Shown here in pieces: positions 1 through 64,000 of a stretch of DNA of 64,000 bases. The position numbers were made by a program, and so were the translations under genes. The stretch lies in contig OY843588.1 of assembly GCA_963692935.1 (NCBI GenBank), forward strand, positions 1,699,989 through 1,763,988, given 5' to 3'. Origin of the DNA: Nitrospirales bacterium (GTDB taxonomy: Bacteria; Nitrospirota; Nitrospiria; Nitrospirales; UBA8639). The notes under the pieces were generated by a model, which saw only the letters and a list, made by a program, of their open reading frames with translations, was not told where the DNA came from and did not search any database. Positions within the stretch are counted from its first letter, which is position 1. The number at the start of each line of letters is the position of its first letter.

Positions 1-1670
1 ATCGCCTGTAAAGCCGTCTCATCAATCAGCGACGGGTCAAACGGCACAAGCGTGATCGTCTCAAACGTCAACCATGTCCGGTCACCTTCACCGCCGACAT
101 CCACAGGGGTCACCACCACAAGATTTTCCAGCCGAATACCATACGCCCCGCCTTTGTAATACCCTGGCTCGTTTGACACAATCATTCCCGGCCGCAACGC
201 AACCGCGTGCGAAGTTCCCGCAATACGTTGCGGCCCCTCGTGGACGCCCAGATAACTCCCCACACCATGCCCGGTCCCATGATCGTAATCCAACCCCACG
301 TCCCACAGCGGTCGTCGCGCCAGCGCGTCCAGTTGCGCACCGGTGGTGCCCTCGGGGAAAACGGCCATGGCAAGCGCGATCACACCTTTCAGCACACGGG
401 TATACCGATCCCGGTGTTCCGGTGTGGGAGTGCCAATGGCTATCGTCCTGGTAATATCGGTCGTCCCATCCAGATACTGCCCCCCTGAATCCACCAGATA
501 TAACGTCCCCGGCTGAATCATCTGATGATGCTGTGCCGTCGCCCGGTAATGCACAATCGCCCCGTTGGAGCCGGTGGCCGAAATCGTCGGGAAACTCAAA
601 TCCCGCCAGAGCGGTTGTCGCCGGCGACAGTCATCAAGATATGACTGGGCATCCAGTTCGGAGAGCCGCCCTTTCCGTGCCTCCCGATCCATCCAGGCAA
701 GAAAATGGCACACGGCCGCACCATCGCGCCGGTGCGCCTCCCGCGCCCCGTTGACCTCCACGGCGTGCTTGCATGACTTCGGCAACACACACGGGTCATC
801 CCCTTCGATCACGCGGGCGCCGGCATGAGCCAGTCGCGTGGGAATCCAGCTCGCCGTGCGTGTCGGATCGCATAACACACGCGCGCCGGACTTGCCCAGT
901 CGGTCCAGGGCCGCAGGAAATTCCCCGGCGGCACACAGGGACACCTCCGGCCCCAGGTGAGATGCCAGCATGTCAGAAACCTTACATGTATCCAGAAAAA
1001 ATGACACCGCGCCATCAGCAAAAAACAGAGCAAAGCCCAGTGGCAACGGGGTATGCGCCACATCGCCGCCACGAACATTCAAGAGCCAGGCGATAGAATC
1101 CGGCGCCGCCAGGACAACACATCCCACCTCATCCCTTGTCAGTTGCACGGCAAGCGCACGCCGTTTTTCCTCCGACGACGTGCCGGCATAGGCCAGATCG
1201 TGCGGCACCACCGGCGCCGCAGGAGGAGCGGGACGATCATGCCATACCGCATCAACGGGATTCGGCTCACAGGCAATCAACGTTGCCCGGGCCTGTGCGC
1301 ATGACTCCCGCAAGCGGCCGACTTCCCGTGGCGTGTGCAACCAGGGATCATACCCCAGCGAGTCTCCGGGTTGCAGAACAGACGACAACCACACATGCAC
1401 AGGCGACTCCAGGCAATGTCGTGGTTCAAAGACCCGTTGGTCAACCTGGTGGCGCACCTGCAACGTATAGCGGCCATCCACAAAAATGGCGGCCTGATCG
1501 GCCAGCACCACCGCCGTCCCCGCCGACCCCGTGAACCCCGTCAACCACGCCAGCCGTTCCGCACAGGCGGGTAAATACTCATTCTGGTATTCATCCGCAT
1601 GAGGAACGACGAACGCGGACAGCCCTCTCCGCCGCAACTCGGCACGAAAACCTTTTACCCGTTCCGACAT
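1..1670 (-). CDS. pepP: Xaa-Pro aminopeptidase (M24B family), C-terminus cut by window edge
   Basis: Hand translation of the minus strand from ATG at 1670 gives MSERVKGFRAELRRRGLSAFVVPHADEYQNEYL... The frame stays open to base 1. M24 metal-ligand blocks are present: YLVDSGGQY, DITRT, HGTGHGVG, SNEPGYY, GIRLEN. It is absent from the ORF track because no stop lies in the window. The plus-strand ORFs listed here are R/P/H-rich antisense artefacts. Confidence 0.85.
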   Translation of the reverse strand, partial: MSERVKGFRAELRRRGLSAFVVPHADEYQNEYLPACAERLAWLTGFTGSAGTAVVLADQAAIFVDGRYTLQVRHQVDQRVFEPRHCLESPVHVWLSSVLQPGDSLGYDPWLHTPREVGRLRESCAQARATLIACEPNPVDAVWHDRPAPPAAPVVPHDLAYAGTSSEEKRRALAVQLTRDEVGCVVLAAPDSIAWLLNVRGGDVAHTPLPLGFALFFADGAVSFFLDTCKVSDMLASHLGPEVSLCAAGEFPAALDRLGKSGARVLCDPTRTASWIPTRLAHAGARVIEGDDPCVLPKSCKHAVEVNGAREAHRRDGAAVCHFLAWMDREARKGRLSELDAQSYLDDCRRRQPLWRDLSFPTISATGSNGAIVHYRATAQHHQMIQPGTLYLVDSGGQYLDGTTDITRTIAIGTPTPEHRDRYTRVLKGVIALAMAVFPEGTTGAQLDALARRPLWDVGLDYDHGTGHGVGSYLGVHEGPQRIAGTSHAVALRPGMIVSNEPGYYKGGAYGIRLENLVVVTPVDVGGEGDRTWLTFETITLVPFDPSLIDETALQA

Positions 1671-1723
1671 TCGCTCTCAGTCCATCCCATCGCCATGCCC
1701 GCAAACCACGGCAAGCGGGTCGC

Positions 1724-4372
1724 TCACGCCGCGCCGGTTTTCTCCATCAACTGCTGGCGCATGTCCATTCCATCGCGCTTTTTTTCCACGATAAGAAACA
1801 GTCCCTTGCCGCCACTCTGCCGCTCCCACAACTCACCGATTGTCCGCTTCTCACTGGTGTCAGCGCCACTCGCCATGAGCGCCCCCTTGTATTCCACAAC
1901 AAAACAACGCTCGTCCTCCAACAGCGCAACAAAGTCGGGATAGAACCTGTCAGTCGCGGTCGGTAGCCAGAACGAAGCACTATGACGTGCCACATTGCGA
2001 ATCCAGAACTTCAGACCTGGCAGACTGTCGAGAGCCTGAGCGCACAGACATTCCTCGCCGTCATCCGCACCGTCGAAAGCGGGAACGCAACCGGCTCCCA
2101 GGAAATGTTTGCTCGGCTTCCAGCGTCCACCATAGCGCCGTTGATCCTGATACATGCCATCACGGAACGTGAAAGCGTGGGCATGGTCAAAGGACACTTC
2201 CACCCTGGCCGCCGATTCAAAAAGACGGCTTTGATAGACATTCTTGCGTTCCTGTGAGCGAATGGCATCAATTTTATCCCTGATCCCACGCGCGAGCAGA
2301 AACTTGCAACGCATGAGCGTGGCCATGTTCATCCCGCGCACGTCGAGCAGGTAGCCAACAAGATCCCGGAGCCACCGAAGCAGTTCACCCTGGTGAAGAT
2401 CAATCTGGCGCACCTGTCGGTCGAGCCACAAGACAAGATTCTCCGATGTCCAACCCTCAACGTGAACATTGAACTCCAGTTGTTCCTCTTCTCCGGCACG
2501 CTGATAATCGACTTGACGACCATCCAGATCAATTTCAAAGTGGCGGGCCGTCTCACGAATCGCAAACTCTTTTTCATCCATTTTCCATGAATGGTGAAGC
2601 AACGACCAGTCATGGGACTCCACAAACGCAACAGAGTCGGCAAAGTCCATGACACCCTGAATCTCCGCCATGAGACGTGGAACAACAAACACGTTGCCCC
2701 GTCCGGCAGGCGACAACTGTCCCCGGTTTTTGACCCGATATTGTTTGACCTCCTCGGTGAACCCCGACCGCTCGTTTTCCGGCAATGCCACGTGAATCTT
2801 CTGCATCACCTCGTCGTTGAGTGGCCCTGTTACCGCAATTTCAATCTTCCCGTCACCAGTATCCCGTATTGTCACGCCATCAGATGTCGTCTTATGCAGA
2901 TCGGACGCAACAGCATCGTTCGCCGCGATTGTGTAAGTGAGCACAGGTTGCTGTTCCACCGTATCCCCAAACAGATCCCTCTGGTCGTCAATCCGTTTGA
3001 CGTTGTCGCGCGCCTCTTCCTCCTCAAAACCCATGGCGACCAGCTTGTCGACCAGTGCCCGTGCGGTCTCACCAGAATCCGGTTCGGACATGAAGGCATA
3101 GGCTTTATTCAAGTCCGCAATCCCGCGCCGCCTGGCATAGGGCATCCGCAACACACGGCCCAGAAGCTGCTCCACATCCACCGCGCTACGAATACGCGAG
3201 ACGGAGCAGAACACATACGCAAAAGAGCAATCCCACCCCTCTTTCAACGCCTCAACCGTGATGATGTATTCAATCCCGCATCGGGGATCAAAAAGGTCAA
3301 TGCCATCCAGTTCACGTTGAGCGCCGGTTGCAATGGCGATTTTTTCCTCCGGGATCCGCCCGTCCTCCATCAGGTGCGTCTTCAGCACATTGACCGTCAC
3401 CTCCTGATTTTTCGGCTGCGCCTGGAAAAGGACAATCGGGCGGAGATGATCGGGATCGTTCTTCGCCTTCTCCGCAAGCGAGGCGCGCGCGGCAATGGCG
3501 CCACTCACCGCCCCCTGCCAGGAATCATGCTCGGACAGCATGATCGGCAGCTTGATCATTTCCGCCGTCTTCAGCTCCTGCGCCGTAACACTGTGCAGAA
3601 TGTTATTGAGCCGGTGACCCTTCGTATCGCGCGGCGTGGCGGTGAGTTCGATAATCGCGCACGGGTTCACCCGCGCCTGCATCTCCCGTGTCAGATCCGT
3701 GACCGCATTGTGCGCTTCATCCACGATCATCAGCGGGCGGTGGATATGCAGCAGATTGGCGAAAGAAAACTTGACCTTGCCGTTTTCCATTTTTTCAAGG
3801 CCCGGCGCGGTCGCGGGCAACGTGGAGAAATGCGGTTCCATCTCCTCGTTGTGGGCATAGACCTTACGGCCTTCGGTGCCTGTCACCCGCAACGTCTGAA
3901 TGGTGCCAACCACGACGCAACAGGAGTCACGGATATCCTGCGGGCGGATCTGTGTGAAGTCCTTGATGTCAAACACCCGCACCCGACCGGCAAACGCCTC
4001 ATCCAACACCTGACGGTAGGGATGGCGCGTATTCCTGAGCGCCTCAACCGTCTGCCTGCGGATGGTGTTGGACGGCACCAGCCACACGACCATGGGATAG
4101 TCCTTTTCAATCCAGGCATCGCGTGCAATGGCAATGGCGTGGGTGCCCAGGATGGTCTTGCCCCCGCCGGTGGGTAGCCGCAGGCAGACATAAGGAACAT
4201 TGGGCAGGGCATCAAGCGGCGTGTAGATCTTCCCGTAATGTCCAAGCCGCGCGGCCTGCTCCGGTTCCGAGGTAATCGTTGTGTAGGCGTTCCCCGGTCC
4301 GACCATACGGGCCTCTTCCAGGAAGCGGCGAAGGACCGACAGGGTATCGGCCTGATATTGTTTCAGTTTCAT
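1724..4372 (-). CDS. res: Type III restriction enzyme Res subunit (SF2 helicase plus C-terminal PD-(D/E)xK nuclease)
   Basis: 882 aa. Helicase motif I is LPTGGGKT and motif II is IVDEAHN. The C-terminal nuclease-like block reads FYPDFVALL...VVEYKG. The gene starts 4 nt after the mod stop, in the usual mod-res order. Confidence 0.85.
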   Translation of the reverse strand: MKLKQYQADTLSVLRRFLEEARMVGPGNAYTTITSEPEQAARLGHYGKIYTPLDALPNVPYVCLRLPTGGGKTILGTHAIAIARDAWIEKDYPMVVWLVPSNTIRRQTVEALRNTRHPYRQVLDEAFAGRVRVFDIKDFTQIRPQDIRDSCCVVVGTIQTLRVTGTEGRKVYAHNEEMEPHFSTLPATAPGLEKMENGKVKFSFANLLHIHRPLMIVDEAHNAVTDLTREMQARVNPCAIIELTATPRDTKGHRLNNILHSVTAQELKTAEMIKLPIMLSEHDSWQGAVSGAIAARASLAEKAKNDPDHLRPIVLFQAQPKNQEVTVNVLKTHLMEDGRIPEEKIAIATGAQRELDGIDLFDPRCGIEYIITVEALKEGWDCSFAYVFCSVSRIRSAVDVEQLLGRVLRMPYARRRGIADLNKAYAFMSEPDSGETARALVDKLVAMGFEEEEARDNVKRIDDQRDLFGDTVEQQPVLTYTIAANDAVASDLHKTTSDGVTIRDTGDGKIEIAVTGPLNDEVMQKIHVALPENERSGFTEEVKQYRVKNRGQLSPAGRGNVFVVPRLMAEIQGVMDFADSVAFVESHDWSLLHHSWKMDEKEFAIRETARHFEIDLDGRQVDYQRAGEEEQLEFNVHVEGWTSENLVLWLDRQVRQIDLHQGELLRWLRDLVGYLLDVRGMNMATLMRCKFLLARGIRDKIDAIRSQERKNVYQSRLFESAARVEVSFDHAHAFTFRDGMYQDQRRYGGRWKPSKHFLGAGCVPAFDGADDGEECLCAQALDSLPGLKFWIRNVARHSASFWLPTATDRFYPDFVALLEDERCFVVEYKGALMASGADTSEKRTIGELWERQSGGKGLFLIVEKKRDGMDMRQQLMEKTGAA

Positions 4373-4375
4373 CTG

Positions 4376-5917
4376 TCAGGTTCGCGCCTTGATTTCGTAG
4401 GGCGTCTGTTTGAATGTGACCCGTTCACGGGCCAGTGTCGCGGGCATCAGGCGGGACTGTTCGCCATAGACCGTCATCGGGCCATTGAAACCGCGTTGAG
4501 CCTTGGCGGTTTTTTCACGGAGAAGAGCCAGCGTCACACGAGTCAGCACGTTGCCGCCATTCGGCCGCCTGTCGCCGAGGATGCCGTTATACAACAGCGC
4601 GTAGGCACGGCCATCGTGGATGCCAAGCAACGCCGACCGGTTTTTCCCGTTCCACGCATATCCGGTCTCACTGAACCAGACATGCGCGGCCAGCACAGGG
4701 AAACGAATGTCCCGGCAGATGTGGCCTTCTTCATCAAACACCGGCGGGCCAAGACGGTAGAAACGAAACCCGCCGCCACCTTGCCAGCCGATCATTTTGG
4801 AAATGCCGCCCTGTTCGCCGTCAATGACTTTGTTCAAGCGCGGGAGACAATGGGTGACGGTGTGCTCGCCCATTTCAATGCCGATCCAGCGACGTCCCAT
4901 CTTGTGTGCCACGGCGGCGGTGGTGCCGGAGCCGAGGAAGGAGTCGAGGACGAGGTCGCCGGGATTGGTGGCAAGTTGCAGGACGCGCTGGATGAGACGC
5001 TCGGGTTTGGGAGTGGCAAAACCGCTCTCTGCTCCGAATAGAGTATTGTTTTCCTTTTTTGCCTCCTGGTTGTGACCGACTTCTTCATTTGGCCACCAGG
5101 TCCACGCGGTAGTCCCTTCTTTTTCACTCAAAAATTGCTTCATTCGGGGTCTAGCTCTCCCGTTTTTGCCGAACCATATTTGGTTCTTCGCTATTAAATC
5201 TTTGAACGTTGCCTCTGCAATCGCCCAACAACGGCCTTCTGGAGGTTTGTGACTGATGCCACTAGGAACCTTAATTTCGTAGTATTGATCTTGCGTGGCA
5301 TGGCCCGTTTGCCCGGTAAGGTCGACAGACACCCAAGGCCCTCTCAAGTCTTTATCTGGATTCTTGTATTGCTTCTTTTGCTCGCTCGACAATTCCAATT
5401 TATTGAATTTAATTGATTGGCCATCTGTCCCATAAACCAGGATATAGTCCTGCGCCGCACCCAATCTCAACCTGGCGTCCGGGGATGTTCTTTTCTGCCA
5501 AATCACATTTGCCACAAAATTCCTGCGACCAAAAATTTCATCCATAAGCACTTTAAGATAATGCCCTTCATCGTCGTCAATGATGGTCCAGATGGAACCA
5601 TCATCGGCCAGCAGATCACGTAACAACTCCAAGCGTGGATACATCATTTCCAGCCATTGAGTATGCTCCAGGTTGTCATCGTAATGGGGAAAGTCTTTGC
5701 GTGTATTGTAGGGCGGGTCAATAAAAACACACTTCACCCGCCCGGCATAGAACGGCAACAACGACTTCAACGCCTCCAGATTGTCCCCCTGAATCAGCAT
5801 ATTCCCCGCGTACAACTGCCCCGCCGACAAGTCAGGAGCTTCTTCCAGCAGACGATAAGGAACCTTCGACGCAGCACAAAGATCTTCGTCGCGGGTCAAC
5901 CAGTTCAGGGTAGGCAT
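4376..5917 (-). CDS. mod: Type III Mod DNA methyltransferase (N6-adenine/N4-cytosine, beta-class order)
   Basis: 513 aa. The catalytic motif FIDPPYNT precedes the SAM motif VLDSFLGSGTTAAVAHKMGRRWIGIE. The start overlaps the stop of the upstream pentapeptide gene at 5917. Confidence 0.88.
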   Translation of the reverse strand: MPTLNWLTRDEDLCAASKVPYRLLEEAPDLSAGQLYAGNMLIQGDNLEALKSLLPFYAGRVKCVFIDPPYNTRKDFPHYDDNLEHTQWLEMMYPRLELLRDLLADDGSIWTIIDDDEGHYLKVLMDEIFGRRNFVANVIWQKRTSPDARLRLGAAQDYILVYGTDGQSIKFNKLELSSEQKKQYKNPDKDLRGPWVSVDLTGQTGHATQDQYYEIKVPSGISHKPPEGRCWAIAEATFKDLIAKNQIWFGKNGRARPRMKQFLSEKEGTTAWTWWPNEEVGHNQEAKKENNTLFGAESGFATPKPERLIQRVLQLATNPGDLVLDSFLGSGTTAAVAHKMGRRWIGIEMGEHTVTHCLPRLNKVIDGEQGGISKMIGWQGGGGFRFYRLGPPVFDEEGHICRDIRFPVLAAHVWFSETGYAWNGKNRSALLGIHDGRAYALLYNGILGDRRPNGGNVLTRVTLALLREKTAKAQRGFNGPMTVYGEQSRLMPATLARERVTFKQTPYEIKART

Positions 5918-7275
5918 CAGCTATCATTCTCCATTGGAACCTCCGACATGGCCTGTTCATATTCAACAATCCATCGTTCGGCCTCTTCGCTGGTGTATTT
6001 CCCCGTAACGGCACCACAGTTTTCAGGAAGACCTTTCCGGCCTTCCGGTCCAATATGCGGTTCCAGTTCACTCCTCAACTTGTTTGCCTTTTCATCGGAC
6101 AAGTCTTTGACAAAAACATCCACATCTCCCTGGCTTAATCCACCCTCGAAAACCACCTCGGACAAGTCATCCTCTGTGTCACAAAAACTGTTCATGTGAT
6201 CTTCAAAAGGCGTAAGGGATAGCAAACCATGATTCCCAGCACCGCGCAGATCCGCACGAGAAAGATCTGCCGCCTGCATCTGTGCTCCTTGGAGGCCAGC
6301 GCCTTGCAAATGTGCCCCGCGAAGATCAGCACCTTGCAGGTGTGCCAAGCGAAGATCAGCACCTTGCAAATGTGCCCCGCGAAGATCAGCACCTTGCAGG
6401 TGTGCCAAGCGAAGATCAGCACCTTGCAGGTGTGCCAAGCGAAGCCCAGTGCCTTGCAGGTGTGCCAAGCGAAGCTCAGCACCTTGCAGGCGTGCCACGT
6501 TCAGATAAGCACCTTGCAGGTGTGCCAAGCGAAGCTTAGCGCCTTGCAGGTGTGCCCTGAGAAGATTAGCGTTCTCCAAGTAAGCCCCAAGTAGAACAGC
6601 TTTACCTAAACGCGCGTCCATAAGGTCCGCTCCATTCATCCAGCTTCCCCGTAAGTCAGGGTAGCATTCTCTGAATACCTTATGTTCCTGCACGAAAAGC
6701 AGGTACAACAGGCTTTGCACTTCTTCCGAAGGCTTTGTCTTGTTTGTTTCTTGATACTTGCCTTCTCCCGTCGTCCTGCGGACATGAGCACAAAGAATGT
6801 CCAGTGCCGTCTTACGCAATTTGGAGGTATCGTCAGCCAGATGGAACAGTTCGTAGGCACCACCCAAACGCACAGAGACCGATTCATGCCCCAGATGTTC
6901 AATGGCGTTTTTCAGTCGTTCCTGCCGATGTCCCTCTTCTGTTGCTTCTGTGGCCTTGGCCTGTGCGTTTGCGGCACATTCCATCGCTTTCGCACGCTTA
7001 TGAGATGCCAAGGCTTGCAGGGCAAGCAGGATACCACCCATGCCAAGCCCCAGAAATTTCAGGACCTCGTATTTTGGGGATACGAATCCCTTTAAGCCCA
7101 AGTGCAAAGCAATCCACTCCGGCTTTTCGCACCACACGACAACCCCAAAAACCCCAACCAGAAAGACGAGCAGGACGACAAGGATGACCGTAGCAATTAT
7201 GTCAAGCCAGTCCCCCCACGTTAATCGTTCTTGCTTTTCAGTAGTCACAATGGCCCTTTTCAGCCCTGTTTCCAC
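5917..7275 (-). CDS. Membrane-anchored pentapeptide-repeat protein (2 predicted TM helices, helical linker, about 22 pentapeptide repeats)
   Basis: 452 aa. Hydrophobic stretches are IIATVILVVLLVFLVGVFGVVVW and LKFLGLGMGGILLALQAL. The linker motif VRLGGAYELFHLA is followed by tandem AHLQGADLR(L/G) decamers. The stop overlaps the mod start. Confidence 0.8.
   Translation of the reverse strand: METGLKRAIVTTEKQERLTWGDWLDIIATVILVVLLVFLVGVFGVVVWCEKPEWIALHLGLKGFVSPKYEVLKFLGLGMGGILLALQALASHKRAKAMECAANAQAKATEATEEGHRQERLKNAIEHLGHESVSVRLGGAYELFHLADDTSKLRKTALDILCAHVRRTTGEGKYQETNKTKPSEEVQSLLYLLFVQEHKVFRECYPDLRGSWMNGADLMDARLGKAVLLGAYLENANLLRAHLQGAKLRLAHLQGAYLNVARLQGAELRLAHLQGTGLRLAHLQGADLRLAHLQGADLRGAHLQGADLRLAHLQGADLRGAHLQGAGLQGAQMQAADLSRADLRGAGNHGLLSLTPFEDHMNSFCDTEDDLSEVVFEGGLSQGDVDVFVKDLSDEKANKLRSELEPHIGPEGRKGLPENCGAVTGKYTSEEAERWIVEYEQAMSEVPMENDS
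6301..6570. repeat. Nine tandem 30-bp units inside the pentapeptide gene, including a near-perfect 60-bp duplication
   Basis: The units follow the pattern (a/g)ccttgca(a/g)(a/g)tgtgcc..gcgaag.t.agc at 6301, 6331, 6361 and onward to 6541. Positions 6302-6360 are identical to 6362-6420. The repeats are in frame, and each unit encodes two pentapeptide repeats. Confidence 0.95.
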
Positions 7276-7484
7276 AGCTCCACGGCTTCAAGCAACCCTC
7301 GCAGATGTTCGTCGTGCCCGGCTACCCGCAACAGATCGGATAAATCAAATTTCCCGCGCAACTGATACACCGTCGGTCGTTTGTCGTATTCCGGCCAAAC
7401 CTTCCGCAACAACCTTATCGCCTCCTCCGCTTGAATTGGCCGACGCTCATTTCCTGGATGTAGCCGAAACAAAAGACCTTCCAA
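7260..7484 (-). CDS. Small hypothetical protein (74 aa), possibly the C-terminal remnant of a partner gene of the upstream ATPase
   Basis: The only possible start is TTG, with no in-frame ATG. It lies 19 nt downstream of the ATPase stop and overlaps the pentapeptide start by 16 nt. The amino-acid composition is protein-like (MEGLLFRLHPGNERRPIQAEEAIRLLRKVWPEYDK...). Confidence 0.35.
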   Translation of the reverse strand: MEGLLFRLHPGNERRPIQAEEAIRLLRKVWPEYDKRPTVYQLRGKFDLSDLLRVAGHDEHLRGLLEAVELWKQG

Positions 7485-7503
7485 GTCGCCCGCGCATGGT
7501 CAC

Positions 7504-8691
7504 TCAACCAATCTTCGGGACACCGCCGAGCACACCGAGGCGGTACTTGGGGTACAGTCTGGTGTCCCGACGCAAACCGCTTATATCCTGAACGCCGTGT
7601 ACGCGCGTCCCACCGTCCTCCCCTTTCTCGACGATAAAAAGCTCTTCCTTCTCAAGGTCGTCGAGCAAGCCAACATGGTGAGACGTCACGAAAAGCTGTG
7701 CGTTGTGGGGATTGGTCTCTTGAGACTGGAACTTGTGAAGAATCTCACCGACAATATCCACATGAAGGTTGCCGTCAATTTCATCAAAGACAGCGACGCT
7801 ACCTGTGTCCAGTGCACTGGATAATTGAGGCAACAGATGGAACAGACGTTCGGTGCCGCGGGATTCCAAGAGCAAAGGGATTGACACGTCGAGTCCATGA
7901 TGATCGAACAAGACCAGTTCCCCGTCTTTGCCATCCAGTATTTGCACATCATGTATCCCTAGATCGCCACGCTGGATGTCATGTTTGACCCGCTCTCTAA
8001 TGGCAGGCTTACTCTCTAATAGATCTATCACCATTTTGGTCGGAGGCGTCCACGGTTCGCCGTAGGTAACATTGGCGGCCACAAGAAATGCTTTAAGGCT
8101 TTGCACAATCTGCATAGCCAGAGGCACGTTGAGCATGGCAAGTGTGGCAATGACCGAGACATCATCCCGAACCGCCTTCAGTCGGTCGTCTCTTAATTTG
8201 ATCCCGAATTCGCGGGAAACGTAGATAGGCTCCCCTGGCATACCGCGATAGAACAGACGTCGCTGGCGGCCTTTGGGAAAATGAAACAGGGCTTCAGACA
8301 TTATCTGTTCACCATGTGCGGAAAGTTCATAGCGAAACAAATCCACTGTCTCACCCGGTGCCAACCAGTCTGCTTCAATCTCCACGCAAAAGCGCGTCGG
8401 TTCATCCCGTGACTTTTTCGAGAAGAAAGGCAATATAGTTTTGACGGGTGTTGCGTTTTCCATCCACGGAGTGCAGAGAACGCGGACGAGTATAACCAAC
8501 GCATGAAGCAACATTGTCTTGCCCGACCCGTTCGGCCCCATTAGCACAACGACTGAAGGAAGTCTGATATCCGGCTTGGCCACGCTCTGCCGGAAGCGTG
8601 GCAGATCGGGGGCAGTTTTCGGAATCCGAAGATCGAGGACAGCCTCTTCGCGTATTGAACAAAAGTTAGATACTGAAAATGAATGAATCAT
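7504..8691 (-). CDS. ABC-like AAA ATPase (AAA_21/AAA_15-type, as in OLD/Septu/PARIS-class defence ATPases)
   Basis: 395 aa. Walker A is MGPNGSGKT, the signature-like block is ESRGTERLFHL, Walker B is VAVFDEIDGNLH, and the H-loop is FVTSHH. No fused nuclease domain is visible. Confidence 0.75.
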   Translation of the reverse strand: MIHSFSVSNFCSIREEAVLDLRIPKTAPDLPRFRQSVAKPDIRLPSVVVLMGPNGSGKTMLLHALVILVRVLCTPWMENATPVKTILPFFSKKSRDEPTRFCVEIEADWLAPGETVDLFRYELSAHGEQIMSEALFHFPKGRQRRLFYRGMPGEPIYVSREFGIKLRDDRLKAVRDDVSVIATLAMLNVPLAMQIVQSLKAFLVAANVTYGEPWTPPTKMVIDLLESKPAIRERVKHDIQRGDLGIHDVQILDGKDGELVLFDHHGLDVSIPLLLESRGTERLFHLLPQLSSALDTGSVAVFDEIDGNLHVDIVGEILHKFQSQETNPHNAQLFVTSHHVGLLDDLEKEELFIVEKGEDGGTRVHGVQDISGLRRDTRLYPKYRLGVLGGVPKIG

Positions 8692-8697
8692 ATCGTG

Positions 8698-8726
8698 ATT
8701 GTAACGTTATTCTGTTGAGATGGCAA
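8698..8726 (-). promoter_or_regulatory. Sigma70-like promoter for the ATPase-to-res unit, implying a leaderless or very short-leader mRNA
   Basis: The minus strand reads TTGCCA, then 17 nt, then TACAAT, then cacgat, then ATG at 8691. No Shine-Dalgarno sequence lies between the -10 box and the ATG. Confidence 0.45.
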
Positions 8727-8924
8727 TATATTGCAAATTTTAGAATGAATACTTAAACACACACCGCTCGTTCGTGTATAGATACAAAATTTCCCTGCCT
8801 TGCCATTCCTGCGAAATTATCTGTTCCTAGGCCCGACCAGCGGCAGGAAATTTGTATGAGGATATTCTTTGACTTGGAAAAGAGAGAAGGAAAATGACGG
8901 GTCGAGGGGAGGGGGATCGGAAAA

Positions 8925-9062
8925 GGAATGACAGATTGCAATACCCCTCACTCCGTCATTCCCGCAACAGCGAGAGCCCAGAATCGCACCATACCGGTAC
9001 TGGAGAGTTTGGGGAAAAGGACAGATGACAAAGCCTGTATTCCTGCTTTGCACAGGAATGAC
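8925..9062. repeat. Cluster of short hairpin-forming repeats sharing a GGAATGAC/GTCATTCC core (REP-like)
   Basis: ggaatgac (8925-8932) pairs with gtcattcc (8955-8962). attcctg (9039-9045) pairs with caggaat (9053-9059), followed by ggaatgac at 9055-9062. Related copies lie at 42976-42996 and 44993-45009. Confidence 0.5.
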
Positions 9063-9165
9063 GGGCGGGGGTGTGCGAACTTGGCATATCTCAAAGAAGG
9101 GTTACTTCATTTCGTAAATTTTTGCGAGATTGAACAACGATTTCATTCCTGATCCTGGTCACGTT

Positions 9166-10086
9166 TTACCCAAACCTACAGCTCGCCCATGCGGCATTTG
9201 TCCATGTCTTCACTCTATCTAATACCTTCTTATTGATGTTGTCACTGAAATCAACAATCCGACAGCGATCAAACAGCAAGCCTCCCTCATCGACGGTTTT
9301 ATGCCAACGATCTTCGGGCAAAGCCTCTGCAACAAAAAACATGCGAACAGGGGTAAGAGGGATGGGGGAATGCATCCAGTTTGCACAAAATGAGTCAGGC
9401 CGCATATGGGTGAGTGCGTCCTCGTAGTTGGTCCCAGTCTTACACTGACCAAAAGCAATGAGTTTCCCTGCCTTGCCATCGGTAAAGCGTTTCCAAACGA
9501 CAACATCCAATTTCCCGTCCTTCGGATTCGATGATGTCTCGAAGTACTTCTCAAAACGGCCACCCTCTTTCAGTCGCTTGCAAAGGTTGTTGACCTTATG
9601 TGGAAAACTCGGCATCCCAGCAGCGGTGCCAAACACAAGGCTCTCGGCACGATTACCAAAATATTCTCGAGCTACTTCTGCAGCGAGTTCTTCGAAAAGT
9701 AGCGTGCCATCAATACCCGCGTGAAGTCTGTTGGTGCCCATATCCAGCCGGGTTGCCAGGAGCAGATATTTGTAAATGATGTATCTACGGTTTGCGGGAG
9801 CATGATCGACGTAGAGCGAGTATCCCTGATCGCCAACCACAAACGGATAACCCTCCCTACACGCTTTCTCGCGTTTCTCAATCTCCCCGTACGCTTCGTG
9901 CACTTCGCCAACCTGTGGATCTTCTTCTGGCACACCGCCAGCGTAGTCGTTGTCTTCAAGCCGACTGATATCCTGGGACAAAGCAGTCACCGACGTACCA
10001 TTGTCCCGCCAACAAACCAGCTCGGCAAAATCGCCAACTTCGTGAGCAGGTGCACGAACACTTGGTGTCCCAGGCCATTTGAACAT
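9166..10086 (-). CDS. Predicted PD-(D/E)xK (Mrr-type) nuclease-fold protein of unknown family
   Basis: 306 aa. The core reads FEELAAEVAREYFG (E132/E133) ... KDGKLDVVVWK (D194) ... FGQCKTG (Q214-x-K216), with the spacing and hydrophobic pattern typical of restriction-endonuclease-like folds. The start overlaps the stop of the ParB-like gene by 1 nt. Confidence 0.55.
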   Translation of the reverse strand: MFKWPGTPSVRAPAHEVGDFAELVCWRDNGTSVTALSQDISRLEDNDYAGGVPEEDPQVGEVHEAYGEIEKREKACREGYPFVVGDQGYSLYVDHAPANRRYIIYKYLLLATRLDMGTNRLHAGIDGTLLFEELAAEVAREYFGNRAESLVFGTAAGMPSFPHKVNNLCKRLKEGGRFEKYFETSSNPKDGKLDVVVWKRFTDGKAGKLIAFGQCKTGTNYEDALTHMRPDSFCANWMHSPIPLTPVRMFFVAEALPEDRWHKTVDEGGLLFDRCRIVDFSDNINKKVLDRVKTWTNAAWASCRFG

Positions 10087-11192
10087 CAGTTGTCTTCTGC
10101 AATACGCTGTTTTTTCCCAGGATTGTGCTTGCGTTCCATCTCCCTGTAGAGATCATCCGCAAGATTTGCCACCGTGCCAGCGATTTTTAACGTTTCCCCG
10201 GAATTGTCATAGCCTGTGGAAAGCATGCCCCGTGCCGTCTGAAGTTGTTGTTTCGCATTAAAGAGCGAGTCCTCGAAAACCGCGGATGACGGGCGGGTCA
10301 CCTCAAGAGCAGCGTCAAGGGTATCTCCAGCACGTAGGGTAGCAATGGCTTCTTTGCTGGCTACGACAGCATCAAGATACCGAAGATGCGGGTTTTGTTT
10401 CTGAACAACGGGAAGTTTATCATCTCGCTTGCTACCATACAGCCAGAGGCAAAGCTCACCGAGTTCTTTTTTCTTCTCTGGAGGGACAGGTGCCCGATCA
10501 TCTTCAGTATCTGATTGCAAACCGATAAAGGCACTGATGCCAGAGTAGGTGACGCCCGTGTACAGATGGGAGAACGAGAAATGCTTGTTCCAGCGATCGT
10601 CGCGATTGAATACCTTCAGTTTTTCTGCTTGCTCAATGATCATCAGACCTTGGAACAGTCTCTGGACGGTCTTGTGAGTATCGCCAATCTGATTCGCGAT
10701 ATCTTCAAGGCTGACATCGTAGTTGGTGTGCACCTCGGCGATGTAGCGAGCTTTAGCGTAACTGCTCCATTTGGCCGGGCCGTTCACATGCTTGAAACCG
10801 AGATAACGCCAGACACGTTTACGCTTTTCAAGCACAGCGGGAAGTGTTTGGAGTGCTTCCCTGGCTTCCCTATTGATACGAGGAACACCTGCCCGTTGGA
10901 CTTCGGTAAGTAGGGCTGGGTCCAGAAGTACTTTGACCGCGGCAAGACGACGATTCCCTTCAATAACAATGTTCTTTCCATCCTCCTGCTCAACGATCAC
11001 GGGTTCGTGGCGAAAGAACCCGCTGGTTCCGATGGACAGCACCAGTTCTTTTACATCCATCGCATCCCATAGAATTTTTATCACTTCTTTATCTGTTGCG
11101 CTGTCGGACAGGTTAAATTCCGGCAGTCTGGGATTCTTGAGATCGAATGCCAGATCCGAAACTTTCATCTCCGTGATTTTGGGGACATTCAT
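10086..11192 (-). CDS. ParB N-terminal (ParB/Srx) domain protein with a central HTH-like segment
   Basis: 368 aa. The N-terminus MKVSDLAFDLKNPRL is followed by IVIEGNRRLAAVKVL, which resembles the ParB GxxRxxA box. An HTH-like stretch reads SLEDIANQIGDTHKTVQRL. The gene overlaps the MTase stop by 4 nt. Confidence 0.65.
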   Translation of the reverse strand: MNVPKITEMKVSDLAFDLKNPRLPEFNLSDSATDKEVIKILWDAMDVKELVLSIGTSGFFRHEPVIVEQEDGKNIVIEGNRRLAAVKVLLDPALLTEVQRAGVPRINREAREALQTLPAVLEKRKRVWRYLGFKHVNGPAKWSSYAKARYIAEVHTNYDVSLEDIANQIGDTHKTVQRLFQGLMIIEQAEKLKVFNRDDRWNKHFSFSHLYTGVTYSGISAFIGLQSDTEDDRAPVPPEKKKELGELCLWLYGSKRDDKLPVVQKQNPHLRYLDAVVASKEAIATLRAGDTLDAALEVTRPSSAVFEDSLFNAKQQLQTARGMLSTGYDNSGETLKIAGTVANLADDLYREMERKHNPGKKQRIAEDN

Positions 11193-12043
11193 CGTCTTCT
11201 CCTTACAGGGAGTTGTACATAAGACGGCGTGATCAGGAGCTCCTGTGTCTGTCGCTTTCGTTGGAAGCTGTACTGGATTGGGAGACGGGAGATGGCACAG
11301 GTCGTATACATCTTTTCAATAGGGGGAACATCATCGTAAGACATGACCCATTTGAGTATGCGGTATCGTCGTACATAGCAAGCCAGTTGCCGGTGGTCAC
11401 AATCCTCGTAGAAATCCCGATAGAGGCGATTCCCGTTTGAATGATACGGAGGGTCAAGATATACAAAGGCTTGTTTCCTGCCACGCCCACGGGGCAGTTC
11501 CTTAACCAAGAACTTAATGGCGTCTTCATTAGATATGTGAATTTGCTTTCGTTTTTGCGCGATCATGCTGACTCGCTTGGCGAGGGCCTTCCGATAAAAA
11601 CGAGCATTTATTTTCCATTCCCCTGTTTGCCTGTAGCCCCCAATGGGAGCAGATCCAACCAGACCCCCCGAATGATTGCAACGATTCAGGTAGAAGGTGG
11701 AGAAGCCAAGTTCAAAGGGCTTACTGGCGTCACCACGTTCGCTGACACACAATTGCCTCTTCCATTCCGCAACACTCACTGGAACCGACAGAATCTTTTT
11801 TGCAAACCGATCTGATTCATCAAGAACAGACCGCCAGAAAGTCGTGATACGAGGATTGTAGTCGTTCAGATAAATCTCCGAGACGACACCTTTGCGAAGA
11901 AGGTGTAACGCGGCACCGGCCCCACCAGCAAACGGCTCATAGTAGGTGCAACCGGAGAGTTTGTTCTGTTCGATTATCTGAGCAAGGAAATTTGCAATTG
12001 ACGACTTTCCCCCCGGATACCTGAGTGGGCTGTCATATTGCAT
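11189..12043 (-). CDS. Dam-like N6-adenine DNA methyltransferase (D12 class, alpha order)
   Basis: 284 aa. Diagnostic blocks are LRYPGGKS, the SAM motif EPFAGGAG, and the catalytic motif YLDPPY. A GAGG ribosome-binding site lies about 11 nt upstream of the ATG. Confidence 0.88.
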   Translation of the reverse strand: MQYDSPLRYPGGKSSIANFLAQIIEQNKLSGCTYYEPFAGGAGAALHLLRKGVVSEIYLNDYNPRITTFWRSVLDESDRFAKKILSVPVSVAEWKRQLCVSERGDASKPFELGFSTFYLNRCNHSGGLVGSAPIGGYRQTGEWKINARFYRKALAKRVSMIAQKRKQIHISNEDAIKFLVKELPRGRGRKQAFVYLDPPYHSNGNRLYRDFYEDCDHRQLACYVRRYRILKWVMSYDDVPPIEKMYTTCAISRLPIQYSFQRKRQTQELLITPSYVQLPVRRRR

Positions 12044-12241
12044 ATCAGATCAACCTCTACAGTCGCCTGCCTCATTGCAAACCACCACGCCGACATGCAG
12101 GGGAGTGTCGAATAACATGAGTTTCACGCTCGCAACAGGCACGGGTGATGGTGGTGGCAGTGTCAGGATGTGGCTTGTACCAGATCGTTTGTGCAGGTTG
12201 CTCAACTCTTGCCCCTGTCACGCAATACTCAACCGTCACAC

Positions 12242-13114
12242 TCACCCCTCCAGCGCCAGCCTCACCGTCTCCCCGATCTCCGCGGGATTGCGGGCGACGC
12301 GCACGCCGGCGGCTTCGAGGGCGGCGATTTTTTCTTTGGCCGTGCCTTTCCCACCGGTAATAATCGCCCCCGCATGACCCATGCGGCGACCTGGAGGCGC
12401 GGTCAGACCCGCGATGAAGGCGATGACCGGTTTGGTCATTTCCCGTTTGATAAACGTCGCGGCGTGTTCTTCGGCGTCGCCGCCAATCTCCCCGATCATG
12501 ACCACGGCTTTCGTTTCATCATCATGTTCAAACATGTGCAACAGATCAATGTAACTCGTGCCAATGACGGGATCGCCGCCAATCCCCACACAGGTCGTTT
12601 CGCCAAGCCCCAGATTCGTCAACTGATTCACCGCTTCATAGGTGAGGGTCCCACTGCGGGAAATCACGCCGACCTTGCCTTTCTGATGAATGAAGCCCGG
12701 CATGATGCCGATCTTGCACTCGCCGGCCGTGATAATCCCCGGACAGTTAGGGCCAATCAGCCGGGTCTGCGTACTCGACAACGCACGTGTCACCCGCACC
12801 ATGTCGTTGACGGGAATCCCTTCCGTGATGCACACCACCAGCCAGATCCCCGCATTCGCGGCTTCAAGAATCGCATCGGCGGCAAAGAGCGGCGGCACAA
12901 AGATCAATGACGTGGTGGCCTCCGTCTTGCGCACGGCTTCACGCACCGTGTTAAACACGGGAATCCCTTCGACCTCCTGACCGGCCTTGCCGGGCGTCAC
13001 ACCGGCGACCACGTGCGTGCCGTAGGCTTTGCACTGCGTCGCATGGAAGGACCCTTCTTTCCCCGTTATCCCCTGCACCACCACCCGCGTTGCTGTATTC
13101 ACCAGGATGCTCAC
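12242..13114 (-). CDS. sucD: Succinyl-CoA synthetase alpha subunit
   Basis: 290 aa. It starts [24 protein letters not shown] and contains GPNCPGII. The active-site His region reads [14 protein letters not shown]. Confidence 0.95.
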
Positions 13115-13183
13115 ATTCCGTTCCTTCCCTTGATGGTTCCACGCTCGCCGCCCGTCACCGGATACACCGGCACGTCGCGCGGG

Positions 13184-14368
13184 TCAGCCCTTCCGTTTTT
13201 TACCCTTCATGGCCACAATTTTCTGCGCGGCTTCCCACAGATCCGTCGCCACGTCAACGCGCACCCCCGACTCGGCCAGCAATGTCCGCCCTTCCTCCGC
13301 ATTGGTCCCCTGCAGACGAACCACCACAGGCAGGGTGATGCCCACTTCCTTTGCGGCCTCAATGACGCCATGGGCAATACGCTCGCACCGCACAATGCCC
13401 CCGAAAATGTTGATGAAAATTCCTTTGACCTTTCTGTCCTTGAGCAGAATGCGCAAACCGGCGGCCACGGTTTCTTTGGTCGCGCCTCCCCCAACGTCCA
13501 GAAAGTTGGCCGGTTCCGCACCGGCCAGCTTGATCACGTCCATCGTGGCCATGGCCAACCCCGCCCCGTTCACCATGCAGCCAATGTCTCCATCCAGTTT
13601 CACGTAATTGAGATTGTGGTTGCCGGCCTCGATTTCAAGCGGCTCCTCTTCGTGCAGATCACGAAACGCCTGAATGTCCGGGTGCTTGCACAACGCATTG
13701 TCATCAAACGAGACCTTGCCATCGAGTGCGACAAGCTGATTCTCCGTGGTGACGACTAACGGATTGATCTCCACCAGTGAGGCGTTCTTTTCCATAAACA
13801 GGCGATAGACATTCTCCAGCAGGGACAGCAACGCCTTCATCACCGTTTTATCCAGCACGGACGCCCCCAGCGCAAAGGCCAGATTGCGCCCGTTATACCC
13901 TTGAAACCCGACGGCGGGATCAATCGCTTCCCTGACGACTTTCTCCGGCGTCCGCTCCGCCACCTCTTCAATCTCCATGCCGCCTTCGGTACTCGCAATG
14001 AATGTTGGCGTCCCCGTTCCCCGATCCACCAGCAGCCCGAGGTACAACTCTTTGGCAATCCCCACGCCTTCCTCAATCAGCAGACGCCGGACTTTTCTGC
14101 CTTTCGGCCCCGTTTGATGCGTCACCAGGGCCTTCCCAAGGAGCGCGCGCGCCAGGGTCGGCACCTCGTCTCTCGTCTGTGTGATTTTGACTCCGCCGGC
14201 TTTGCCCCGTCCCCCGGCATGAATTTGTGCTTTGACGACGTAGACCGATGTGTCCAGCGCGGCGGCCCATTTTTCAGCGACACGCGGTGTCTTCACGGCC
14301 TTGCCCCGTGGCACGGGGATGCCATAGTGCGCAAACAACTCTTTCGCCTGGAATTCGTGGATGTTCAT
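13184..14368 (-). CDS. sucC: Succinyl-CoA synthetase beta subunit (ATP-grasp)
   Basis: The canonical N-terminus MNIHEFQAKELF starts at the ATG at 14368. The ORF track begins 6 codons upstream of that. Confidence 0.93.
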   Translation of the reverse strand: MNIHEFQAKELFAHYGIPVPRGKAVKTPRVAEKWAAALDTSVYVVKAQIHAGGRGKAGGVKITQTRDEVPTLARALLGKALVTHQTGPKGRKVRRLLIEEGVGIAKELYLGLLVDRGTGTPTFIASTEGGMEIEEVAERTPEKVVREAIDPAVGFQGYNGRNLAFALGASVLDKTVMKALLSLLENVYRLFMEKNASLVEINPLVVTTENQLVALDGKVSFDDNALCKHPDIQAFRDLHEEEPLEIEAGNHNLNYVKLDGDIGCMVNGAGLAMATMDVIKLAGAEPANFLDVGGGATKETVAAGLRILLKDRKVKGIFINIFGGIVRCERIAHGVIEAAKEVGITLPVVVRLQGTNAEEGRTLLAESGVRVDVATDLWEAAQKIVAMKGKKRKG

Positions 14369-14479
14369 AATGTTCCCTTCATGCAATGCTTCGCGCTACG
14401 GTCGCCCGGACACCATAAAACCTTATGGGAAAGGGGCATAAAACGTGGCCGACCATGCTGTATCACTTCCCCGCACATT

Positions 14480-15019
14480 CTACCGGGAAAGATTTCCGAA
14501 ATGCGGATTCATCTCGACGAAGTGTGAACAAGCCGATTTCAACTCATGTGAAGCATGTTGCCAAAACACGACATCCACCGTGAAACCCTCCGCAACCAGA
14601 CGAGCCACCGCAGGCACATAGTCGCCATCGCCGGCCACCAGAATGAACGTATCACTGGACTTGTCAGCCTGTGTGAACGCATCTACAAACATCGCCGCCA
14701 CGATACCCGTGTCTATTTTCTTTTCTTTGTTGGCGGCACTGCGATCTTCAATGACCAGGTCAAACCCCTCGGACTTGGCGGCAGCCCACAGCGAATCGTT
14801 TGACGGCGGACGCGACCCGAACAGCATGGCCCGCTTGACATTCTGGCCATTGCTGGCGACAAACTTGTACAACTTGCCGAAGTCCAGACGGTAGGTGCGG
14901 TCAAAAATTTGACCGCTGATCGCATCACGAATGTTCAACGCAAGGCCGTTTTCCACCGCCGCGCCTCGTTGTCCTTCTATGAAAACGTTTGAGTTGTCAA
15001 CATACACGAAACCAGCCAT
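14480..15019 (-). CDS. NYN/LabA-like (PIN-like) ribonuclease domain protein
   Basis: 179 aa. Acidic motifs are VYVDNSN, KKIDTGIV and LVAGDGDY, in the order typical of NYN domains. Confidence 0.7.
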   Translation of the reverse strand: MAGFVYVDNSNVFIEGQRGAAVENGLALNIRDAISGQIFDRTYRLDFGKLYKFVASNGQNVKRAMLFGSRPPSNDSLWAAAKSEGFDLVIEDRSAANKEKKIDTGIVAAMFVDAFTQADKSSDTFILVAGDGDYVPAVARLVAEGFTVDVVFWQHASHELKSACSHFVEMNPHFGNLSR

Positions 15020-15063
15020 GACACACCTCCAATAAGAACAACAAGTCTGGACACGACCTGCCC

Positions 15064-16644
15064 CTATAGCTGCCCGGCATAATCGGGAAACACGCGCGGC
15101 GAGATAACCTGAGCGGCGACTTTGTGTTTCCTGGCTTCGTCCCTGAAGCGTCGGAGATGGTTCAACGTCAACTGACCCTGGGAAATGGTTTTGGCTCGCG
15201 CCGCCGCCGTGATCCCCGACCGCTTTCCGAATACCATCAGATCCAACAACGAATTACCCATTAGACGATTGCGCCCGTGCAACCCCCCGGATGTTTCTCC
15301 CGCCACAAAGAGCTGCTTCACGGGCGTTTCGCCGTCGGTGTCAACTTTCACGCCCCCATTCTGGTAATGCAGCGTGGGATAAATCAAGACCGGCTCGGTG
15401 CGGATATCCATCCCGTACCGCGCATACTGGCGAACCATGGCGGGGAAATGCTTCTCCAGCGTGCCCTCGCCATGCTCCACCTCAAGCCCAGGGGTATCCA
15501 GCCACACGCCTACTCGACCGGTGGCCGTTTGCACACCGCGACCTTCTTCACATTCCCGAATAATGGACGACGCCACCACGTCGCGGGTGTCCAGTTCATT
15601 CACAAAACGTTCGCCCTTCGCATTGACCAGATGGCCGCCCTCCGACCGTATCCCCTCGGTGACCAACTGCCCGACAAGCTGTTCGGGATACGCACAACCG
15701 GAGGGGTGATATTGAAAGGTGTCAATGTGTACGAGCGGAACCCCCATGCGATAGGCCAGTGCGAGACCGTCGCCCGTGGCGCCGTAATGATTGCTCGTGG
15801 GGAATCCCTGAATATGCAACCGCCCGATGCCGCCGGTGGCGACAATCACGGTTTTGGCTGCCACCACGATGTGGCGCTGGTTGTCCAGATCCCGAAACAC
15901 GGCGCCGGAACAGGCCCCGTGTTCGTCACTGAGTAACTCCACGGCCGCGGCAAACTCAAGCAGGCGAATGTTCTGATTGAGCACCTCATCTTTGAGCACC
16001 CGCATCATTTCAAGCCCGGTGTAATCCGAACAGGTCAGCAACCGCGCCCTGGTGCTGCCTCCGCCCCGTTTGACGTGCAGATTGCCGTCGGCATCCCGAT
16101 CAAAGAGCACGCCCAGTTCCAGTAACCACTTCGCAATGGAAGGCCCTTCCTCGACCATCGTCCTCAACAACTGATGGTCGTTTTCCATGTGCCCCCCCTT
16201 GAGGGTATCCAGGAAATGCTGGACAGGGGAATCATCGGGCGCCACGGCAATTTGCATCCCCCCCTGGGCCATCACCGAATTGGAATCCCCCAGACGCAAT
16301 TTTGTCGCCAGGAGGACATTGGCGCCCTGCCCGTGGGCATGGAGAGCCGCGGCACACCCCGCCCCGCCGCCGCCCACCACCAGCACGTCGACGGTATGCG
16401 CGGGGGTGAGGGGAAGGTCGTCGGCTATCGAGCTGTCGCCTTCCAGAATCGCGGCAAGTTCGTGCACCGTCCGATCCCCCGCATTCGGACCAAACGCAAG
16501 CGGGCGGTAGGCGGTTTGGCGATAATCGGGATGGTATCTGGCAATCAGGGCGTCGCGTTCAGCGAGTGAGAGTCGTGGCAGGTTCTGTTTGCGACGAGCG
16601 TCGCGGGATGTGCGGACAACGTCGTGCAGAGAGTGAAAGTCCAT
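15064..16644 (-). CDS. Fumarate reductase/succinate dehydrogenase-type flavoprotein with an approximately 85-aa N-terminal extension
   Basis: 526 aa. The FAD-binding block VLVVGGGGAGCAAAL is followed by SVMAQGGMQ and then ATGGIGR. No membrane-anchor gene is adjacent. Confidence 0.75.
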   Translation of the reverse strand: MDFHSLHDVVRTSRDARRKQNLPRLSLAERDALIARYHPDYRQTAYRPLAFGPNAGDRTVHELAAILEGDSSIADDLPLTPAHTVDVLVVGGGGAGCAAALHAHGQGANVLLATKLRLGDSNSVMAQGGMQIAVAPDDSPVQHFLDTLKGGHMENDHQLLRTMVEEGPSIAKWLLELGVLFDRDADGNLHVKRGGGSTRARLLTCSDYTGLEMMRVLKDEVLNQNIRLLEFAAAVELLSDEHGACSGAVFRDLDNQRHIVVAAKTVIVATGGIGRLHIQGFPTSNHYGATGDGLALAYRMGVPLVHIDTFQYHPSGCAYPEQLVGQLVTEGIRSEGGHLVNAKGERFVNELDTRDVVASSIIRECEEGRGVQTATGRVGVWLDTPGLEVEHGEGTLEKHFPAMVRQYARYGMDIRTEPVLIYPTLHYQNGGVKVDTDGETPVKQLFVAGETSGGLHGRNRLMGNSLLDLMVFGKRSGITAAARAKTISQGQLTLNHLRRFRDEARKHKVAAQVISPRVFPDYAGQL

Positions 16645-16664
16645 GTCGCAACCGGAATCCCTGG

Positions 16665-17384
16665 CTACGGAATCGCCGCGGAGGTGTGTTGCAGTTCTTC
16701 ATCGGTCATCTTGAGGATGCGTTCCCAGTCGTCGTTGTACCGCCCCTCCGCAATGGCCTGAATGCGTTCGGAAAGGCCCAACGGCTTTTCCATTTCCCGC
16801 GCCCCGTAGGCGCGACTGGCATAGACTCCCACGAAACTGGGCGCAATGTCGGCAATGCACACCGGCGCGCACAAGCCACACATCACACAATCCATAAACG
16901 TTTCCGACACCGCTTTGAAATCGCCAAAGACGGCTTTCCACACCCCCTCGCGCACGTCAATGTTCTGCGGGCAGGCTTCGGTACAGGCATTGCAGTTCCG
17001 GCACAGGGGCGCTTCCGGGTAGAGGTCAAACAACGCCTGCTTGGCATCCTCGATTTGCGTCAAATCATAGGTGGCTTTCCGGGCGGGAAAGGGTGGCGCA
17101 AAGGAAAACGACATGCCGTCTTCCACCGCATGGGAGCAGGCCAGGCAGGTTTTCACTTTCGGGTCGTCTTTTGTGCGGTAGTAGGTTGCGCAGGCGCCGC
17201 AAAAACCGCCCAGACATCCGGCGCCGCGTGTGACTTCGTGGCCGGTGTACCAGAGGGCCTTCATCAAGGTCACCCCCGCCGGCACCTGAAAGGGTTTTCC
17301 GGCAATCTCCACCGTCACCATGGGAGGGTGGAGTGCGTCCTCCTGGTTCAAGGCTGCGCTTTTGTCGAATGATTGGGTGGTCAT
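16665..17384 (-). CDS. Iron-sulfur subunit partner of the flavoprotein (FrdB-like, 2Fe-2S plus 4Fe-4S motifs)
   Basis: 239 aa. Cysteine clusters are CLGGFCGAC, CRNCNACTEACP and CVMCGLCAPVC. Confidence 0.75.
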   Translation of the reverse strand: MTTQSFDKSAALNQEDALHPPMVTVEIAGKPFQVPAGVTLMKALWYTGHEVTRGAGCLGGFCGACATYYRTKDDPKVKTCLACSHAVEDGMSFSFAPPFPARKATYDLTQIEDAKQALFDLYPEAPLCRNCNACTEACPQNIDVREGVWKAVFGDFKAVSETFMDCVMCGLCAPVCIADIAPSFVGVYASRAYGAREMEKPLGLSERIQAIAEGRYNDDWERILKMTDEELQHTSAAIP

Positions 17385-17508
17385 CGTTTCCGTTGATCGT
17401 TCAGGATGATTCCTGTTTTGTCAGCCGGAACGGGAAGGTCGCAACGAACGCCGATCCCGTTCCATGTGTTTTCCAGGCACATGCCCCGGTGAACTGGGGC
17501 ACGCACGC

Positions 17509-19758
17509 TCATTCATGCAACGCATTCAACGCCGACCCGGCCCGGAACCATGCGAGTTGCTGCTCGGTCATGCTGTGACAGGCTTGAATCGTCCGCTCGC
17601 TCCCGTCTTTTTTAGAAAACGTCACGGACACGGGTTTCCCCGGCGCCAACGCACGAAGACCCGTCACACTCACACGATCGTCCTGTTCAATGTGATCGTA
17701 ATCGGCGGGGTTCGCAAACGTGAGGGGAAGAATGCCCTGCTTCTTCAGATTCGTTTCATGAATGCGGGCAAAGCTCTTGACCAGGACGGCTTTCACGCCC
17801 AGAAAACGCGGCGACATGGCCGCATGTTCGCGGCTGCTTCCTTCGCCGTAATTCTCATCGCCGACGACAAACGAGCCTATACCCTTGCTTTTATAATCGC
17901 GGGCAATGGCCGCCATGGACAGATCCGATTCCCCCGTCAACACGTTGGTGCCTTTCCCCGTTTCCCCGGACCAGGCATTGTTCGCGCCCAGGAACATATT
18001 GTCGCTGATCCTGTCCAGATGCCCGCGAAATTTGAGCCAGGGGCCGGCTGGCGAAATATGATCCGTCGTGGTTTTTCCTTTTGTCTTGAGTAGCATCGGC
18101 AACTTGTCGAAATCGTTGCCGTCCCATTTGGGAAAGGGTTGCAACAACTGCAAGCGCTCGCTGTCGGGAGGCAGGTTAATCTCCACTCCGTCCCCATTCT
18201 CCGCCGGCACAATGAAGCCCTCTTTCCCGCTGGCAAACCCCTTCGCCGGCAATTCATCGCCCTGCGGCGGTTCGAGTTTGAAGGTTGTGCCATCCGGTGC
18301 GGGCAGGGTATCGCGCAGGGGATTGAATGCCAGGTTCCCTGACAGGGCATAGGCGGCAACCAGTTCGGGACTCGCCAGAAAGGACAGGGTATCGGGGATG
18401 CCGTCGTTGCGACCGGGGAAATTCCGGTTAAAGGTACTGACAATGGAATCCGCGCGCCCCTTGCGGCCGTCCGCCCGTTTCCACTGACCGATACACGGCC
18501 CGCAGGCATTGGCCAGCACGGTCGCGCCCAACGCTTCCAGCGTATCCAGAAACCCGTCGCGTTTCATGGTGTGAAAAATCCGCTCCGATCCAGGCGACAC
18601 CAGAAAGGCGGTTTTGGCTTTCACCCCCGCTTTCAACCCCTGGCGCGCAATATGGGCGGCCCGGCCAATGTCTTCATAGGAAGAATTTGTGCAACTGCCC
18701 AACAACGTCGCTTTCAACTCCACGGGATACCCTTTTCCTTTGGCTTCGGCCGCCAACTGGGAAACGGGTCTGGCCAGATCCGGCGAATGTGGCCCTACGA
18801 CATGCGGTTCCAGGGTGGACAGATCAATCTCCAGAATCTCGTCGAAATACTTCTCCGGCGACTGATACACCTCGGGGTCGGCCACCAGCATCTCCTTGTG
18901 GGTCATCGCCAGCCGGGCGATCTCGTCCCTCTCCGTGATCTTGAGATAGTCCACCATCTTCTGGTCAAAGGGAAACACCGACGTGGTCGCGCCCAGTTCC
19001 GCGCCCATGTTGGTAATCGTCCCCTTTCCCGTCGCGCTGATGGTGGCCGCGCCCGGGCCAAAATATTCGACGATTTTATTGGTGCCACCTTTGACCGTCA
19101 GTTTGCCGCAAATATACAGAATCACGTCTTTGGGGGAGGCCCAGCCATTCAACTTGCCGGTCAGCTTCACGCCGATCAGTTTGGGATGCAACACTTCCCA
19201 CGGCAACCCGGCCATCACCTCGCCGGCATCGGCCCCGCCGACACCAATGGCCAGCATACCCAACCCGCCGCCATTCGGCGTGTGGGAATCGGTGCCGATC
19301 ATCAACCCGCCCGGGAAGGCGTAATTTTCCAGCACCACCTGGTGAATAATGCCGGCTCCCGGCTTCCAGAAACCAATGCCGTATTTCCTGGCGGCGGATT
19401 CTAAAAAATTATAGACCTCCCGGTTTTCCTGATTGGCCACCATGAGGTCTTTTTCGGACCCCATCTCCGCCCGAATCAAATGATCGCAGTGAATCGTACT
19501 CGGCACGGCGACCTGTTTCTTCCCGGCCTGGATAAACTGCAACATCGCCATCTGGGCGGTGGCATCCTGCATCGCCACCCGGTCGGGACGCAGCGACAAC
19601 ATGGCTTTCCCCCGCTCCCATGCCTGGGTTTCGAGGTTGTCGGCATGGGTGACCAGAATTTTTTCGGCCCAGGTCAATCCGCGACCCAGCTTCTTGCGAG
19701 CCGTTTCCACGGCGGCGGGCATGACATCATACATTTTTTTGACCAGTTCAATTGACAT
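17509..19758 (-). CDS. acn: Aconitate hydratase (about 750-aa mitochondrial-type aconitase)
   Basis: 749 aa. Diagnostic blocks are RPDRVAMQDATAQM, IHCDHLI, GTDSHTPNGGG, SCTNSS and NACGPCIGQW. Confidence 0.93.
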   Translation of the reverse strand: MSIELVKKMYDVMPAAVETARKKLGRGLTWAEKILVTHADNLETQAWERGKAMLSLRPDRVAMQDATAQMAMLQFIQAGKKQVAVPSTIHCDHLIRAEMGSEKDLMVANQENREVYNFLESAARKYGIGFWKPGAGIIHQVVLENYAFPGGLMIGTDSHTPNGGGLGMLAIGVGGADAGEVMAGLPWEVLHPKLIGVKLTGKLNGWASPKDVILYICGKLTVKGGTNKIVEYFGPGAATISATGKGTITNMGAELGATTSVFPFDQKMVDYLKITERDEIARLAMTHKEMLVADPEVYQSPEKYFDEILEIDLSTLEPHVVGPHSPDLARPVSQLAAEAKGKGYPVELKATLLGSCTNSSYEDIGRAAHIARQGLKAGVKAKTAFLVSPGSERIFHTMKRDGFLDTLEALGATVLANACGPCIGQWKRADGRKGRADSIVSTFNRNFPGRNDGIPDTLSFLASPELVAAYALSGNLAFNPLRDTLPAPDGTTFKLEPPQGDELPAKGFASGKEGFIVPAENGDGVEINLPPDSERLQLLQPFPKWDGNDFDKLPMLLKTKGKTTTDHISPAGPWLKFRGHLDRISDNMFLGANNAWSGETGKGTNVLTGESDLSMAAIARDYKSKGIGSFVVGDENYGEGSSREHAAMSPRFLGVKAVLVKSFARIHETNLKKQGILPLTFANPADYDHIEQDDRVSVTGLRALAPGKPVSVTFSKKDGSERTIQACHSMTEQQLAWFRAGSALNALHE

Positions 19759-19847
19759 GAGACATTCTCCGTTTGGGGGTTAGGCCCGACACTGCTGTCT
19801 TCGACCCTGCCGACTCCGGGCCGGGGGTACCGACAGTCTGCGGCCGG

Positions 19848-21674
19848 TTATGGCAAAGGCGGCACATCCCGACGACGGGGTGACGCGTACTGCACGAGAT
19901 AGTTAAACAACCGGATGAGCCGGCTACCCTGGCGTTTTTGATCGGTCCAGTGGCCGATGAGTCCAATGGTTCTGGCCAGAAGGAAAAACCCGTTCAGGCT
20001 GTCCACGGGGAATCCAATATCCACCAGGACGGCCGCCATGGCCCCGTCAACATTCAGAATCAGATTATCCTTCTTGGCCGATGTGACCGTTTCGACCTGC
20101 AAGGCAAAATCCAGATGCGGCGTGGGAATGCCCAGACGTTTGACGTGTCCCACCAGTTCTTTCACTCGGGTATCGGGATTCCGCAGGCTCTTCACCCGAT
20201 GACCGATCCCCGGCACCGGCCCCACGTTTTTCTTCATATGCGCAAGAAATTCATCCACGGACATGGTGTGATCAACGGCATATTTGAAATACCGGCCCGC
20301 GTCGGTGACCGCCCCGCCAAACCGCGGCCCGATCATGATCAACCCGGCCGCCACGGCTTGCGACAACCCGATACCGGCACATGCCGCAATGATGGTGGTC
20401 AACGCTCCACTGACACAGGGGCCATGATCGGCTGACAGAATGATAATCCGCCTGATGATTTCGGCCTCGTCCTTGCCAATCAGTCGTTTATCCCACAGAA
20501 GCCCGATGACATGGGGAATGTCATACCCTTTATTGATAAGCTCGGAAGCCGGATACCCTTCATACAGGGGTTCGTCGCCCCGATCATCGCTGATGGTGGA
20601 GCGAATCAGCGGGACAACCAGCACATCGCCGTCCTTTACGCTCTGTTCGACGGTTCGGGGCAGACGGGGTTTTTCCGCGTCACTCAACTCAGGAATCGGC
20701 TTCACGGCGCCGGACGCGAGCAACGTGTCATAGGTGGATCGTATCGCCGGCCCCAGGGCACCAAATGTATCGGGCACAATCGCGCCGGACGCCTTCAGGG
20801 CATCTGATTTCGCTCGGGCCGACCCTTCTCCCTGAAGCCCTTCCTTGGCCCCCGCATGACCAAATTTCATTCCCCTGGGCAGGCTTTCCTGACAAAAACC
20901 GGACACGACGGCCAGGAGTGTAATCCGGCGTTTTTTCGCGCCGTACCATTCAGCCGCGCGCTCCTCCAGATCGCCGCCCATCTCGCCGACAATGATCACG
21001 GCTTTGGTCTGCGGATCCTGTTCGAACATTTCGAGGTACGAGACATAATCCGTTCCCGGGTAGGCATCCCCGCCAATACCAATCGCGGTGGTGATACCAT
21101 CGGCGAACTGCGAACAAATCCAGACGATTTCATTCGACAGCCCACCGGATTTGGTAATCACCCCAAAGGAGCCAGGACGATAGAGCTTGCAGGCCACCAG
21201 GTTATCAAACGCCCCGCCGATCACGCCCAACCGGCATTCCCCCGCCGACAGGATGCCGATGGAGGAAGGCCCATTAAATATTTTCCCAAGTTTGCGTGCG
21301 TGCCGACCGAGGAGTTTGGCATCTTTTTCGGGCACGCCTTCCGTGATCATGGACACCACCTTCACGTGCGGATCGTCCAGCGCTTCCCGTGCCCCGTTCG
21401 AGGCCCGGTCCGCACCAATGTAGACCAGGCTGGTGTTGATTTCCGGATGGTGTGCGGTCGCTTCGGCAACGGTTTTGTACACCGGAACCAGGACGGGCTG
21501 GTTCCCGCATACGATTTCATTCGTCTTGCCCGCATCCGGAGGATAGACAAACGCGGATACGTTTAAGGGTTGTTGAATCATGTGCCGGAACTCGGCCATG
21601 CGGCGAGCCGCGTTGCCCCCCGCCACACCGCCCTGGATCACGACATGCGTATCTTTTTTCGCCAGAATGCTCAT
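19848..21674 (-). CDS. aclA: ATP-citrate lyase alpha subunit (CoA-ligase plus citrate-synthase-like domains)
   Basis: 608 aa. The phosphohistidine region reads MKFGHAGA. The C-terminal citryl-CoA lyase-like part contains LSADHGPCVSGA and VPGIGHRVKS. Confidence 0.9.
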   Translation of the reverse strand: MSILAKKDTHVVIQGGVAGGNAARRMAEFRHMIQQPLNVSAFVYPPDAGKTNEIVCGNQPVLVPVYKTVAEATAHHPEINTSLVYIGADRASNGAREALDDPHVKVVSMITEGVPEKDAKLLGRHARKLGKIFNGPSSIGILSAGECRLGVIGGAFDNLVACKLYRPGSFGVITKSGGLSNEIVWICSQFADGITTAIGIGGDAYPGTDYVSYLEMFEQDPQTKAVIIVGEMGGDLEERAAEWYGAKKRRITLLAVVSGFCQESLPRGMKFGHAGAKEGLQGEGSARAKSDALKASGAIVPDTFGALGPAIRSTYDTLLASGAVKPIPELSDAEKPRLPRTVEQSVKDGDVLVVPLIRSTISDDRGDEPLYEGYPASELINKGYDIPHVIGLLWDKRLIGKDEAEIIRRIIILSADHGPCVSGALTTIIAACAGIGLSQAVAAGLIMIGPRFGGAVTDAGRYFKYAVDHTMSVDEFLAHMKKNVGPVPGIGHRVKSLRNPDTRVKELVGHVKRLGIPTPHLDFALQVETVTSAKKDNLILNVDGAMAAVLVDIGFPVDSLNGFFLLARTIGLIGHWTDQKRQGSRLIRLFNYLVQYASPRRRDVPPLP

Positions 21675-21728
21675 TGAATACTCCTCACACTCAATCCCAC
21701 ACGCAGATTTACGATTGTCACGATTCCG

Positions 21729-22924
21729 TCAATGTTTGGTCAGCGCCATATCCACGATGTCCGTCAACGGCGTATGACGATCAAACACTTCAATATCAAA
21801 GCCCTCATCCTTCAATGCGCTCATAGCCGCAAGCCCTTCCTTTTCATTCGGCCCGCCGCGTCGTACCCAGATTTTCACACCGCGCAGTTTGTTCTCAGCC
21901 TGCGCTTTGCGAAACGCGTTGATAATGCCCCCGAAGGTCTTTTTCACATCGGTGAAATTGGCAATGGCGCCGCCGACGATGATGTGCTTGATCCCGGGCA
22001 GGGAACAGATTTTTTCCGTCAGGACTTCGACAGCCCAATCGGGCGGATCACCGGAATACTCGGCATAATTGGCCAACGTGCCGCCGCGAGCCACCACCGC
22101 ATCCGAGTAATACACACTGGCCCCACCACCAGCGGGAAGCATCGCCACGTTGCCCCCCGGAATTTCGATAAACTTGACCGACCCTTTCACCTTCGCATCC
22201 ACGGCCATGACTTCTTCTTCATTGTTCGTATAAGCACGGCCGAATTCGGCGGCAAAGGGGAACGTCCAGTCCGGATGCCGGAATTTGGCGTCCCCATCCA
22301 ACAGTGTCACAGCATCAAGTGCGACCAGTTCACCGGCGGCATTCTGCACAACGGGGTTGATCTCCAGATACTGTGCATCTTCATTGTCAAAACAGAGAAA
22401 CAGCTTCCTGGCAAAATCGGCCACTTTGGCGACCAACGCACCGGAAAATCCTGCGTCTTTGGCCAGCTTCTTCAGGTCGGCTTCGGCTGGCGTCTCCCCC
22501 ATTTCGACGGCAAGCCGTTTCACGCGATCCCAGTTGGATTCCACTTCGACCCCGCCGCAGTTGGCGACCATGATCTCGGCGCCATCCCGTGTTGACTTCA
22601 CGGCAAGGTAATATTCTTCTTTATGATCGACGGCTTCGGACACAATCACTTCCCGAATGGTCAACGTTTCGACCGTCCGGCCGAGCATGTCCTTCACCGC
22701 CGCCTTAGCACCTTTGATGTCCAGCCCAACCTTGACCAGACCAAGTTTGAAACGAGAACCCAAGGCTTCGTGTGCTTTGACCACCAGCTTGCGGTTTTCA
22801 ACCAGTCATTGGCTTGAGCCAACTGATCAAATGCTTCCGAAGAACTGACCACGGCATAATGCGGAGTTTGCAGACCCCATTTTTTCAGCAAGCCCATTCC
22901 CGGACCTTCGAGTACCTTTGCCAT
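21729..22924 (-). pseudogene. aclB: ATP-citrate lyase beta subunit, split by an apparent 1-nt deletion near 22799/22800
   Basis: The N-terminal 42 codons (MAKVLEGPGMGLLKKWGLQTPHYAVV...AQANDWL) lie in the frame of ORF 22694..22924. The rest (ENRKLVVKAHEALGSRFKLGLVKVGL...) lies in the frame of ORF 21729..22784. The two frames share nucleotide g22799, so ttg|gaa has become ttgaa. Confidence 0.8.
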
Positions 22925-23314
22925 AAGATAACCTTTGTTAGTCTGAATGATACGTGACGATCAAAAATGTGGACGGGAGATTTTAATCGGAATGAACGTC
23001 GGCTGCAACCAATCGAAAGACCTAAAGCACAGAGTCACGAAAGCCCCAGACACAGGGACCATTTATCCTGTCGCACCCGTTGACCACATTGAGGAACAAT
23101 GCCGATAACCCGTTGTAAAATAACTGGTTGAGAGAGAGGCCGAATGTTGTTCCAGCGCACTTGGTTATCATCAAGTGAACCAGTCAGCTTTGGAATCTCT
23201 TGCGTCCGCATTATCGGTGTGATTCTTTCTTGCAAAAGTTACGAAAAGTGGCGTTTCATTGCCGTTGGCCCCATTCGCAACTCTTCATCGCATAGCATCA
23301 CCTCACGCCCTCCC

Positions 23315-24595
23315 TTAAAACATTTCCTTCCAGGTTCTGACCCGCACAGGGACAGCAAGCAATGCGGCCCGGAGCAGACAACTGTCGTAATAGACGGTCA
23401 ATGATCCTGTCTGCTGGTGGATCTGTCCGGCCCACAGGCCGCCGTGCACCATAATCCCGTTTCCCTCGCCACGGAGAAACAATGTGCCGGTGACGAGGAT
23501 CATCCCGTTCCATTGAACCTCGCCCTCCAGCGTGGCGTTCCCGTTCACCAGGAGTATACCCTCGCCGCTGGTATGCCGAATGCGTATTCCCGATGGCTGC
23601 GCAAACGCCTCTCCCGATGCGAGCAACACCACTGGCGCCTGAGCCGTTCCCAGCCGTTGACCGGTTTGATCCGCATTCAACGTCACCGCTCTCCTTCCAA
23701 GGGCCGTCAGTGCAGCCCCCAGGTTCAGCGCGAGGGAACCCGGGCGGGGACTCGCGGGGATTCCGTCAAACTGGATGCGAGACGTATTCGTGACCGTTCC
23801 TCCGGCAAGAACCGGCGGCAGACTGCCCACCATGCCACAGGCATCATGTCCGTTGAGAACGCCGGTCTCCCCATTGAGGCTTACGCTTCCAGACGCATAG
23901 AGCGCCCCGAGCTGGGGCGGGCCAGGAGGATGCACGATTTCTTCCTCCAGCACCACACCACCTCCCGCACGTCCTCCATGGGCTATGATCTTCTCCACCG
24001 GCAACCACGGCGTGGGCGTCGTGGTGGTGAAAGAGACGGGGACGCGACTGGTCGTTGAGGGGTACCCGAAGTAGATGACATTGCCCACGTTGCCCTTGTA
24101 ATGGCGCGAGGTGCGGCCATCCCGGTCAACATAGTGAGGCCTCGCGGGAGCATGGCCGTTACGTTCGGCATCGGATTCGGTTTTATGCCGAATCTTCACC
24201 CAGTAAGACAGATCGGTCTGCAGGCTGTTGGGTCGAACCACCGTATTGGTCGGATGGCCTGGCAGGGGAATGACGTTGGTGTGTGCAGGGACATACCCGG
24301 GATCAACGGACGGAGACCAGTCAGCCGATCCCACAATGTAGGCGGTCCACAAAGGATCGGCCCACAGACCCGCACCCCCGACAAAATACTCTGCGGTACC
24401 CTGCGCTTTCCACAAACGCGCGCGCGCCTCGGCCAGACCGGCCTCGGCGGCATAAAAATCCTGCACCGTCCGCTTATAGTGTCCGCTGATCTGGACCTCC
24501 GTTGAGGTGGTTTGCAGCACAGTCGCCGTCACGATGCCCACCACGGCCACCAGCAACAGCGCGGCTACCAGTACAACGCCACCGTTCTGCTTCAT
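23315..24595 (-). CDS. PilX-like type IV pilus minor component
   Basis: The N-terminus from the ATG at 24595 reads MKQNGGVVLVAALLLVAVVGIVTATVLQTTSTEVQISGHYKRTVQDFYAAEAGLAEA, a typical PilX N-terminal domain. The ORF track starts 51 codons earlier. Confidence 0.65.
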   Translation of the reverse strand: MKQNGGVVLVAALLLVAVVGIVTATVLQTTSTEVQISGHYKRTVQDFYAAEAGLAEARARLWKAQGTAEYFVGGAGLWADPLWTAYIVGSADWSPSVDPGYVPAHTNVIPLPGHPTNTVVRPNSLQTDLSYWVKIRHKTESDAERNGHAPARPHYVDRDGRTSRHYKGNVGNVIYFGYPSTTSRVPVSFTTTTPTPWLPVEKIIAHGGRAGGGVVLEEEIVHPPGPPQLGALYASGSVSLNGETGVLNGHDACGMVGSLPPVLAGGTVTNTSRIQFDGIPASPRPGSLALNLGAALTALGRRAVTLNADQTGQRLGTAQAPVVLLASGEAFAQPSGIRIRHTSGEGILLVNGNATLEGEVQWNGMILVTGTLFLRGEGNGIMVHGGLWAGQIHQQTGSLTVYYDSCLLRAALLAVPVRVRTWKEMF

Positions 24596-24884
24596 TGTCC
24601 CGCACACGGTTGCATGGGCAATCATGACACAGGCACCGCGCCCGTGGCCCCCTCGGGACACGGGAAAACATGCGCGTGGGTGCGGGCATTCCTGTGCCCT
24701 GTTTGCCCACATTCGCCCGTGCCGTGCTGGTCCTTTTGTTCTTGACAATCTGGGGCTTTCGGTCGGTTGCGTCGCATGACGGTTCTCTCTAAAATGTTCG
24801 CTTTCGTGTTGGGCGGTATCGGATTATCCTTACCACACATTTTGGGTTTTGTCTGTTCTTCGACAACCTGCAAGGGGGACCATC

Positions 24885-27119
24885 ATGTCTGTAGAACCGG
24901 ATATTATTTACACAAAAGTTGACGAAGCTCCTGAACTGGCGAGTGGCTCGTTTCTGCCTGTGATCCAGGCCTTTGCCAAAACGGCGGATGTGATCATTGG
25001 CAGAAAAGATATTTCACTGGCCGGTCGCATCATTGCGCAATTTCCCGACAACCTGAAGCCGGCACAACGGCAACCCGATGACCTCGCCTTCCTGGGAACA
25101 CTGGTAGAGAAACCGGAAGCCAATGTGATCAAGCTGCCGAATATCAGCGCCTCGATTCCTCAAATCAAAGCCGCCGTGGCCGAATTGCAAGCCCAGGGAT
25201 ATGCCATTCCCGACTACCCGGAAGATCCCAAAACGGATCAGGAGAAAGCCATCAAAGCCAAATTTGACAAGGTGAAAGGTAGCGCGGTCAACCCTGTGCT
25301 GCGGCAAGGCAATTCCGACCGCCGGGCCTCCGCCTCCGTGAAACAATATGCCCAAAATAATCCGCACAAGATGGGAACATGGGCCAGGGATTCTCAAACA
25401 CACGTGGCGCACATGAACGAGGGCGATTTTCGCGCGAATGAAGTGTCCGCCACGATCACCGGACACACCGCCGGAACGGGCCGCATCGAATTTGTGGCGG
25501 AAGACGGGAGTATCCGGAAACTGAAGGATAAGCTGTCTCTGAACGAAGGCGATGTGGTTGATGCGACCATGATGAGCCGCCGGGCATTACGTCAATTCCT
25601 GAAAGAGCAGATACGCGACACCGGCAAGCAGGGCGTCCTGTTATCGCTGCACATGAAAGCCACCATGATGAAAGTCTCGGATCCGATCATTTTCGGGCAC
25701 GCGGTCACGGTGTATTTTGAAGACGTGTTCACGAAACATGACGCCGTCCTGACACAACTCGGCGTCAATCCCAATAACGGGCTGGGCGATGTGTATGCCA
25801 AAATCGGCGTCCTGCCTGCCGCTCAACAGGACGCCATCAAAGCGGACATTGCCGCCGCGCTGAAGAACGGGCCGGACCTCGCCATGGTGGACTCCGACAA
25901 AGGCATCACGAACTTCCACGTGCCCAGCGATATTATTATTGACGCATCCATGGCCGCGGCGCTTCGAAGCTCCGGGAAAATGTGGGGGGCCGATGGCAAG
26001 GAACATGACACCAAAGCGATGATCCCGGACAGGAGTTATGCCGGCATTTATCAGGCCGTCGTTGATTTCTGTCGCGAGCACGACGCATTTAATCCGGCCA
26101 CGATGGGCAGTGTGCCCAACGTGGGGCTTATGGCACAAAAAGCTGAGGAATACGGGTCGCACGACAAAACCTTTGAGGCGCCGGACAAGGGCACCATCCG
26201 CATCATGGATGGAGCCGGCAAGGTTCTGCATCAACACCACGTCGAAAAAGACGATATCTGGCGCGCGTGTCAGACCACAGACATCGCGGTGAAAGACTGG
26301 GTCAAGCTGGCCGTCAATCGTGCGCGAAACTCTTCGACCCCGGTGGTGTTCTGGTTGGATAAGACGAGAGCCCATGACGTGCAGATCCTGGAAAAAGTGC
26401 ATCGTTATCTGAAAGATCACGAGACCGGGGGCCTGGATATTCAGATGATGGCGCCGGTGGAGGCGATGAAGCACACGCTCCAACGGGCCAAAGACGGGCA
26501 CAACACCATTGCCGCGACAGGGAACGTGTTGCGGGATTACCTCACCGACCTGTTTCCCATCCTGGAACTGGGCACCAGTGCCAAGATGCTCTCCATCGTG
26601 CCCCTCATTCGCGGCGGCGGATTATTTGAAACAGGCGCCGGCGGTTCAGCCCCGAAACATGTGCAACAGTTTCTCAAAGAAGGGCATCTGCGATGGGATT
26701 CTCTTGGCGAATTCCTCGCGTTGGCGGAATCCTTTGCCCACCTGGGCCGCACCCGTGGCAATAAAAAAGCGCAAGTCCTTGCGGAGACCCTGGACCGCGC
26801 CACGGGCACACTCATGGAAAACCGCAACGCGCCCGGGCGAGTACTCGGCGAACTGGATAACGCTGGAAGCCATGTCTATGAAGCGTTGTACTGGGCACAG
26901 GAGCTGGCCGCGCAAAATGACGATCCGGCGTTAAAGCAGAAATTTGCTCCGGTGGCACAAGCGCTCGCGGACAAACTCAACCAGATTCTCGACGAGCTGA
27001 AAGCTGCGAAAGGCAAGCCGATGGACATCGGCGGGTACTACCACCCCGATCTGGCACGGGTCAAAACCGCAATGCGGCCGAGTGCGACCTTCAACGCCAT
27101 TCTGGACGGTCTGGGATGA
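24885..27119 (+). CDS. icd: Monomeric NADP-dependent isocitrate dehydrogenase (about 740 aa type)
   Basis: The sequence starts [20 protein letters not shown], followed by [17 protein letters not shown] ribosome-binding site lies upstream of the ATG at 24885. Confidence 0.92.
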
Positions 27120-27157
27120 GTGGGGAATCGCAATAACAGACAGAAAAGGAATACAGC

Positions 27158-28177
27158 ATGGCAGAAAATATCAATTGCTTTGTCTTTCGCACAGATAGCA
27201 ACGCTTTCGTCAAGAAAGAATTGCGAGAAGGTCGCTTACGCCAGGGTTGGTCGCCCCAAGGCACATCTCTGGTGAATGCCACGACAGGCAATGTGCGTGA
27301 AAGAGATGAATGGAAGCAAGCATACAAGGATGCTTGGCAGGAAGACCCAAGCCCCAGGCGTTATGGTTTATTGCGCCGTATGTTGGATATGAAGAAGGGG
27401 GATCTGGTTTTTTGCCCCAAAGTTCCAGAGGAGGATTGCTTCACAATTGTCACAGTGAGCGAGAAATATCGATTTGAAATGGCTCCAGGCAAGTGTGATT
27501 TTGGGCACATCATTCCCGTAGAAAAAAACCAGACAGTGGTCAAAAACTGGGATAACGTCGATGCCCGGACGATCCATGAGTTGTTCGACAGCGCTTATTT
27601 CTGGTCACCGGTTACCCAGATTCAAGACCACAAGAGAGAACGCGTGCTTAAAGCAACGAAACAGTTACTGGAAAACAAGAATAAGCTCGACACGCAGCCT
27701 CAAGACCGTAGTGGCATCAGGGAACAACGTTTCGCAATGGCTAGACAAAACGCCTCGGAATTCTTAATGAAATTGGTCAATGAAAGCTGGGGGCATGACC
27801 AGTTTGAGGACACCGTAAGAGTAGCCTTCGAGGAAAAAGGATATGAGCACATCTCAAGCAAAAATTTTCAGAAAGGAGGTGCAGATGCAGATCATGTGTT
27901 CGTACTTCCCGTGCCAGGCTTTAAAAACTTGGATGTAGTGCCGATCCCTCGATATCTCCTCCTTGTCCAAGTTAAGCACAAACAGGGTGAGGACCCGGAA
28001 GATCGTAAAGGGGTGGAGCAACTGATCAAATGGAAGCCGACCAATGACGAAGATCAAGTGGCATACAGGATATTGTTCAGTAGCGCACCGTCTTTCACCG
28101 AGCAGTGCAAAAATCTCGCGGAGACGCACAACGTCTTGCTGCTATGCGGTCTAGACGCCGGTTTGTTCTTACTCTGA
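27158..28177 (+). CDS. Mrr-like PD-(D/E)xK nuclease with an uncharacterised ~170-aa N-terminal domain (type IV restriction candidate)
   Basis: 339 aa. The C-terminal core reads FEDTVRVAFEEKGYEH...GGADADHVFVL...LLLVQVKHK (E...D...QxK). The N-terminal domain contains GRLRQGWS and KKGDLVFCP and looks like a PUA/EVE-type reader module, but that assignment is tentative. A hand-counted line is about 40% GC. Confidence 0.6.
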   Translation: MAENINCFVFRTDSNAFVKKELREGRLRQGWSPQGTSLVNATTGNVRERDEWKQAYKDAWQEDPSPRRYGLLRRMLDMKKGDLVFCPKVPEEDCFTIVTVSEKYRFEMAPGKCDFGHIIPVEKNQTVVKNWDNVDARTIHELFDSAYFWSPVTQIQDHKRERVLKATKQLLENKNKLDTQPQDRSGIREQRFAMARQNASEFLMKLVNESWGHDQFEDTVRVAFEEKGYEHISSKNFQKGGADADHVFVLPVPGFKNLDVVPIPRYLLLVQVKHKQGEDPEDRKGVEQLIKWKPTNDEDQVAYRILFSSAPSFTEQCKNLAETHNVLLLCGLDAGLFLL

Positions 28178-28224
28178 AGTCCGCACCGAAACTCTCACCG
28201 AGCTTCGCGCGTCTCCGACACGCC

Positions 28225-28689
28225 TCAGCTCTTCAGCCAGCGAATCAGTGCCTTGGTGGGATCGGCAATCTCCGCCACCGAGGTGTACCAGGAGGCCTCC
28301 CAGCCATCCTTGGGCAAGCCGGTGAATACCATCAGGTTGAGTGGATAGACCTCGCTTTCCGTGCAGGTGCGGAAGTCGTCGCGGAACAAAAATGTCGGCT
28401 TGCCCCAGGCAATCGCCATGCCAAGCTCCACCATGACTCCCTCATCGGGCGGGCAGCCATTCACAACGGCGAATATTCCGTCGGCGTGACGCACATCGCT
28501 CGTATCGTCCTGGCCGACACGGTACGCCCACCCGCCCATCGCCTTGTCCACCTGATTGTTGCGCAGAAACGGCTCCCAGACATCCGCGCCCACAGCCGTG
28601 AGCGCCTCAACCAGCGCCACCAGCGGCCCCTCCTTCTGCTGCCGGGAGAAGCCGTAGGGATTCGACAGAAACAGCGTCTTTCGATTCAT
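28225..28689 (-). CDS. Nucleoside 2-deoxyribosyltransferase-family protein
   Basis: The sequence reads MNRKTLFLSNPYGF...DGIFAVVNGCPPDEGVMVELGMAIAWGKPTFLF. The GVMVELG glutamate sits in the position of the NDT nucleophile. I chose the ATG at 28689 because a GGGGTGAGGG ribosome-binding site precedes it. The ORF track extends to 28770. Confidence 0.7.
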   Translation of the reverse strand: MNRKTLFLSNPYGFSRQQKEGPLVALVEALTAVGADVWEPFLRNNQVDKAMGGWAYRVGQDDTSDVRHADGIFAVVNGCPPDEGVMVELGMAIAWGKPTFLFRDDFRTCTESEVYPLNLMVFTGLPKDGWEASWYTSVAEIADPTKALIRWLKS

Positions 28690-28892
28690 ACCCTCACCCC
28701 CCGTACTCTTTTGTCCAGCCATGGTTGTCTCCTTTCCAGGTAGCGGCTCCTGAACGTTCACGGATTGCACAGATCACTTGTCGGCATCTCCCCTGTTCCG
28801 ATCTGTTCTGATATTCCCCTTGTTTGTCATCGGTCGTTCTTCGGATCGCCAATACTTTGTCGCAACCGTTTTCCCGTGTCAAAACTCGCACC

Positions 28893-29150
28893 ATGAACAA
28901 CGAGTGCCCGTTTCAAACAGGTCAATTACTCATCGGTTCTTTCTTTCATGAGCCGATGCGTGTGCTGTCCACGCAGTCCAACGACAATGGAAGCTGGACG
29001 CTCCAACTGGTTGGCCTGGAATCCGAACGCTACCAGCCAGTCATTCTCACCGACGAAGACTGTCACAGTCTGCACATTCCGGATTCAGCACCGCCACCGC
29101 AGGGAATCCGGCAAGCGAGTTACGGCAAAAACTCAGCGACCTCGGGTTGA
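28893..29150 (+). CDS. Small hypothetical protein, possibly the N-terminal remnant of a larger (helicase-type) gene
   Basis: 85 aa, starting MNNECPFQTGQLLIGSFFHEPMRVLSTQSNDNGSWTLQLVG. It resembles the small beta-barrel N-termini of some SF2 ATPases, but nothing follows it. Confidence 0.25.
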   Translation: MNNECPFQTGQLLIGSFFHEPMRVLSTQSNDNGSWTLQLVGLESERYQPVILTDEDCHSLHIPDSAPPPQGIRQASYGKNSATSG

Positions 29151-29255
29151 GCAACCACATGCGTGTGGAAGATTCATAACCACCTCGGCCACAAAAAAAC
29201 GGCCAGGATTGTTTTTCCACTGTGGCACAACCATGATTCAGACGATCTCCCCCCG

Positions 29256-29849
29256 TTACTGCAAATTTCTTGGGGCAACGCGAGAGCGCAGGGTGAATGT
29301 CCGGTAGCCATCGTTTTCTGGATAGCGACTATCGGCATGTTCGGCCCGGGACGTCACCTGCACTTCAACCGCCCGAATGCCCGGCGTATGGACAGTGGGC
29401 CGTCCCTGGGCATCAAGGCAGGTGAAGTGAAAGGACTCGATGTGCTCCGCCACGGGTTGTCGGCCTCCTTTTCCCACCTTGCGCCGGAGCGTGGACGTGG
29501 TGTCATCATACAGATAGACAATGGATTCTTTGGAATCTGTCACCACGCCATTCCCGTTTAAATCGGCCCGGATCCGCAACTCCGTCGGGTGGAAGACGAT
29601 CCCGTGAAAATCATTCGAATGAATAGCATCGCGATTCACCCCCATGGGATCATAACCCGCCATGCGAATTTCCCTGACCATCATGTCCAGTGCGGCACGG
29701 GTGGTTTGCTGCATCGCCAACACGTCTTCTTGAACACGCTGCTGCCTGACCTGCAGGAGATGCACACCATAGACCGTGCCGATGATGACCATGCCCACGG
29801 CCAGGGCCACCAGCAGTTCCGTTAAGGTCACTCCTCGCTGAGTATTCAC
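29256..29849 (-). CDS. pilW: Type IV pilus minor pilin PilW-like
   Basis: The N-terminal methylation motif reads RGVTLTELLVALAVGMVIIG, followed by MQQTTRAALDMMVREIRMAGY. Confidence 0.75.
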   Translation of the reverse strand: MNTQRGVTLTELLVALAVGMVIIGTVYGVHLLQVRQQRVQEDVLAMQQTTRAALDMMVREIRMAGYDPMGVNRDAIHSNDFHGIVFHPTELRIRADLNGNGVVTDSKESIVYLYDDTTSTLRRKVGKGGRQPVAEHIESFHFTCLDAQGRPTVHTPGIRAVEVQVTSRAEHADSRYPENDGYRTFTLRSRVAPRNLQ

Positions 29850-29869
29850 GCGCTCACCGTCTGTCTGTT

Positions 29870-30274
29870 CTACGGAGCGAGGATTGTGGAAAACGACACG
29901 GACTTGCGATCATCCGCCCACCATACCGTGACGGTCGCCGTGTGTACCCCCGGAACGGGAAGATTGGGATCAAGACGGAGCACGCGTTTATACAAGGGAA
30001 GGTCGGGGATGGTGGCGTAGTCCTCAGTGGTTTCGGTTGGACTGGATGATCCCGCGTCGTTGCCGCTTCCACGCAACATTTCGAGTCTGTCCAGGGCCAG
30101 GGTCGTGGCCGTGGTGAGGTGCCGGCTTGCAGCCACTCCTTTGCTCGCCGTGGCAGCCAACCCCGACAGAGCCAGGACGGCAAGAGAGATGATCCCCATG
30201 GCCATGACCGACTCCAGGAGCGTGAACCCCTTCCGGTTTCTCACAAGACGCCTGAAGATTCCAAGCATGACCAT
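29870..30274 (-). CDS. pilV: Type IV pilus minor pilin PilV-like
   Basis: The prepilin motif reads KGFTLLESVMAMGIISLAVL. Confidence 0.7.
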   Translation of the reverse strand: MVMLGIFRRLVRNRKGFTLLESVMAMGIISLAVLALSGLAATASKGVAASRHLTTATTLALDRLEMLRGSGNDAGSSSPTETTEDYATIPDLPLYKRVLRLDPNLPVPGVHTATVTVWWADDRKSVSFSTILAP

Positions 30275-30283
30275 GGCTCTCCC

Positions 30284-30862
30284 TTATGCAGGGGCTTTGA
30301 TTCGCACACGCCCCGTGATGCTGATTGTGATGCGTTTTTCCCCCGCCACATTGACAACTCTGACCGTGGCAAGACTGGTGGCGGTGCCCCGTGGGTGGAA
30401 GATCGGATTATTGTTGGATCGAATCGTCACGCCTTCGAAATCGTCCAGGATTGATCGGGATTCCACGGCCTCGCCGGGATCGGCTTTTCCATTGTTATTG
30501 GCATCATCCAGAATCTCATACTGATGAGGGCCAGTGAACAGGACACGGACATTATGCCCCTTCTTCACAGCCTGTGCTCTCGCCGCCAGGAGATCCGCCC
30601 GTATTTGTCGCACCACACCATTCAAGCGATAGGACGGCACTTGCGAGGCAAACCAGATTCCGCCCAGCCCCAACAGCACAGCCAGCAGACCAAGGACCAC
30701 GACCAGTTCCGTGAGCGTATATCCCGAAGGGCCATGCGCCAGACCAGCGCGATGCTGAATGCCCCGCCGCGTTTGCGCAACGTGCCACACGATACGATGC
30801 GCGGATTCGCGAGGATTGTCATTCAACGACGCACGCCCCGTGTCGCTGACGCGGCCCCACAC
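30284..30862 (-). CDS. GspH/FimT-like pseudopilin
   Basis: The prepilin motif reads SGYTLTELVVVLGLLAVLLG. The leader in the ORF track is unusually long at 45 aa, so the true start may be an internal GTG. Confidence 0.65.
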   Translation of the reverse strand: MWGRVSDTGRASLNDNPRESAHRIVWHVAQTRRGIQHRAGLAHGPSGYTLTELVVVLGLLAVLLGLGGIWFASQVPSYRLNGVVRQIRADLLAARAQAVKKGHNVRVLFTGPHQYEILDDANNNGKADPGEAVESRSILDDFEGVTIRSNNNPIFHPRGTATSLATVRVVNVAGEKRITISITGRVRIKAPA

Positions 30863-30871
30863 ATGCGTTTC

Positions 30872-31648
30872 TTACCAGAACATGTCTGCATACAGTCCGA
30901 AGATGTCCCGATGACAGAACAGCGATACCACGGCTCCTGTGGCCAGAAACGGACCAAACGGCAGGTACTGACCGCATTCAATACGACGAAAAGCCATGAG
31001 ACTCACACCCACCACCGCACCCGCGAAGGAGGCCAGAAACAACGTCAGTAACACATTCTGCCAGCCCAGGAAGGCGCCAATCATGGCAAGGCATTTGATA
31101 TCACCACCGCCCAGTCCTTCCTTGCCAAACAGGTACGGGCTCAGAATCGCAAGGATCCAGAGTATCCCCCCGCCCAGCGCGATGCCGATCAACGAACTGT
31201 GCCACCCCACTGGCACAATGAAGGTCGACGCAACAAACCCAATGACAATTCCCGGAAGAGAAATGACATCCGGAATCATGAGATGATCAAAATCAATCAT
31301 CGTCACGACCAGGAGGGCTGATAAAAACAGGGCATACACGATCGCGCTCATACCGAATCCAAATTTGCCGGCCACGGCCAGATACCCCAGCCCATTCAGA
31401 CATTCCACCAGAGGGTAGCGCCACGACAACCGGCTTCCACACCATCGACAGCGGGCTTTCAACCATACGAAATTCAGGAGCGGCACGTTGTCGAACCATC
31501 GAACGGGTTGCTTGCACTGCGGGCAAGACGAACCAGGTATCACGACGGACTGGCCACGGGGTATCCTCAGGATACACACATTCAGGAAACTGCCCACCAC
31601 CACACCCACCACAAACCATAAAATATAGAGGCTCAATACATCCATCAT
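30872..31648 (-). CDS. pilD: Prepilin peptidase (A24 family)
   Basis: 258 aa and polytopic. The Cys-rich N-terminus reads CPQCKQPVRWFDNVPL...CRWC. Blocks IDFDHLMIPD and GGGDIK are present. Confidence 0.88.
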   Translation of the reverse strand: MMDVLSLYILWFVVGVVVGSFLNVCILRIPRGQSVVIPGSSCPQCKQPVRWFDNVPLLNFVWLKARCRWCGSRLSWRYPLVECLNGLGYLAVAGKFGFGMSAIVYALFLSALLVVTMIDFDHLMIPDVISLPGIVIGFVASTFIVPVGWHSSLIGIALGGGILWILAILSPYLFGKEGLGGGDIKCLAMIGAFLGWQNVLLTLFLASFAGAVVGVSLMAFRRIECGQYLPFGPFLATGAVVSLFCHRDIFGLYADMFW

Positions 31649-31777
31649 CTTCTATTTTGCCAAACACAAACGCACGTGTTGCTCACGTCTACTACGTAAG
31701 GTGTGTACTTTACTTTTCAACTCACGCATTGCTAGTATTACCCCCAGGACGCATCTTGAGAAAAGACTTGGTGCTCA

Positions 31778-32062
31778 ATGCCGTTGTCGGTGAAAACGGT
31801 GCTCAAGCCACTGAAAACGATGCCCAAAAAAGACGGGCCTCTCACGAAACGGAACCGTCCTGAAGCACTCACCGACCGGGAACGGGAAATTCTGCAACTG
31901 ATCTGGTCCGGTCTGAAAAACAAAGAAATCGCCGGCCATCTCAAAATCAGCGTCAAAACCGTCGAAGCACATCGTGCCAATATGATGAAAAAGATACGCG
32001 TATCCAATGCCGCCCAGATCTTGAACGCCGCCATTCAGGAAGGGCTTATTCACATTCGGTAG
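31778..32062 (+). CDS. LuxR/GerE-family HTH transcriptional regulator (stand-alone)
   Basis: The sequence reads LTDREREILQLIWSGLKNKEIAGHLKISVKTVEAHRANMMKKI. Confidence 0.75.
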   Translation: MPLSVKTVLKPLKTMPKKDGPLTKRNRPEALTDREREILQLIWSGLKNKEIAGHLKISVKTVEAHRANMMKKIRVSNAAQILNAAIQEGLIHIR

Positions 32063-32849
32063 CCACGGTGTTCATCCCCTCCATCCGTTGACGAACAACC
32101 TCATACGCCACCACCGCCACACTGGCCGAAACGTTGAGCGATGCGAGCTGTCCTCGTATGGGGATGCGGGCCTGGGCATGGCATTTTTCCAGGATCCCGG
32201 CTCTGAGTCCTCGTCCTTCTCCACCAAACACCAGCACCGTCGGCCCTCTGAGATCCAGATCGGTGTAGAGCTGACGGGCGTGAGGATCAACAGCCACGGC
32301 AGTTATTGCGCGATCCCGCAATCGTTCCAGCAACCTGCCAAGATTGGCACACCGTGCCACACGCACATGCTCAACGGCTCCGGCAGACGCCCGGGCCACG
32401 CTCGCCGTCAAGCCCACTGATCGGCGATCGGGAATAAAGACCCCGTGAATGCCGGCCAAATCAGCCGTTCGGAGAATGGCCCCAAAATTCTGTGGATCTT
32501 CTACCCCATCCAGCGCAAGAAAAAACGCAGGGTCCGACTGTTGCGCCATATGCGTAAGGATCGCGTCCTCGGACGCATAGGATCTGGCAGCGACCATACC
32601 CACCACGCCCTGGTGCTTGCCGGAGGGGACAAGACGATGGAGTTGCTCACGCGGGTGAACCTGAATGGGAATACCCTGGATTTTGGCGAAACGGATGATC
32701 TGGGAAAATTGTCGATGGCGGTGAGACAGGAGAATTTTTACAAAACTGCGAGACTCGGACCGAAGCGCTTCCGTGACCGCATGAATCCCAAACAGCGGGG
32801 CAACCGACTCATCGCTTCCATCGGGTGCTTCCGTCCGGACGGTCTTCAA
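32046..32849 (-). CDS. rlmB: 23S rRNA 2'-O-methyltransferase RlmB (SpoU/TrmH family)
   Basis: Diagnostic blocks are LFGIHAVTEAL, LDGVEDPQNFGAILRTA and SLNVSASVAVV. I chose the TTG at 32849, preceded by GAGGGA, because the longest ORF (to 33002) would overlap cysS by 194 nt. Confidence 0.8.
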   Translation of the reverse strand: MKTVRTEAPDGSDESVAPLFGIHAVTEALRSESRSFVKILLSHRHRQFSQIIRFAKIQGIPIQVHPREQLHRLVPSGKHQGVVGMVAARSYASEDAILTHMAQQSDPAFFLALDGVEDPQNFGAILRTADLAGIHGVFIPDRRSVGLTASVARASAGAVEHVRVARCANLGRLLERLRDRAITAVAVDPHARQLYTDLDLRGPTVLVFGGEGRGLRAGILEKCHAQARIPIRGQLASLNVSASVAVVAYEVVRQRMEGMNTVATECE

Positions 32850-34269
32850 GGATAATCCCTCTCGACGCCAGGGTTTCCCGAATGTGGTCCGCGACGGCAA
32901 AGTCCTGCCGTGTTCGCGCTTGGGCCCTTTGTTGAATTTGTTCTTGAATCCACTCATCGGTGCACTCCTGATCGGCGGCATCCCGGCATTGATCCATACC
33001 AAAACTCAACTCGCGAAACACCCATGCCTGTTCATTGAGTTGAAACAAACCCAACGGCGCGCCACATCGTCGAAAGACTTCTCGCACATCCCGCCGCTCC
33101 TCCGCGGAAAGACCCGTCTGCGGGATCTGGTTGACTTCGGCCCGAAGGCGCTGAAATTCCGCCAGCACCCGGGGCGTATTGATATCGTCATCCATGGCTT
33201 CCTCGAACGTTTTCTGGAATGCGGCCAAGGTATTCCTGAAAGACGTCCCGGGCGCGGAACCACAACGGGACTGCTCGGACAGATAGATAAAAAGGTTATA
33301 GATATTGTCCAACGCAGCTTTGGCCGCGGACATGGAGGCATTGGAAAAATTCACGTCACTACGATAATGCGTGGAAAGCAGAAAGTACCGCAACACCTCG
33401 GCCGTCACGGGTTCTGGGCAGTTCGACCGCCCAACAATTTCGTGCACGGTAAAAAAATTGCCCAGGGACTTTGCCATTTTTTCTTCGTCAATGGTCACGA
33501 ATCCATGGTGCACCCAGTACCTGGCAAAAGCCTGGTCGGTTGCGGTACATGACTGTGCTATTTCATTTTCATGGTGAGGAAAAATTAAATCCTTTCCGCC
33601 CCCATGGATATCAAAAGTTGCCCCCAGATGACACACGGACATCGCCGAACACTCGATATGCCAGCCCGGTCTCCCTCTCCCCCAGGGACTGTCCCAGGCA
33701 GGCTCCCCTGGTTTAGCCGCTTTCCACAACGCAAAATCCATGGGATCGTGTTTGCGTGTATCCACTTCCACTCTTGCCTCGGCTTGCATGTCGGCGACAT
33801 GCCGTTTGCTTAAACGGCCGTATGCGGGAAAATCCGATACTCGATAATAGACGTCGCCATCAACCTGATAGGCCAACCCTTTTTTCAGAATCGTCCGGAT
33901 CATCAGAATAATGTCCGACATGTGTTCTGTGGCCCGTGGTTCAATGTCCGGAATGCCAACGCCCAATCGTTTCATGTCGCGGTAATAGGCCTGCACGTAT
34001 TTTCCGACCACCTGGTTACAGGCAATGCCTTCTTCCGCCGCCCGTTTGATGATTTTATCATCCACATCGGTGAAATTTTTGACATAGGTGACCTCATAGC
34101 CACGATACATGAGGTAACGCCGAATCACGTCAAAGACGATGGCACTGCGAGCATGGCCCACATGGCATTCATCGTACACGGTCACGCCGCAGACATAGAT
34201 GCCAACTCTGGAAGGTACGATCGGAACGAACAGTTCCTTGTGATTCGTCAGGGTGTTAAAAATTTTCAC
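32809..34269 (-). CDS. cysS: Cysteine--tRNA ligase
   Basis: The GTG start gives (M)KIFNTLTNHKELF. The HIGH-type block is CHVGHARS and the KMSKS-type block is KMAKSLGN. Confidence 0.92.
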   Translation of the reverse strand: MKIFNTLTNHKELFVPIVPSRVGIYVCGVTVYDECHVGHARSAIVFDVIRRYLMYRGYEVTYVKNFTDVDDKIIKRAAEEGIACNQVVGKYVQAYYRDMKRLGVGIPDIEPRATEHMSDIILMIRTILKKGLAYQVDGDVYYRVSDFPAYGRLSKRHVADMQAEARVEVDTRKHDPMDFALWKAAKPGEPAWDSPWGRGRPGWHIECSAMSVCHLGATFDIHGGGKDLIFPHHENEIAQSCTATDQAFARYWVHHGFVTIDEEKMAKSLGNFFTVHEIVGRSNCPEPVTAEVLRYFLLSTHYRSDVNFSNASMSAAKAALDNIYNLFIYLSEQSRCGSAPGTSFRNTLAAFQKTFEEAMDDDINTPRVLAEFQRLRAEVNQIPQTGLSAEERRDVREVFRRCGAPLGLFQLNEQAWVFRELSFGMDQCRDAADQECTDEWIQEQIQQRAQARTRQDFAVADHIRETLASRGIILEDRPDGSTRWKR

Positions 34270-34907
34270 GGAGATTTCACGTCGGAGGAAAGCGAAGCGG
34301 CAGGGCGAACAATCCGTTTCCCGTACAGTCTGACAAGCCAGAATCCCAGACCGATACACGCCACCAGCACGACGGTGAACAGTCCGAGGTATTGTTCAAG
34401 CATCTCTTTGGCCCACGGCCCCAGGAACTGCAACATCCCAGCCACCAGGAAGAACCGTGCACCGCGGCCGACCAGAGACGCCACGACGAAGACTTTGAAA
34501 TTCACATAAAACGCGCCGGCGCCGATTGTAAACACTTTATAGGGAATCGGCGTCAAACTGGCAATCAAGATGGCCCATCCTTCGTATCGTTCAAACATGT
34601 CATGAATTTTCGAGACGCGGTCTTCTCCCATCACACGTAACAGAAACGGCTTGCCACCCATTTTCCCGATGAGATATCCAAACATGCCGCCCAGGACAGA
34701 ACCAACGGTGGTCAACGTGGCGTAATACAGTCCATGTGACGGATTCCCCAGCGTTAACGCCATGAGTAAGACATCGGGAGGAAGCGGGAAGAAGGACGAC
34801 TCTGCAAACGCCAACAGCAATAAGGCAGGGTCCGCATACGGGGATTCAGACCACGACACTGTCCACTGATAAAGAGCATGAATCCACTGAGAGAGATTCT
34901 GGAACAT
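34266..34907 (-). CDS. DedA/YqaA-family membrane protein
   Basis: 213 aa. Diagnostic blocks are AFAESSFFPLPPDVLL and GYLIGKMGGKPFL. Confidence 0.8.
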   Translation of the reverse strand: MFQNLSQWIHALYQWTVSWSESPYADPALLLLAFAESSFFPLPPDVLLMALTLGNPSHGLYYATLTTVGSVLGGMFGYLIGKMGGKPFLLRVMGEDRVSKIHDMFERYEGWAILIASLTPIPYKVFTIGAGAFYVNFKVFVVASLVGRGARFFLVAGMLQFLGPWAKEMLEQYLGLFTVVLVACIGLGFWLVRLYGKRIVRPAASLSSDVKSP

Positions 34908-34926
34908 CGTATCTCCTCGTCACGTT

Positions 34927-35715
34927 TCAGAAAGGTTTCAACATCTTCATGCGCCGCGATAAAACGGACTCCCACGATCGCAATCTGGTCAGGGCGCGAT
35001 ACTGTGTCATATCGACATGGAGCGGCGTCAGCGAGACCTTGTTGCCCTCGATGGCATCCGCGTCGGAACACCGACGTCGCTTCGACGTCACCGGTTCCCC
35101 GGCAACCCAACAATACCACCCACCACGCGGGTCAATTTTTTCAACAATGGAGTTACGATACCGTCGCCGACTCAACGAGGTGATTTGCATCCCTCTCAGA
35201 TGATGAACCGGCACATCCGGAACATTGACATTGATAAAGGTATCGACAGGCAACTCATCCTGCAAAACCAGTTTGGCCACTTCGACTGTGACGGAGGCCG
35301 CCACTTGAAATCGAAATCGTTTCAGCCCATCCAGCGACACGGCGATTGAAGGAATGCCCTGGATCGTCCCTTCGAGAGCCGCCGCGACGGTTCCTGAATT
35401 CGTCACATCGTCACCAAGGTTCAGCCCTTTGTTAATTCCAGAGACCAGCAAATGGATCGAATGATCCCTGAGCGCCCATCCCGCTCCCAAGATCACACAA
35501 TCCGAAGGGGTACCGTTCACTGAGAAGACTCGCTTGCCGACTTCCTTCAATCGCAGGGGCTTATGCAGAGTAATGGCTCGCCCCATCGCGTTTTGTGGAC
35601 GGTCGGGCGCCACAACCCACACTTCACCCAGTTTCTTCAACTGTTTCGCCAGAACGTGGAGACCGTGAGATTCGATGCCATCATCGTTGACGACCAGAAT
35701 GTTCATCGTTGGCAC
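34927..35715 (-). CDS. surE: 5'/3'-nucleotidase SurE
   Basis: Diagnostic blocks are MNILVVNDDGIESHGL, SGINKGLNLGDDVTNSGTVAAA and INVNVP. Confidence 0.92.
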   Translation of the reverse strand: MPTMNILVVNDDGIESHGLHVLAKQLKKLGEVWVVAPDRPQNAMGRAITLHKPLRLKEVGKRVFSVNGTPSDCVILGAGWALRDHSIHLLVSGINKGLNLGDDVTNSGTVAAALEGTIQGIPSIAVSLDGLKRFRFQVAASVTVEVAKLVLQDELPVDTFINVNVPDVPVHHLRGMQITSLSRRRYRNSIVEKIDPRGGWYCWVAGEPVTSKRRRCSDADAIEGNKVSLTPLHVDMTQYRALTRLRSWESVLSRRMKMLKPF

Positions 35716-35869
35716 AAAAGCAGTTTAAAAGAGATTGATTCGCAAAGAAAATTCTGACAAAAGCACTTCCACCATTCGCAAGCCCCTTCACAACTCATGG
35801 TGGCCTGGCGGGAATAGGATCGGGAGACCCGGGCACTCACCGCTTTCGGACCGCGTACGCACATGCAAC

Positions 35870-35906
35870 AAAAAAGCCCACCTCCAAGAAATTGAGGCAG
35901 GCTTTT
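35870..35906 (-). terminator. Rho-independent terminator after the OFOR alpha gene
   Basis: The minus strand reads aaaagcctgcctc-aatttctt-ggaggtgggctttt followed by TTTTTTGTTG. The stem has 13 pairs, including 2 G-U pairs. Confidence 0.6.
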
Positions 35907-35933
35907 CTGTGAAAAATACCCAACAAAACGTGT

Positions 35934-37280
35934 TCAAATATTTTGCATAAAATGAGTAACGGCTTCTTGATCAACGGCTCCCATAACAGCGGAGGAAGGG
36001 ACCGTCGCCGATTTTTTCCCGGTGAGCCCACATTCGATCTCGTCAAAAATCATTTCCACCGGCATGGACATTCCACCGTACACATGAGGGCCCGCCACGA
36101 TTTTGGCCTTTGAGTACCCGTAGATAGCGGTCGCCACATCTTTGGCCAACCACCCGACGTAGTTAAATTCAGGCATGACGATCAGTTTGGCCTTGCCGCA
36201 CAGTGCCCGCAATTCTCTGGTGGGAAACGGACGAAGCGACCTGATTTTGATCAACCCTGCATGAATATTTTTCTCTTTGCACAAGCGGAGAGCTTCCCGT
36301 GACTGGGCCGCCGCGCTACCAGACGCAATCAGGATGACTTCAGCACCCTCAACATCCTGCGTCTCAACCAACCCGTCCATGTAAAGGTCAATATATTTTC
36401 GTGACCGTTCAACCGCGGCCCACACCTCTTGTTGCCACACGGCATGGATGTTGTACGCCATGAAATTCGATTTTTGCACCGGAGCATCCCGCGACAACCT
36501 GGCCGGCGGATTTTCGGCATCCAGGACAGGAACCGCACCCCGCCAGGCCTCTCGCGGCGGCAATTTCAATCCCCGATCCGGCATCACACAGTATCCTCTG
36601 GCATGAGTCACAAAAAATCCATCGCAACACACCCCCACGGGCAATGTCACATCATTCTTCTCACTGATCACGAAGGCTTTCATGATGTAATCAAACAAGT
36701 CCTGCTGATTTTCGGCATGAAAGACAATCATCCCACAATTTAACAAATAGGCGACTTCAATATTGTCAGGCTGAATGGCTAACGGAGCATTGACCACCCG
36801 GCAGGTGAACATGGACACGGCAGGCAGGCGATGTCCCGGCCACGACGCAATCGGTTCAAGACCTCTCAGTGTTCCCGGACCGGCGGTGGCCGTAAAACAG
36901 CGTACCCCGGCACGGGACCCACCCGCAATCGCCGACATCACACCATATTCTTCTTCCCCCCGATAGTACTCTTTAACGTACCCTTCTCCGTACAACACCC
37001 CGATAAGCTGCATGGTTTCACTTTGGGGGGTAATCGGATAGGCAATGGAGAGATCAACATTGGAACGGCGAACAGCCTCTTTCGCTGCCTCACTACCCGT
37101 AATAAATTCCCTCTCACGTGGTGCTTCGGAAAACATATATTCAGGGGAGACCACCTTCTGGTTTTTAGCCTCCGCGTGAGGATCCCTTCTTCCGTCCTGG
37201 CTGGAAGGCACCGAAGCCACACTGGTAATCGGATCACCTTGTGGATTGGTTTTGACTTCCGTTTCCAAGGCTTCACTCAT
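35934..37280 (-). CDS. 2-oxoacid:ferredoxin oxidoreductase alpha subunit (five-subunit POR/OGOR type)
   Basis: 448 aa. Diagnostic blocks are ITGSEAAKEAVRRSNVDLSIAYPITPQSE and TATAGPG. It is the last gene of a beta-gamma-delta-epsilon-alpha operon. Confidence 0.85.
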   Translation of the reverse strand: MSEALETEVKTNPQGDPITSVASVPSSQDGRRDPHAEAKNQKVVSPEYMFSEAPREREFITGSEAAKEAVRRSNVDLSIAYPITPQSETMQLIGVLYGEGYVKEYYRGEEEYGVMSAIAGGSRAGVRCFTATAGPGTLRGLEPIASWPGHRLPAVSMFTCRVVNAPLAIQPDNIEVAYLLNCGMIVFHAENQQDLFDYIMKAFVISEKNDVTLPVGVCCDGFFVTHARGYCVMPDRGLKLPPREAWRGAVPVLDAENPPARLSRDAPVQKSNFMAYNIHAVWQQEVWAAVERSRKYIDLYMDGLVETQDVEGAEVILIASGSAAAQSREALRLCKEKNIHAGLIKIRSLRPFPTRELRALCGKAKLIVMPEFNYVGWLAKDVATAIYGYSKAKIVAGPHVYGGMSMPVEMIFDEIECGLTGKKSATVPSSAVMGAVDQEAVTHFMQNI

Positions 37281-37350
37281 GGCCTACCCCCTTCCAAGTT
37301 GGTAAGAACCCCAGCCAACAGTGCAGGGATTCCTGTCAACAACACTGGTT

Positions 37351-38106
37351 TTAGCCCTCTCGCCGCATATCTTCGGCCTTATGGCCAAAGGCAGCAGCAC
37401 TCGCAGTCTCCGTTTCACCCAGCGCAATCGCTAACGGATTCGTATGATGTTTTCCATCATGCACTTGAGACTGCAAACCCGTAAACCTGACGTTCTCGCC
37501 ATCGTCCGGCAACTTCATTCCCATTTCCTCACGAACCCGTTTAAAAACCTGCGTGACTTTGCGAATCTTGGCCGCATCAGAATCCCGAACCGTAAACATC
37601 GCATCTTCATGGCCCTGCTCCGCGCAAATGGCCGAAGTCCAGCAATTGGTCCCGGCACGAATCATTTTCAGCGTCAGATTGGCGTAGTGACAATGCACCC
37701 CGATGAAAATACACGCTTCAATCTTGTTACCCCAAATCGTCAGATTGGGATGATTCGGATTGATCACTTCTTCGGGTTCGATTTTCGGATACTTGGGACG
37801 ATAATCCGGCATTGGGATAATGAGAATCTCGGGAATTTGCGCCGCAAGTTCCAGGACAGCCCTGGCTTTTTCAGCCGCATGCTCATTCCAGTGCCATAAC
37901 ACCAGAGGACCGGGAAAGATCGTCGCGTTCTTTCTGGTGAACATGGCCCTGGCCATCTCTTCCATCGCCTTTTCTTCCCGCACTTCATGGCCAAACACCA
38001 GCCCATGCTCTGGCTGGGGGGGAAGAACACCCAATTCCGCCGCGGATGGTGGATGGAATCCCGCAGGGCCAGGTTCGACGATTCTTTCTAAATCTGTTGT
38101 TTCCAC
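37351..38106 (-). CDS. Fifth (epsilon-type) subunit of the 2-oxoacid:ferredoxin oxidoreductase, CdhB-like
   Basis: 251 aa and embedded in the operon. I recall a resemblance to the ACDS epsilon/CdhB fold family used by the Hydrogenobacter-type five-subunit enzymes. The assignment rests on position and memory only. Confidence 0.5.
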   Translation of the reverse strand: METTDLERIVEPGPAGFHPPSAAELGVLPPQPEHGLVFGHEVREEKAMEEMARAMFTRKNATIFPGPLVLWHWNEHAAEKARAVLELAAQIPEILIIPMPDYRPKYPKIEPEEVINPNHPNLTIWGNKIEACIFIGVHCHYANLTLKMIRAGTNCWTSAICAEQGHEDAMFTVRDSDAAKIRKVTQVFKRVREEMGMKLPDDGENVRFTGLQSQVHDGKHHTNPLAIALGETETASAAAFGHKAEDMRREG

Positions 38107-38143
38107 GTGTGCGCTCCGTTGCCTCTAGGTTTCATTTCATGAC

Positions 38144-38473
38144 TCAAAGTTGACCCCGAACAGGATTGGCCAAGATGGCATGGCTCGTTTTCTCACCGTA
38201 GGTGACGTTTTCCGTAAGGGCCGTGTCACCGATCTGATCAATCATTTCCATTTTAATGGCGTTGTGCTTGGCCATGTTGTCACAGACCCAGACACACTGA
38301 GCACATCCCTTGCACCGATCCACGGCAACATAGGCAGCGCCATATTTCAACCCTTTTTCCTTGCCCATTTCATTATCATACAAGATGGTATTGGCCTCAG
38401 GACAGTATTGCGTGCACAACTTGCAACTCGTGGCTGCGCAAATCCCGGTATCGATATTGGCAACTAAATACAT
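38144..38473 (-). CDS. OFOR delta subunit (2x[4Fe-4S] ferredoxin-like)
   Basis: 109 aa, with cysteine motifs CKLCTQYCPE and CKGCAQCVWVC. Confidence 0.85.
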   Translation of the reverse strand: MYLVANIDTGICAATSCKLCTQYCPEANTILYDNEMGKEKGLKYGAAYVAVDRCKGCAQCVWVCDNMAKHNAIKMEMIDQIGDTALTENVTYGEKTSHAILANPVRGQL

Positions 38474-38499
38474 ACAGGCCTCTTTCCTTGGTTACAGCA

Positions 38500-39204
38500 T
38501 TATGCCATTGCGGGTGCGGGTGATTCCTGTTTCTCCTGCACCCAGTTCTGCTCCACAGAATAGCTCCAGGCAGCTTGGACCACTGCCAGATTCTTCTCAA
38601 TCAGATCCTGTTTCTTTTTGAACTTTCGCTCAACTACACTGTCCAATGCCGCCGTGCCGCCAGACACCACAAAGCCCTTGCCCAGAAAGCGATCTTTCAC
38701 GGCTTGAGCCAACGCGTCCATGTTCGCAAGGCCGGTAATAGACCCCATGGCTCCCACCATCGCCATATTCGTGGCCAGGTCAATGCCTGCCACATCCAGC
38801 GACAGCTTGGTCGCGGGCAAGTAGAACAACCTGGCATTCAGGTCGGCAAGTTCACGCTCCTGATCGGGCTCAAGTCTCATCGGGCCATCATGGTTGATTA
38901 ACGCCACTCCGTCTTTTTTCAATCCAAAATAAAACGGATTGGTATAGCTTTTCCCGTGCGTAATCACCTGCGGATGGAAGATCATGATGATATGCGGGAA
39001 CGTGATTTCACCGATCTCATAGATTGGCTCGTCAGAAACCCTGACATAGCTCTCTACTGGCGCCATTCGCTTTTCAGAACCATAGAAAGGCACGATGGTG
39101 CTTTCCCCACCGGCATTAATCACACCGGTGCTGAAGATGTGTGAAGCCGTGACGACACCCTGTCCTCCCACTCCTGCCATACGAATGTTATAACGAATCG
39201 CCAT
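38500..39204 (-). CDS. OFOR gamma subunit
   Basis: 234 aa, starting MAIRYNIRMAGVGGQGVVTASHIF. Confidence 0.85.
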   Translation of the reverse strand: MAIRYNIRMAGVGGQGVVTASHIFSTGVINAGGESTIVPFYGSEKRMAPVESYVRVSDEPIYEIGEITFPHIIMIFHPQVITHGKSYTNPFYFGLKKDGVALINHDGPMRLEPDQERELADLNARLFYLPATKLSLDVAGIDLATNMAMVGAMGSITGLANMDALAQAVKDRFLGKGFVVSGGTAALDSVVERKFKKKQDLIEKNLAVVQAAWSYSVEQNWVQEKQESPAPAMA

Positions 39205-39268
39205 GGTCTGAACCCTCCTCCCGCTTCACGAACCTGAATCCTTGTTCACCAGAATCGCCCAACAACCC

Positions 39269-40159
39269 CTACTTACTTTCCACCTTCGCCGCTGGTTTTG
39301 GGAGATATTCTTTGTAACCGTACAACTGTGCCAAATATTCCTTGGCTTCATCCGTGATATATTCCGAAAACTTGTAGCGATCGTCTTCAACGGTTTTGGC
39401 ATCTTCCATCACCTTGTCCGTTGGAATCGCGTACTCAATATTGCAGGACGTGTAAGCCTGGATGTAGGTAGGGCCAATTTCTCTTGCCACCAGCACGGCT
39501 TTTTTGATCACACTTTCGACGCGGCGTGGGTTATTGGGAACCACCGTCGCCACATAAGCGCACCCGGCAACCTTGGCCATGCCCAACATGTCCATTTTTT
39601 CGAATTTCTTCCCGAGCGGTGCCATTTTCAAGACTTGACTCTTGTTCGTCATGCCACTTTCCTGGCCACCGGTATTTCCGTAGACCTCGTTGTCCAACAT
39701 GATGGTCGTGAATTTTTCTTTTCTGAACCACGAGTGCAACGTTTGCGCAAAGCCAATATCCGCCATCCCGCCATCTCCGGCCATCACGACAACGTCCTTG
39801 GGCTGGTCGCCAAAGCGTAGACGAAGGCCACGGGACAAGCCACTCGCCACACCATTCTGATCCCCGTAATTGCCGTACACGAACGGAATCGCCGCTTGCG
39901 AAATCGCGAGCCGTCCACAGCCTGCCGTCCCCACCGTGATGGTATCTTCCGGATTGGGAAACGCAATCACGGCCAGACGGATAAACAAGGTCATGGCGCA
40001 TCCCGCGCACATCGGGTGTTCCTCCAGAATCTCCTTGAACGTTCCCACCTGGGACACGGATATTTTTTTTCCGAATGGCCCATGTTCCACCATATCGCGA
40101 TATTCTTTGGGCATGAACTTCTCAAAACCCGGCGCAAACTTGACATAATCGAGGCTCAT
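39269..40159 (-). CDS. OFOR beta subunit (TPP-binding)
   Basis: The sequence starts MSLDYVKF at the ATG at 40159, preceded by AAGGAGG. The TPP motif reads MAGDGGMADIGF...LDNEVYGNTGGQ. Confidence 0.88.
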   Translation of the reverse strand: MSLDYVKFAPGFEKFMPKEYRDMVEHGPFGKKISVSQVGTFKEILEEHPMCAGCAMTLFIRLAVIAFPNPEDTITVGTAGCGRLAISQAAIPFVYGNYGDQNGVASGLSRGLRLRFGDQPKDVVVMAGDGGMADIGFAQTLHSWFRKEKFTTIMLDNEVYGNTGGQESGMTNKSQVLKMAPLGKKFEKMDMLGMAKVAGCAYVATVVPNNPRRVESVIKKAVLVAREIGPTYIQAYTSCNIEYAIPTDKVMEDAKTVEDDRYKFSEYITDEAKEYLAQLYGYKEYLPKPAAKVESK

Positions 40160-40313
40160 CGCAGATCCTCCTTTGTTTTGTATAATACCCCGAAACTGCT
40201 CACCAACGTGAGCACCGTGTAGCACAAAACATTGTTTCCTGATGCAAGGCTTACGCTATTCATGACATCATGGACAGCTCGTGCATCCTAAAATGAAACT
40301 TGGAAGAAGGCAA

Positions 40314-40354
40314 CAAAAAAGAAGGCCTACTCCATGGTTATCAAGCTAGGCCTT
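40314..40354 (-). terminator. Candidate rho-independent terminator after the M23 peptidase gene
   Basis: The minus strand has aaggcct, a 19-nt loop, then aggcctt, followed by CTTTTTTGTTG. The long loop lowers confidence. Confidence 0.4.
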
Positions 40355-40453
40355 TGGCCCCACTTCACAATACGGCGAACGCGCAAATACCCCACATGCA
40401 TCTCCATTACGCACAATGTTGTGACAGACAAGAAAGATATGATGGGAAGGACG

Positions 40454-41422
40454 CTAGTCCAGAATATACTGGAGAGGATCCACGATTTTATCGTTCACGG
40501 CAACCTGGTAATGGAGATGAGGCCCGGTGGAAAACTTCCCCGTATTGCCCACCAAGCCAATCACATCACCTCTTTTCACCTTCTGACCGCGTTGAACCAG
40601 CTTCTCGTCAAGGTGTCCATAGGTCGTCTCAATTCCATGTCCATGACCAAGCCGAATAAAATTTCCCATCCTCACATCGTAAGCGGCTACTACGACGTTC
40701 CCTTTGGCAGGAGCCAGGACTTTTGCCCTCGTCCTGGCACCAATGTCCACACCAAAATGGAATGTCTTTTTCCCGGTGAACGGTGAAATACGCGGCCCGA
40801 ACTTTGAGGTAACAGATCCTTTAACAGGCCAAATGGAAGGCGTCGCGTCCCAGCGGTCAAAACGTTGTCCGGCAACCTCTTCCAACCGATCAAAAATGCG
40901 TTGCTGTCTCAACGTTTGCAGATCAAGCCATGCCACGTCTTTCCGGATTGCCGCCGCCTGTGAAGGCTGCATGTGGGGGGGCATCACACCGGATCCTGCC
41001 GCAGTGCCCGATACCATCTCTCCCATCCCCTGTTCCGGTTCACCATCCAGTGCCTCTTCGTGCGGTACCTCGTCGCCACCCTGTCCATTGCTTCCCATAC
41101 TCTGTGTCGGCTCAAATTCAAGCCCAAACATCGCCTGCAATTTCTGACTTAACTCCTGCGTGGCCAGCATACGCTGCTTCATATCGGCAATGGTGTCGGA
41201 GACCCCTTTCGACCGGCTCATTTCCTGCCTCAACGCCGCGAGTTCATCGCCTTGTTCCATCTGCGCCACATAGTGGGCCACACCCCATACCTGGACAACG
41301 ATCAAGACCGCGATGGCGACTATGCCTCCTTTGACAACCCGCCTGGGCACACTAATTCTCAGGGGATTCGCCGCCACTCCACGAAAAATCATGATGGTAT
41401 AGGCATCATCCGCAAGCCTCAT
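40454..41422 (-). CDS. M23/LytM-family metallopeptidase with an N-terminal membrane anchor and coiled coil
   Basis: The catalytic region reads HFGVDIGA...GNFIRLGHGHGIETTYGHL...GNTGKFSTGPHLHYQV. Confidence 0.88.
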   Translation of the reverse strand: MRLADDAYTIMIFRGVAANPLRISVPRRVVKGGIVAIAVLIVVQVWGVAHYVAQMEQGDELAALRQEMSRSKGVSDTIADMKQRMLATQELSQKLQAMFGLEFEPTQSMGSNGQGGDEVPHEEALDGEPEQGMGEMVSGTAAGSGVMPPHMQPSQAAAIRKDVAWLDLQTLRQQRIFDRLEEVAGQRFDRWDATPSIWPVKGSVTSKFGPRISPFTGKKTFHFGVDIGARTRAKVLAPAKGNVVVAAYDVRMGNFIRLGHGHGIETTYGHLDEKLVQRGQKVKRGDVIGLVGNTGKFSTGPHLHYQVAVNDKIVDPLQYILD

Positions 41423-41624
41423 AGCGCCTCTCCTTCCTTGATCCCAAGGACCGGCCAGCCTTCGTGGGACAACTGGTGCATGATGCTACTGAAAAATGCC
41501 TTCCAAATCAACGCCTCCCCCCGTCGCTCACTGGCCTTCACGCATGACGCCAACCGCGACACCTTCTGCTACACGCGATCCCGGCCCTCCGCCTTCTGCC
41601 ATGGGCAACGGAGGAACAGGCACA

Positions 41625-41996
41625 TTAATCGGGCACCGAAGTCATGGCACGTACCCAAGCCAGATAATCGCTGGAGCCTCGCTCCACCGATAACGCGAGA
41701 ATTTCCGGGACGTCATAACTGTGATGGGATTTGACCTCGGCTTCCAGAGCACTGTAGGCGTCATCATGCGATTTCAGAACCATGAGACATTCGGACGCCT
41801 CGGAGATGTTGCCTTCCCATTCAAAAATGGAAATGACATCAGGCACCACAGTCGCACACGCCACCAGCTTTTTCTCGACCAGTCGACGTCCAATCAGCAG
41901 AGCTTCCTCCCGGGTGGAAGCTGTAACCAGGACAACCAGTTCTCCCACGATCAACGACACCCTGGCCGGCACGGTCTCATCACATGGCATGCGCAC
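41625..41996 (-). CDS. cutA: CutA1 divalent-cation tolerance protein
   Basis: Diagnostic blocks are LVACATVVPDVISIFEWEG, LMVLKS and SHHSYDVPEILAL. Confidence 0.85.
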   Translation of the reverse strand: MRMPCDETVPARVSLIVGELVVLVTASTREEALLIGRRLVEKKLVACATVVPDVISIFEWEGNISEASECLMVLKSHDDAYSALEAEVKSHHSYDVPEILALSVERGSSDYLAWVRAMTSVPD

Positions 41997-42140
41997 GCTG
42001 ACAAGACACCCACCAACCGAGACATGGCAGGCTGCAACATTTTCCGAATGGATTGCGGGTCATACATCACGAACGCTCCCCCGCACATCACAGGCTCCAT
42101 CCCACACTCGCACGGTCCATAACGGCCTGACAGGCTGACA

Positions 42141-42761
42141 TCAGTCACGCAGATTGCCGGCCAACGCAAGCTGTTCCATAAGCTCTGGATAGGATCGTGT
42201 AACGGGAAACTGCGGATATTTGGAACAAATCGCATCTGGAGGACAGAAGAAAAACCCGGCATCGGCCTCTTGCAACATGGACAGATCGTTGTGGGAATCA
42301 CCCGCGGCGAGCACACGAAAATTCAGACGTTTGACCGCCGCCACGGCGTGACGCTTCTGGTCATTCTGCCGAAGCGTGTAGCTCCGTATATGGCCCGCAT
42401 CGTCAATGTCCAGCGTGTGACAAAAGATGGTGGGATAGTGCAGTTGTTTCATGAGAGGACCGACCAACTCATAATAGGTATCCGACAGAATAATGACCTG
42501 GCAACGCTCCCGTATCCAGGCCAGGAAATCCACAGCGCCATCCAAGGGTTTCATTGTCGCGACAACGGCCCGGATGTCTGCAATCCTGATCTTCTGTTTG
42601 GACAGAATATCAAGACGAAGCCGCATTAATTCGTCATAGTCAGGAATATCACGAGTCGTCACACGCAAGGCATCAATCCCCGTTTTCGCGGCCAACCCAG
42701 TCCAGATTTCCGGAGTCAACACACCTTCCATGTCCAAACAGACCAAGACAGGAGATTGCAT
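42141..42761 (-). CDS. thrH: Phosphoserine phosphatase/homoserine phosphotransferase ThrH (HAD family)
   Basis: The match to the ThrH pattern runs the full length: CLDMEGVLTPEIW...TTRDIPDYDELM...VIILSDTYYE...AAGDSHNDLSML. Confidence 0.85.
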   Translation of the reverse strand: MQSPVLVCLDMEGVLTPEIWTGLAAKTGIDALRVTTRDIPDYDELMRLRLDILSKQKIRIADIRAVVATMKPLDGAVDFLAWIRERCQVIILSDTYYELVGPLMKQLHYPTIFCHTLDIDDAGHIRSYTLRQNDQKRHAVAAVKRLNFRVLAAGDSHNDLSMLQEADAGFFFCPPDAICSKYPQFPVTRSYPELMEQLALAGNLRD

Positions 42762-43172
42762 AAGATCCTCAACTCAACACGTGACGGCGATGCCAGTGAC
42801 AAGACGACACAAAATAATCCGCGCATTGTATAAAAAACAGGGTGGAAGCACAAACCGAAATCTCAGACCACCACCGTGTTGATACTCGGAGCCGGCCTCT
42901 GGCTTGAACAGGAATTGTTTTAAAAAATGAGACAGTGGGCCGGAGATTCCGGGCCGAGCCAGAGACGGTCTCTGGATTCCTGCTTCTCGCGGGAATGCCA
43001 CGTTCAATCCCGGCACACAGCACGGAAGGGCTCTTCAGGATTGAATGACGCCGACTTCCACAAGCAGGCCATTCCACGTTCAGAGCATGAACCCGTCAAG
43101 ATCATGCACACAGAGAAGAACTTGCCTATGTCCGTGAGAACGTGGCATGCGTGCCCAACTGGCTCCCTGCAA

Positions 43173-44177
43173 TTACCAGAAAGCAAGGATCAAGCCAAAT
43201 GCAAGATAACACAGGCCATTGACAATCATGTGATAAGGCCTCAATGCCTGCGAACGCAGACACAGCTTGAGATAGCCCGCGGCAAAGATCGTCAACCCCA
43301 TTCCACACAGCACTTCCTGGCGCGGCACCCAGGGTGTCAACAGCACCCCGAGAGCCGGCAACAGACTCCCCTGAAACACCAGCGCCCCCGTGATATTGCC
43401 AAACGCCAGGGTGTCTCGCCCTCGCCGCACCCAAATAATGCTGTTCACTTTTTCCGGCAATTCGGTGGCCACCGGCACAATCAACAACGACAACGCCAGG
43501 GTGGAAACGCCGAGCCAGGTCGCGAAATGTTCCACGCCATAGACAAATCCCCTGGCCCCTCCCACAATCAACACAAAGCCCACGGCCAGTTGCAAAAGGA
43601 TCGTGGCCAGAGTTTCCGGGAGCCTTACCCAGTTGAGAAACAGAGGATGATCCGCCACCGTACCATGGCCCTGGTTCACCAGTTCCCGCGACGCGTGAAT
43701 CGTCATCAGCAAATACACGAGATAAATCAGAACCAAGGCCAGCGCCAGCGACACCCGCACCAGCCGCCATTCCGGCGGCACAAACACCGCCAGGATCGCC
43801 AGCGTCCAGGCAAAGAGAAACCAGTTCAGGTCACGATTCACGCCGGTCGGCTCGGGTTGCAAGACCTGACGCCAACCACGACGATGGGCCGCAAACATGC
43901 CCATCAAAAACAGAGTCACCGTCGACAGCATGAGCGGAGCACCGACAATGGCCCCCACGCCAACCTCATGCCGGGTCGACATATCCCCGGTCGCCGCCAG
44001 CACAGCCACCACCGGGACCATCGTCTCGGGCAATGCCGTACCCACAGCCGCAAATACAGACCCTGTCACGCCCTCGGAAATGCGTAACCGTTCCCCAAGA
44101 TGCTCCAGCGCATTGGTGAACGCCTCCGCGCCAATGACGATGGCACATAATGCACCGAGCAACACCCACATTTCCAT
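43173..44177 (-). CDS. Na+/Ca2+ exchanger (CaCA) family membrane protein
   Basis: 334 aa. Two alpha-repeat-like blocks are GVTGSVFAAVGTALPETMV and FGNITGALVFQ. Confidence 0.8.
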   Translation of the reverse strand: MEMWVLLGALCAIVIGAEAFTNALEHLGERLRISEGVTGSVFAAVGTALPETMVPVVAVLAATGDMSTRHEVGVGAIVGAPLMLSTVTLFLMGMFAAHRRGWRQVLQPEPTGVNRDLNWFLFAWTLAILAVFVPPEWRLVRVSLALALVLIYLVYLLMTIHASRELVNQGHGTVADHPLFLNWVRLPETLATILLQLAVGFVLIVGGARGFVYGVEHFATWLGVSTLALSLLIVPVATELPEKVNSIIWVRRGRDTLAFGNITGALVFQGSLLPALGVLLTPWVPRQEVLCGMGLTIFAAGYLKLCLRSQALRPYHMIVNGLCYLAFGLILAFW

Positions 44178-44306
44178 AGCCTGAACCTTCCTGTTACACC
44201 CCGTGATTGCTTACAGCACAGGGCTTGACGCCGGGGCATGAACACGGCCCGGATCGCCGTGTCGTCATCTTGCCCCGGTCACGACATTGCACTACACTGC
44301 CCATCC

Positions 44307-44462
44307 ATGAGCATCGCACTGGCCATCAGTGTCGTGTGCGTGATCGGGCTTCTTGTCTGTTACGTGGGTAGCCTGTGGTGGCGCAAACGACGAACCGCCA
44401 GACAGGCCGATGAGCTTCTCGCCAAAGTGGTCAAAGCGAAAGACGCCTTTCGGCGTCACTGA
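44307..44462 (+). CDS. Small single-pass membrane protein (51 aa), hypothetical
   Basis: MSIALAISVVCVIGLLVCYVGSLWW is followed by the basic amphipathic tail RKRRTARQADELLAKVVKAKDAF. The protein-like layout is the only support. Confidence 0.3.
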   Translation: MSIALAISVVCVIGLLVCYVGSLWWRKRRTARQADELLAKVVKAKDAFRRH

Positions 44463-45180
44463 ACGCCGGGCAAGCGCGTAGGTATCAAACCCGGGCCTGT
44501 TCTGGCAACACGCAGACCAGGATGCAGACGATCGAAAAGATCTTGGTGTACGACAACCAGGACCCCACGCGCCCCCGGACACAGTCTCCTTTATCTCGCA
44601 AACCAGCATCGGTTGCAGAGGGTAAATCGTACTCGTGGCTTCACACGCGGATTGGCTTCCCGCTGGCACGGTGCGGATTTGCTGACGGGAAACAGGCAGG
44701 ACAATTTCACGAAGAGGCCCCAAACGTTCTCCGCTGTCATGCCGTTTCCACGACAGATTTTTTCGTTGAACGCTGACTGGCATGACCACACCGCCACGCA
44801 ATTCTCGCGAAGGCTTCGGCGTCCCAAGTCGGCACATGATATATTGCAAGGTTCAACTCATCGACATTCATGGCCGGGATTCGTCGAACGTTCGCCCATG
44901 CGACGGCCGGCATGACTTCCCATCAAACCGCTATTGATGAATCAGCCCACAGGCCAGGGTGCGTCGTATGCACTGGGTCCAACAGGTGGCGGGTCATTCC
45001 GGCAACAGGATACGTTGCACATGGCCGGATTGACCGGAGCACGTCGGCGGACAGAGCAACGGCGATGGGAGGACATCCCGCCATTGACCACACAGATACT
45101 CATGGAGTACGTGGTCGCACCTGTGGTAGCATATTCTCCGTTGAAGCCAAAGGGCCTCGCCGCGAAGCAAACCCACCATC

Positions 45181-45678
45181 ATGACCAGGGAACCGGTATC
45201 GCAACAGCAGGTCGACAACGCATTCATGCAGGACGCGCTTATGGACGCCGCCCGGGCCGCGTCGCGTGGCGATGTGCCCGTGGGAGCGGTGCTCGTGCAC
45301 GACCACTCCATCATCGCCCGTGGGGGAAACGCCAGGGAACGCGAACAGGACCCAACAGCCCATGCGGAACTCATGGTGATTCAGGACGCCGCGCGCACGT
45401 TGCAATCATGGCGACTCACCGACACCACACTGTACGTCACATTGGAACCCTGTCTCATGTGTGCCGGCGCCATGCTCCTCGCGCGGATTCCCCGGTTGGT
45501 CTTTGGCGCCTGGGACCCGAAAGCAGGGGCATGCGGCTCATGTTTTTCGGTCCACGAGGATGCGCGATTGAACCACCACATCGCCGTCACCCAAGGCGTT
45601 CGGGAACACGAGTGTCGTGACATGCTTCAGCAATTCTTTCAGCAGGTGAGACACAACCGGCTTGTCGCCATGCCCTGA
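45181..45678 (+). CDS. tadA: tRNA adenosine(34) deaminase
   Basis: The CDA zinc motifs are HAELMVI and TLEPCLMCAGAM. Confidence 0.92.
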   Translation: MTREPVSQQQVDNAFMQDALMDAARAASRGDVPVGAVLVHDHSIIARGGNAREREQDPTAHAELMVIQDAARTLQSWRLTDTTLYVTLEPCLMCAGAMLLARIPRLVFGAWDPKAGACGSCFSVHEDARLNHHIAVTQGVREHECRDMLQQFFQQVRHNRLVAMP

Positions 45679-45703
45679 CAAATCCAACTGACAGCAGCTA
45701 TGC

Positions 45704-45791
45704 GGAGAGGTGCGAGAGTGGCCGAATCGGGCGGTCTCGAAAACCGTTGACTAGAAATGGTCCGTGGGTTCGAATCCCACCCTCTCCGCCA
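45704..45791 (+). tRNA. tRNA-Ser (anticodon CGA) with a long variable arm and encoded CCA
   Basis: The acceptor stem GGAGAGG pairs with CCTCTCC. The anticodon stem-loop is cggt-CTCGAAA-accg. The variable arm is ttgactagaaatggtc, the T-arm is cgtggGTTCGAATcccac, and the 3' end is G-CCA. Confidence 0.9.
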
Positions 45792-45849
45792 ATGTACTCG
45801 AAAAAAATGGAAGAATGACATCGCGGCAGGCAATGGCCAACAAACAGCT

Positions 45850-46860
45850 ATGGCGAATAGAAGCGGGGCAAAATTCACTTTCATAGATTTATTCGCCGGC
45901 ATTGGCGGGATACGAATCGCTTTTGAGCGGGCGGGCGGGAAATGCGTTTTCACTTCTGAATGGGACAAGGCGTGCCAACTGATGTACGTAGCAAATTTTG
46001 GAGAAAAGCCGTTTGGCGACATAACGAAACTAAATGCGGCAGAAATCCCCGACCATGATATTTTGACGGGGGGTTTTCCCTGTCAAGCGTTTAGCATAAT
46101 CGGTAACAAGTTGGGCTTTGCCGATACGAGAGGAACCTTGTTTTTCGAGATTGAGCGAATCTTAAAAGCAAAGCAGCCGAAAGTGTTTTTGCTGGAAAAT
46201 GTCAAGCAACTCACGACGCACGACAAAGGCAGAACTTTCCAAGTGATTCTGGAACGCTTGGAAAATTTGAGCTATTTTGTCCACCACAAAGTACTCAATG
46301 GACTTGATTTCGGTGTTCCTCAAAAGAGAGAGAGAATTATTTTAGTTGGTTTCAAAAAAAATCACCCTTTTGAATTCCCTAAAAATGGCATGGAAGTAAA
46401 AATGCTCTCCGACATTCTGGAGCCGGAAGATCGGATAAATAAAAGGCATTTCCTGAGTGATTATTTCCGAAAAAAACTTGAGCGAAAATTAAGAGAACAA
46501 AACAAAAAAATTACATCTCTCCCCGTGGTGTTACATGAAAATAAAGCAGGCAACATCGGAATCCATCCGTTTTCCTGCGCTTTGCGAACCAACGGCTCAT
46601 ACAACTATGTCACCGTCAATGGCAAACGACGACTTACTCCGCGCGAAATGTTGCGACTGCAAGGCTTCCCCGACACATTTGAAATCGTTGTGCCGGATAC
46701 GCAGGTTAGAAGGCAGGCAGGCAACAGCGTGGTCATCCCAAAGATTGAAACAGTTGCACACGCAATCATTAAAGCGATGAACGCAGAGCCGAGAAATAAG
46801 CCCATGCAAATTGATTTGTTTGACACGAATCAAAAAACACACAAAATATATGCACACTGA
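45850..46860 (+). CDS. dcm: DNA cytosine-5 methyltransferase (first of two)
   Basis: Motif I is FIDLFAGIGG, motif IV is GGFPCQAFS, motif VI is LLENV, motif VIII is QKRERI and motif X is GNSVVIP. The ATG at 45850 lies 59 nt after the tRNA. Confidence 0.92.
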   Translation: MANRSGAKFTFIDLFAGIGGIRIAFERAGGKCVFTSEWDKACQLMYVANFGEKPFGDITKLNAAEIPDHDILTGGFPCQAFSIIGNKLGFADTRGTLFFEIERILKAKQPKVFLLENVKQLTTHDKGRTFQVILERLENLSYFVHHKVLNGLDFGVPQKRERIILVGFKKNHPFEFPKNGMEVKMLSDILEPEDRINKRHFLSDYFRKKLERKLREQNKKITSLPVVLHENKAGNIGIHPFSCALRTNGSYNYVTVNGKRRLTPREMLRLQGFPDTFEIVVPDTQVRRQAGNSVVIPKIETVAHAIIKAMNAEPRNKPMQIDLFDTNQKTHKIYAH

Positions 46861-47911
46861 AAATATCTCAAAATCAGCGTTGGATAAGGTAATACGCAAG
46901 TCACGCGTTCATTTGTATAAACCGATTCAGATCGCGGAAATATTGTTTCATCACAGAACCCAAAAAGAGCTGCGTTTGAAGGACTTGGAATCTTATAGAA
47001 ACAGGTCAAAGCGTTGGCGTGACGAAATATCCGCACTTTTAGTCGGTCGGAAAAGCACTTCAAGCCAAAAATATCAAGACAACATTTTTGAGACCAACGC
47101 GATGCCGGTGGAATTGCTTGCACAACTCGGGAAAATCAACAAAGAAGGCAAAGGCTTTGTCGAAGCGTATATTTACAAAGCGTTGGAAAATCGGCTCTCA
47201 TCGATTCATACAGTTTACAAATATGTCAGTTCGTCGACGGCCGACAATTTTTCCCTCAAGACACTTGTCTCTTCATTTCAAACCATGCCCGGCCTTCGTC
47301 GGAGCATAGACAAGATATACGAAATTTTGGTTTACGCGCTGTTCGCGACAATCGTTCGAACGCTAAAAGCACAAGTAACGTTGGAAATTGAGAACAAAGA
47401 TAAAGAAATTTTGAAAGACTTTGAACGATTCATCAAAATGGTGATGGGAATTGACTCGGAACAAACAAAATTTGTTTTGCCAGCCGCTTTGTATCGAGTT
47501 GGAGTAACCAATGCCGCCGATAGGGGTTTGGACATGTGGGCGAACTTTGGCCCGGCGATACAGGTCAAACATCTCACACTCACGACTGAATTGGCGGAGG
47601 ATATCGCCGACACTATCACCGCCGACAAAATCGTTATCGTTTGCCTTGACACCGAAAGAGAAGTGATTGCATCGCTACTACAACAAGTCGGTTGGGGCAA
47701 GAGAATACAGGGCATTATCACAATCGGAGACTTGGACGATTGGTACAAACTTTGCTTGAACACAAAGTACCGCAATAACCTTGGAGCGGAGTTACTCAAA
47801 GACATAAGCAGGGAGTTTGCAGAGGAATTTCCTTCAAACAAAGAAATCACCCCATTTATGAAGGAGCGAGGCTATGACACCATTGTCATGCCTCATGATT
47901 GGGAATCTTAG
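46850..47911 (+). CDS. Type II restriction endonuclease, HaeII-family-like
   Basis: The N-terminus ALDKVIRKSRVHLYKPIQIAEILFHHR matches my recollection of the HaeII REase family, but I have not verified this. The gene overlaps the MTase stop by 11 nt and is followed by vsr. Confidence 0.55.
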   Translation: MHTENISKSALDKVIRKSRVHLYKPIQIAEILFHHRTQKELRLKDLESYRNRSKRWRDEISALLVGRKSTSSQKYQDNIFETNAMPVELLAQLGKINKEGKGFVEAYIYKALENRLSSIHTVYKYVSSSTADNFSLKTLVSSFQTMPGLRRSIDKIYEILVYALFATIVRTLKAQVTLEIENKDKEILKDFERFIKMVMGIDSEQTKFVLPAALYRVGVTNAADRGLDMWANFGPAIQVKHLTLTTELAEDIADTITADKIVIVCLDTEREVIASLLQQVGWGKRIQGIITIGDLDDWYKLCLNTKYRNNLGAELLKDISREFAEEFPSNKEITPFMKERGYDTIVMPHDWES

Positions 47912-47924
47912 GCTTGATTTTCGC

Positions 47925-48335
47925 ATGGACAAGGTTTCCAAAAAGAAGCGAAGTGAAATTATGTCTCGGGTACTAAGTCGAGATAGCCAAATAGAAATCT
48001 TATTTCGAAAAGAGCTTTGGAAACGAGGTTTTCGTTATCGCAAAAATTCGGGAAAGTATTTTGGAAGGCCGGATGTCGTTTTGCCGAAATACAAAACTGT
48101 TATTTTTATTGATTCATGCTTTTGGCATGGATGCAACAAACATTGCCGTCTTCCGACAACAAGAGCGAGAACATGGGAGAAAAAAATAGCGGGAAACAAA
48201 GCGCGAGATAGATTGGTGAACCGGTACTACAAGAAAACGGATTGGAAAAACATAAGAATTTGGGAACACGATCTAAAGAAGAAAGATTTCAAGTTCGATT
48301 TTAGAGAGATAAGGCGAAAGAAATCGATCTTGTGA
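47925..48335 (+). CDS. vsr: Very-short-patch repair endonuclease
   Basis: Diagnostic blocks are SRDSQIEILFRKELWKRGFRYR, GRPDVVLPKYKTVIFIDSCFWHGC and IRIWEHDL. Confidence 0.9.
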   Translation: MDKVSKKKRSEIMSRVLSRDSQIEILFRKELWKRGFRYRKNSGKYFGRPDVVLPKYKTVIFIDSCFWHGCNKHCRLPTTRARTWEKKIAGNKARDRLVNRYYKKTDWKNIRIWEHDLKKKDFKFDFREIRRKKSIL

Positions 48336-48336
48336 T

Positions 48337-49392
48337 ATGAGCGCAAGCAACAAACTAAAATCCGTGGATTTTTTTTCAGGAGCGGGCGGCTTGACGCACG
48401 GCCTGAAGGCAGCGGGGATTGCCGTTCTCGCCGGAATTGATATTGACAGCTCTTGCAAGGCGACGTTTGAAAAAAATAACAAGGGGGCCGTGTTTCTTGA
48501 AAAAGATATCTCAAAATATTCTCCAGCTGAATTGGAACGGGATTTGAAAATCGAAAAAAACGATGGCAATTTGGTTTTTGCCGGTTGCGCGCCTTGTCAA
48601 TTTTGGAGCCTTATCCAGACAAACAAGGGAAAATCCCGAAAGACCAAGAATCTTATTTGGGATTTTCAAAAATTCATCGAATATTTCAATCCTGGCTTCA
48701 TTGTGGTGGAAAATGTCCCTGGAATTTCCTCGAAGCCGGAAAGTCCAATGGAACAGTTTATTCTTACCCTTGAATCCTCTGGATATAACGTTGCGCACGA
48801 CATTATGGACATGTCTCTGTACGGTATTCCGCAAAAAAGAAAACGTTTTACTTTATTGGCATCTCGCGTTTCAGCCATTTCACTACCAAATCCAACAAGC
48901 AAGGAAACAACCGTCAGGGACGTTCTCGGCACACAAAATGGATTTCCAAAAATCGAAGCGGGCGCAAGAGACGAAACAAGCTTTCTACATACCGCCGCAG
49001 GCTTAAGCAAAAAAAACTTGGAACGCTTGCGAATGACGGAGAAAAACGGCGGAGACAGATCGAATTGGCAAAACAAGAAAGCCTATCAACTGCCTTGTTA
49101 TGCTTCCAGCAAAAAAAAATTCCCCGATACTTACGGTCGCATCTGGTGGGATAAGCCTGCTCCGACAATCACCACAAAGTTTCTCAGCATTAGTAACGGT
49201 CGTTTCGCTCATCCAGCGGAAAACAGGGCTATCTCATTACGAGAGGGAGCGACCTTGCAGACCTTTCCAAAATCTTACAAGTTTGTTGGAACAAGTACGG
49301 GTTCTATCGCAAAAATGATAGGCAATGCCATTCCTCCGAAATTTGCGAAGTTAATCGGAAGACAAATTGTAAGGTCCGCCCAAAAGGTATAA
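48337..49392 (+). CDS. dcm: DNA cytosine-5 methyltransferase (second)
   Basis: Motif I is VDFFSGAGG, motif IV is GCAPCQFWS, motif VI is VVENVPG, motif VIII is QKRKRF and motif X is GNAIPP. The gene starts 1 nt after the vsr stop. Confidence 0.92.
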   Translation: MSASNKLKSVDFFSGAGGLTHGLKAAGIAVLAGIDIDSSCKATFEKNNKGAVFLEKDISKYSPAELERDLKIEKNDGNLVFAGCAPCQFWSLIQTNKGKSRKTKNLIWDFQKFIEYFNPGFIVVENVPGISSKPESPMEQFILTLESSGYNVAHDIMDMSLYGIPQKRKRFTLLASRVSAISLPNPTSKETTVRDVLGTQNGFPKIEAGARDETSFLHTAAGLSKKNLERLRMTEKNGGDRSNWQNKKAYQLPCYASSKKKFPDTYGRIWWDKPAPTITTKFLSISNGRFAHPAENRAISLREGATLQTFPKSYKFVGTSTGSIAKMIGNAIPPKFAKLIGRQIVRSAQKV

Positions 49393-49401
49393 ATTCGCAT
49401 C

Positions 49402-51096
49402 ATGTCGCAAACAACATTACAAATGACATTTGATCCGAATACGATAGAGCATCTTGGTGCTCGCATGTATTCAACTCTACCTCCCGTGTTGTCTGAGCTG
49501 GTCGCCAATGCACACGATGCCGATGCTGAACATGTTGTGCTAACGCTGAAAGACATAAACGGGAAAAAAGAAATCATTGTAGAGGACGACGGGGTAGGCA
49601 TGTCTTTCGATGAAATCAACGACAGGTTTCTGAAAATCGGAAGGAACCGAAGAACGGAAGAGCGAACAAACACCACGCCGAAAGGAAGGCAAATTATCGG
49701 GAAAAAAGGGTTGGGGAAATTGTCGTTTTTCGGCATTGCGCACGAAATAGAAATCGACACACAAAAAGACGGGAAGAGAAATGTTTTTCAGATGAAATGG
49801 GAAGATATCAAAAAATCGACAAAAGCGTATGAACCCCAAATCGTTCACAAAAATAAGGATTGTTCACCGAACAAACATGGTATAAAAATAACATTAAGGA
49901 ATATGCAAAGAAAAACCGATTTCGATCCCAATTCTCTAGCGAACAGCTTATCAAAAATATTTATTGTCGATACCATGTTTGAAGTTTCGATACGACACAA
50001 TACAGAAAAACCAATAGTTGTTTCGAATACAATGAGATACGCCGGCTTGCAAATAGAAGTTGAGTGGAAGATTCCAGATGACTGCGGATACCGAAGCAAT
50101 TATAACAGGGCAAATAAAATCTCTGGGTATTTGATGACGGCAACAAAACCAATACCAACAAACGTGCGGGGAATCGTTCTGTTTTCAAGAAAAAAGATGG
50201 TGAATCAACCCGAATTTTTTTCGGATAGCACATCAAGCCACTTTTTCTCCTATCTGGCCGGATTTCTTGAAGTGGATTTCATAGATGATCTTGAAGATGA
50301 CGTGATAGCGACGAACAGGCAATCCCTAAATTGGGGGCATGAAGAAACTCAAAAACTCCGAACACACTTGCGCGGTCTTATCGGGTGGATGGAAAAAGAT
50401 TGGCGTGACAAACGAAACAGAAAAAGGAAAAAGAATCTGAACGAAAAGACGGGAATAGATATCCCCAAGTGGTTTAGTACGTTGCCCAACGAGATCCGGC
50501 CACAAATCGATCTGGTGATCCAAATAATCACGCAAGACTCGGAATTGACGGAAGGAACAAGCCAAAAGGCCATCAAGGCAATTCATGATATTGTGCCAGA
50601 ATACCCCAAATATCATTGGCGACACTTGCATCGAAAGGTCCAAAATGCATCGGAGACAGATTACAAAAAACAAGACTATTACAGGGCATTTCAAGAAGCG
50701 GTGAAACGGTATATTAATGAGGTGAAAACAAAATCTGAAATCACCGAAAAGAGTGACCAAAGCATGATGGGCCAAGCGTTTGGAAACGACCGAGGCTCAA
50801 TATTGCAAGTTGCAAAAGTTAAAAAACTGGATGGTGATTATTTTAGTGACACGACTAGAAACAATATTGAGGACGGACAAAAATTTTTGTCAATGGGAGT
50901 CGTCTCCGGCTGTCGAAATCCGGTCTGTCACGAGGAAATTGTTGAGTTGAGAGATTCCGGCTTGTTCCGTGAACAAGATTGTCTTGATGCTTTGAGTTTG
51001 TTGTCTCATCTTTTTTACAGACTTGATAATTCAAAAAAAATTAAGGGTCAAGATAACTTGAGCGGGTCTTTTCTGCATGATTTGAGCAGTATTTGA
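49402..51096 (+). CDS. MORC-like GHKL ATPase fused to a C-terminal Ymh/TIGR02391-type domain carrying an R-x4-H dyad
   Basis: 564 aa. The N-box is ELVANAHDA (32-40), G1 is DDGVGM (62-67) and G2 is GKKGLGKLS (100-108). A basic linker reads KDWRDKRNRKRKK. The C-terminal block is YYRAFQEAVKRY...MGQAFG...GQKFLSMGVVSGCRNPVCHEE...ALSLLSHLFYRLD, with R505 and H510. The last 19 codons are read from the IS end. Confidence 0.75.
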   Translation: MSQTTLQMTFDPNTIEHLGARMYSTLPPVLSELVANAHDADAEHVVLTLKDINGKKEIIVEDDGVGMSFDEINDRFLKIGRNRRTEERTNTTPKGRQIIGKKGLGKLSFFGIAHEIEIDTQKDGKRNVFQMKWEDIKKSTKAYEPQIVHKNKDCSPNKHGIKITLRNMQRKTDFDPNSLANSLSKIFIVDTMFEVSIRHNTEKPIVVSNTMRYAGLQIEVEWKIPDDCGYRSNYNRANKISGYLMTATKPIPTNVRGIVLFSRKKMVNQPEFFSDSTSSHFFSYLAGFLEVDFIDDLEDDVIATNRQSLNWGHEETQKLRTHLRGLIGWMEKDWRDKRNRKRKKNLNEKTGIDIPKWFSTLPNEIRPQIDLVIQIITQDSELTEGTSQKAIKAIHDIVPEYPKYHWRHLHRKVQNASETDYKKQDYYRAFQEAVKRYINEVKTKSEITEKSDQSMMGQAFGNDRGSILQVAKVKKLDGDYFSDTTRNNIEDGQKFLSMGVVSGCRNPVCHEEIVELRDSGLFREQDCLDALSLLSHLFYRLDNSKKIKGQDNLSGSFLHDLSSI

Positions 51097-51779
51097 TAGA
51101 TTGTATCGTGGCGATGATTGAACCTGAACTCACACTCTTTGAGGTGCAAGTAAAAGGTCTGCCGGTTCATGCCGCGGAACTTGGCGAGGCGGCTTTTGGC
51201 ATACCCCCAGAACCCCTCAATGCCATTGATGTGAACATGCCCGCGCACAAACTCGTCGGTGCCGTGCGCCACTTTGAAGTGCTTGCCGTAGCCGATATCC
51301 ACCAAGCCATCATAGCCGCGCCAGCTGTCCGAATAGATGACGCTGTCGATGCCCACGCGCCCGCGAATAATGGCTTGGAGCGTGGCTTTGCGGCAGTCCG
51401 GCACGAGTTCGGTATACACTTGGCCGTGGCGTTTGAAGAGGCCGAACACGGCGGTTTTGCCGAACGCTCCGCGTCCGCGTTGGCCTTTGATCCGCCGAGT
51501 GCCGAAGTAGGATTCATCCACTTCAATCTCACCGGCGACCGGCAAGGCGGCATCGCACCAGGCGGCCATGCGCTGGCGCAAAGCGCGCAGGTAACAGTTG
51601 ATCGTGAGGCGGCTGAGGCCGCTGATTTGGGCGATTTGCACGGCGTTCAAATCGAGGGAAAAAAGACGCACCAGCACCCTGAATTTCTTCTCCGAGATTC
51701 GGGAACGGATGATATACCGGTTTTTCATTGCCAATCAAACGGTTATACATCTTTTACTCGCCTTAAGTTATCTTGACCC
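51045..51779 (-). mobile_element. IS1595-family insertion sequence (IS1016-size, 735 bp) with an 8-bp target-site duplication
   Basis: The terminal inverted repeats are GGGTCAAGATAACTT at 51045-51059 and its reverse complement at 51765-51779. The direct repeat AAAATTAA occurs at 51037-51044 and 51780-51787. Confidence 0.9.
51048..51734 (-). CDS. IS1595-family DDE transposase
   Basis: 228 aa. Diagnostic blocks are EIEVDESYFG, GQRGRGAFGKTAVFG, IYSDSWRGYDGL, INGIEGFW and ECEFRFNHR. Confidence 0.9.
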   Translation of the reverse strand: MAMKNRYIIRSRISEKKFRVLVRLFSLDLNAVQIAQISGLSRLTINCYLRALRQRMAAWCDAALPVAGEIEVDESYFGTRRIKGQRGRGAFGKTAVFGLFKRHGQVYTELVPDCRKATLQAIIRGRVGIDSVIYSDSWRGYDGLVDIGYGKHFKVAHGTDEFVRGHVHINGIEGFWGYAKSRLAKFRGMNRQTFYLHLKECEFRFNHRHDTIYQILLKSCRKDPLKLS

Positions 51780-51787
51780 AAAATTAA

Positions 51788-52069
51788 TACATGAAGTTGG
51801 TAACCCGGGCGGTGAATCTCTTTCCGCCAACTTTCCCGTTCGGCCAGCCAGGAGGGAAATTCAAAGTCGAAATTGTCGGTTTCAATAAGTCGCACATTCG
51901 TCCCCGTTATCCTCGTCAGCTGATCTGGTTTCCGCCACGACAATCTCAATCGGTCGCAACGCAACCGCCGCAAAGGGTGCACCCTTGACTCTCCATGTCC
52001 GAAAACGATGCTCCTGGCCAGCCCTCGGATTTGGCACATTCTTTGGAACGATGACGGCTGGATTATCAA
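51788..52069 (-). pseudogene. 5' fragment (about 93 codons) of a gene truncated at the island/IS junction, possibly a DNA methylase N-terminus
   Basis: FEFPSWLAERESWRKEIHRPGYQLH resembles the N-terminal motif of Zn-ribbon-type DNA methylases (...RE....KE..RP.Y..HKWWA), from memory. The similarity stops at about 51791, where GC content drops and the IS target duplication begins. Confidence 0.3.
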
Positions 52070-52087
52070 CGAACAACGTCGAGAGGC

Positions 52088-53344
52088 TTACTGAATCCGG
52101 CGGATTTCTTTGGTCTGCAGTCTGGCAGGAGAAGGCAGAGGCATGACGCCACAGTCCCGAACCGTATCCAAAAGGCGATCCGCCAGGAGACGTTTCGGCA
52201 ATCGCTCGACCTGAATGGCCTGTCCATGACGGGGAAGGAAAATTGCTTCATTGGTATCGCTGCCAAAGGCGGATTGCGCGCCAGTCGCACGGTTAATCAC
52301 AATGAAATCCAAGTCTTTTTGTCGCAGTTTGTTCCGACCGTTGGCGAGCAAATCCCCGGATTCGGCCGCAAACCCGACCAGCACCTGATGCGTGCGTTTC
52401 CGCGACAACGATTCAAGAATATCGGGCGTCCGTTCAAGATCCAGTGGCGCCCCGTTCCATTCGTGTTTTTTGATTTTCGCCGCAGAAGGATGCCGAGGGC
52501 GAAAGTCTCCCACCGCTGCCGTCATGACGAGGACCGTGGCCCAGGAAAACCTGGCATCCAATGCGTGCAACATCTCATCCGCCGTCAGCACGGAAACGAA
52601 TATGACATTGGGAGGAGGCGCCAGCGCCGTCGGCCCGCTGACGAGTACCACTTCCGCCCCGCGCCGGGCCGCGGCTTCCGCTACGGCGTATCCCATTTTC
52701 CCCGATGAGGCATTCGTCATAAAACGAACCGCGTCCACGGGTTCCCGTGTCGGGCCGGCGGAGACGAGCACCCGTTGCCCCGCCCAATCCCGCTGCAGGG
52801 CAAGACAGGCCATCACCGCCTCCATCACCACACGTTCGGCGGGCAACCGTCCTTTGCCCACCAGACCGGATGCCAGTGAGCCTTCTTCCGGCTCCAGGAC
52901 CACCACCCCGCGGTCGCGCATCGTCCGCACGTGAGACACCAGCGCGGGATGGTCCCACATGTCTCCATCCATGGCCGGAGCCATCACGATGGGACAGCGC
53001 GCCGCCAGCAACAGTGTACTCAGCAGATCATCCGCCAGCCCAAGCGCGCATTTGGTCAGGCAGTTCGCTGTTGCCGGAGCCACCAGCACCAGGTCGGCCT
53101 CTTCTGTGGCCCGCAGGTGCGGCATGGGCTCCGCATCGGCAGAGAGATGGTGACACACCGGCTGTCCGGACAACGTTTCAAAGGTCAGGGGCGCCACAAA
53201 CCGCGTCGCGGATGACGTCATGACCACGGACACATCCGCCCCGTCCCCGGTCAATGCCCGAAGCAGTGACACGGCCTTATACGCCGCGATGCTCCCCGTG
53301 ACACCCAGGAGAATCCGCCTGCCCTGTAATACATTCCTGCTCAT
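52088..53344 (-). CDS. coaBC: Bifunctional phosphopantothenoylcysteine decarboxylase/synthetase
   Basis: The N-terminal part reads GRRILLGVTGSIAAYKAVSLLRAL. The CoaB half contains SAGPTREPVDAVRFMTNASSGKMG. Confidence 0.93.
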   Translation of the reverse strand: MSRNVLQGRRILLGVTGSIAAYKAVSLLRALTGDGADVSVVMTSSATRFVAPLTFETLSGQPVCHHLSADAEPMPHLRATEEADLVLVAPATANCLTKCALGLADDLLSTLLLAARCPIVMAPAMDGDMWDHPALVSHVRTMRDRGVVVLEPEEGSLASGLVGKGRLPAERVVMEAVMACLALQRDWAGQRVLVSAGPTREPVDAVRFMTNASSGKMGYAVAEAAARRGAEVVLVSGPTALAPPPNVIFVSVLTADEMLHALDARFSWATVLVMTAAVGDFRPRHPSAAKIKKHEWNGAPLDLERTPDILESLSRKRTHQVLVGFAAESGDLLANGRNKLRQKDLDFIVINRATGAQSAFGSDTNEAIFLPRHGQAIQVERLPKRLLADRLLDTVRDCGVMPLPSPARLQTKEIRRIQ

Positions 53345-53381
53345 GCCGATGACTCAAGCGGTGTACGCTTCACCGTCGGGC

Positions 53382-53738
53382 TCAGACGCCGGGGGCCGCT
53401 TCTTTTGGCGAATCCTCAACGTAGACACCAAGATGCTGTTGAATTTCCCTGGCATTTTCAGCAGCCTCCGCCGACAACGGTTGTTCCGGAGCGCGGTCCG
53501 GTCTGTTCCTCGCTTCACGAAGAGACTGACGCGCTTCCTCCCCCATAACATATTCCACGTTGCCTCCCAGCACTTCTTCGAGGGCCATGGAGGTTTCCTT
53601 TTTAAATTTACTGGTCTGCGATCGTTTGGCCCCACGCATGAGCTGTTTCGCACGCTGGGCAGCAACCAGGACCACCCGATAGCGGGAATCAAACGCGCGC
53701 GCTCTTTCGTCCAACAACAATGGAAGCATATCAATCAT
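53382..53738 (-). CDS. rpoZ: RNA polymerase omega subunit
   Basis: The sequence reads FDSRYRVVLVAAQRAKQLMRGA. Confidence 0.85.
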   Translation of the reverse strand: MIDMLPLLLDERARAFDSRYRVVLVAAQRAKQLMRGAKRSQTSKFKKETSMALEEVLGGNVEYVMGEEARQSLREARNRPDRAPEQPLSAEAAENAREIQQHLGVYVEDSPKEAAPGV

Positions 53739-53771
53739 GACGGTCTCTCCTTTACATGCAGTAACACACGG

Positions 53772-54437
53772 TTATGTTGCCATCTCTTTCGTCGGCGCCT
53801 GCGCCAACAAACCACTGTTCTCAAGCCAGTTGACATCCAACCGGCTTATTCTAAGCCGTTCGGCCAGGATGATGGACTCCAATTCCTTCACGGCCCGAGA
53901 GAGTTCCGCGTTCTGAATGAGGTAATGGTAATCCTTGCACTGTGCAATTTCCTCGCCAGCCCTTTGGAGGCGCCGTTGGATATCGTCCTGCTGCCCATCC
54001 ACCACCCGTTGATCGAGGCGTTGTTTCAGTACGTCAAGCGACGGCGGAGCCACAAACACCAGCACGGCCCCGGGAAACCGCTCCCGGATTTGCTTCGCCC
54101 CCTGGGTATCAATATCCAACAACACGTTGACGCCGCGTTGCATGGCCTCGACCAGGGGACGCTTCGGGGTCCCGTAAGTATGACCATACACCTCCGCCCA
54201 TTCAACAAACGCCTTGTCATTCACCATGGCTTGAAAGTCGGCAGCTTCAACAAAACAATAGTCGACGCCCTCCCGCTCGGTGGGCCTCGGACGTCTCGTC
54301 GTACAGGACACCGACAACATGGTCTGCGGCACATGCTTCACGATCGAGTTGCACAACGTACTCTTGCCCACTCCGGAAGGCCCCGACACCACAACCAAGA
54401 CCCCGTTACACGACATTAGTCCAGCCTCCCCACGCAT
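53772..54437 (-). CDS. gmk: Guanylate kinase
   Basis: The sequence reads VVVSGPSGVGKSTL...SCTTRRPRPTEREGVDYCFV. The true start may be the internal ATG at 54416. Confidence 0.92.
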   Translation of the reverse strand: MRGEAGLMSCNGVLVVVSGPSGVGKSTLCNSIVKHVPQTMLSVSCTTRRPRPTEREGVDYCFVEAADFQAMVNDKAFVEWAEVYGHTYGTPKRPLVEAMQRGVNVLLDIDTQGAKQIRERFPGAVLVFVAPPSLDVLKQRLDQRVVDGQQDDIQRRLQRAGEEIAQCKDYHYLIQNAELSRAVKELESIILAERLRISRLDVNWLENSGLLAQAPTKEMAT

Positions 54438-54457
54438 CCCCCGCGTCGCACGACGAC

Positions 54458-55336
54458 CTATTCCACATTCTGCACCTGCTCGCGAATCTTTTCCAGTTCG
54501 CTTTTGAGCTGGATGACAGACTGCGCAATCTCCGCATCATTGGCTTTGGAACCTATGGTATTGACTTCCCTGCCCATTTCCTGCAACAAAAAATCCAGCT
54601 GCCGTCCGACAGGCTCCCGCCGTTTCATCATCCCGGAAAATTGTGTCATGTGACTCTGAAGCCGGGTGAGTTCTTCGCTCACGTCGCATCGGTCCGCCAG
54701 AAACGCGACATCGCGCGCGCCCGTGGTCTCCCCGCTGTCTGACGACCCGACCAGCTCCCGCACACGCAAACGCATGCGGTCCTGAAGGCCTTTGACCGCG
54801 CGGGGCAGACGGCGCTGTATGGACCGATGCAACTCCCGCACGGCTGTCAACCGTCTGGTCATATCAACCTGAAGGGCCTTTCCCTCCGTCGATCGCATCC
54901 GGTCAAGATCCGCCACCGCGCCGGCCACGAGCCGCTTCACCACCAGACCGGTTTTTGTCTCATCAAGAGAGGTTTCCGCCACCCGAAAAATTTCCCGGAA
55001 CGAGGCTAAGAGACTAATGTCAATTTGCCCTCCCAGTTTGAAATCGTGCTGCAATCGTTTGAGGGTCTGATAATATTGACGAGCCACAGGCTGATCAATC
55101 GTCAAACACTTGCCACCGCCCGGCTCCTTCGCATAGGTCACGGTTAGTTCGATTCTCCCTCGACAACATGTCCGGGCCACAAGTCCTTTGAGTTCTTCTT
55201 CCCGCTCAAGTCGCCCTTTGGGCAATCGGGTCACAATCTCCCGAAAGCGGTGGTTCACCGACCGGACTTCCACCACAATGGCCTGTCCTTGAGATATCCC
55301 CTCCCGTTTTCCAAACCCGGTCATGCTTTTCAACAT
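54458..55336 (-). CDS. yicC: YicC-family stress-induced protein
   Basis: The N-terminus MLKSMTGFGK starts at 55336. The C-terminal block reads NTIGSKANDAEI...LKSELEKIREQVQNVE. Confidence 0.88.
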   Translation of the reverse strand: MLKSMTGFGKREGISQGQAIVVEVRSVNHRFREIVTRLPKGRLEREEELKGLVARTCCRGRIELTVTYAKEPGGGKCLTIDQPVARQYYQTLKRLQHDFKLGGQIDISLLASFREIFRVAETSLDETKTGLVVKRLVAGAVADLDRMRSTEGKALQVDMTRRLTAVRELHRSIQRRLPRAVKGLQDRMRLRVRELVGSSDSGETTGARDVAFLADRCDVSEELTRLQSHMTQFSGMMKRREPVGRQLDFLLQEMGREVNTIGSKANDAEIAQSVIQLKSELEKIREQVQNVE

Positions 55337-56016
55337 GGACGCACACGCTTTCCTGCCCACTCACAGTCTTCATACAGTACACAGGCTTCGCATCTGGGTT
55401 TCCGAGCCAGGCACACATAGCGGCCGTGGAGCAAAAGCCGCTGTGAGCCTTCCGTCCAGTTTCGTTCGGGCCAGGCCGCTTGCAAGTCAAACTCGATTTT
55501 GGTCGGGTCGGTATGCTGTGTCAGCTGCAGGCGATGGGAGACACGTTTCACATGCGTGTCCACAACAATGGACGGCACCCCCTCACAAGCACCCAGGATG
55601 ACATTGGCTGTTTTTCGCCCAATGCCGGGCAACGACGTCAAGTCTTCCATGGTGTTCGGCACGACCCCGCCAAACCGCTCGACCAAGGCCCGACCGCACT
55701 CGATCAAGCGCTGTGCCTTGCTCCGGTAAAACCCGGTTGGCTTGATGATCGCTTCGAGGCGCGCTGGCGACGCACGGGCCAGCTCCCCGGCTCCAGGGTA
55801 GGCCGCAAATAACGCCGGCGTCACACGGTTGACCCTTTCGTCTGTGCATTGAGCCGATAAAATTGTCGCCACCAACAATTCAAACGAAGAGGCATAGTCA
55901 AGTTCCACCCGCACGTGCGGGCCCTGCTGGTGCAGGCGCATGAAAATATGCCTGGCACGAGCGCGAACGGATGCCGGGGACGGACCGTGTTTCATGCGAT
56001 GACGGGCCTCTTTCAT
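55330..56016 (-). CDS. nth: Endonuclease III
   Basis: Diagnostic blocks are LVATILSAQCTD, the HhH block LPGIGRKTANVILG, VDTHVKRV and the Fe-S block CLARKPRCEAC. The ATG at 56016 overlaps the hflX stop as ATGA. Confidence 0.9.
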   Translation of the reverse strand: MKEARHRMKHGPSPASVRARARHIFMRLHQQGPHVRVELDYASSFELLVATILSAQCTDERVNRVTPALFAAYPGAGELARASPARLEAIIKPTGFYRSKAQRLIECGRALVERFGGVVPNTMEDLTSLPGIGRKTANVILGACEGVPSIVVDTHVKRVSHRLQLTQHTDPTKIEFDLQAAWPERNWTEGSQRLLLHGRYVCLARKPRCEACVLYEDCEWAGKRVRPC

Positions 56017-57698
56017 GGTCCAACGTCGGCCAGAGCCGCACCGGCGGAAGACGGAGTCACGCTCCATGCCGCCTCAGCCTCCCGACCAGGCGGCAGGTTC
56101 AATTCCAACGCGTTGGCAATGACATGCCGAAGCGGCATTAAGGTCTCTTTCCGGATGGCCGACACACACAGAGCACGGGAAGACCGCTCAAGAATGTTCA
56201 CGTCCGCTGGCGGCAAGCAATCGCATTTATTCATGACCATCACCCGCGCCACATGCTGAATCTCAAGTTCACGCAAAATGCTTTCTACGGTATGTATCTG
56301 CTGATCGCTATCCGATGCGGTGGCGTCCACGACGTGCACCAGCAAGTCGGCATGGCGCAGGTCTTCAAGCGTTGTACGAAAGGCATCCAGTAAATTACGG
56401 GGCAGGTCACGAATGAACCCGACGGTGTCGGTCAGAATCACATGCCGGCCGGACGGGAGCCTGAGCCGTCGATTGATGGTGTCCAGTGTGTCAAACGGCC
56501 GATCCTCGGCTGACACATGGCTGTGGGTTAAAGCATTCAGCAAGGTAGATTTCCCGGCATTGGCATAGCCGACGATCGACACGACCGGAATGCCATGACG
56601 AAGCCGTTGGGGACGTTGCTGCTCTCGTTGCCGCCCGACGTCCTTCAGTTTGTGCTCAAGATACGTGATCCGTTTCCGCACCCGTCTGAGATCGGTTTCC
56701 AGTTTGGTTTCACCCGGTCCTCGTGCACCGATACCACCGCCCAAACGAGAGAACGCCGTGCTGGACTGGGACAACCGGGGCAGGATATATTTGAGTTGCG
56801 CGAGCTCCACTTGAATTTTCCCCTCCCGGGAATGCGCACGCGCGGCAAAAATATCGAGAATCAACTGCGTTCGGTCAATGACCTTCATCTCGACCATTTC
56901 AGACAACGCCTGCATTTGCGTCGGGGTCAAATCCCGATCAAAAATCAACAAATCAGCCCCACCTTGCAGTGCATGGATGATCACCTCCGTCATCTTCCCC
57001 ATCCCCAACACGTACTTGGGATTGACGCGCCGCAAGCGTTGCGCCACCGTTCCAAGCACTCGAATCCCCTGCGATGCCGCCAGCTCCCGACATTCCAGTA
57101 CCCGTTCTTCCTGATCGGCCCAATTTCCCTCCGTGCCGCTGACCAGCAGGGCACGGGCTGTGTCGTCTGTTCGGTGCAACACGGGTGTCGCCCTGGCAAT
57201 CTCGGCCTCAAGTGACAACACAAAATGATCGCACCGGCACCGAAACGTCTGAAAACTTTGCGGCACCCATTCCTCATATGCCTTCCCTTGCGGATTGGGT
57301 GGTAGCAGATGGGCCAACGCGAGAGAAACCGGCTCTCCTCGTGTTCCCACTCCCAGCACCACCATTAAATCCAGTCGAAGCAAGGCAAGGTCAGTGAGAT
57401 CATCTTGGGTTAACGGTTGATTCTTGAGATGGGTATGAACAAACCGAACACCCCGCAATAACCGAGGGCCGGAACGGCTCCGCGCGAGCTGCGGGATCAC
57501 CACCTGGCGATCCGTTCCGATAATAACGGCTTCAACACTGCCCCGGCGATTAATCAACAGTCCAATTTGTCGTCGCATTTCATGTGATAATTCGGCACAG
57601 GCACGAGCCAGGTCCAGAGAAATGACCATCTCAACGGGCACGCGCCGACGATACAAACGCTCCAGTCGAGTCATCTGGCCTGGTTTCAAACCTGTCAA
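56013..57698 (-). CDS. hflX: GTPase HflX
   Basis: G1 is GYANAGKSTL, G3 is DTVGF and G4 is NKCD, downstream of an HflX-type N-domain. Confidence 0.9.
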   Translation of the reverse strand: MTGLKPGQMTRLERLYRRRVPVEMVISLDLARACAELSHEMRRQIGLLINRRGSVEAVIIGTDRQVVIPQLARSRSGPRLLRGVRFVHTHLKNQPLTQDDLTDLALLRLDLMVVLGVGTRGEPVSLALAHLLPPNPQGKAYEEWVPQSFQTFRCRCDHFVLSLEAEIARATPVLHRTDDTARALLVSGTEGNWADQEERVLECRELAASQGIRVLGTVAQRLRRVNPKYVLGMGKMTEVIIHALQGGADLLIFDRDLTPTQMQALSEMVEMKVIDRTQLILDIFAARAHSREGKIQVELAQLKYILPRLSQSSTAFSRLGGGIGARGPGETKLETDLRRVRKRITYLEHKLKDVGRQREQQRPQRLRHGIPVVSIVGYANAGKSTLLNALTHSHVSAEDRPFDTLDTINRRLRLPSGRHVILTDTVGFIRDLPRNLLDAFRTTLEDLRHADLLVHVVDATASDSDQQIHTVESILRELEIQHVARVMVMNKCDCLPPADVNILERSSRALCVSAIRKETLMPLRHVIANALELNLPPGREAEAAWSVTPSSAGAALADVGP

Positions 57699-57740
57699 AT
57701 GTCCAAGGACATGTGGAATAGACGTTCCTTTCCGCCAGAC

Positions 57741-58820
57741 CTACGTCGTCTCACCCGCTCCCGCAACTCCAATCGCCAGATCCGGTTGCGCATCAAAGTC
57801 CCACGACGCCCACCGTTGTTGTTGGTAGGCCCACCACCCAGCAGTGGCCACCATCGCGGCATTATCCGTACAAAAATTCACGCGGGGCAACGTGAGACGG
57901 ATGCCATCCCTGTTCGCACGTGATTGCAGGGCGGCGCGCAACCGGGAATTCGCACACACTCCGCCGACCACCGCCAGGCTCGCAACATGATGACGCTGAA
58001 CCGCCCGAAACGATTTTTCGACCAACACATCCACAATGGCTTCCTGGTATCCCGCGGCAATATGCGCGGGAGCAACCGACACCTCGCGATGCGTCCGGTC
58101 TCTCAAATAATACAACAACGAGGTTTTCAATCCGCTGAAACTGAAATCGAACCCTCCACGATTCAAGTACGGACGCGGGAACCGGACGACCGACGGATCC
58201 CCCGATTGCGCCAGACGATCCAGGGCCGGGCCGCCGGGGTAGCCGAGACCGAGCATCTTGGCTCCCTTATCAAAGGCTTCCCCCGCCGCATCATCGAGGG
58301 TTTTCCCAAGGAGTGTATAGTCTCTGCGTTGCGGGACGAGATACAAGTGTGTATGCCCCCCGGACACCACCAGCACAACAGCGGGTGTCACAAAACCGGG
58401 ATCTTCCAACCACGCAGACGCGATATGACCTTCCAGGTGATGTACGCCGATGCAGGGAATATCCAGGGCATACGCAAGGGCTTTGCCAAAACTCACGCCA
58501 ACGACCAGCGCACCGGCCAACCCCGGACCTCGCGTGACCGCGACAGCCTGAAGCGCAGACCACCCTGCGCCGGCTTGAGCAAGCGCGTCCTGCGTTACCT
58601 CTACAATCTTCTCAATATGCTTCCTCGAAGCAAGCTCCGGCACCACGCCGCCGAAACGTGCATGCACGGCATGTTGAGACGTCACAACACTCGACAACAG
58701 GTGTCCTTCGAGGGATAACACCGCGGCAGCCGTTTCATCACAAGACGTCTCAATGCCCAGGATACTCGGGGGCCGCTTTGCGGACGAGCTGGATGGATCG
58801 TGGCCGTCTGGACTCATCAA
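57741..58820 (-). CDS. tsaD: tRNA N6-adenosine threonylcarbamoyltransferase
   Basis: Diagnostic blocks are ILGIETSCDETAAAV, HHLEGH and VSGGHT. Confidence 0.93.
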   Translation of the reverse strand: MMSPDGHDPSSSSAKRPPSILGIETSCDETAAAVLSLEGHLLSSVVTSQHAVHARFGGVVPELASRKHIEKIVEVTQDALAQAGAGWSALQAVAVTRGPGLAGALVVGVSFGKALAYALDIPCIGVHHLEGHIASAWLEDPGFVTPAVVLVVSGGHTHLYLVPQRRDYTLLGKTLDDAAGEAFDKGAKMLGLGYPGGPALDRLAQSGDPSVVRFPRPYLNRGGFDFSFSGLKTSLLYYLRDRTHREVSVAPAHIAAGYQEAIVDVLVEKSFRAVQRHHVASLAVVGGVCANSRLRAALQSRANRDGIRLTLPRVNFCTDNAAMVATAGWWAYQQQRWASWDFDAQPDLAIGVAGAGETT

Positions 58821-58845
58821 CGTCGGGAGGGCATCCTAAACGACA

Positions 58846-58878
58846 ACGACTCTCGCCCCTTGAAGCAACGAGAGTCGT
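58846..58878 (-). terminator. Hairpin between clpC and tsaD (weak terminator or attenuator candidate)
   Basis: A 10-bp perfect stem pairs acgactctcg with cgagagtcgt across a 13-nt loop. The trailing minus-strand sequence TTGTCGTTT is only moderately U-rich. Confidence 0.3.
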
Positions 58879-58950
58879 GTGTTTGCAAGGCACGCAGTCT
58901 GTGTCAATGAACGTGGTCTTACACTCCAGCAGAGAGGCATCACCGAATGG

Positions 58951-61380
58951 TCAGACACCGGCCATCGCTTCTTCTTCAACAAACACAGGAGCGTCATCCC
59001 GAAGCACGACCTTAATTTTCCTGGTCTCCTTAAAGCGTCCCTTAATGAGTTCATCGGACAAGGGATCACCCAGAAGTTTCTGTATGGTGCGCCTCATGGG
59101 TCTCGCCCCGTACTGCGGTTGATAGCCTTCCTTAATCAGCCATTGCTTGATATCGTCACCAATCTCCAATGTGACATCACGTTCAGCCAACCGCTCGTTC
59201 AACTCACGGATCATGATATCAACAATGTTCAACAGATGCCCTTTTTCCAACGGATGGAACACCACGAACTCGTCAATGCGATTCAAAAATTCCGGGCTGA
59301 AATTCCGTTTCAATTCATCCAGAATATCATTCTTGATTCGTTTGTTCGTGTCGGCCTCTTCGGAGCTCTGGAACCCAAGCGACACCCCTTTCTGAATGAG
59401 CTTGGTGCCCAGGTTGGACGTCATCACCAGAATGGTATTTTTGAAATCCACTTTCCGCCCCAGGCTATCCGTCAACAGCCCATCATCCAGGACCTGCAAC
59501 AGGACGTTGAAAATATCCGGATGGGCTTTTTCAATTTCATCGAACAACACCACCGAGTAGGGACGACGCCGAACCTTCTCCGTTAACTGCCCGCCCTCTT
59601 CATAGCCCACGTACCCCGGCGGTGCGCCGAACAACCTGGAACTCGTAAATTTCTCCTGGTACTCCGACATGTCGATCCGAATCAGCGCATCCTCGGAATT
59701 AAACAAAAACTCCGCCAGCGCGCGAGCCAGCTCGGTTTTTCCCACACCGGTCGGCCCCAAAAAGATGAAGGAGCCGATCGGCTTGCGCGCCTCTTTCAGT
59801 CCGGCGCGCGAACGACGAATGGCTCGGCAGACAGCCGAAATCGCTTCGTCCTGGCCCACAATGCGCTTGTGGAGGAAGTCTTCCGTATGAAGCAGTTTTT
59901 CGGATTCCTCCTCGTCGAGTTTAAAGAGCGGAATACCCGTGATTTTGGACACGACAAAACTGACTTCATCAGCCCCAATCACAGGTTTGTGCTGTTCCTG
60001 GTTCTTTTTCCAATCGTGTTTGGTCTCTTCCAACAGTTTGCGCAGTCGTTCTTCTTCTTCCCGAAATTTCACGGCTTCTTCAAAACTTTGCAACCCAATG
60101 GCGACTTCCTTTTCCCGAGCCACTTGCTTGAGCTTTTGTTCCAGGGATTTCAATTCCGGAGGCAGGGAATATGATTGCAACTTGGCGCGCGACCCAGTCT
60201 CGTCAATCAGATCAATTGCCTTATCGGGGAGAAAGCGATCCGTGATGTAGCGATCCGCCAGTTTGACGGATTCCGTCACCGCCTCATCCGAAATCAACAC
60301 GCCATGGTGCTCTTCAAAGCGATCCCGTAATCCCTTGATAATCTTGACCGTTTCTTCCATGGAAGGCGGATTCACGTAAATAGGCTGGAACCGCCGCTTG
60401 AGGGCGCCATCTTTCTCAATATGTTTCCGGTATTCATCCAGCGTGGTCGCCCCGATACATTGAATTTCGCCGCGCGACAACGCCGGCTTCAGCATATTGG
60501 CCGCATCAATCGACCCTTCGGCCGCCCCGGCACCAACCAGGGTATGCAGTTCATCAATGAACAAAATAATGTTGCCGGCTTGAGCAATTTCCTTCATGAC
60601 CACCTTGAGTCGCTCTTCAAACTGCCCGCGATATTTCGTGCCGGCCACCAGCGACCCCAGGTCCAAGGCAATCACGCGACGGTTCAAAAGATTATCGGGA
60701 ACGTCCAGCGAGACAATGCGCTGGGCCAGTCCTTCAACGATAGCGGTTTTCCCCACACCGGACTCACCAATCAATGCGGGATTATTTTTGGAACGGCGAC
60801 TCAAAATTTGCAGGACCCGTTCGATTTCATCCCCGCGTCCGATGACAGGATCCAGCATGGATTCCTGGGCCAATTGCGTGAGATCTCTTCCAAATTCATC
60901 CAGTGCGGGTGTGCTACTTTTCTTATCACGGTCCCGGGTTCCCGATTTACGCAGGAACGTCACGGTCAACTGACGAGCCGTGAGCAGATTGCCCCCTAAA
61001 CTTCGGAGCACCTTTCCGCCAATCCCTTCCTCTTCCCGCAACAGACCCAGCAGAAGATGTTCACTGCCGATATGATTATGTCCGAGAAGCCGCGCCTCTT
61101 CGACGCCGTATTCAATCACTTTTTTAACGCGGGGACTGAAGGGAATTTCTCCAAACGTGACGGTGGTTCCACCGCTGGGCAAATTGCGTTCAATTTCCAA
61201 ACGAATTTGTTCGGGTGACAACCCCATCTTTTTAACGATCATGAGGGCAATGCCATCGGATTCACGGAGAACAGCCAACACCAAATGCTCCGTGCCAAGA
61301 TAGTCATTCTGATGACGTTCAGCCTCTTCGCGGGCCAAAATAATAATTTTACGGCCTCTGTCCGTGAATCGCTCGAACAT
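58951..61380 (-). CDS. clpC: ATP-dependent Clp protease ATP-binding subunit ClpC (class I, two AAA+ modules, Clp_N repeats)
   Basis: 809 aa. The N-terminus reads [20 protein letters not shown]. The Walker A motifs are GESGVGKT and [19 protein letters not shown] lies upstream of the ATG. Confidence 0.92.
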
Positions 61381-61576
61381 TTTCCCTCCTTTTTCAAATC
61401 GTCAAAAGAAAGGTCGCCATTCCGCTCATCGCCACATCGGTTCTCCCCATGCGACGTTGACACTCCTCTAATCTATCCAGCCACTTCGCACACTGTCAAG
61501 GGAAAGCAGACCATCGGTAAGGTTTCACATTCCAATGCTGACGTCAAGCATCAACAAAGCTCGCAGGGTCTCTTCG

Positions 61577-61605
61577 TTGACTCGAGACAGAGTGAACGAT
61601 ACAAT
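61577..61605 (+). promoter_or_regulatory. Sigma70-like promoter upstream of nadK
   Basis: TTGACT (61577-61582) is followed by a 17-nt spacer and TACAAT (61600-61605), about 105 nt upstream of the GTG at 61710. Confidence 0.4.
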
Positions 61606-61709
61606 TTTTCAGGATCGGCCACCTTGAGAATCAACAGGACACGAGTCGTTTACCGATTTCCGACACCCCTTCAACGTACCCGTCCACATCGTCGTCGCAC
61701 GAGTCACAC

Positions 61710-62561
61710 GTGACCATCATCGGCATTGTCACCAAACCCCGATTTCTCCAAACAAGCTCCATTCTCGAGGAGTTACTCGACTGGCTCCGCCGGAAACAGA
61801 AAACGGTTCTGCTCGGTTCCGCATCCGTGCAAGATAGTCGCACCGAACAGTCACACCGTGACGCGCGCATTGCCGCCGAGGCCGAACTCGTGCTCGTGCT
61901 CGGCGGAGACGGGACCATGTTGCAGGCTGCGCGACTTGTCGAAGAACGCTCCGTGCCAATCCTGGGAATCAATCTGGGGGGCCTGGGATTTCTGACGGAA
62001 AGTACGGTGGACACGATGTACGATTCACTGGACAAAGTCTTTGCGCAAGATTTCCATTTGGATCACCGCCTGCGCCTTCAGGCCCATATCCGCCGCGACA
62101 ACGGACACCAACGGCAGGAAACGGCCCTGAACGACGTCGTCATCAGCAAAGGGGACCTGGGTCTGATGATCAGCACAAAGATTCACGTAGACCAGCAATT
62201 CGTGACGAACCTCAGGGGCGATGGGTTGATCATTGCCTCCCCAACCGGCTCCACCGGATACTCAATGGCCGCCGGTGGCCCGATTTTAAACCCGGAACTG
62301 GAAACCGTGTTGCTGACGCCCATCAGCCCCCATACCTTTACCCACCGTCCCATCCTGGTCCCCGGCCAGTCTTCACTGGAGATTCAACTGACCAGCAACG
62401 AAGGGGGAACCGTAAGATTCGACGGCCAAATCAGAGTGTCCGTGGGCAAAACCGATACGATCACGATTTGCGCCTCACCCCACAGAACCCGCCTCGTGCG
62501 ATTCCCTGACCGGACGTACTATGAGATCTTACGGAACAAGCTGAAATGGGGAGACATTTGA
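61710..62561 (+). CDS. nadK: NAD kinase
   Basis: Diagnostic blocks are VLVLGGDGTML, GINLGGLGFL and ASPTGSTGYSMAAGGP. Confidence 0.92.
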   Translation: MTIIGIVTKPRFLQTSSILEELLDWLRRKQKTVLLGSASVQDSRTEQSHRDARIAAEAELVLVLGGDGTMLQAARLVEERSVPILGINLGGLGFLTESTVDTMYDSLDKVFAQDFHLDHRLRLQAHIRRDNGHQRQETALNDVVISKGDLGLMISTKIHVDQQFVTNLRGDGLIIASPTGSTGYSMAAGGPILNPELETVLLTPISPHTFTHRPILVPGQSSLEIQLTSNEGGTVRFDGQIRVSVGKTDTITICASPHRTRLVRFPDRTYYEILRNKLKWGDI

Positions 62562-62702
62562 TGGCCTCCCAACCGGCAACCACGAATCGGCGATCACGAG
62601 GAACCACCACGGACCGACCGCACACCACAGGCCCCACACGATCCATGAGGACTGTCCGGCATGAAACCGGTTGGAGAAACGCGGCCACATTCCGGGACAG
62701 GA

Positions 62703-63071
62703 TCACGGCTGACAGTCGGGACAGGTGTCCCGTTCCCGCTCGGCTCGAAACTCTTCGGATGTTAAGGGAAAAATTTGATTGCAGATTGCGCAGTGGCGAA
62801 TTTCAAAAAACGCTTCTCCGTCCTCGTGAATCTCGCACGGCAACAACAGGTCCTGCGGGTCATAGCCCAGGGTTTTTTCATCGGAAAACTTCACGACCGC
62901 CAGACGAACGTTGAAATGCTGAAAGACGCCTTCTTTGCCCTGTTGATCATCCCCATACCCCACCACGCACACGGGTTGGCCGGGGCGGCGGGCACGAAGA
63001 TCTTTTAAGGAGCGTTGAGAATCCGACGCGACCGCAAACTGCGTCGCATCGGGAGCGGTGTGAGTCGCCAT
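62703..63071 (-). CDS. Hypothetical protein with a C-terminal CxxC...CxxC pair
   Basis: 122 aa, with HCAICNQ and DTCPDCQP near the C-terminus. I recognise no family. Confidence 0.45.
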   Translation of the reverse strand: MATHTAPDATQFAVASDSQRSLKDLRARRPGQPVCVVGYGDDQQGKEGVFQHFNVRLAVVKFSDEKTLGYDPQDLLLPCEIHEDGEAFFEIRHCAICNQIFPLTSEEFRAERERDTCPDCQP

Positions 63072-63195
63072 GATCGTGTCCTCGCAGTCTCAACCGGGAT
63101 TGTCGGGTACGGGGCCACAGCTACCCGCTTCTAACACGCCCTCAACAGAGCGTCAAGAAACAAGACGCCGTTCTCTTCAGGAAAGGACCCACACC

Positions 63196-63552
63196 GTGGC
63201 ACAGATCACCATCTACCAGAAGCCAACATGTTCAACATGTCGAACGGTCATCAAGCTCGTGCAGGAAAGCGGACAACCCTTTACGTCCGTCAATTACTAC
63301 GAGCAACCATTGTCGACAACCAAACTCAAAGAACTGTTGAAAAAAGGCGGACTCAACGCGAACGACGTGATGCGCACAAAAGAAGAGCGGTATAAAACGC
63401 TGGGCCTCGCCAACACCGACACAGCCGAAGACGAATTAATCGGATTGATGATCCAGTATCCCGATCTGCTTCAACGCCCCCTGGTCGAAAAAGGCGACAC
63501 CGTCATCCTGGCCCGACCGCCGGAAACGGTGCACAGGATCCTGGGCTTGTAG
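63196..63552 (+). CDS. ArsC/Spx/YffB-family thioredoxin-fold protein
   Basis: The sequence reads ITIYQKPTCSTCRTVIKLV...LLQRPLV. I chose the GTG at 63196 because a GAAAGGA ribosome-binding site precedes it. The ORF track starts at 63070. Confidence 0.75.
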   Translation: MAQITIYQKPTCSTCRTVIKLVQESGQPFTSVNYYEQPLSTTKLKELLKKGGLNANDVMRTKEERYKTLGLANTDTAEDELIGLMIQYPDLLQRPLVEKGDTVILARPPETVHRILGL

Positions 63553-63601
63553 CCCAGTCTGTCGTGCTGAAGGTCAAGGACGGACGGCACCTTCGATACT
63601 C

Positions 63602-64000
63602 CTAATCAGCAATGCCGACGGATACCCGTTGAGTGATAGCTTTATCGATAAGCTGTCGGACGGTATCCATTGCATTGATCAATGCAAAGCGCTGCATAAA
63701 TTCCACCGCCCCTAACTCAAGAAACAGTTTTCCGAATACTTCGTCCGCGAAACTACTTGACATGATGGGGACGCGGCTCATGTCTATAAAGATTTTACCC
63801 GTTCCGCTCATCCGGTACAGATTGGATAACTTGATCCGTACGGGCTTGCCGGCCATACGACTCCCGAACGATGTACATTCACTGATGAGATGAAAACGAA
63901 TGTTGCCATCACTGGCTTTTTCATATTCTGTTTCGACAAAATCAACCGGCGCATGTTTCCGCCCCTGAAATTGCAATGCATCCGCAAGCAGTTCCGGATT
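63602..64000 (-). CDS. STAS-like DUF4325-type protein, N-terminus probably outside the window
   Basis: The sequence reads IFIDMSRVPIMSSSFADEVFGKLFLELGAVEFMQRFALINAMDTVRQLIDKAI. The frame stays open to base 64000. Confidence 0.5.
   Translation of the reverse strand, partial: NPELLADALQFQGRKHAPVDFVETEYEKASDGNIRFHLISECTSFGSRMAGKPVRIKLSNLYRMSGTGKIFIDMSRVPIMSSSFADEVFGKLFLELGAVEFMQRFALINAMDTVRQLIDKAITQRVSVGIAD

Follow-up and report, generated by a model that had tools for sequence, protein, structure and literature searches.

The PrrC anticodon nuclease is encoded in the EcoprrI Type I operon, where it stays silent until it is released by a phage anti-restriction attack on the enzyme. AbiL is classed with systems that pair an ABC-ATPase with a TOPRIM protein (PMC11464382), and DNA mimicry has been proposed for pentapeptide proteins, Qnr and McbG among them (PMC7261183). 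Here, we analyzed a 64,000-nt stretch of DNA (the window) in which an AbiL-type ATPase gene, a small ORF, and the gene for a membrane-anchored pentapeptide-repeat protein (PRP) precede a Type III restriction-modification (R-M) pair. Our preferred reading, to which we assign a probability of about 0.6, is that two modules lie side by side and that PRP is an autonomous sensor-effector co-expressed with restriction. That this five-gene region consists of two juxtaposed modules rather than one system is, from sequence comparison, itself highly likely: Module 1 is an AbiL-type pair (7260-8726) and Module 2 a cassette of PRP, mod, and res (1724-7275).

The five ORFs, which like all features described below lie on the reverse strand, span 8691 to 1724; neighboring genes are separated by short gaps or overlap, and a promoter-like site stands in front. 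The ATPase stop is followed after 19 nt by the TTG start of a 74-aa ORF, which overlaps the PRP gene by 16 nt provided that PRP starts at GTG 7275; with the alternative start at GTG 7248, ahead of which stands AAGGG, this overlap would vanish. PRP and mod overlap by 1 nt at 5917 (TGATG), and mod and res are 3 nt apart, not 4 nt as given in the initial annotation, which was otherwise right about ORF coordinates, strand, and junctions (for the 16-nt overlap, if GTG 7275 is the start). Its family calls, namely pentapeptide repeats, two hydrophobic helices, AAA_21, and Type III Mod and Res, were likewise borne out by Pfam, hydropathy, AlphaFold, and PADLOC. Because the genes leave no intergenic space and PRP has no upstream region of its own, co-transcription from ∼8691 is plausible. 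The genes sit in a variable island (1724-12043) flanked by sucD and pepP, in the genome of a sponge-type Nitrospirales.

Judged by domains and motifs, mod and res are a canonical Type III pair, translationally coupled to the PRP gene in front. The 513-aa Mod (4376-5917), an N6-adenine methyltransferase, matches Pfam N6_N4_Mtase (E = 1.6e-49) and, over its full length, PADLOC MTase_III (E = 3.6e-181), with FIDPPYNT (motif IV) ahead of LGSGTT (motif I). The 882-aa Res (1724-4372) matches Pfam ResIII (E = 5.1e-14) and, again over its full length, PADLOC REase_III (E = 3.6e-176); its translation shows two helicase motifs (LPTGGGKT, MIVDEAHN) and, toward the C-terminus, a PD...ExK motif (YPDF...VVEYK). 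Across genomes, PRP, mod, and res appear as a conserved three-gene cassette. A near-full-length mod lay downstream on the same strand in 39 of 83 PRP loci and a res encoding 700 aa or more in 37 of 83, while 12 further loci had partial mod/res matches alone, some cut off by contig ends, and 32 had no trace of mod-res beside PRP; these frequencies are approximate, since the loci come from the 80 top-ranking of 163 genome hits, and the 83 loci are phylogenetically non-independent, several sharing chromosomal contexts. Where PRP and mod are adjacent, the PRP stop overlaps the mod start as T(G/A)ATG in 23 of 29 pairs. Pentapeptide/TM homologs thus do recur beside Type III mod genes in many other genomes, the check proposed in the initial annotation. 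The 83 loci span at least six phylum-level groups, with sources in Latescibacterota, Nitrospirales, Binatia, Gemmatimonadota, Alpha- and Gammaproteobacteria, and Thermodesulfobacteriota, and many are recognizably sponge-associated. PRP neighbors are defence or mobilome genes, and distant relatives on plasmids adjoin DUF262/HEPN/Dcm, TIR, and AbiEii genes; no relatives were found in 2.9 million viral contigs.

PRP itself (5917-7275, 452 aa, GTG start; Pfam Pentapeptide E = 1.4e-30) has >2,400 homologs at E ≤ 1e-5, the best 120 at 40-62% identity over 66-97% of the query, and was modeled by AlphaFold2 with a pLDDT of 91.4; the only PDB fold matches of the model were pentapeptide beta-helices. 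Hydropathy, invariant columns in alignments A1 and A3, and model helices 20-48 and 67-128 define an N-terminal two-TM hairpin (7003-7203), the proposed effector module, with TM1 at residues 25-48 and TM2 at residues 70-91. TM2 contains invariant G76, G80, and G81 in a GxxxG or glycine-zipper-like arrangement, and KRAKAME directly after it predicts that the bulk of PRP is cytoplasmic. Next come a stalk helix of variable length, rich in Ala, Gln, Lys, and Glu, and a helical N-cap domain (together 6664-7002; alignments A1 and A3; model helices 67-201, pLDDT above 90). The N-cap is highly conserved (RQERLKNAIEHLGHxSxSVRLGGAYELFHLA ... KPSEEVQSLL) and is found even in the distant plasmid-borne relatives. 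According to the model, fold search, and charge, it leads into a right-handed quadrilateral beta-helix of ∼28 pentapeptide repeats (6235-6663), encoded in part by a 30-nt tandem repeat of 9.1 copies (6297-6570) and differing in length by 10-aa steps among close relatives. The protein closes with a conserved, acidic alpha/beta domain (5920-6234, net charge −17) that is specific to the family; a profile search recovered it in 446 clusters, always at the extreme C-terminus, and no relative was found in the PDB by sequence or by fold.

The alternative that survives best, though we consider it unlikely, is that this Type III R-M clade has PRP as a third, accessory component, acting as membrane tether, scaffold, or regulator. 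In such a role, the acidic C-domain or the beta-helix would bind Mod/Res, either keeping the enzyme at the inner membrane, the entry site of foreign DNA, or holding it in check during establishment. The mostly cytoplasmic disposition of PRP and its strongly acidic C-domain suit such a role, as do the overlap with mod maintained across phyla and the presence of mod/res or partial matches beside PRP in 51 of 83 loci. The distances of the three proteins also co-vary, the PRP-Mod correlation (rho 0.37) being close to that for Mod-Res (0.38), with the observed value reached in 4 of 2,000 Mantel permutations. Tight coupling and co-inheritance of this kind would be equally compatible with PRP and the enzyme being physical partners. 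However, the C-domain was fused to Mod or Res in none of the 446 clusters, PRP was absent from three free-living lineages with close mod-res relatives (Microvirga, Chelatococcus, and one other; 67-69% Mod identity), and PRP is equally conserved with or without adjacent mod-res, the two kinds of copy being interspersed in the tree. At a syntenic locus (L042) whose SucD and PepP are 92% and 81% identical to those of the window genome, PRP has been kept, mod is reduced to its first 41 codons, and res is gone; mod-res remnants also lie beside intact PRP at L055, L058, L059, L066, and L076. Because PRP persists without adjacent mod-res and three mod-res lineages do without PRP, the regulatory role suggested in the initial annotation is not supported, and PRP appears to be autonomous. 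The heads exchanged in the relatives described below would also make little sense on a tether.

The same loci weigh against a guard of the PrrC kind, in which PRP would be a latent toxin silenced by the Type III enzyme and freed when a phage anti-restriction factor attacks it. PRP is indeed encoded in, and co-translated with, an R-M operon, its head is effector-like with SIR2 or SEFIR alternatives, and the operons concerned also contain modules of the AbiL/RloB type and other Abi modules. Such a guard predicts, however, that loss of mod-res with PRP intact would be lethal, yet at the PRP loci themselves loss of the adjacent mod-res is common, as seen in L042, the five loci with remnants, and the 32 loci without a trace, and we regard this arrangement as improbable.

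Still less probable is that all five genes form one system in which the AAA_21 ATPase serves as sensor or motor for PRP and the Type III enzyme. Its attractions are a probable single transcript in the window, the same gene order in L009, and, in ∼15 of 84 loci, AAA_21 ATPases of four different, non-orthologous families just upstream of PRP on the same strand, several of them paired with a DUF4276/Toprim-like partner; their enrichment, however, is as expected of a defence-island hotspot. The window ATPase (7504-8691, 395 aa) is an intact AAA_21/ABC-type protein of the AbiLi type (Pfam AAA_21 E = 2.2e-18; PADLOC AbiLi PDLC02335 E = 3.9e-60) with 682 homologs at E ≤ 1e-10, the best 120 of them at 60-71% identity over the full length; its Walker A (G52-K58), Walker B (D303 E304), and H338 are invariant columns in alignment A2. 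In 30 other loci, ATPases of this type occur with no PRP, mod, or res, and only one other of the 83 PRP loci, L009, has both this ATPase and PRP; conversely, most PRP-mod-res cassettes lack any ATPase. The window-type ATPase is always accompanied by a RloB partner and a promoter of its own, and ATPase-Toprim pairs are self-contained (PMC11464382). The initial annotation, which took the ATPase and the 74-aa ORF as one system with Type III, saw just a small ORF in the partner position and proposed comparing it with RloB/DUF4276 families. The ORF (7260-7484) proved to be a RloB/AbiLii remnant. Homology to it by tblastn begins ∼340 nt past the ATPase in 20 of 30 other ATPase loci, and in 12 of 12 loci examined a ∼180-aa gene lies directly past the ATPase stop, with its last ∼70 residues matching the ORF. 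Full-length partners extracted from other loci and aligned (A4) scored up to 37.2 bits against Pfam RloB (PF13707, cutoff 31.5) and E = 3.7e-10 against PADLOC AbiLii. The window gene lacks the ∼340 nt carrying the catalytic motifs IFIGxEGxSE and LLDxDR, which makes the 74-aa ORF the 3′ remnant of a 5′-deleted Toprim-like pseudogene. Its vestigial start survives as a 16-codon stub in a different frame (7447-7497), beginning at ATG 7497, 6 nt past the ATPase stop, and reading MRGRLGRSFVSATSRK up to a stop codon; intact partners elsewhere begin at the same distance with MRRR.... With the effector so reduced, the AbiL system is predicted to be dead here, although the ATPase is intact in both the window and L009, where the partner is also damaged.

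The promoter (8698-8726) also goes with this module. The −35 TTGCCA (8726-8721), 17-nt spacer, and −10 TACAAT (8703-8698) form the top-scoring site within 10.9 kb (10 of 12 matches), which as a single-sequence match is not above chance (6 sites observed versus 7.0 ± 2.5 expected). The two hexamers, their spacing, and the gap to the ATG are nevertheless common to L009, L084, L087, L093, and other ATPase loci, where the −10 invariably stops 6-7 nt short of the ATG, and the spacer holds a conserved RACG-(A/T-rich)-CGTT element. Because position and sequence are conserved upstream of homologous ATPase genes, the site is very probably a real promoter, as initially called, and its −10, ending 6 nt ahead of ATG 8691, implies a leaderless mRNA. 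Conserved together with the ATPase, it belongs to the AbiL-type module and probably now drives all genes downstream.

A B-DNA mimic of the Qnr or MfpA kind, as initially suggested, would have the same beta-helix fold as PRP and could lure away DNA-binding phage proteins or inhibit Res; this reading is the least probable of all, since the beta-helix of PRP is not acidic (net +4, pI 10.1), the family conserves no DNA-like charge or length (mean −0.4, sd 6.3; 113 to 278 aa), and PRP scores against the NCBIfam Qnr and MfpA models (30.7 and 51.6 bits) fall far below the cutoffs (240 and 360).

An autonomous sensor-effector role is suggested instead by relatives in which the head has been exchanged, a rare variant found in 2 of 57 long representatives. 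In P0366, encoded in an island directly before a PRP-mod-res cassette with a 406-aa PRP, a SIR2 domain replaces the two-TM head in front of the N-cap, PRP, and C-domain (Pfam SIR2_2, 54.2 bits; PADLOC pAgo-associated SIR2 model, E = 6.8e-79). P0385, from a contig of 1x coverage that could be chimeric, joins TPR and SEFIR/TIR domains to the same three parts (PADLOC bSEFIR, E = 3.3e-77). Exchange of the hairpin for such NADase-type heads underlies its reading as a membrane effector, a specific step that we advance tentatively; the hairpin may be merely an anchor. That PRP is a defence protein of the sensor-effector type in the broader sense stands at roughly even odds.

With no match among PADLOC models and no published description of its linkage to Type III genes found in the literature, PRP looks like an undescribed defence gene; the novelty first claimed for the whole architecture is supported for this linkage, while the ATPase belongs to a separate AbiL-type pair. 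PRP would be a single-protein immune sensor-effector, neither a subunit nor a DNA-mimic regulator of the restriction enzyme, in which the cytoplasmic portion (N-cap, beta-helix of variable length, and acidic C-domain) would detect an infection cue and the hairpin, with its glycine-zipper TM2, would act as effector, probably by damaging or depolarizing the membrane. Co-expression with the Type III enzyme would then provide two layers of defence, restriction first, with abortive infection as a back-up.

Sequence comparison shows the region to be a decayed AbiL pair in front of a conserved cassette of a pentapeptide-repeat protein (PRP) gene and a Type III mod-res pair. The five genes share the reverse strand, namely an AAA_21-type ATPase gene (7504-8691, 395 aa), a 74-aa ORF with a TTG start (7260-7484), the gene for PRP, a 452-aa protein with two transmembrane (TM) helices (5917-7275), mod (4376-5917), and res (1724-4372). 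Re-reading of the window bore out the common strand and the tight or overlapping arrangement described in the initial annotation, specifically the 19 nt between the ATPase stop (7504) and TTG 7484, the 16-nt overlap of the small ORF with PRP, and the 1-nt overlap of PRP and mod at 5917 (TGATG); only the gap between mod and res had to be corrected, from 4 to 3 nt. The 16-nt overlap is conditional on a PRP start at GTG 7275; a second candidate start, GTG 7248, has AAGGG ahead of it, and choosing it abolishes the overlap. The genes lie in an island of lower G+C content (∼0.49-0.53 versus ∼0.59), bordered on one side by sucCD (12242-14386) and on the other by an M24 aminopeptidase gene (pepP; 3-1676, reverse strand) that extends past the window start, and a Nitrospirales MAG (locus L042, OZ242177.1) is syntenic with the window (SucD 92% and PepP 81% identical), which makes a related Nitrospirales genome the most probable source of the window. 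Scans for tRNAs and Rfam families over 1-16 kb of the window gave no match, and a terminator-like site at 1490-1504 was dropped, as it falls within pepP. A second defence-like operon with overlapping junctions lies upstream (9166-12043, reverse strand) and consists of genes for a Dam-like methyltransferase (11189-12043; PADLOC PD-Lambda-5_B, E = 2.7e-97), a ParB-like protein (10086-11192; PADLOC PD-Lambda-5_A, E = 5.3e-23, N-terminal half only), and a 306-aa protein (9166-10086) with no Pfam, NCBIfam, or PADLOC match and only E = 0.5 in a PDB sequence search; this operon may be a three-gene PD-Lambda-5 variant.

The products of mod and res have the predicted features of a Type III system, with a beta-class N6-adenine methyltransferase Mod and a helicase-nuclease Res. 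Mod carries FIDPPYNT (motif IV) near residue 65, before LGSGTT (motif I) near residue 330, and matches Pfam N6_N4_Mtase (E = 1.6e-49) and, over residues 1-512, PADLOC MTase_III (PDLC03644, E = 3.6e-181). Res, encoded directly after mod, combines the SF2 helicase motifs LPTGGGKT and MIVDEAHN with a C-terminal PD-(D/E)xK motif (YPDF...VVEYK), and it matches Pfam ResIII and, over residues 1-875, PADLOC REase_III (PDLC03650, E = 3.6e-176). Systems of the EcoP15I/EcoPI type likewise have mod before res in one operon, DPPY and FxGxG motifs in Mod, and SF2 and C-terminal PD-ExK motifs in Res; Type III enzymes cleave in an ATP-dependent manner at two inversely oriented unmethylated sites, and Mod hemimethylates. 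The operon in the window differs from them in being headed by a translationally coupled, membrane-anchored protein of 452 aa, for which no described Type III counterpart was found, and literature searches returned no paper connecting pentapeptide proteins with Type III restriction-modification (R-M), with defence islands, or with restriction in sponge symbionts.

The linkage of PRP to mod-res recurs widely. All frequencies relate to 83 PRP loci that are not phylogenetically independent, comprising the best 80 of 163 genome-scan relatives and three further loci. A near-full-length mod, 57-71% identical to that of the window, follows PRP on the same strand in 39 of the 83, and at least 700 aa of res are covered in 37; only partial mod/res matches were present in 12 (at L009 and L063 mod is cut by the contig end), and 32, a few of them short contigs, had no trace of either gene. 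After 29 PRP genes mod lies within 30 nt, and stop and start codons overlap in 23 of these (TGATG in 13, TAATG in 10). The PRP loci span Latescibacterota, Nitrospirales, Binatia, Gemmatimonadota, Alpha- and Gammaproteobacteria, and Thermodesulfobacteriota in several distinct chromosomal contexts, and pairwise PRP and Mod distances are correlated (rho 0.37, reached in 4 of 2000 permutations) about as are those of Mod and Res (0.38). The initial annotation had centred on the prediction that this linkage would be found in other genomes, and so it was, given mod and res at many PRP loci, the conserved overlap, and the phylogenetic spread. A rival reading of such linkage casts PRP as an anchor that holds the Type III enzyme at the membrane, or as its regulator; mod-res relatives without any PRP also exist, in Microvirga, Chelatococcus, and another lineage (Mod identity 67-69%). 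Of the related loci with a recognisable source, many derive from metagenomes or bins of marine sponges (MKWU, LXNI, LXNJ, MPMZ; PMC5099237, PMC5649159), and sponge communities are enriched in R-M systems (PMC5649159, PMC5099237).

In this clade, the Type III operon, including the mod-res intergenic region, is itself an insertion hotspot (between mod and res at L008, L055, L080, and L083; ahead of mod at L005 and L074; also L012, L023, L036, and L043). The interval between mod and res in relatives holds genes for an HD-domain (dGTPase/SAMHD1-like) protein with a 177-aa protein, or small toxin-antitoxin-like pairs, as well as IS elements; some relatives have a KAP-family NTPase gene directly upstream of mod, and at L083 mod is split by a DDE transposase gene. 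In Chelatococcus, a free-living relative (L115-L117, 5807-6001), a gene for a 64-aa PhdYeFM-type antitoxin replaces PRP in the slot upstream of mod, and its stop overlaps the mod start.

The genes upstream of PRP belong to a different module. The ATPase gene is intact, and its product belongs to the AAA_21 family (67.8 bits in Pfam; cutoff 27), with AbiLi as its best defence-family match (PADLOC PDLC02335, E = 3.9e-60); 682 homologues were recovered at E ≤ 1e-10, the best 120 of these 682 being 60-71% identical over the full length, and every ATPase motif falls in invariant alignment columns. In 20 of 30 metagenomic loci with an ATPase relative, homology to the 74-aa ORF starts ∼340 nt past the ATPase gene; the open frame in such loci is a ∼180-aa partner gene that starts 6 nt past the ATPase stop and encodes Toprim-like ‘IFIGxEGxSE’ and ‘LLDxDR’ motifs in its N-terminal half. 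In the window, the ATG at this conserved 6-nt distance (7497) reads MRGRLGRSFVSATSRK before a stop codon, ∼340 nt of the partner gene are deleted, the EGxSE and LLDxDR motifs included, and the remaining 74 C-terminal codons are in a different frame from the vestigial start and open only from the TTG. Because of this vestigial start, deletion, and frame change, the 74-aa ORF is a pseudogene remnant of an RloB/AbiLii-type partner and not a new small protein. The initial annotation had noted it in the place of a partner and proposed a comparison with RloB-like families; the full-length partners from other loci score as high as 37.2 bits with Pfam RloB (cutoff 31.5) and match PADLOC AbiLii (E = 3.7e-10). 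The apparently missing Toprim partner is thereby explained, and the AbiL system of the window, having an AbiLi-type ATPase and no adjacent intact AbiLii partner, is incomplete.

This module resembles AbiL and RloA-RloB modules of the OLD/PARIS/Gabija superfamily in its AbiLi-matching ATPase and, in homologous loci, the RloB/AbiLii partner directly after it; it differs from them in that deletion has reduced the Toprim-like partner to a pseudogene and in that the neighbouring operon is of Type III, not Type I. RloB was named for its location within an R-M operon (Pfam PF13707 description). Assignment to PARIS, Gabija, Septu, or OLD was rejected, since the partner is RloB/AbiLii and not a DUF4435-Toprim AriB, an HNH PtuB, or a fused Toprim as in GajA and OLD, and PADLOC matches of the ATPase to AriA, GajA, and PtuA were far weaker than that to AbiLi; the score for MADS MAD3 (NCBIfam NF047739) was 24.7 bits against a cutoff of 420.

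The promoter placed in front of the ATPase by the initial annotation, TTGCCA-17-TACAAT at 8726-8698, is the top promoter-like site within 10.9 kb, where the count of such sites is at chance level (6 observed versus 7.0 ± 2.5 expected). It is convincing because the same -35 and -10 hexamers recur with equal spacing upstream of homologous ATPase genes elsewhere, and it is this recurrence rather than the count that backs it. At the homologous loci (L009, L084-L097), only 6-7 nt separate the end of the -10 element from the ATG, as expected of a leaderless mRNA. Within the spacer, at 8704-8720 in the window and likewise at L009 and L084-L097, lies a conserved and partly palindromic element made up of (C/T)RACG, an A/T-rich stretch, and CGTTR, which may be an autoregulatory operator. 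Within the window, all genes down to res are probably transcribed from this AbiL promoter, since no separate upstream region precedes PRP.

The initial annotation had joined the ATPase, PRP, and the Type III genes into one architecture, which would make a single five-gene system driven by the ATPase. The ATPase was rejected as an essential member of the cassette, since PRP, mod, and res are absent from all 30 ATPase loci and only L009, from Nitrospirales, shares the gene order (ATPase 71% identical; partner full length but frameshifted). Pairs of an ABC ATPase with a TOPRIM protein, among them AbiL, are considered complete systems in themselves (PMC11464382). The ATPase idea nonetheless keeps some weight through four non-orthologous AAA_21 ATPase families; counting the window with the 83 PRP loci, ∼15 of 84 have a gene of one of these families immediately ahead of PRP in the same orientation. 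AAA_21 genes are rare elsewhere in the PRP flanks, and several of those upstream have a DUF4276/Toprim-like partner, sometimes truncated. Individual cases are L020, L043, and L051 (c18 with c92), L025, L057, and L071 (c57 with DUF4276), L077, and L123. However, a defence-island insertion hotspot is the simplest account of this enrichment, and the upstream AAA_21 genes may reflect either such a hotspot effect or a functional link. The case also carries a caution, in that what seemed an orphan ATPase with a novel small ORF turned out to be a decayed AbiL pair.

Despite its linkage to mod, PRP is probably not a dedicated R-M subunit. At L042, the Nitrospirales locus syntenic with the window, PRP is intact and its stop overlaps a 74-aa ORF made of the first 41 mod codons and unrelated sequence, followed by pepP; the mod-res pair was deleted there. 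Near-identical remnants of the first ∼41 mod codons occur on both flanks of this PRP (9569-9805 and 11479-11703) and share the post-breakpoint sequence PWLKNKTMCVFSL, which suggests an earlier tandem PRP-mod array resolved by deletion. Intact PRP genes adjoin mod or res remnants at five more loci (L055, L058, L059, L066, and L076), and single chromosomal contexts hold the full cassette in some genomes and PRP alone in others. PRP copies with and without adjacent R-M genes are interspersed in the tree and equally conserved, both in the helical N-cap that precedes the beta-helix (0.77 with versus 0.75 without) and in the C-terminal domain (C-domain; 0.54 versus 0.49); tandem PRP paralogues, up to four, are present in 13 loci. 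This survival of R-M loss makes it unlikely that PRP is a guard dependent on the R-M system in the manner of PrrC, which relies on its R-M partner for silencing. PrrC/EcoprrI and RloC also present a suspected suicide-type effector inside a restriction operon and co-expressed with it; PRP differs in often being kept without adjacent R-M genes, and the protein families are unrelated.

More than 2,400 PRP homologues were found at E ≤ 1e-5, and the best 120 align with 66-97% of the query at 40-62% identity. The AlphaFold2 model of PRP (pLDDT 91.4) has TM1 at residues 20-48, TM2 running into a long stalk helix at 67-128, the helical N-cap at 133-201, a beta-helix of ∼28 pentapeptide repeats at 205-347, and a small alpha/beta C-domain at 357-443. 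TM2 contains invariant G76, G80, and G81, and KRAKAME follows directly after it, so that the bulk of the protein is predicted to be cytoplasmic. Across the family the N-cap and C-domain are highly conserved, and the repeat region ranges from 113 to 278 aa, with close relatives differing in steps of 10 aa. In the window, the decapeptide units of the beta-helix (AHLQGADLRL) are encoded by a tandem DNA array with a 30-nt period at 6297-6570 (9.1 copies, 84% matches), a probable site of gains and losses in repeat number. Pfam, the model, and Foldseek (E = 1e-7 to 1e-8) agree on a pentapeptide quadrilateral beta-helix, and a full-length fold search returned only pentapeptide proteins. This right-handed fold is common to PRP and Qnr, MfpA, AlbG, and McbG, which are soluble, topoisomerase-targeting proteins of ∼180-220 aa, whereas PRP has 452 aa, two TM helices, a non-acidic helix, and the additional conserved N-cap and C-domain. 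The proposal that PRP mimics DNA as Qnr and MfpA do was rejected, as its beta-helix is length-variable and non-acidic (net +4, pI 10.1; family mean -0.4, sd 6.3, by net-charge count rather than surface calculation) and its scores fall far below the NCBIfam equivalog cutoffs for Qnr (30.7 bits; cutoff 240) and MfpA (51.6 bits; cutoff 360).

The C-domain is acidic (net -17) and has no relatives in the PDB by profile or by fold (all E > 3), its isolated model reaching a pLDDT of only 70. Distant PRP relatives (35-40% identity) have the two TM helices, stalk, N-cap, and repeats without the acidic C-domain, and are plasmid-borne in Rhodococcus (L120, pDJL2), Streptomyces, Anabaena (L121, pANACY.06), and others (also L122); their neighbours in Actinomycetota and cyanobacteria include DUF262/HEPN/Dcm, TIR, AbiEii, and integrase genes. 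A phage origin was ruled out, as no PRP relative was present in 2.9 million viral contigs.

A C-domain profile search against 1.84 billion representative proteins recovered 446 clusters, all with the domain at the very C-terminal end and none with a fusion to Mod or Res (Rosetta-stone search). Two of 57 long representatives, P0366 and P0385, lack the 2-TM head and carry another joined to the same body of stalk, N-cap, repeats, and C-domain. P0366 (L123, 6001-7641) has a SIR2 head (Pfam SIR2_2, 54.2 bits; PADLOC pAgo-associated SIR2, E = 6.8e-79) and is encoded in an island, two genes ahead of a cassette in which the stop of a 406-aa PRP overlaps mod-res; P0385 (L124, 3441-6083) has a TPR and SEFIR/TIR head (TIR_2, 82.5 bits; PADLOC bSEFIR, E = 3.3e-77). 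The heads thus appear interchangeable, being 2-TM in most members, SIR2 in P0366, and TPR with SEFIR/TIR in P0385, although the variants are rare and P0385 comes from a contig of 1x coverage. Swapping of TM, SIR2, and TIR heads while the sensor body stays constant is the signature of abortive-infection effectors, seen in short pAgo partners, DSR, bSEFIR, CBASS, and Thoeris. DSR1/DSR2, bSEFIR, and short-pAgo partners share with PRP the architecture of an N-terminal effector and a C-terminal repeat-rich sensor, and the same alternation of TM, SIR2, and SEFIR/TIR heads; in contrast to these proteins, the PRP sensor consists of N-cap, pentapeptide beta-helix, and acidic C-domain, none of the PADLOC models matches PRP, and the gene is operonic with Type III R-M. 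A literature search found no report of pentapeptide repeats with TIR or SIR2 defence domains.

Taken together, PRP would be an autonomous sensor-effector immune protein, with the 2-TM hairpin as its putative effector, adding a second layer to the Type III restriction expressed along with it. What appears new here is a gene added to a Type III operon, encoding a putative sensor-effector immune protein of known logic with a new sensor. A stronger form, to which we give roughly one chance in four, is that PRP represents a widespread new immune family, with a beta-helix sensor and exchangeable TM, SIR2, or SEFIR heads, that is functionally wired to Type III, either guarding the enzyme against anti-restriction factors or coupling restriction to the envelope; if so, the locus would be an envelope-linked, two-layer ‘Type III-plus’ cassette spread horizontally among sponge symbionts of many phyla. 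To our knowledge, the biology of pentapeptide-repeat proteins is mostly unknown outside Qnr and MfpA; should PRP be a defence protein, it would give them a second well-defined role and would make the pentapeptide beta-helix a new sensor type among single-protein abortive-infection systems. With its conserved translational coupling to mod, the cassette is a convenient example for studying restriction as the first line and a putative back-up effector carried together on one mobile unit. The occurrence of PRP relatives at 50-60% identity in at least six phylum-level groups, many of them from sponge-associated sources, clearly illustrates how bacteria of one habitat share defence genes.

Follow-up and report, generated by a model that had tools for sequence, protein, structure and literature searches.

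Three minus-strand genes in the window (the whole stretch of 64,000 nucleotides that was analysed) are a single acquired RM-like operon, and the cassette is an undescribed three-gene sister of PD-λ-5, not canonical PD-λ-5. It has no fused DUF4145/HEPN-like domain and is not a two-gene unit, and was therefore classed as a new architecture rather than a categorically new system. We hold with moderate confidence that the trio is a horizontally mobile, RM-like anti-phage cassette, in which a D12 methyltransferase (MTase) would mark self DNA, a ParB-like protein would sense unmarked DNA and a predicted nuclease would cut it. Features are collected in Table 1.

The earlier note had described three coupled genes forming one probably acquired operon of low GC content. 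The ORF list gave three minus-strand genes in the order MTase, ParB-like protein, nuclease, and the overlaps were exactly as claimed: 4 nt, where ATGA at 11189-11192 holds the MTase stop and the ParB-like start, and 1 nt, where TGATG holds the ParB-like stop and the third gene's start and base 10086 is common to both. GC content was 0.49-0.51 over 9-12 kb versus 0.58-0.61 in the flanks, in agreement with acquisition; the low-GC block is wider than the cassette (~5-12 kb). The operon's promoter presumably lies in the gap that separates the sucD stop from the start of the MTase gene; a sigma-70 scan gave no site within this gap, and over the whole scanned stretch sites were no more frequent than expected from shuffled sequence. 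The cassette's neighbours in the window are a type III RM system and an AbiLi-like ATPase.

Table 1. Features of the three-gene cassette, with position in the window, strand and basis of assignment
Feature	Position	Strand	Basis
198-bp region, sucD stop to MTase start; putative promoter region	12044..12241	-	GAGG Shine-Dalgarno inside; sequence read
D12-class (Dam-like) N6-adenine DNA MTase, 284 aa, PD-Lambda-5_B orthologue	11189..12043	-	Pfam + PADLOC
ParB/Noc/KorB-like protein, 368 aa: N-terminal NTP-switch domain, HTH, family-specific helical C-terminal domain	10086..11192	-	AF2 + Foldseek
Box II / P-motif E78-G79-N80-R81-R82 (EGNRR), counterpart of ParB GERR	10947..10961	-	Profile-to-PDB alignment
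HTH DNA-binding region, residues 144-191, including putative recognition helix IGDTHKTVQRLF	10620..10763	-	AF2 + Foldseek
All-helical C-terminal domain, residues ~200-368	10089..10595	-	tblastn, hhalign
306-aa partner protein: N-terminal half and probable PD-(D/E)xK (Mrr-like) nuclease core	9166..10086	-	AF2 + Foldseek
E22, candidate alpha-1 acidic residue	10021-10023	-	Conservation
Putative catalytic core D190-G-K-L-D194 ... Q214-C-K216	9439..9519	-	Conservation

The first gene had been called a D12-class adenine MTase, and this was confirmed by EPFAGGAG and DPPY motifs and by a match to Pfam MethyltransfD12 (3.1e-18). Against PADLOC, its product matched PD-Lambda-5_B (PDLC04018) at 2.7e-97, with residues 1-279 on profile positions 1-276 of 291. 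The best solved relative was 7m6b (4e-20); E. coli Dam and T4 Dam were not among its solved-structure matches at E<=0.01. The MTase is predicted to be the self-marking (protective) component. A look for under-represented palindromes in the 64-kb window gave no information on its target.

A ParB-type N-terminal domain (NTD) followed by an HTH, as proposed earlier for the second protein, was borne out by structure and profile comparison. The AF2 model (pLDDT 79.5) was matched by Foldseek over ~250 columns of NTD and HTH to Noc (7nfu, 1e-6), KorB and ParB-CDP/CTPgS structures (7nfu, 8qa9, 6sdk, 7bnr and 6t1f; E 1e-6 to 4.5e-4, prob 1.00), and model helices H144-158, H162-169 and H173-191 lay inside these matches. 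Profile matches were to PHROG phrog_3694 (function unannotated; 2.3e-79), PADLOC PD-Lambda-5_A (5.3e-23) and NCBIfam parB_part (8.7e-7, below its cutoff). The search with Pfam ParB_N (PF02195), by which the domain was expected to be recognised, returned no match for the window's protein and weak matches in 6 of 43 relatives (best E 0.0094). In the family profile, VIEGNRRLAAVK was aligned to LIAGERRLRASK of H. pylori Spo0J, and in the profile-to-PDB alignment EGNRRLAA stood opposite AGERRLRA (GNRR on GERR). EGNRR was invariant in the ParB-like family, in P2-phage homologues and in true PD-λ-5A proteins, and an NPR box was invariant alongside the P-motif arginines. Both of these arginines are kept, and the Glu of GERR is replaced by an invariant Asn (N80). 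That Glu is the catalytic residue according to established ParB work, so NTP turnover may differ from that of ParB. We infer CTP binding and clamp behaviour; nucleotide specificity itself cannot be read off the sequence (PMC12704722).

The C-terminal domain of the ParB-like protein was common to P2-phage homologues and not to PD-λ-5A. Pfam gave no significant match to it in any of the aligned family members, and Foldseek showed no PDB fold match confined to this part; it may serve in dimerisation or nuclease docking. More than 3340 homologues of the whole protein were found, the best 120 of which were all 359-374 aa long and 63-70% identical to it (the window's own protein, 100%). Mean column identity was 80% in this family versus 64% in that of the third protein; the ParB-like protein is thus the most conserved of the three, which is more in keeping with a central part in the mechanism than with regulation. 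It is predicted to be the DNA sensor and nuclease partner.

The third gene was in no library searched, nor in the literature searched. Its protein had no match in Pfam, NCBIfam or PADLOC and no PDB sequence match, and its two PHROG matches (phrog_14650, 2.5e-16; phrog_3984, 1.1e-6) are both without assigned function. In the AF2 model (pLDDT 75.5, pTM 0.81) the N-terminal half was well modelled, with weak winged-helix-like matches, and the catalytic region had pLDDT 50-68. Foldseek returned weak matches to VC1899 (9.3e-4), MspJI (prob 0.98), Can2/Card1 and EcoO109I (TM 0.2-0.3), and the fold matches also included viral proteins named 'Mrr domain' or 'restriction endonuclease' (E 0.02-0.06). A nuclease search over this gene accordingly had a divided outcome, with nothing from Pfam and weak fold matches to PD-(D/E)xK/Mrr-type nucleases. 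The residues of the Mrr-type core proposed earlier (E...D194...Q214-x-K216) were conserved within the orthologous family and in part beyond it: D194, Q214 and K216 were invariant in 43 orthologues, and D19, E22, D190, D194 and Q214 were invariant even in phage homologues at ~20% identity, whereas K216 of QxK was invariant in the orthologous family only and is missing from the phage proteins. The third protein is probably a PD-(D/E)xK nuclease, with which the fold matches are consistent but weak, and is the predicted effector. Its family comprises 2051 clusters at 50% identity; the best 150 of these were 121-407 aa long, mostly ~300-340, and none was obviously fused to a further domain.

Eighty related loci (protein identity 55-68%) were compared. 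The nuclease gene lay directly 3' of the ParB-like gene in all 80, so the third gene is no accidental neighbour. In 54, the gene immediately upstream of the ParB-like one encoded an orthologous D12 MTase (at least 45% identity), and in 66 a D12 MTase of any kind was adjacent. Conservation of the trio elsewhere had been set as a test beforehand, and it was passed strongly, by the pair in all 80 loci and by the full trio in 54; the 80 genomes, from many phyla, span Latescibacterota, Acidobacteriota, Chloroflexota, Binatia, Rhodothermales, Spirochaetia, Alpha- and Gammaproteobacteria, Nitrospirae, Lentisphaerae, Planctomycetes and Desulfobacterota. Among species-representative genomes, 455 had a relative of the ParB-like protein. 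Conserved neighbours in clustered loci were the nuclease and ParB-like genes (plus the MTase) only. In at least 10 genomes the cassette sat inside a type I RM operon, flanked by hsdS and hsdR; together with the type III RM and AbiLi-like ATPase of the window, this is a defence-island context.

Distant ParB-like and nuclease pairs (phrog_3694 + phrog_3984) were found in an accessory locus of P2-like phages, for example Wphi gp98/gp96, P2 OU784549 genes 1-2 and Pseudomonas vB_PaeM-D14A. These genes are all annotated hypothetical, and no functional data on them were found in the literature searched. Identity was ~30% for the ParB-like protein and ~20% for its partner, and tblastn covered ParB-like residues 5-355, C-terminal domain included. 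The phage pairs resemble the cassette in being a two-gene ParB-like and partner unit with D19, E22, D190, D194 and Q214 kept and an MTase adjacent. They differ in having a convergent cytosine-5 (C5) MTase instead of a co-directional D12 adenine MTase, a different HTH recognition helix and no counterpart of K216. Thus the class of MTase varies, but the R-like pair persists.

In the mechanism that we propose, the D12 methylase would mark self DNA by m6A at a motif present throughout the host. The ParB-like protein, with its NTP switch and HTH, would engage DNA without the mark, probably in an NTP-gated manner, and would recruit or license the translationally coupled PD-(D/E)xK partner, by which foreign DNA would be cut. 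The ParB-like protein and nuclease would form the restriction half and the MTase an exchangeable protective half. This implies defence activity, NTP binding, methyl-sensitivity, nuclease activity and a physical ParB-nuclease complex, all of which we infer. Counted against the proposal was the IGDTHKTVQRLF helix, which was near-invariant whether the linked MTase was orthologous, divergent or absent, and also between loci in which the D12 MTases share no more than 25-30% identity; with the helix constant while the MTases differ, no single protein is pinned as reader of the target sequence. The ParB-like and nuclease pair, mostly apparently intact, stood without a detectable linked DNA MTase in 12 of the 80 genomes, which sits badly with an obligate RM scheme, unless these hosts are protected by an MTase encoded elsewhere.

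A more specific version, in which the ParB-like protein is a true NTP-gated clamp that its HTH loads at unmethylated sites and that slides or spreads and delivers the nuclease, is put forward tentatively, as possible but doubtful. If true, it would define a restriction enzyme class with a ParB-style nucleotide switch in place of a helicase/translocase motor, and ParB(EGNRR)-HTH would be a portable 'unmarked-DNA sensor' used across effectors and MTases. Its effectors would be a fused DUF4145/HEPN-like domain (PD-λ-5) and a separate PD-(D/E)xK protein (here), and its MTases D12 adenine and cytosine-5 enzymes. Independently of this version, the cassette shows the ParB-type module of PD-λ-5 as the constant core of a wider family in which effectors and methylases can be exchanged. 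To our knowledge, ParB-type nucleotide switches have so far been tied to segregation, nucleoid occlusion and transcription; the proposed mechanism, if true, would extend them to self/non-self DNA discrimination.

The 12 loci without a linked MTase would also fit a ParB-like and nuclease pair that acts as an autonomous GmrSD/SspE-like effector, type IV-like or infection-triggered and active whether or not the m6A mark is missing, to which the MTase is a separable add-on. The Mrr-like motif and the modification-dependent MspJI among the fold matches point the same way, as does the ParB-superfamily NTPase plus nuclease architecture of type IV GmrSD, BrxU and SspE (PMC12065111, PMC12373910). We consider this reading rather unlikely, since a D12 MTase is adjacent in 66/80 loci, with an orthologue fixed upstream in 54/80 and translationally coupled in the window, and since the phage versions also have an MTase directly beside the pair. 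The protein is, moreover, of the ParB/Noc/KorB type (EGNRR + HTH) and not DUF262 (DGQQR): Pfam GmrSD_N matched 1 of 43 family members (E 0.11), and in place of a DUF262 + DUF1524/HNH fusion the nuclease is a separate, non-HNH protein. GmrSD/BrxU type IV systems, SspE of SspABCD-SspE and Menshen NsnA do couple a ParB/Srx-superfamily NTP-binding sensor to a nuclease, and Ssp couples a DNA-modification module to its sensor-nuclease; however, they belong to the DUF262 branch (DGxQR), with His-Me/HNH or other effectors that are usually fused, whereas the cassette combines a ParB/Noc/KorB-like EGNRR + HTH protein with a separate predicted PD-(D/E)xK effector and a predicted m6A mark. An add-on MTase could have roles such as protection from other nucleases or an independent epigenetic function.

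Alternatively, the locus could be an ordinary type II RM system (D12 MTase + PD-(D/E)xK REase) whose ParB-like protein is a transcriptional controller timing R versus M. The ParB-like gene stands at the position of a C protein, its HTH is near-invariant, as for a conserved operator, and the ParB-fold NTP switches KorB (a Foldseek match here) and VirB can regulate transcription (PMC10770331). A C protein, however, is only about a quarter as large as this 368-aa protein, which is also better conserved than the enzymes under its supposed control. The ParB-like protein remains paired with the nuclease where the MTase belongs to another class, lies on the opposite strand or is absent, and the fusion of the ParB module to an effector domain in PD-λ-5 points to a sensor-effector relation. 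A conserved operator-like repeat was looked for upstream of the operon and none was found. A controller role is judged improbable.

PD-λ-5 ('ParB/HEPN, methyltransferase') was validated in E. coli, was among the most broadly protective systems of the E. coli pangenome screen and was described by its authors as compacted RM+Abi (Vassallo et al., 2022, Nat Microbiol, PMC9519451). Its host had to be Δmrr (PMC9519451), which is consistent with active methylation by PD-λ-5; no published mechanism was found in the searchable literature. The cassette shares with it an orthologous D12 adenine MTase with a full-length PD-Lambda-5_B match, a ParB-type N-terminal module with NPR and EGNRR signatures and the start of the HTH, mobility with defence-island or prophage association and, presumably, RM-like logic. 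The earlier note's view that the unit was not a named defence system therefore needs qualification, since its MTase and ParB N-terminal module belong to PD-λ-5, while the fused C-terminus and two-gene layout are missing; PADLOC matched PD-Lambda-5_B at full length and PD-Lambda-5_A in part, and left the third gene unmatched. Plain PD-λ-5 with an unrelated neighbour or accessory as third gene is a label that an automated annotator might give from the matches on adjacent genes (2.7e-97 and 5.3e-23). We give this reading little credence, and it is largely refuted by the 80/80 pairing and hhalign. The PD-Lambda-5_A profile matched at positions 13-187 of 473 only (the first ~180 residues), and hhalign of the two ParB families (prob 99.8%, E 1.6e-29, ~176 columns) detected no homology past residue ~184 of the ParB-like protein. 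BLASTP to the PD-λ-5A of phage AS1_27 aligned residues 16-195 and no more, whereas that bona fide protein (486 aa) matched the profile nearly full-length and belongs to PHROG phrog_9592, not phrog_3694. R385 and H458, which are conserved among PD-λ-5A proteins, lack an equivalent in the ParB-like protein.

The architectures differ accordingly. Canonical PD-λ-5 has two genes (A, ~450-500 aa, and B), and loci L009, L091 and L092 consist of A and B alone, without a nuclease gene; the cassette has three, in the order M-ParB-nuclease. Where the A protein ends in a fused DUF4145/HEPN-like domain, the 368-aa protein has an unrelated helical C-terminus, and a separate 306-aa PD-(D/E)xK-like gene is obligatory here. 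With this separate partner, the predicted effector is a DNase and not a HEPN RNase. A stand-alone DNase lends itself to assays more readily than a fused HEPN of weak prediction, so the cassette offers a cleaner experimental entry to PD-λ-5-type defence.

An orphan ParB left from a plasmid or prophage partition system, as might be suggested by the ParB fold with HTH and by the name 'ParB/RepB/Spo0J family partition protein' that some sources give to relatives, was refuted in practice: in line with the earlier note there was no ParA among window ORFs at 5-17 kb and none recurred beside the cassette in the related loci that were compared, where conserved neighbours were nuclease and MTase only; the loci listed were mostly on megabase chromosomal contigs, and PLSDB had five matching plasmid records and no more. 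The ParB-like protein is an integral component of the cassette. The CTP-dependent clamps ParB, Noc and KorB are nevertheless its best structural matches (NTD + HTH), and it shares with them the P-motif arginine pair and a three-part layout of NTD, HTH and C-terminal helical domain; it differs in the absence of ParA and of a partition context, in Asn for the GERR Glu and in an unrelated C-terminal domain. Annotation pipelines probably either overlook the third gene or wrongly call the locus a two-gene PD-λ-5.

Neighbourhoods of the ParB-like gene (gene 2 of the minus-strand trio) were compared across genomes. A one-genome-per-species scan returned 455 species with a ParB-like relative, and the best 80 of these, covering at least a dozen phylum-level groups, were taken as the compared loci. 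Pseudomonas yangonensis MY50 (L061) is the one cultured strain in this set, which also has a Klebsiella-labelled MAG contig (L054). A homologue of the third gene, the probable nuclease, lay directly after the ParB-like gene in 80/80 loci, starting a few bases from its stop (four copies were truncated), and the trio is a real unit, as had been proposed. An orthologous D12 methyltransferase (at least 45% identity) was immediately upstream in 54/80 loci, a divergent one (25–30% identity) was nearby in 12/80, and the methyltransferase was undetectable in 14/80, two of them at contig ends. The conserved neighbours among the methyltransferase-less loci were the ParB-like and nuclease genes alone. 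Seeds for C5, type III Mod and HsdM enzymes, and Pfam run on the flanking ORFs, turned up no other methyltransferase class at these loci, ORF calling being unreliable in these high-GC MAGs. The pair was seen without a detectable linked DNA methyltransferase in Alphaproteobacteria (loci L030, L032, L035, L041, L052 and L073), Gammaproteobacteria (L056, L081 and L088) and L039; in L029 and L082, also methyltransferase-less, the pair was truncated. The ParB-like protein had >3340 homologues, and the top 120 were nearly all 366–368 aa (range 359–374) and 63–70% identical, with the window's own protein at 100%. The third protein had 988 homologues of 305–331 aa; in a representative library its relatives form 2051 clusters at 50% identity, and among the best 150 listed the length ran from 121 to 407 aa (most about 300–340) and no fusion was obvious.

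ORF reading of the window gave the three genes exactly as first described, and their overlaps of 4 nt (ATGA) and 1 nt (TGATG) were borne out by the junction sequences GACGATGAATG and CAACTGATGTTC; the nuclease gene is translationally coupled to the ParB-like gene. The methyltransferase gene has a GAGG Shine-Dalgarno ahead of it and starts 198 bp past the end of sucD. The region upstream of the operon was scanned for promoters, terminators and inverted repeats, and nothing exceeded shuffled expectation. The low GC remarked on in the earlier note was recovered (0.49–0.51 over 9–12 kb against 0.58–0.61 on either side), in a block reaching from about 5 to 12 kb, and no ParA partner was present near the cassette in the window, again as noted. 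Inverted repeats with GGAATGAC/GTCATTCC as their basis lie nested in the 474-bp spacer 3' of the trio; they could represent a REP-like element or else a terminator.

Features of the window around the cassette, and related loci with the trio inside a type I RM operon
Feature	Position or locus	Strand	Length
Gene 1, D12-class adenine methyltransferase	11189-12043	-	284 aa
Gene 2, ParB-like protein	10086-11192	-	368 aa
Gene 3, probable PD-(D/E)xK nuclease	9166-10086	-	306 aa
Spacer downstream of trio	8692-9165		474 bp
Inverted-repeat arms in spacer	8893-8909/8944-8960, 8925-8938/8949-8962, 8909-8922/8936-8949		
AAA_21/ABC-type ATPase	7504-8691	-	
ORF after ATPase gene	7260-7484		74 aa
Type III RM	1724-7275	-	
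Pentapeptide-repeat protein	5917-7275	-	452 aa
Type III Mod	4376-5917	-	
res-like ORF	1724-4372	-	882 aa
NYN-domain protein	14480-15019	-	
tRNA-Ser(CGA) gene	45704-45791		
Low-GC block with tRNA-Ser	45704-51000		
Trio between hsdS and hsdR	L002-L004, L014, L017, L024, L036, L058, L063, L070		

The gene 1 product matched Pfam PF02086 (3.1e-18) and, over its full length, PADLOC PD-Lambda-5_B (2.7e-97); its best solved relative was 7m6b (4e-20). E. coli Dam and T4 Dam were absent among its matches at E≤0.01, so GATC specificity is not to be assumed. Palindrome under-representation in the 64 kb window was uninformative as to the target (GATC, CATG and others, O/E 0.8–1.1).

A ParBc domain had been proposed for gene 2. 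Pfam returned no match for it and ParB_N was touched weakly in 6/43 relatives; the ParB likeness itself held by fold and profile. phmmer of the protein against the PDB gave nothing, and profile search and fold search alone worked. In Foldseek (E 1e-6 to 4.5e-4, prob 1.00) the AlphaFold model (pLDDT 79.5) aligned over about 250 columns, corresponding to the N-terminal nucleotide domain and HTH, with structures of Noc, KorB and ParB-CDP/CTPγS. The family profile pairs VIEGNRRLAAVK with Spo0J LIAGERRLRASK; the box II arginines R81 and R82 and the NPR box N20-P21-R22 are invariant in the family, and the Glu of GERR is replaced by an invariant Asn. The nucleotide bound by such a domain is not predictable from sequence (PMC12704722). 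Residues ~200–368 make up a helical domain that is conserved in the family, and model, Foldseek and Pfam pointed to no relative for it. A HEPN Rx4-6H motif was considered here (R197-x6-H204 is present) and dropped, as hhalign brought out no relation of the domain to the C-terminus of the PD-λ-5 A protein and Pfam gave nothing.

The gene 3 protein had no match in Pfam, NCBIfam or PADLOC. PDB sequence matches of the protein or its family profile were spurious (AAV Rep, superantigen-like proteins, antibody light chains). Its model (pLDDT 75.5, pTM 0.81) gave fold matches that were weak but thematically consistent: the nuclease domains of VC1899, Card1 and Can2, then MspJI (prob 0.98) and EcoO109I, and viral proteins named 'Mrr domain' or 'restriction endonuclease'; the well-modelled N-terminal half had weak winged-helix-like matches. 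The core D194, Q214, K216 singled out in the earlier note was invariant among 43 orthologues. On alignment with phage homologues (~20% identity) D19, E22, R72, Y80-P81-F82, D190, D194, Q214, W261, D273, R274 and R276 were invariant and K216 was not. We regard gene 3 as a probable, rather than proven, PD-(D/E)xK nuclease.

The cassette had been put forward as lying outside any named system. Part of it maps to PD-λ-5, a named and validated two-gene defence system of a ParB-type protein (A) and a D12 methyltransferase (B), and it is therefore not categorically new; two defining PD-λ-5 features are nevertheless missing. PD-λ-5 was recovered by E. coli pangenome selection in a required Δmrr host, gave broad protection, is listed as 'ParB/HEPN, methyltransferase' and is described as a compacted prophage RM+Abi; HHsearch by its authors placed ParBc at 96% probability and a weakly supported C-terminal DUF4145/HEPN at 35% and 8% (PMC9519451). 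Marinobacter phage AS1 carries a bona fide PD-λ-5 pair, AS1_27 (486 aa) and AS1_26, and at two further loci canonical PD-λ-5 comprised A (456–480 aa) and a D12 methyltransferase without a nuclease gene. Against AS1_27 the window's ParB-like protein aligned over residues ~16–195 and no more, and profile-profile comparison of the two families reached 99.8% probability across 176 columns, with no match past them. PHROGs likewise separate the window type (phrog_3694) from the PD-λ-5 A type (phrog_9592), both of unannotated function; the third gene belongs with phrog_14650 and phrog_3984, neither with an assigned function. The cassette's obligatory third gene did not turn up in the libraries and papers that were searched, and literature on ParB with methyltransferase and HEPN, or on a ParB N-terminal domain with adenine methyltransferase, did not describe this architecture.

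A second, more distant group of relatives was found in an accessory locus of the P2-like phages Wphi, P2, HQ103, vB_EcoM-12474 and Pseudomonas D14A. Their ParB-like protein (357–372 aa) aligns over residues 5–355, C-terminal domain included, and the next gene encodes a 299–341 aa homologue of the third protein (BLASTP 2e-8 and 2e-6), followed by a convergent cytosine-5 methyltransferase. The ParB-like and nuclease genes are thus the conserved unit, while methyltransferase class, position and orientation vary. Yersinia phage L-413C (locus L008, 207-1199) has a sole ParB-like gene with an altered C-terminus and neither partner nuclease nor methyltransferase, and this is probably a P2-type module in decay. 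PADLOC model PDLC04607 (PDC-M38A, 715 positions) was matched at positions ~58–342 by the ParB-like proteins of the window and P2 phages, and other PDC-M38A models match AAA ATPases, which suggests a further architecture with the same ParB module joined to an ATPase; a literature search on PDC-M38, a candidate system, found no paper.

The mechanism that we infer, as the most economical as a whole, is that the methyltransferase would mark self DNA and that the ParB-like protein, through its nucleotide-switch domain and HTH, would detect DNA without the mark and control its partner nuclease. Three features fit this imperfectly: the HTH recognition helix is invariant within the D12-linked group even where the methyltransferase is 25–30% identical or absent; 12 genomes, several of them complete MAG chromosomes, carry the pair without a linked methyltransferase, apparently intact in most; and Asn stands for the GERR Glu. 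They allow for a ParB-superfamily sensor and nuclease acting alone, in the manner of GmrSD/SspE (PMC12065111, PMC12373910), and also for an unlinked methylase that would protect pair-only hosts. A regulatory role for the ParB-like protein is disfavoured relative to a sensor-effector one because the ParB module is fused to an effector domain in PD-λ-5, because among the three proteins the ParB-like one shows the highest conservation (mean column identity 80% against 64%), because its gene is never apart from the nuclease gene in the 80 loci, and because the recognition helix differs between D12-linked and C5-linked groups. A bolder reading, in which restriction would be clamp-guided and the ParB module would be a portable sensor around which effectors and methylases can be exchanged, is less likely than not.

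In at least 10 genomes a type I RM operon holds the trio, with hsdS on one side and hsdR on the other, and some of these have a Fic gene; the window cassette adjoins an AbiLi-like ATPase and a type III RM. Such surroundings are typical defence-island behaviour. In the Bryobacterales MAGs among these genomes the Fic gene is upstream of hsdS. The ATPase (PADLOC AbiLi, 3.9e-60) and the short ORF after it may be a separate AbiL-like system; the ATPase was considered as a fourth cassette component and dropped, being missing from all 90 compared loci. Of the window cassette's neighbours, neither the ATPase nor the pentapeptide protein nor the type III Mod recurred at the other loci, save for a short, distant Mod-like match in L042. 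In the type III RM (Mod, PADLOC MTase_III 3.6e-181), mod is preceded by the pentapeptide-repeat gene (Pfam Pentapeptide, 1.4e-30), whose stop shares 1 nt with the start of mod; such a partner is unusual in a type III operon. A stand-alone NYN-domain protein (predicted RNase; Pfam 3.2e-19) is encoded between sucC and a flavoprotein gene. Right after the tRNA-Ser(CGA) gene a block of GC 0.42–0.44 begins (46–51 kb), which looks like a second acquired island.

Follow-up and report, generated by a model that had tools for sequence, protein, structure and literature searches.

The window analysed here is a 64,000-nucleotide stretch of a Nitrospirales genome (GenBank assembly GCA_963692935.1, contig OY843588.1). 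Past a tRNA-Ser(CGA) gene its GC content falls from 0.58 to 0.42, marking a low-GC island (42% against ~58% in the flanks). A HaeII-family restriction-modification (RM) pair and vsr lay inside the island, in agreement with an earlier note, made from the letters alone, that had described a low-GC island with a second RM system and vsr. Joined to the HaeII-type pair was the unit under study, a C5-methyltransferase gene (M2) followed by an open reading frame encoding a GHKL ATPase fused to a Ymh domain (GHKL-Ymh), giving the local gene order vsr-M2-R (V-M-R). The annotated features are listed below.

Gene organization of the low-GC island

45704..45791, + strand: tRNA-Ser(CGA), left edge of the low-GC island (ARAGORN)
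45757..46860, + strand: M1, C5 DNA methyltransferase, partner of the HaeII-family endonuclease (PF00145, E=3e-95; TIGR00675, 327 bits)
46811..47911, + strand: HaeII-family Type II restriction endonuclease (PF09554 RE_HaeII, E=1e-130; PADLOC REase_II, E=7e-122)
47874..48335, + strand: vsr (PF03852, E=5e-29; TIGR00632, 110.8 bits)
48337..49392, + strand: M2, C5 DNA methyltransferase of 351 aa, cognate partner of the GHKL-Ymh gene (PF00145, E=1e-55)
49402..51096, + strand: GHKL-Ymh ORF, 564 aa
49402..50337, + strand: GHKL (Bergerat) ATPase and S5/transducer-like middle domain, MORC/HSP90 type, aa 1-312 (HATPase_c_3, motifs, AF2, Foldseek)
50338..50601, + strand: long basic helix (aa 314-350) and helical linker (aa 351-400) (AF2 secondary structure)
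50602..51044, + strand: Ymh (PF09509/TIGR02391) domain, a HEPN-superfamily family (Pfam and TIGRFAM above cutoffs; HEPN assignment from PMC3710099)
51045..51779, - strand: IS1595-family element, 735 bp (transposase 51048-51734; NF033547, E=1e-46; PF12762)
51788..51794, + strand: native 3' terminus of GHKL-Ymh, displaced (t-aca-tga: N548 completed, T549, stop; reconstruction)

M1 probably starts near 45850. M2 began 1 nt past the end of vsr, and the gap between M2 and the GHKL-Ymh ORF was 9 nt by the ORF coordinates, not the 10 nt given previously. The same site at tRNA-Ser(CGA) is also occupied in a syntenic Nitrospirales MAG (locus L004), whose M1 counterpart showed 86% amino acid identity.

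The IS1595-family element has 15-bp inverted repeats (51045-51059 and 51765-51779) and an 8-bp target duplication (aaaattaa, 51037-51044 and 51780-51787), and is missing from L004. It swaps the last two codons of the GHKL-Ymh gene for a 17-aa foreign tail with a stop at 51094-51096. Removal of the element in silico gave a 549-aa protein ending in ...LDNSKKINT*, and since the IS took the place of the last two codons, the native C-terminus proposed in the earlier note (...NSKKINT) is right. Because only the last two residues are changed and a 17-aa tail added, the gene is probably still active in this genome; the foreign tail could impair the protein.

M2 was a complete Dcm-type methyltransferase, as had been read from its motifs. 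Pfam DNA_methylase matched aa 8-345 (E=1.2e-55, model length 324), TIGR00675 dcm scored 137.5 bits (cutoff, 100.65), and motifs I, IV, VI, VIII and X were placed at FSGAGG, PCQ, ENV, QKRKR and GNA, respectively. Its identity to M.NgoAXIV was 48–60%, reaching 60% over the half containing the target-recognition domain. CCGG methylation is the published specificity of both M.NgoAXIV and M.NmeAI, and the 60% identity makes CCGG the probable target of M2. No CCGG depletion was detected in the host or the island, which we counted against the explanation favoured below.

Domain architecture of the GHKL-Ymh protein

HMM searches of the 564-aa protein returned HATPase_c_3 (aa 27-160, E=2.7e-22), Hypoth_Ymh (PF09509; aa 407-540, E=3.9e-15, 56.2 bits against a cutoff of 25) and TIGR02391 (53.5 bits against 39.45), the two Ymh models scoring above their cutoffs, supporting the GHKL and Ymh domains recognized by eye in the earlier note. 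The Bergerat motifs listed there (E32/N36/D39, DDGVGM and GKKGLGKLS) were found at the residues named; E32, N36, D39, D62, G64, G66 and G100-L107 (GKKGLGKL) were invariant in 120 homologues, as were T304-N-R306 and K265 of the transducer region. The AF2 model of the protein had a pLDDT of 86. In Foldseek searches its N-terminal ~400 aa matched HtpG, GRP94, TRAP1 and MORC2/3/4 (E ~1e-13, ~400 columns), including MORC2–DNA complexes; the GHKL and S5 module thus structurally matches MORC2/3/4 and the N and M domains of HSP90. Weak sacsin-domain HMM matches were also obtained, and sacsin likewise has HSP90-like modules and a HEPN domain.

No DNA-reading element was identified in the protein, and GHKL-Ymh proteins paired with two different methyltransferase lineages carried no lineage-specific segment. 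The absence of such an element was likewise counted against the favoured explanation. Iyer, Abhiman and Aravind (2008) described paraMORC ATPases from R-M operons of prokaryotes, which share with the present unit an association with Dcm and Vsr genes. Unlike paraMORC and MORC systems, the window unit is without an SF2 helicase partner, CW/coiled-coil chromatin modules or a separate RE-fold endonuclease; it carries instead a HEPN-type effector fused to the ATPase.

Ymh has been placed among the HEPN families, with Rx4-6H as its conserved motif (PMC3710099). In the window protein the motif reads R505-N-P-V-C-H510 and spans 50914-50931 (R505 codon, 50914-50916; H510 codon, 50929-50931), which places the R505-x4-H510 dyad where the earlier note had it; the residue after R505 is polar, in keeping with the HEPN motif. 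Across the 120 homologues H510 was invariant and R505 more than 90% conserved, both were invariant in 29 diverse C-termini (37–68% identity), and one homologue subgroup had R-C-P-I-A-H in place of RNPVCH. The Ymh profile matched the C-termini of all 29 diverse relatives (29/29; best E=2e-24). The C-terminal model was all-helical (pLDDT 88); when searched against the PDB with Foldseek it gave HepT toxins (6m6u, 5yep, 7bxo and 7ae6) at TM 0.37–0.44 and probability 0.1–0.2, with no match at E<1, and neither BFVD nor a PDB sequence-profile search returned a match for this domain. The lack of a significant fold match was counted against the favoured explanation, and the HEPN assignment is that of PMC3710099. 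The B subunit of PD-lambda-3, which acts as an abortive-infection system, weakly matched the window Ymh domain. HEPN catalysis employs the 2'-OH of RNA, so the R-x4-H motif argues for an RNA rather than a DNA substrate.

No PD-(D/E)xK, HNH, GIY-YIG, PLD or half-pipe domain was found in the GHKL-Ymh protein with Pfam, NCBIfam or PADLOC, and the PADLOC REase_II models matched only aa 1-314. The earlier note had seen no recognisable DNase motif and concluded that the protein was not a conventional restriction enzyme; the first part stood, as no DNase family matched, and the second needs qualifying, since homology to restriction enzymes of proven activity extends over the N-terminal 380 aa (NF050001, E=2e-70).

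Relatives, genomic context and competing explanations

The NF050001 (BbrUII/HgiDII) profile aligned window aa 7-378 with profile positions 2-400 of 659, scoring 238 bits against a family cutoff of 550 (true members, 753–794 bits). BLASTP to a Haloplanus BbrUII-family protein aligned aa 8-378 and nothing past aa 378, the linker region up to ~aa 378 being still common to both families; identity to the BbrUII/HgiDII family was 31% over 411 aa. The sub-cutoff score, the partial profile match and the lack of a C-terminal nuclease motif rule out full membership. HgiDII and BbrUII, isoschizomers of SalI (GTCGAC), have a homologous GHKL ATPase, transducer and long helix, and members of the family always lie beside a C5-methyltransferase (Dcm), sometimes with Vsr. 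They differ in their C-terminal 260 aa, which carry a PD-(D/E)xK-type motif where the window protein has Ymh/HEPN. The motif E...PWLLDP...GRxD...(D/E)xK occurred in the C-termini of five members, with weak NucS/HSDR_N_2 matches, and we read it as a putative PD-(D/E)xK site. With the N-terminal 380 aa shared and this site at the other C-terminus, HEPN occupies the DNase slot.

The neighbourhood survey covered 80 genomic relatives of the GHKL-Ymh gene. A C5-methyltransferase was nearby in 78 and within 300 nt in 74, confirming the tight linkage claimed for the pair; in 67 of the 74 an M2-like methyltransferase was directly upstream on the same strand, and at one exception (L008) the C5-methyltransferase was present but truncated. 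The sole other conserved neighbour was vsr (40/80 loci), and no second conserved nuclease was found beside the gene among the 80 loci. Protein database searches put the family at no fewer than 2,400 relatives, and it occurs in 172 species-representative genomes. Compared with its syntenic Nitrospirales relative, the GHKL-Ymh gene had a dN/dS of 0.21, equal to that of the neighbouring HaeII endonuclease, and is under purifying selection.

The occurrence of Vsr beside the pair in half of these loci, the stimulation of gonococcal Vsr enzymes by MutL, also a GHKL ATPase, and the MutL/VSR parallel stressed by Iyer et al. would suit a MutL-like accessory of very-short-patch repair, or a protein that compacts DNA in chromatin fashion on behalf of Dcm-Vsr, rather than a defence effector. 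We regard such a role as highly improbable, because the other half of the loci are without Vsr while the methylase is nearly always there, the invariant HEPN dyad would have no function, Neisseria keeps M and V where this gene has been lost or broken, and the protein is homologous to proven restriction enzymes.

The novelty that the earlier note claimed for a Dcm and GHKL-Ymh unit, as one not functionally described, did not survive the literature. Orlowski and Bujnicki (2008) catalogued R.NmeAIP, of the same GHKL and Hypoth_Ymh architecture, as a putative Type II restriction enzyme subfamily (PMC2441816), Anantharaman et al. (2013) assigned Ymh to HEPN and noted its fusion to paraMORC ATPases in R-M neighbourhoods (PMC3710099), and the ngoAXIV operon holds a homologue. 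Judged by sequence, the unit is a member of the already catalogued NmeAI/NgoAXIV type. R.NgoAXIV is colinear with the window protein (tblastn, 37% identity over aa 1-546) and has the same GHKL and RNPVxH motifs, and its operon contains the M2-like C5-methyltransferase described above (48–60% identical) and a Vsr gene. The Neisseria order is M-R-V. In the window it is V-M-R, in a host related to Nitrospirales and with the HaeII-type RM pair attached; the gonococcal copy has two in-frame stops, whereas the window copy is intact save for the IS-derived tail. In N. gonorrhoeae M and V are kept beside the interrupted R gene, and in N. meningitidis N1568 the R gene of this family carries an IS, again with M and V kept. 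Such repeated breakage of R genes while M and V persist is the pattern expected for a toxic restriction-type gene.

The Neisseria systems also furnish the case for an ordinary ATP-dependent Type II DNA endonuclease, an NmeAI/NgoAXIV isoschizomer (C^CGG) with a hidden active site or cutting through Ymh. REBASE-based annotation files the family, R.NmeAIP included, as putative Type II DNA endonucleases (PMC2441816), which we counted against an RNase output; the N-terminal homology to HgiDII/BbrUII and the gene order and close methylase coupling, classic for RM, favour the same view. A 2026 preprint genetically ties the ngoAXIV operon to CCGG cuts. In it, R1.NgoAXIV and R.NgoAXIII are jointly credited with cutting the genome at CCGG to leave 5'-CG overhangs, an attribution that also counted against an RNase output; the cuts were gone when the ngoAXIV and ngoAXIII operons were both deleted, and deletion of R1.NgoAXIV gave less pilin variation and more growth. 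However, the loss of cuts was reported for the double-operon deletion only, on genetic evidence without a purified enzyme, and R.NgoAXIII, which is no detectable homologue (one matching place in the gonococcal chromosome record), could explain all CCGG cuts. The stops in the gonococcal gene leave 'R1' as the GHKL part only, without the transducer Arg loop or Ymh. Pfam, NCBIfam and PADLOC gave no DNase domain, the PD-(D/E)xK domain of HgiDII/BbrUII is absent from the window protein, and the established 2'-OH requirement of HEPN chemistry speaks against DNA as substrate. We regard a Type II DNA endonuclease as an unlikely reading, and cleavage of DNA at CCGG by the Ymh domain itself is very unlikely.

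PrrC and RloC resemble the window protein in their N-terminal ATPase, C-terminal HEPN domain (Rx4-6H) and R-M context, and a PrrC/RloC-like role has been proposed explicitly for Ymh-paraMORC fusions (PMC3710099). Their NTPase is ABC/Rad50-like, whereas that of the window is GHKL/MORC-like; PrrC sits in a complete Type I hsd operon, whereas the window partner is a lone C5 methylase with only Dcm and Vsr as conserved neighbours; and they are anticodon nucleases, whereas the window HEPN domain is a predicted RNase. The GHKL ATPase and the Dcm/Vsr-only conserved neighbours exclude membership of this class. A guard of the same style would be a latent HEPN RNase, for example complexed with the methylase, that is freed by phage inhibition or depletion of the methylase or by phage damage to DNA, without reading the methylation of incoming DNA. 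The covariation of methyltransferase and GHKL-Ymh identities (r=0.78) is in its favour, and the pairing of two methyltransferase lineages without a change of segment fits protein–protein better than DNA-sequence recognition. But PrrC accompanies a full Type I R-M system, a separate endonuclease is absent from the conserved unit here, and in the sister family this ATPase module belongs to genuine DNA restriction enzymes. We think a guard of this kind rather improbable, although none of the results above tells it apart from the favoured explanation.

Proposed mechanism and significance

An RNase-effector, abortive-infection-type interpretation of GHKL-Ymh is reasonable. M2 would put C5 methylation on host DNA, likely in CCGG, and Vsr would mend the T:G deamination damage arising from it. 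The 549-aa partner would be a toxic restriction subunit built of GHKL ATPase, transducer, long helix and Ymh/HEPN, its dimer closing on DNA in an ATP-dependent, MORC-like manner. Unmethylated target sites on incoming phage or plasmid DNA may permit the closed state, and the motion would travel along the long helix and reach the HEPN pair, whose R-x4-H site would then cleave RNA (tRNA, rRNA or mRNA). Growth would halt, so the output would resemble abortive infection and not DNA cleavage.

The data show the arrangement of domains, the conservation of the catalytic motifs, the near-obligate link to a methylase, the lack of another conserved nuclease, the exchange of effector domain relative to HgiDII/BbrUII and purifying selection; the sensing of DNA and of its methylation, specificity for CCGG, an RNase activity and an abortive-infection outcome are inferred. 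The likeliest reading, to which we give even odds, is that the protein serves as the toxic "restriction" component in an RM-like module and responds to unmethylated (likely CCGG) DNA by cutting RNA. The fuller statement, an RM system with an RNA-cleavage output in which a MORC/HSP90-like clamp reads cytosine methylation (probably at CCGG) and activates a fused HEPN RNase, falls just short of that. The family would then be a sister group to the DNA-cutting HgiDII/BbrUII enzymes, armed with an RNase. New here are the near-obligate methyltransferase linkage, the HEPN domain in the HgiDII/BbrUII DNase slot and the dN/dS of 0.21.

REBASE has listed the family as a 'putative Type II enzyme' from 2008 or earlier. 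The NmeAI/NgoAXIV systems of pathogenic Neisseria, for which a part in pilin antigenic variation is now indicated, are built on it. The window locus contributes a selectable, essentially intact member, a syntenic relative with which to compare it, and the replacement of PD-(D/E)xK by HEPN relative to the proven HgiDII/BbrUII enzymes. Should the protein cut DNA, its HEPN-type or hidden active site would add a new nuclease class to the Type II enzymes, and cutting at CCGG by Ymh would be new chemistry for the HEPN domain. If it is an RNase, a large family that spreads horizontally would join the methylation-as-self logic of RM to a suicide effector directed at RNA, the textbook border that sets 'direct' RM defence apart from abortive infection would be blurred, and the family would offer a simple bacterial model for MORC-type ATPases reading DNA methylation.

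Genomic context and native form of the gene pair

The C5-methyltransferase M2 and its partner GHKL-Ymh lie in an island (45.7-51.8 kb of the window) with 42% GC, compared with ~58% for the chromosome. An earlier note had described this low-GC island with a second RM system and vsr, and both descriptions hold: M1, the HaeII-family endonuclease, and Vsr are present beside the pair. The five island genes all run in the same direction, are tightly packed, and look like a single operon.

Features of the island and its boundaries
45704-45791, tRNA-Ser(CGA), directly precedes the island start
to 46860, M1, C5-methyltransferase (PF00145, E=3e-95)
46811-47911, HaeII-family endonuclease (PF09554, E=1e-130)
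47874-48335, Vsr
48337-49392, M2, complete C5-methyltransferase (PF00145, E=1e-55; motifs I, IV, VI, VIII, and X found)
49402-51096, GHKL-Ymh ORF, 564 aa, starts 9 nt after M2
51045-51779, minus strand, complete IS1595-family element, 735 bp, with perfect 15-bp inverted repeats GGGTCAAGATAACTT and the 8-bp target duplication aaaattaa

M1 overlaps the endonuclease gene by 50 nt (46811-46860), which in turn overlaps vsr by 38 nt (47874-47911), and the gap between vsr and M2 is 1 nt. A search of the island boundaries for a tRNA-derived direct repeat or an integrase found neither. CCGG, GGCC, GCGC, and CGCG were not depleted relative to Markov expectation in the island or its flanks, and the HaeII site RGCGCY was absent from the island, where only ~3 occurrences were expected. 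Two other stretches of the window with lowered GC (5001-12000 and 27001-28000; 0.48-0.53 versus 0.56-0.61 around them) may be further acquired regions.

The IS1595 element, whose minus-strand transposase has 228 aa, is single-copy in the window, resembles the host rather than the island in GC, and is located within the last codons of the GHKL-Ymh gene. Its removal in silico restored the ending ...LDNSKKINT* (the native NSKKINT end had been read correctly before) and a 549-aa protein, the length of the homologues. Since the insertion alters only N548-T549, replacing them with a 17-aa tail beyond the last helix, the gene is probably functional in the source genome.

A syntenic Nitrospirales MAG (OZ242269.1) aligned with the window at 80% nucleotide identity over 45001-51040 and 84% over 52088-52500, which makes the source organism of the window a relative of this MAG. 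In both, the five island genes lie between tRNA-Ser and a coaBC-like gene, but the MAG lacks the IS element; this suggests that the low-GC island has been vertically inherited without amelioration. Beyond the IS1595 element, the window has ~308 extra bases (51780-52087) relative to this MAG. The dN/dS values were 0.12 for M1, 0.21 for R.HaeII, 0.11 for Vsr, 0.13 for M2, and 0.21 for GHKL-Ymh; purifying selection thus acts on the GHKL-Ymh gene, as it does on the genuine HaeII endonuclease next to it.

Domain architecture, fold, and known relatives

HATPase_c_3 matched GHKL-Ymh at aa 27-160 (E=3e-22) and Hypoth_Ymh/TIGR02391 at aa 407-540 (E=4e-15), the latter exceeding both curated cutoffs, so the two domains predicted in the earlier note were recovered, and each residue that it named was found at its position. 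Across 120 homologues, E32, N36, D39, D62xG64xG66, G100KKGLGKL, and H510 were invariant and R505 was conserved in >90%; R505 and H510 were both invariant among 29 more divergent C-termini.

The AlphaFold2 model, built with the 120 homologues as input, was confident (pLDDT 86). It begins with a GHKL domain and a second domain of mixed alpha/beta type; a helix of 37 residues (314-350) and a helical linker then lead into a C-terminal domain that is entirely helical. With Foldseek, the first ~400 residues matched N+M modules of the HSP90 family and the ATPase modules of MORC2, MORC3, and MORC4 (E ~1e-13), including MORC2-DNA complexes. The invariant T304-N-R306 would correspond, by sequence logic, to the catalytic-arginine loop of the HSP90 type. 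A separate AlphaFold2 model of aa 345-547 (pLDDT 88) had no significant structural neighbour in the PDB or BFVD; HepT-type HEPN toxins recurred in its fold list at TM 0.37-0.44 only. A PDB sequence-profile search with the 29 C-termini gave no relative, and a Pfam scan at E<=1 gave no further HEPN-clan family. The putative HEPN assignment of the C-terminus is based on the Ymh HMM match, on the invariant R-x4-H, and on the placement of Ymh among the HEPN families in the literature (PMC3710099). Membership of a PADLOC system was rejected, the REase_II matches being generic and N-terminal and the PD-Lambda-3_B match weak and C-terminal.

The earlier note regarded a Dcm plus GHKL-Ymh unit as functionally undescribed, and this novelty does not stand: the architecture, the R-M context, and the RNase hypothesis of the NmeAI/NgoAXIV family were published between 2008 and 2013. 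Orlowski & Bujnicki 2008 (PMC2441816) described putative Type II enzymes containing GHKL, among them R.NmeAIP, in which GHKL is joined to 'Hypoth_Ymh', and R.HgiDII, whose C-terminus beyond GHKL was left unassigned. Iyer et al. 2008 described paraMORCs accompanied by Dcm and Vsr genes. Anantharaman et al. 2013 (PMC3710099) placed Ymh among the HEPN families, with the remark 'fused to pMORC, in operon with R-M', and proposed a role analogous to PrrC/RloC. A PrrC/RloC-like guard, triggered by methylase loss or DNA damage, is a rather improbable reading of GHKL-Ymh.

M.NmeAI and M.NgoAXIV methylate CCGG, and NmeAI consists of three genes, M-R-Vsr, with the R gene IS-disrupted in one meningococcal strain. 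The homologue at the gonococcal ngoAXIV locus is colinear with GHKL-Ymh (37% identity over aa 1-546) and has the RNPVxH motif in common with it; Vsr lies downstream of R, and the methylase upstream shares 48-60% identity with M2. The M2 and GHKL-Ymh unit is an additional member of this GHKL+Ymh family. The ngoAXIV R gene has two in-frame stops, after ~aa 282 and ~aa 329, in one reading frame, and R is recurrently knocked out in Neisseria while M and V are spared. The locus was read from N. gonorrhoeae NZ_CP119142.1 (positions 2939-6072), a hardly annotated chromosome of 2.17 Mb that PLSDB lists as a 'plasmid'. The methylase of this strain is likewise interrupted, its parts (aa 4-206 and aa 187-345) lying in two different frames.

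In a preprint of January 2026 (10.64898/2026.01.10.698803), deletion of 'R1.NgoAXIV' or R.NgoAXIII reduced pilin antigenic variation, and deletion of both operons abolished CCGG cuts with 5'-CG overhangs. These results bear on whether GHKL-Ymh is itself a genuine DNA endonuclease for CCGG whose active site has escaped recognition. They are weak evidence for DNA cutting by the GHKL-Ymh protein, because 'R1' covers only the GHKL fragment and R.NgoAXIII has no detectable homology to the family (one matching place only in the gonococcal chromosome record). We consider such an endonuclease unlikely, though a serious contender.

Proven restriction enzymes are homologous to the N-terminal part of the protein. 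NF050001 (BbrUII/HgiDII family restriction enzyme) matched GHKL-Ymh aa 7-378 (E=2e-70) at 238 bits, far under the family cutoff of 550, whereas true members from Haloplanus and Deinococcus plasmids scored 753-794 bits; Acinetobacter, Pantoea, and S. agalactiae had more distant members. Each of the recovered HgiDII/BbrUII-type genes adjoins a Dcm gene. Their C-terminal 260 aa have E...PWLLDP...GRxD...(D/E)xK in common, with repeated weak NucS and HSDR_N_2 matches, and look like a PD-(D/E)xK nuclease.

Regions with E...PWLLDP...GRxD...(D/E)xK in HgiDII/BbrUII-type loci
L082 (Haloplanus), 5216-5998
L083, 5188-5880
L084, 4632-5375
L085 (Deinococcus), 4671-5462
L086, 4689-5471

The extent of the NF050001 match and this reading of the sister C-termini therefore indicate an effector swap on a common ATPase chassis, with a DNase in the proven enzymes and Ymh/HEPN in the window protein.

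Methylase linkage and spread

A single scan of species-representative genomes gave 172 relatives, of which the best 80 (42-70% identity), from bacteria of many phyla and some archaea, were analysed. Linkage to a methylase was near-obligate: an M2-like C5-methylase lay within 300 nt in 74 of 80 loci, directly upstream on the same strand in 67 of those, and the remaining loci had a Vsr gene or insertion between the pair or an N-terminal cut-off (contig edge or truncated copy). Neighbour clustering placed a methylase in 78/80 loci, which bears out the Dcm adjacency looked for among homologues, and Vsr in 35-40/80. A MutL-like helper role in Vsr repair appears highly improbable for GHKL-Ymh. Beyond Dcm and Vsr, clustering of the 80 loci showed no further gene to be conserved, neither a hidden nuclease nor a controller; this leaves GHKL-Ymh as the sole 'R' candidate in the unit. 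At one locus (L008, 2611-7665) no M2-like match was found. There, a C5-methylase remnant of 249 aa adjoins a DDE transposase, and Vsr and an undamaged GHKL-Ymh gene (554 aa) come next. A toxic restriction gene would not be expected to stay intact beside a broken 'M', unless protection comes from a different methylase.

The partner methylases fell into two lineages, of 56 and 16 loci, within and between which GHKL-Ymh conservation was compared in 15-aa windows. Methylase core identity was 0.34 between the lineages versus 0.53 within, yet the GHKL-Ymh proteins differed no more between them (identity 0.46) than within (0.50 and 0.47). No lineage-specific 15-aa window that could mark a DNA-reading segment was found in GHKL-Ymh (ratio 0.79-1.0), suggesting either that the two lineages have a common target or that the R protein does not itself read sequence.

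At ~73% nucleotide identity, a Saccharibacteria contig carries the whole M1-HaeII-Vsr-M2-GHKL/Ymh cassette and a Patescibacteria MAG the V-M-R part only; these copies in candidate-phyla-radiation MAGs could be horizontal transfer of the double-RM cassette or a binning error. The plasmid set gave three full-length GHKL-Ymh matches: a Burkholderia replicon of 1.4 Mb carries one, and the other two belong to gonococcal chromosomes wrongly labelled as plasmids. The phage collection held no full-length copy, only distant paraMORC3-like matches. Proteins distantly related to the GHKL module, with 26-28% identity across aa 3-329, are encoded by Escherichia phage PhiR44_1 and Yersinia phage P37 (PV340563.1, 8086-9066; MT239398.1; NC_070907.1, 1111-2142); one is annotated 'ParaMORC3', and all are without the Ymh part.

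A candidate mechanism

We propose that GHKL-Ymh would be the toxic partner neutralised by the methylase. The earlier note had suggested a mechanism of this type, and its suggestion is a reasonable one. An ATP-driven clamp would close on unmethylated target DNA, the closed clamp would switch on the paired HEPN domains, and these would target RNA, with an abortive-infection outcome. The clamp model is the simplest in view of three properties: GHKL ATPases dimerise upon ATP, DNA is clamped by MORCs, and HEPN RNases require paired domains. RNA is the predicted target because HEPN catalysis uses the 2'-OH of the substrate and the R-x4-H dyad is conserved. PD-lambda-3, which resembles this unit in its Ymh-like subunit (the weak PADLOC match of the GHKL-Ymh C-terminus), behaves as an Abi system. 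For the methylation-gated clamp with an HEPN RNase and abortive infection as a whole, we judge the chances to be evenly balanced. The domain-swap relation to HgiDII/BbrUII sharpens the RNA-versus-DNA question for the GHKL-Ymh family.
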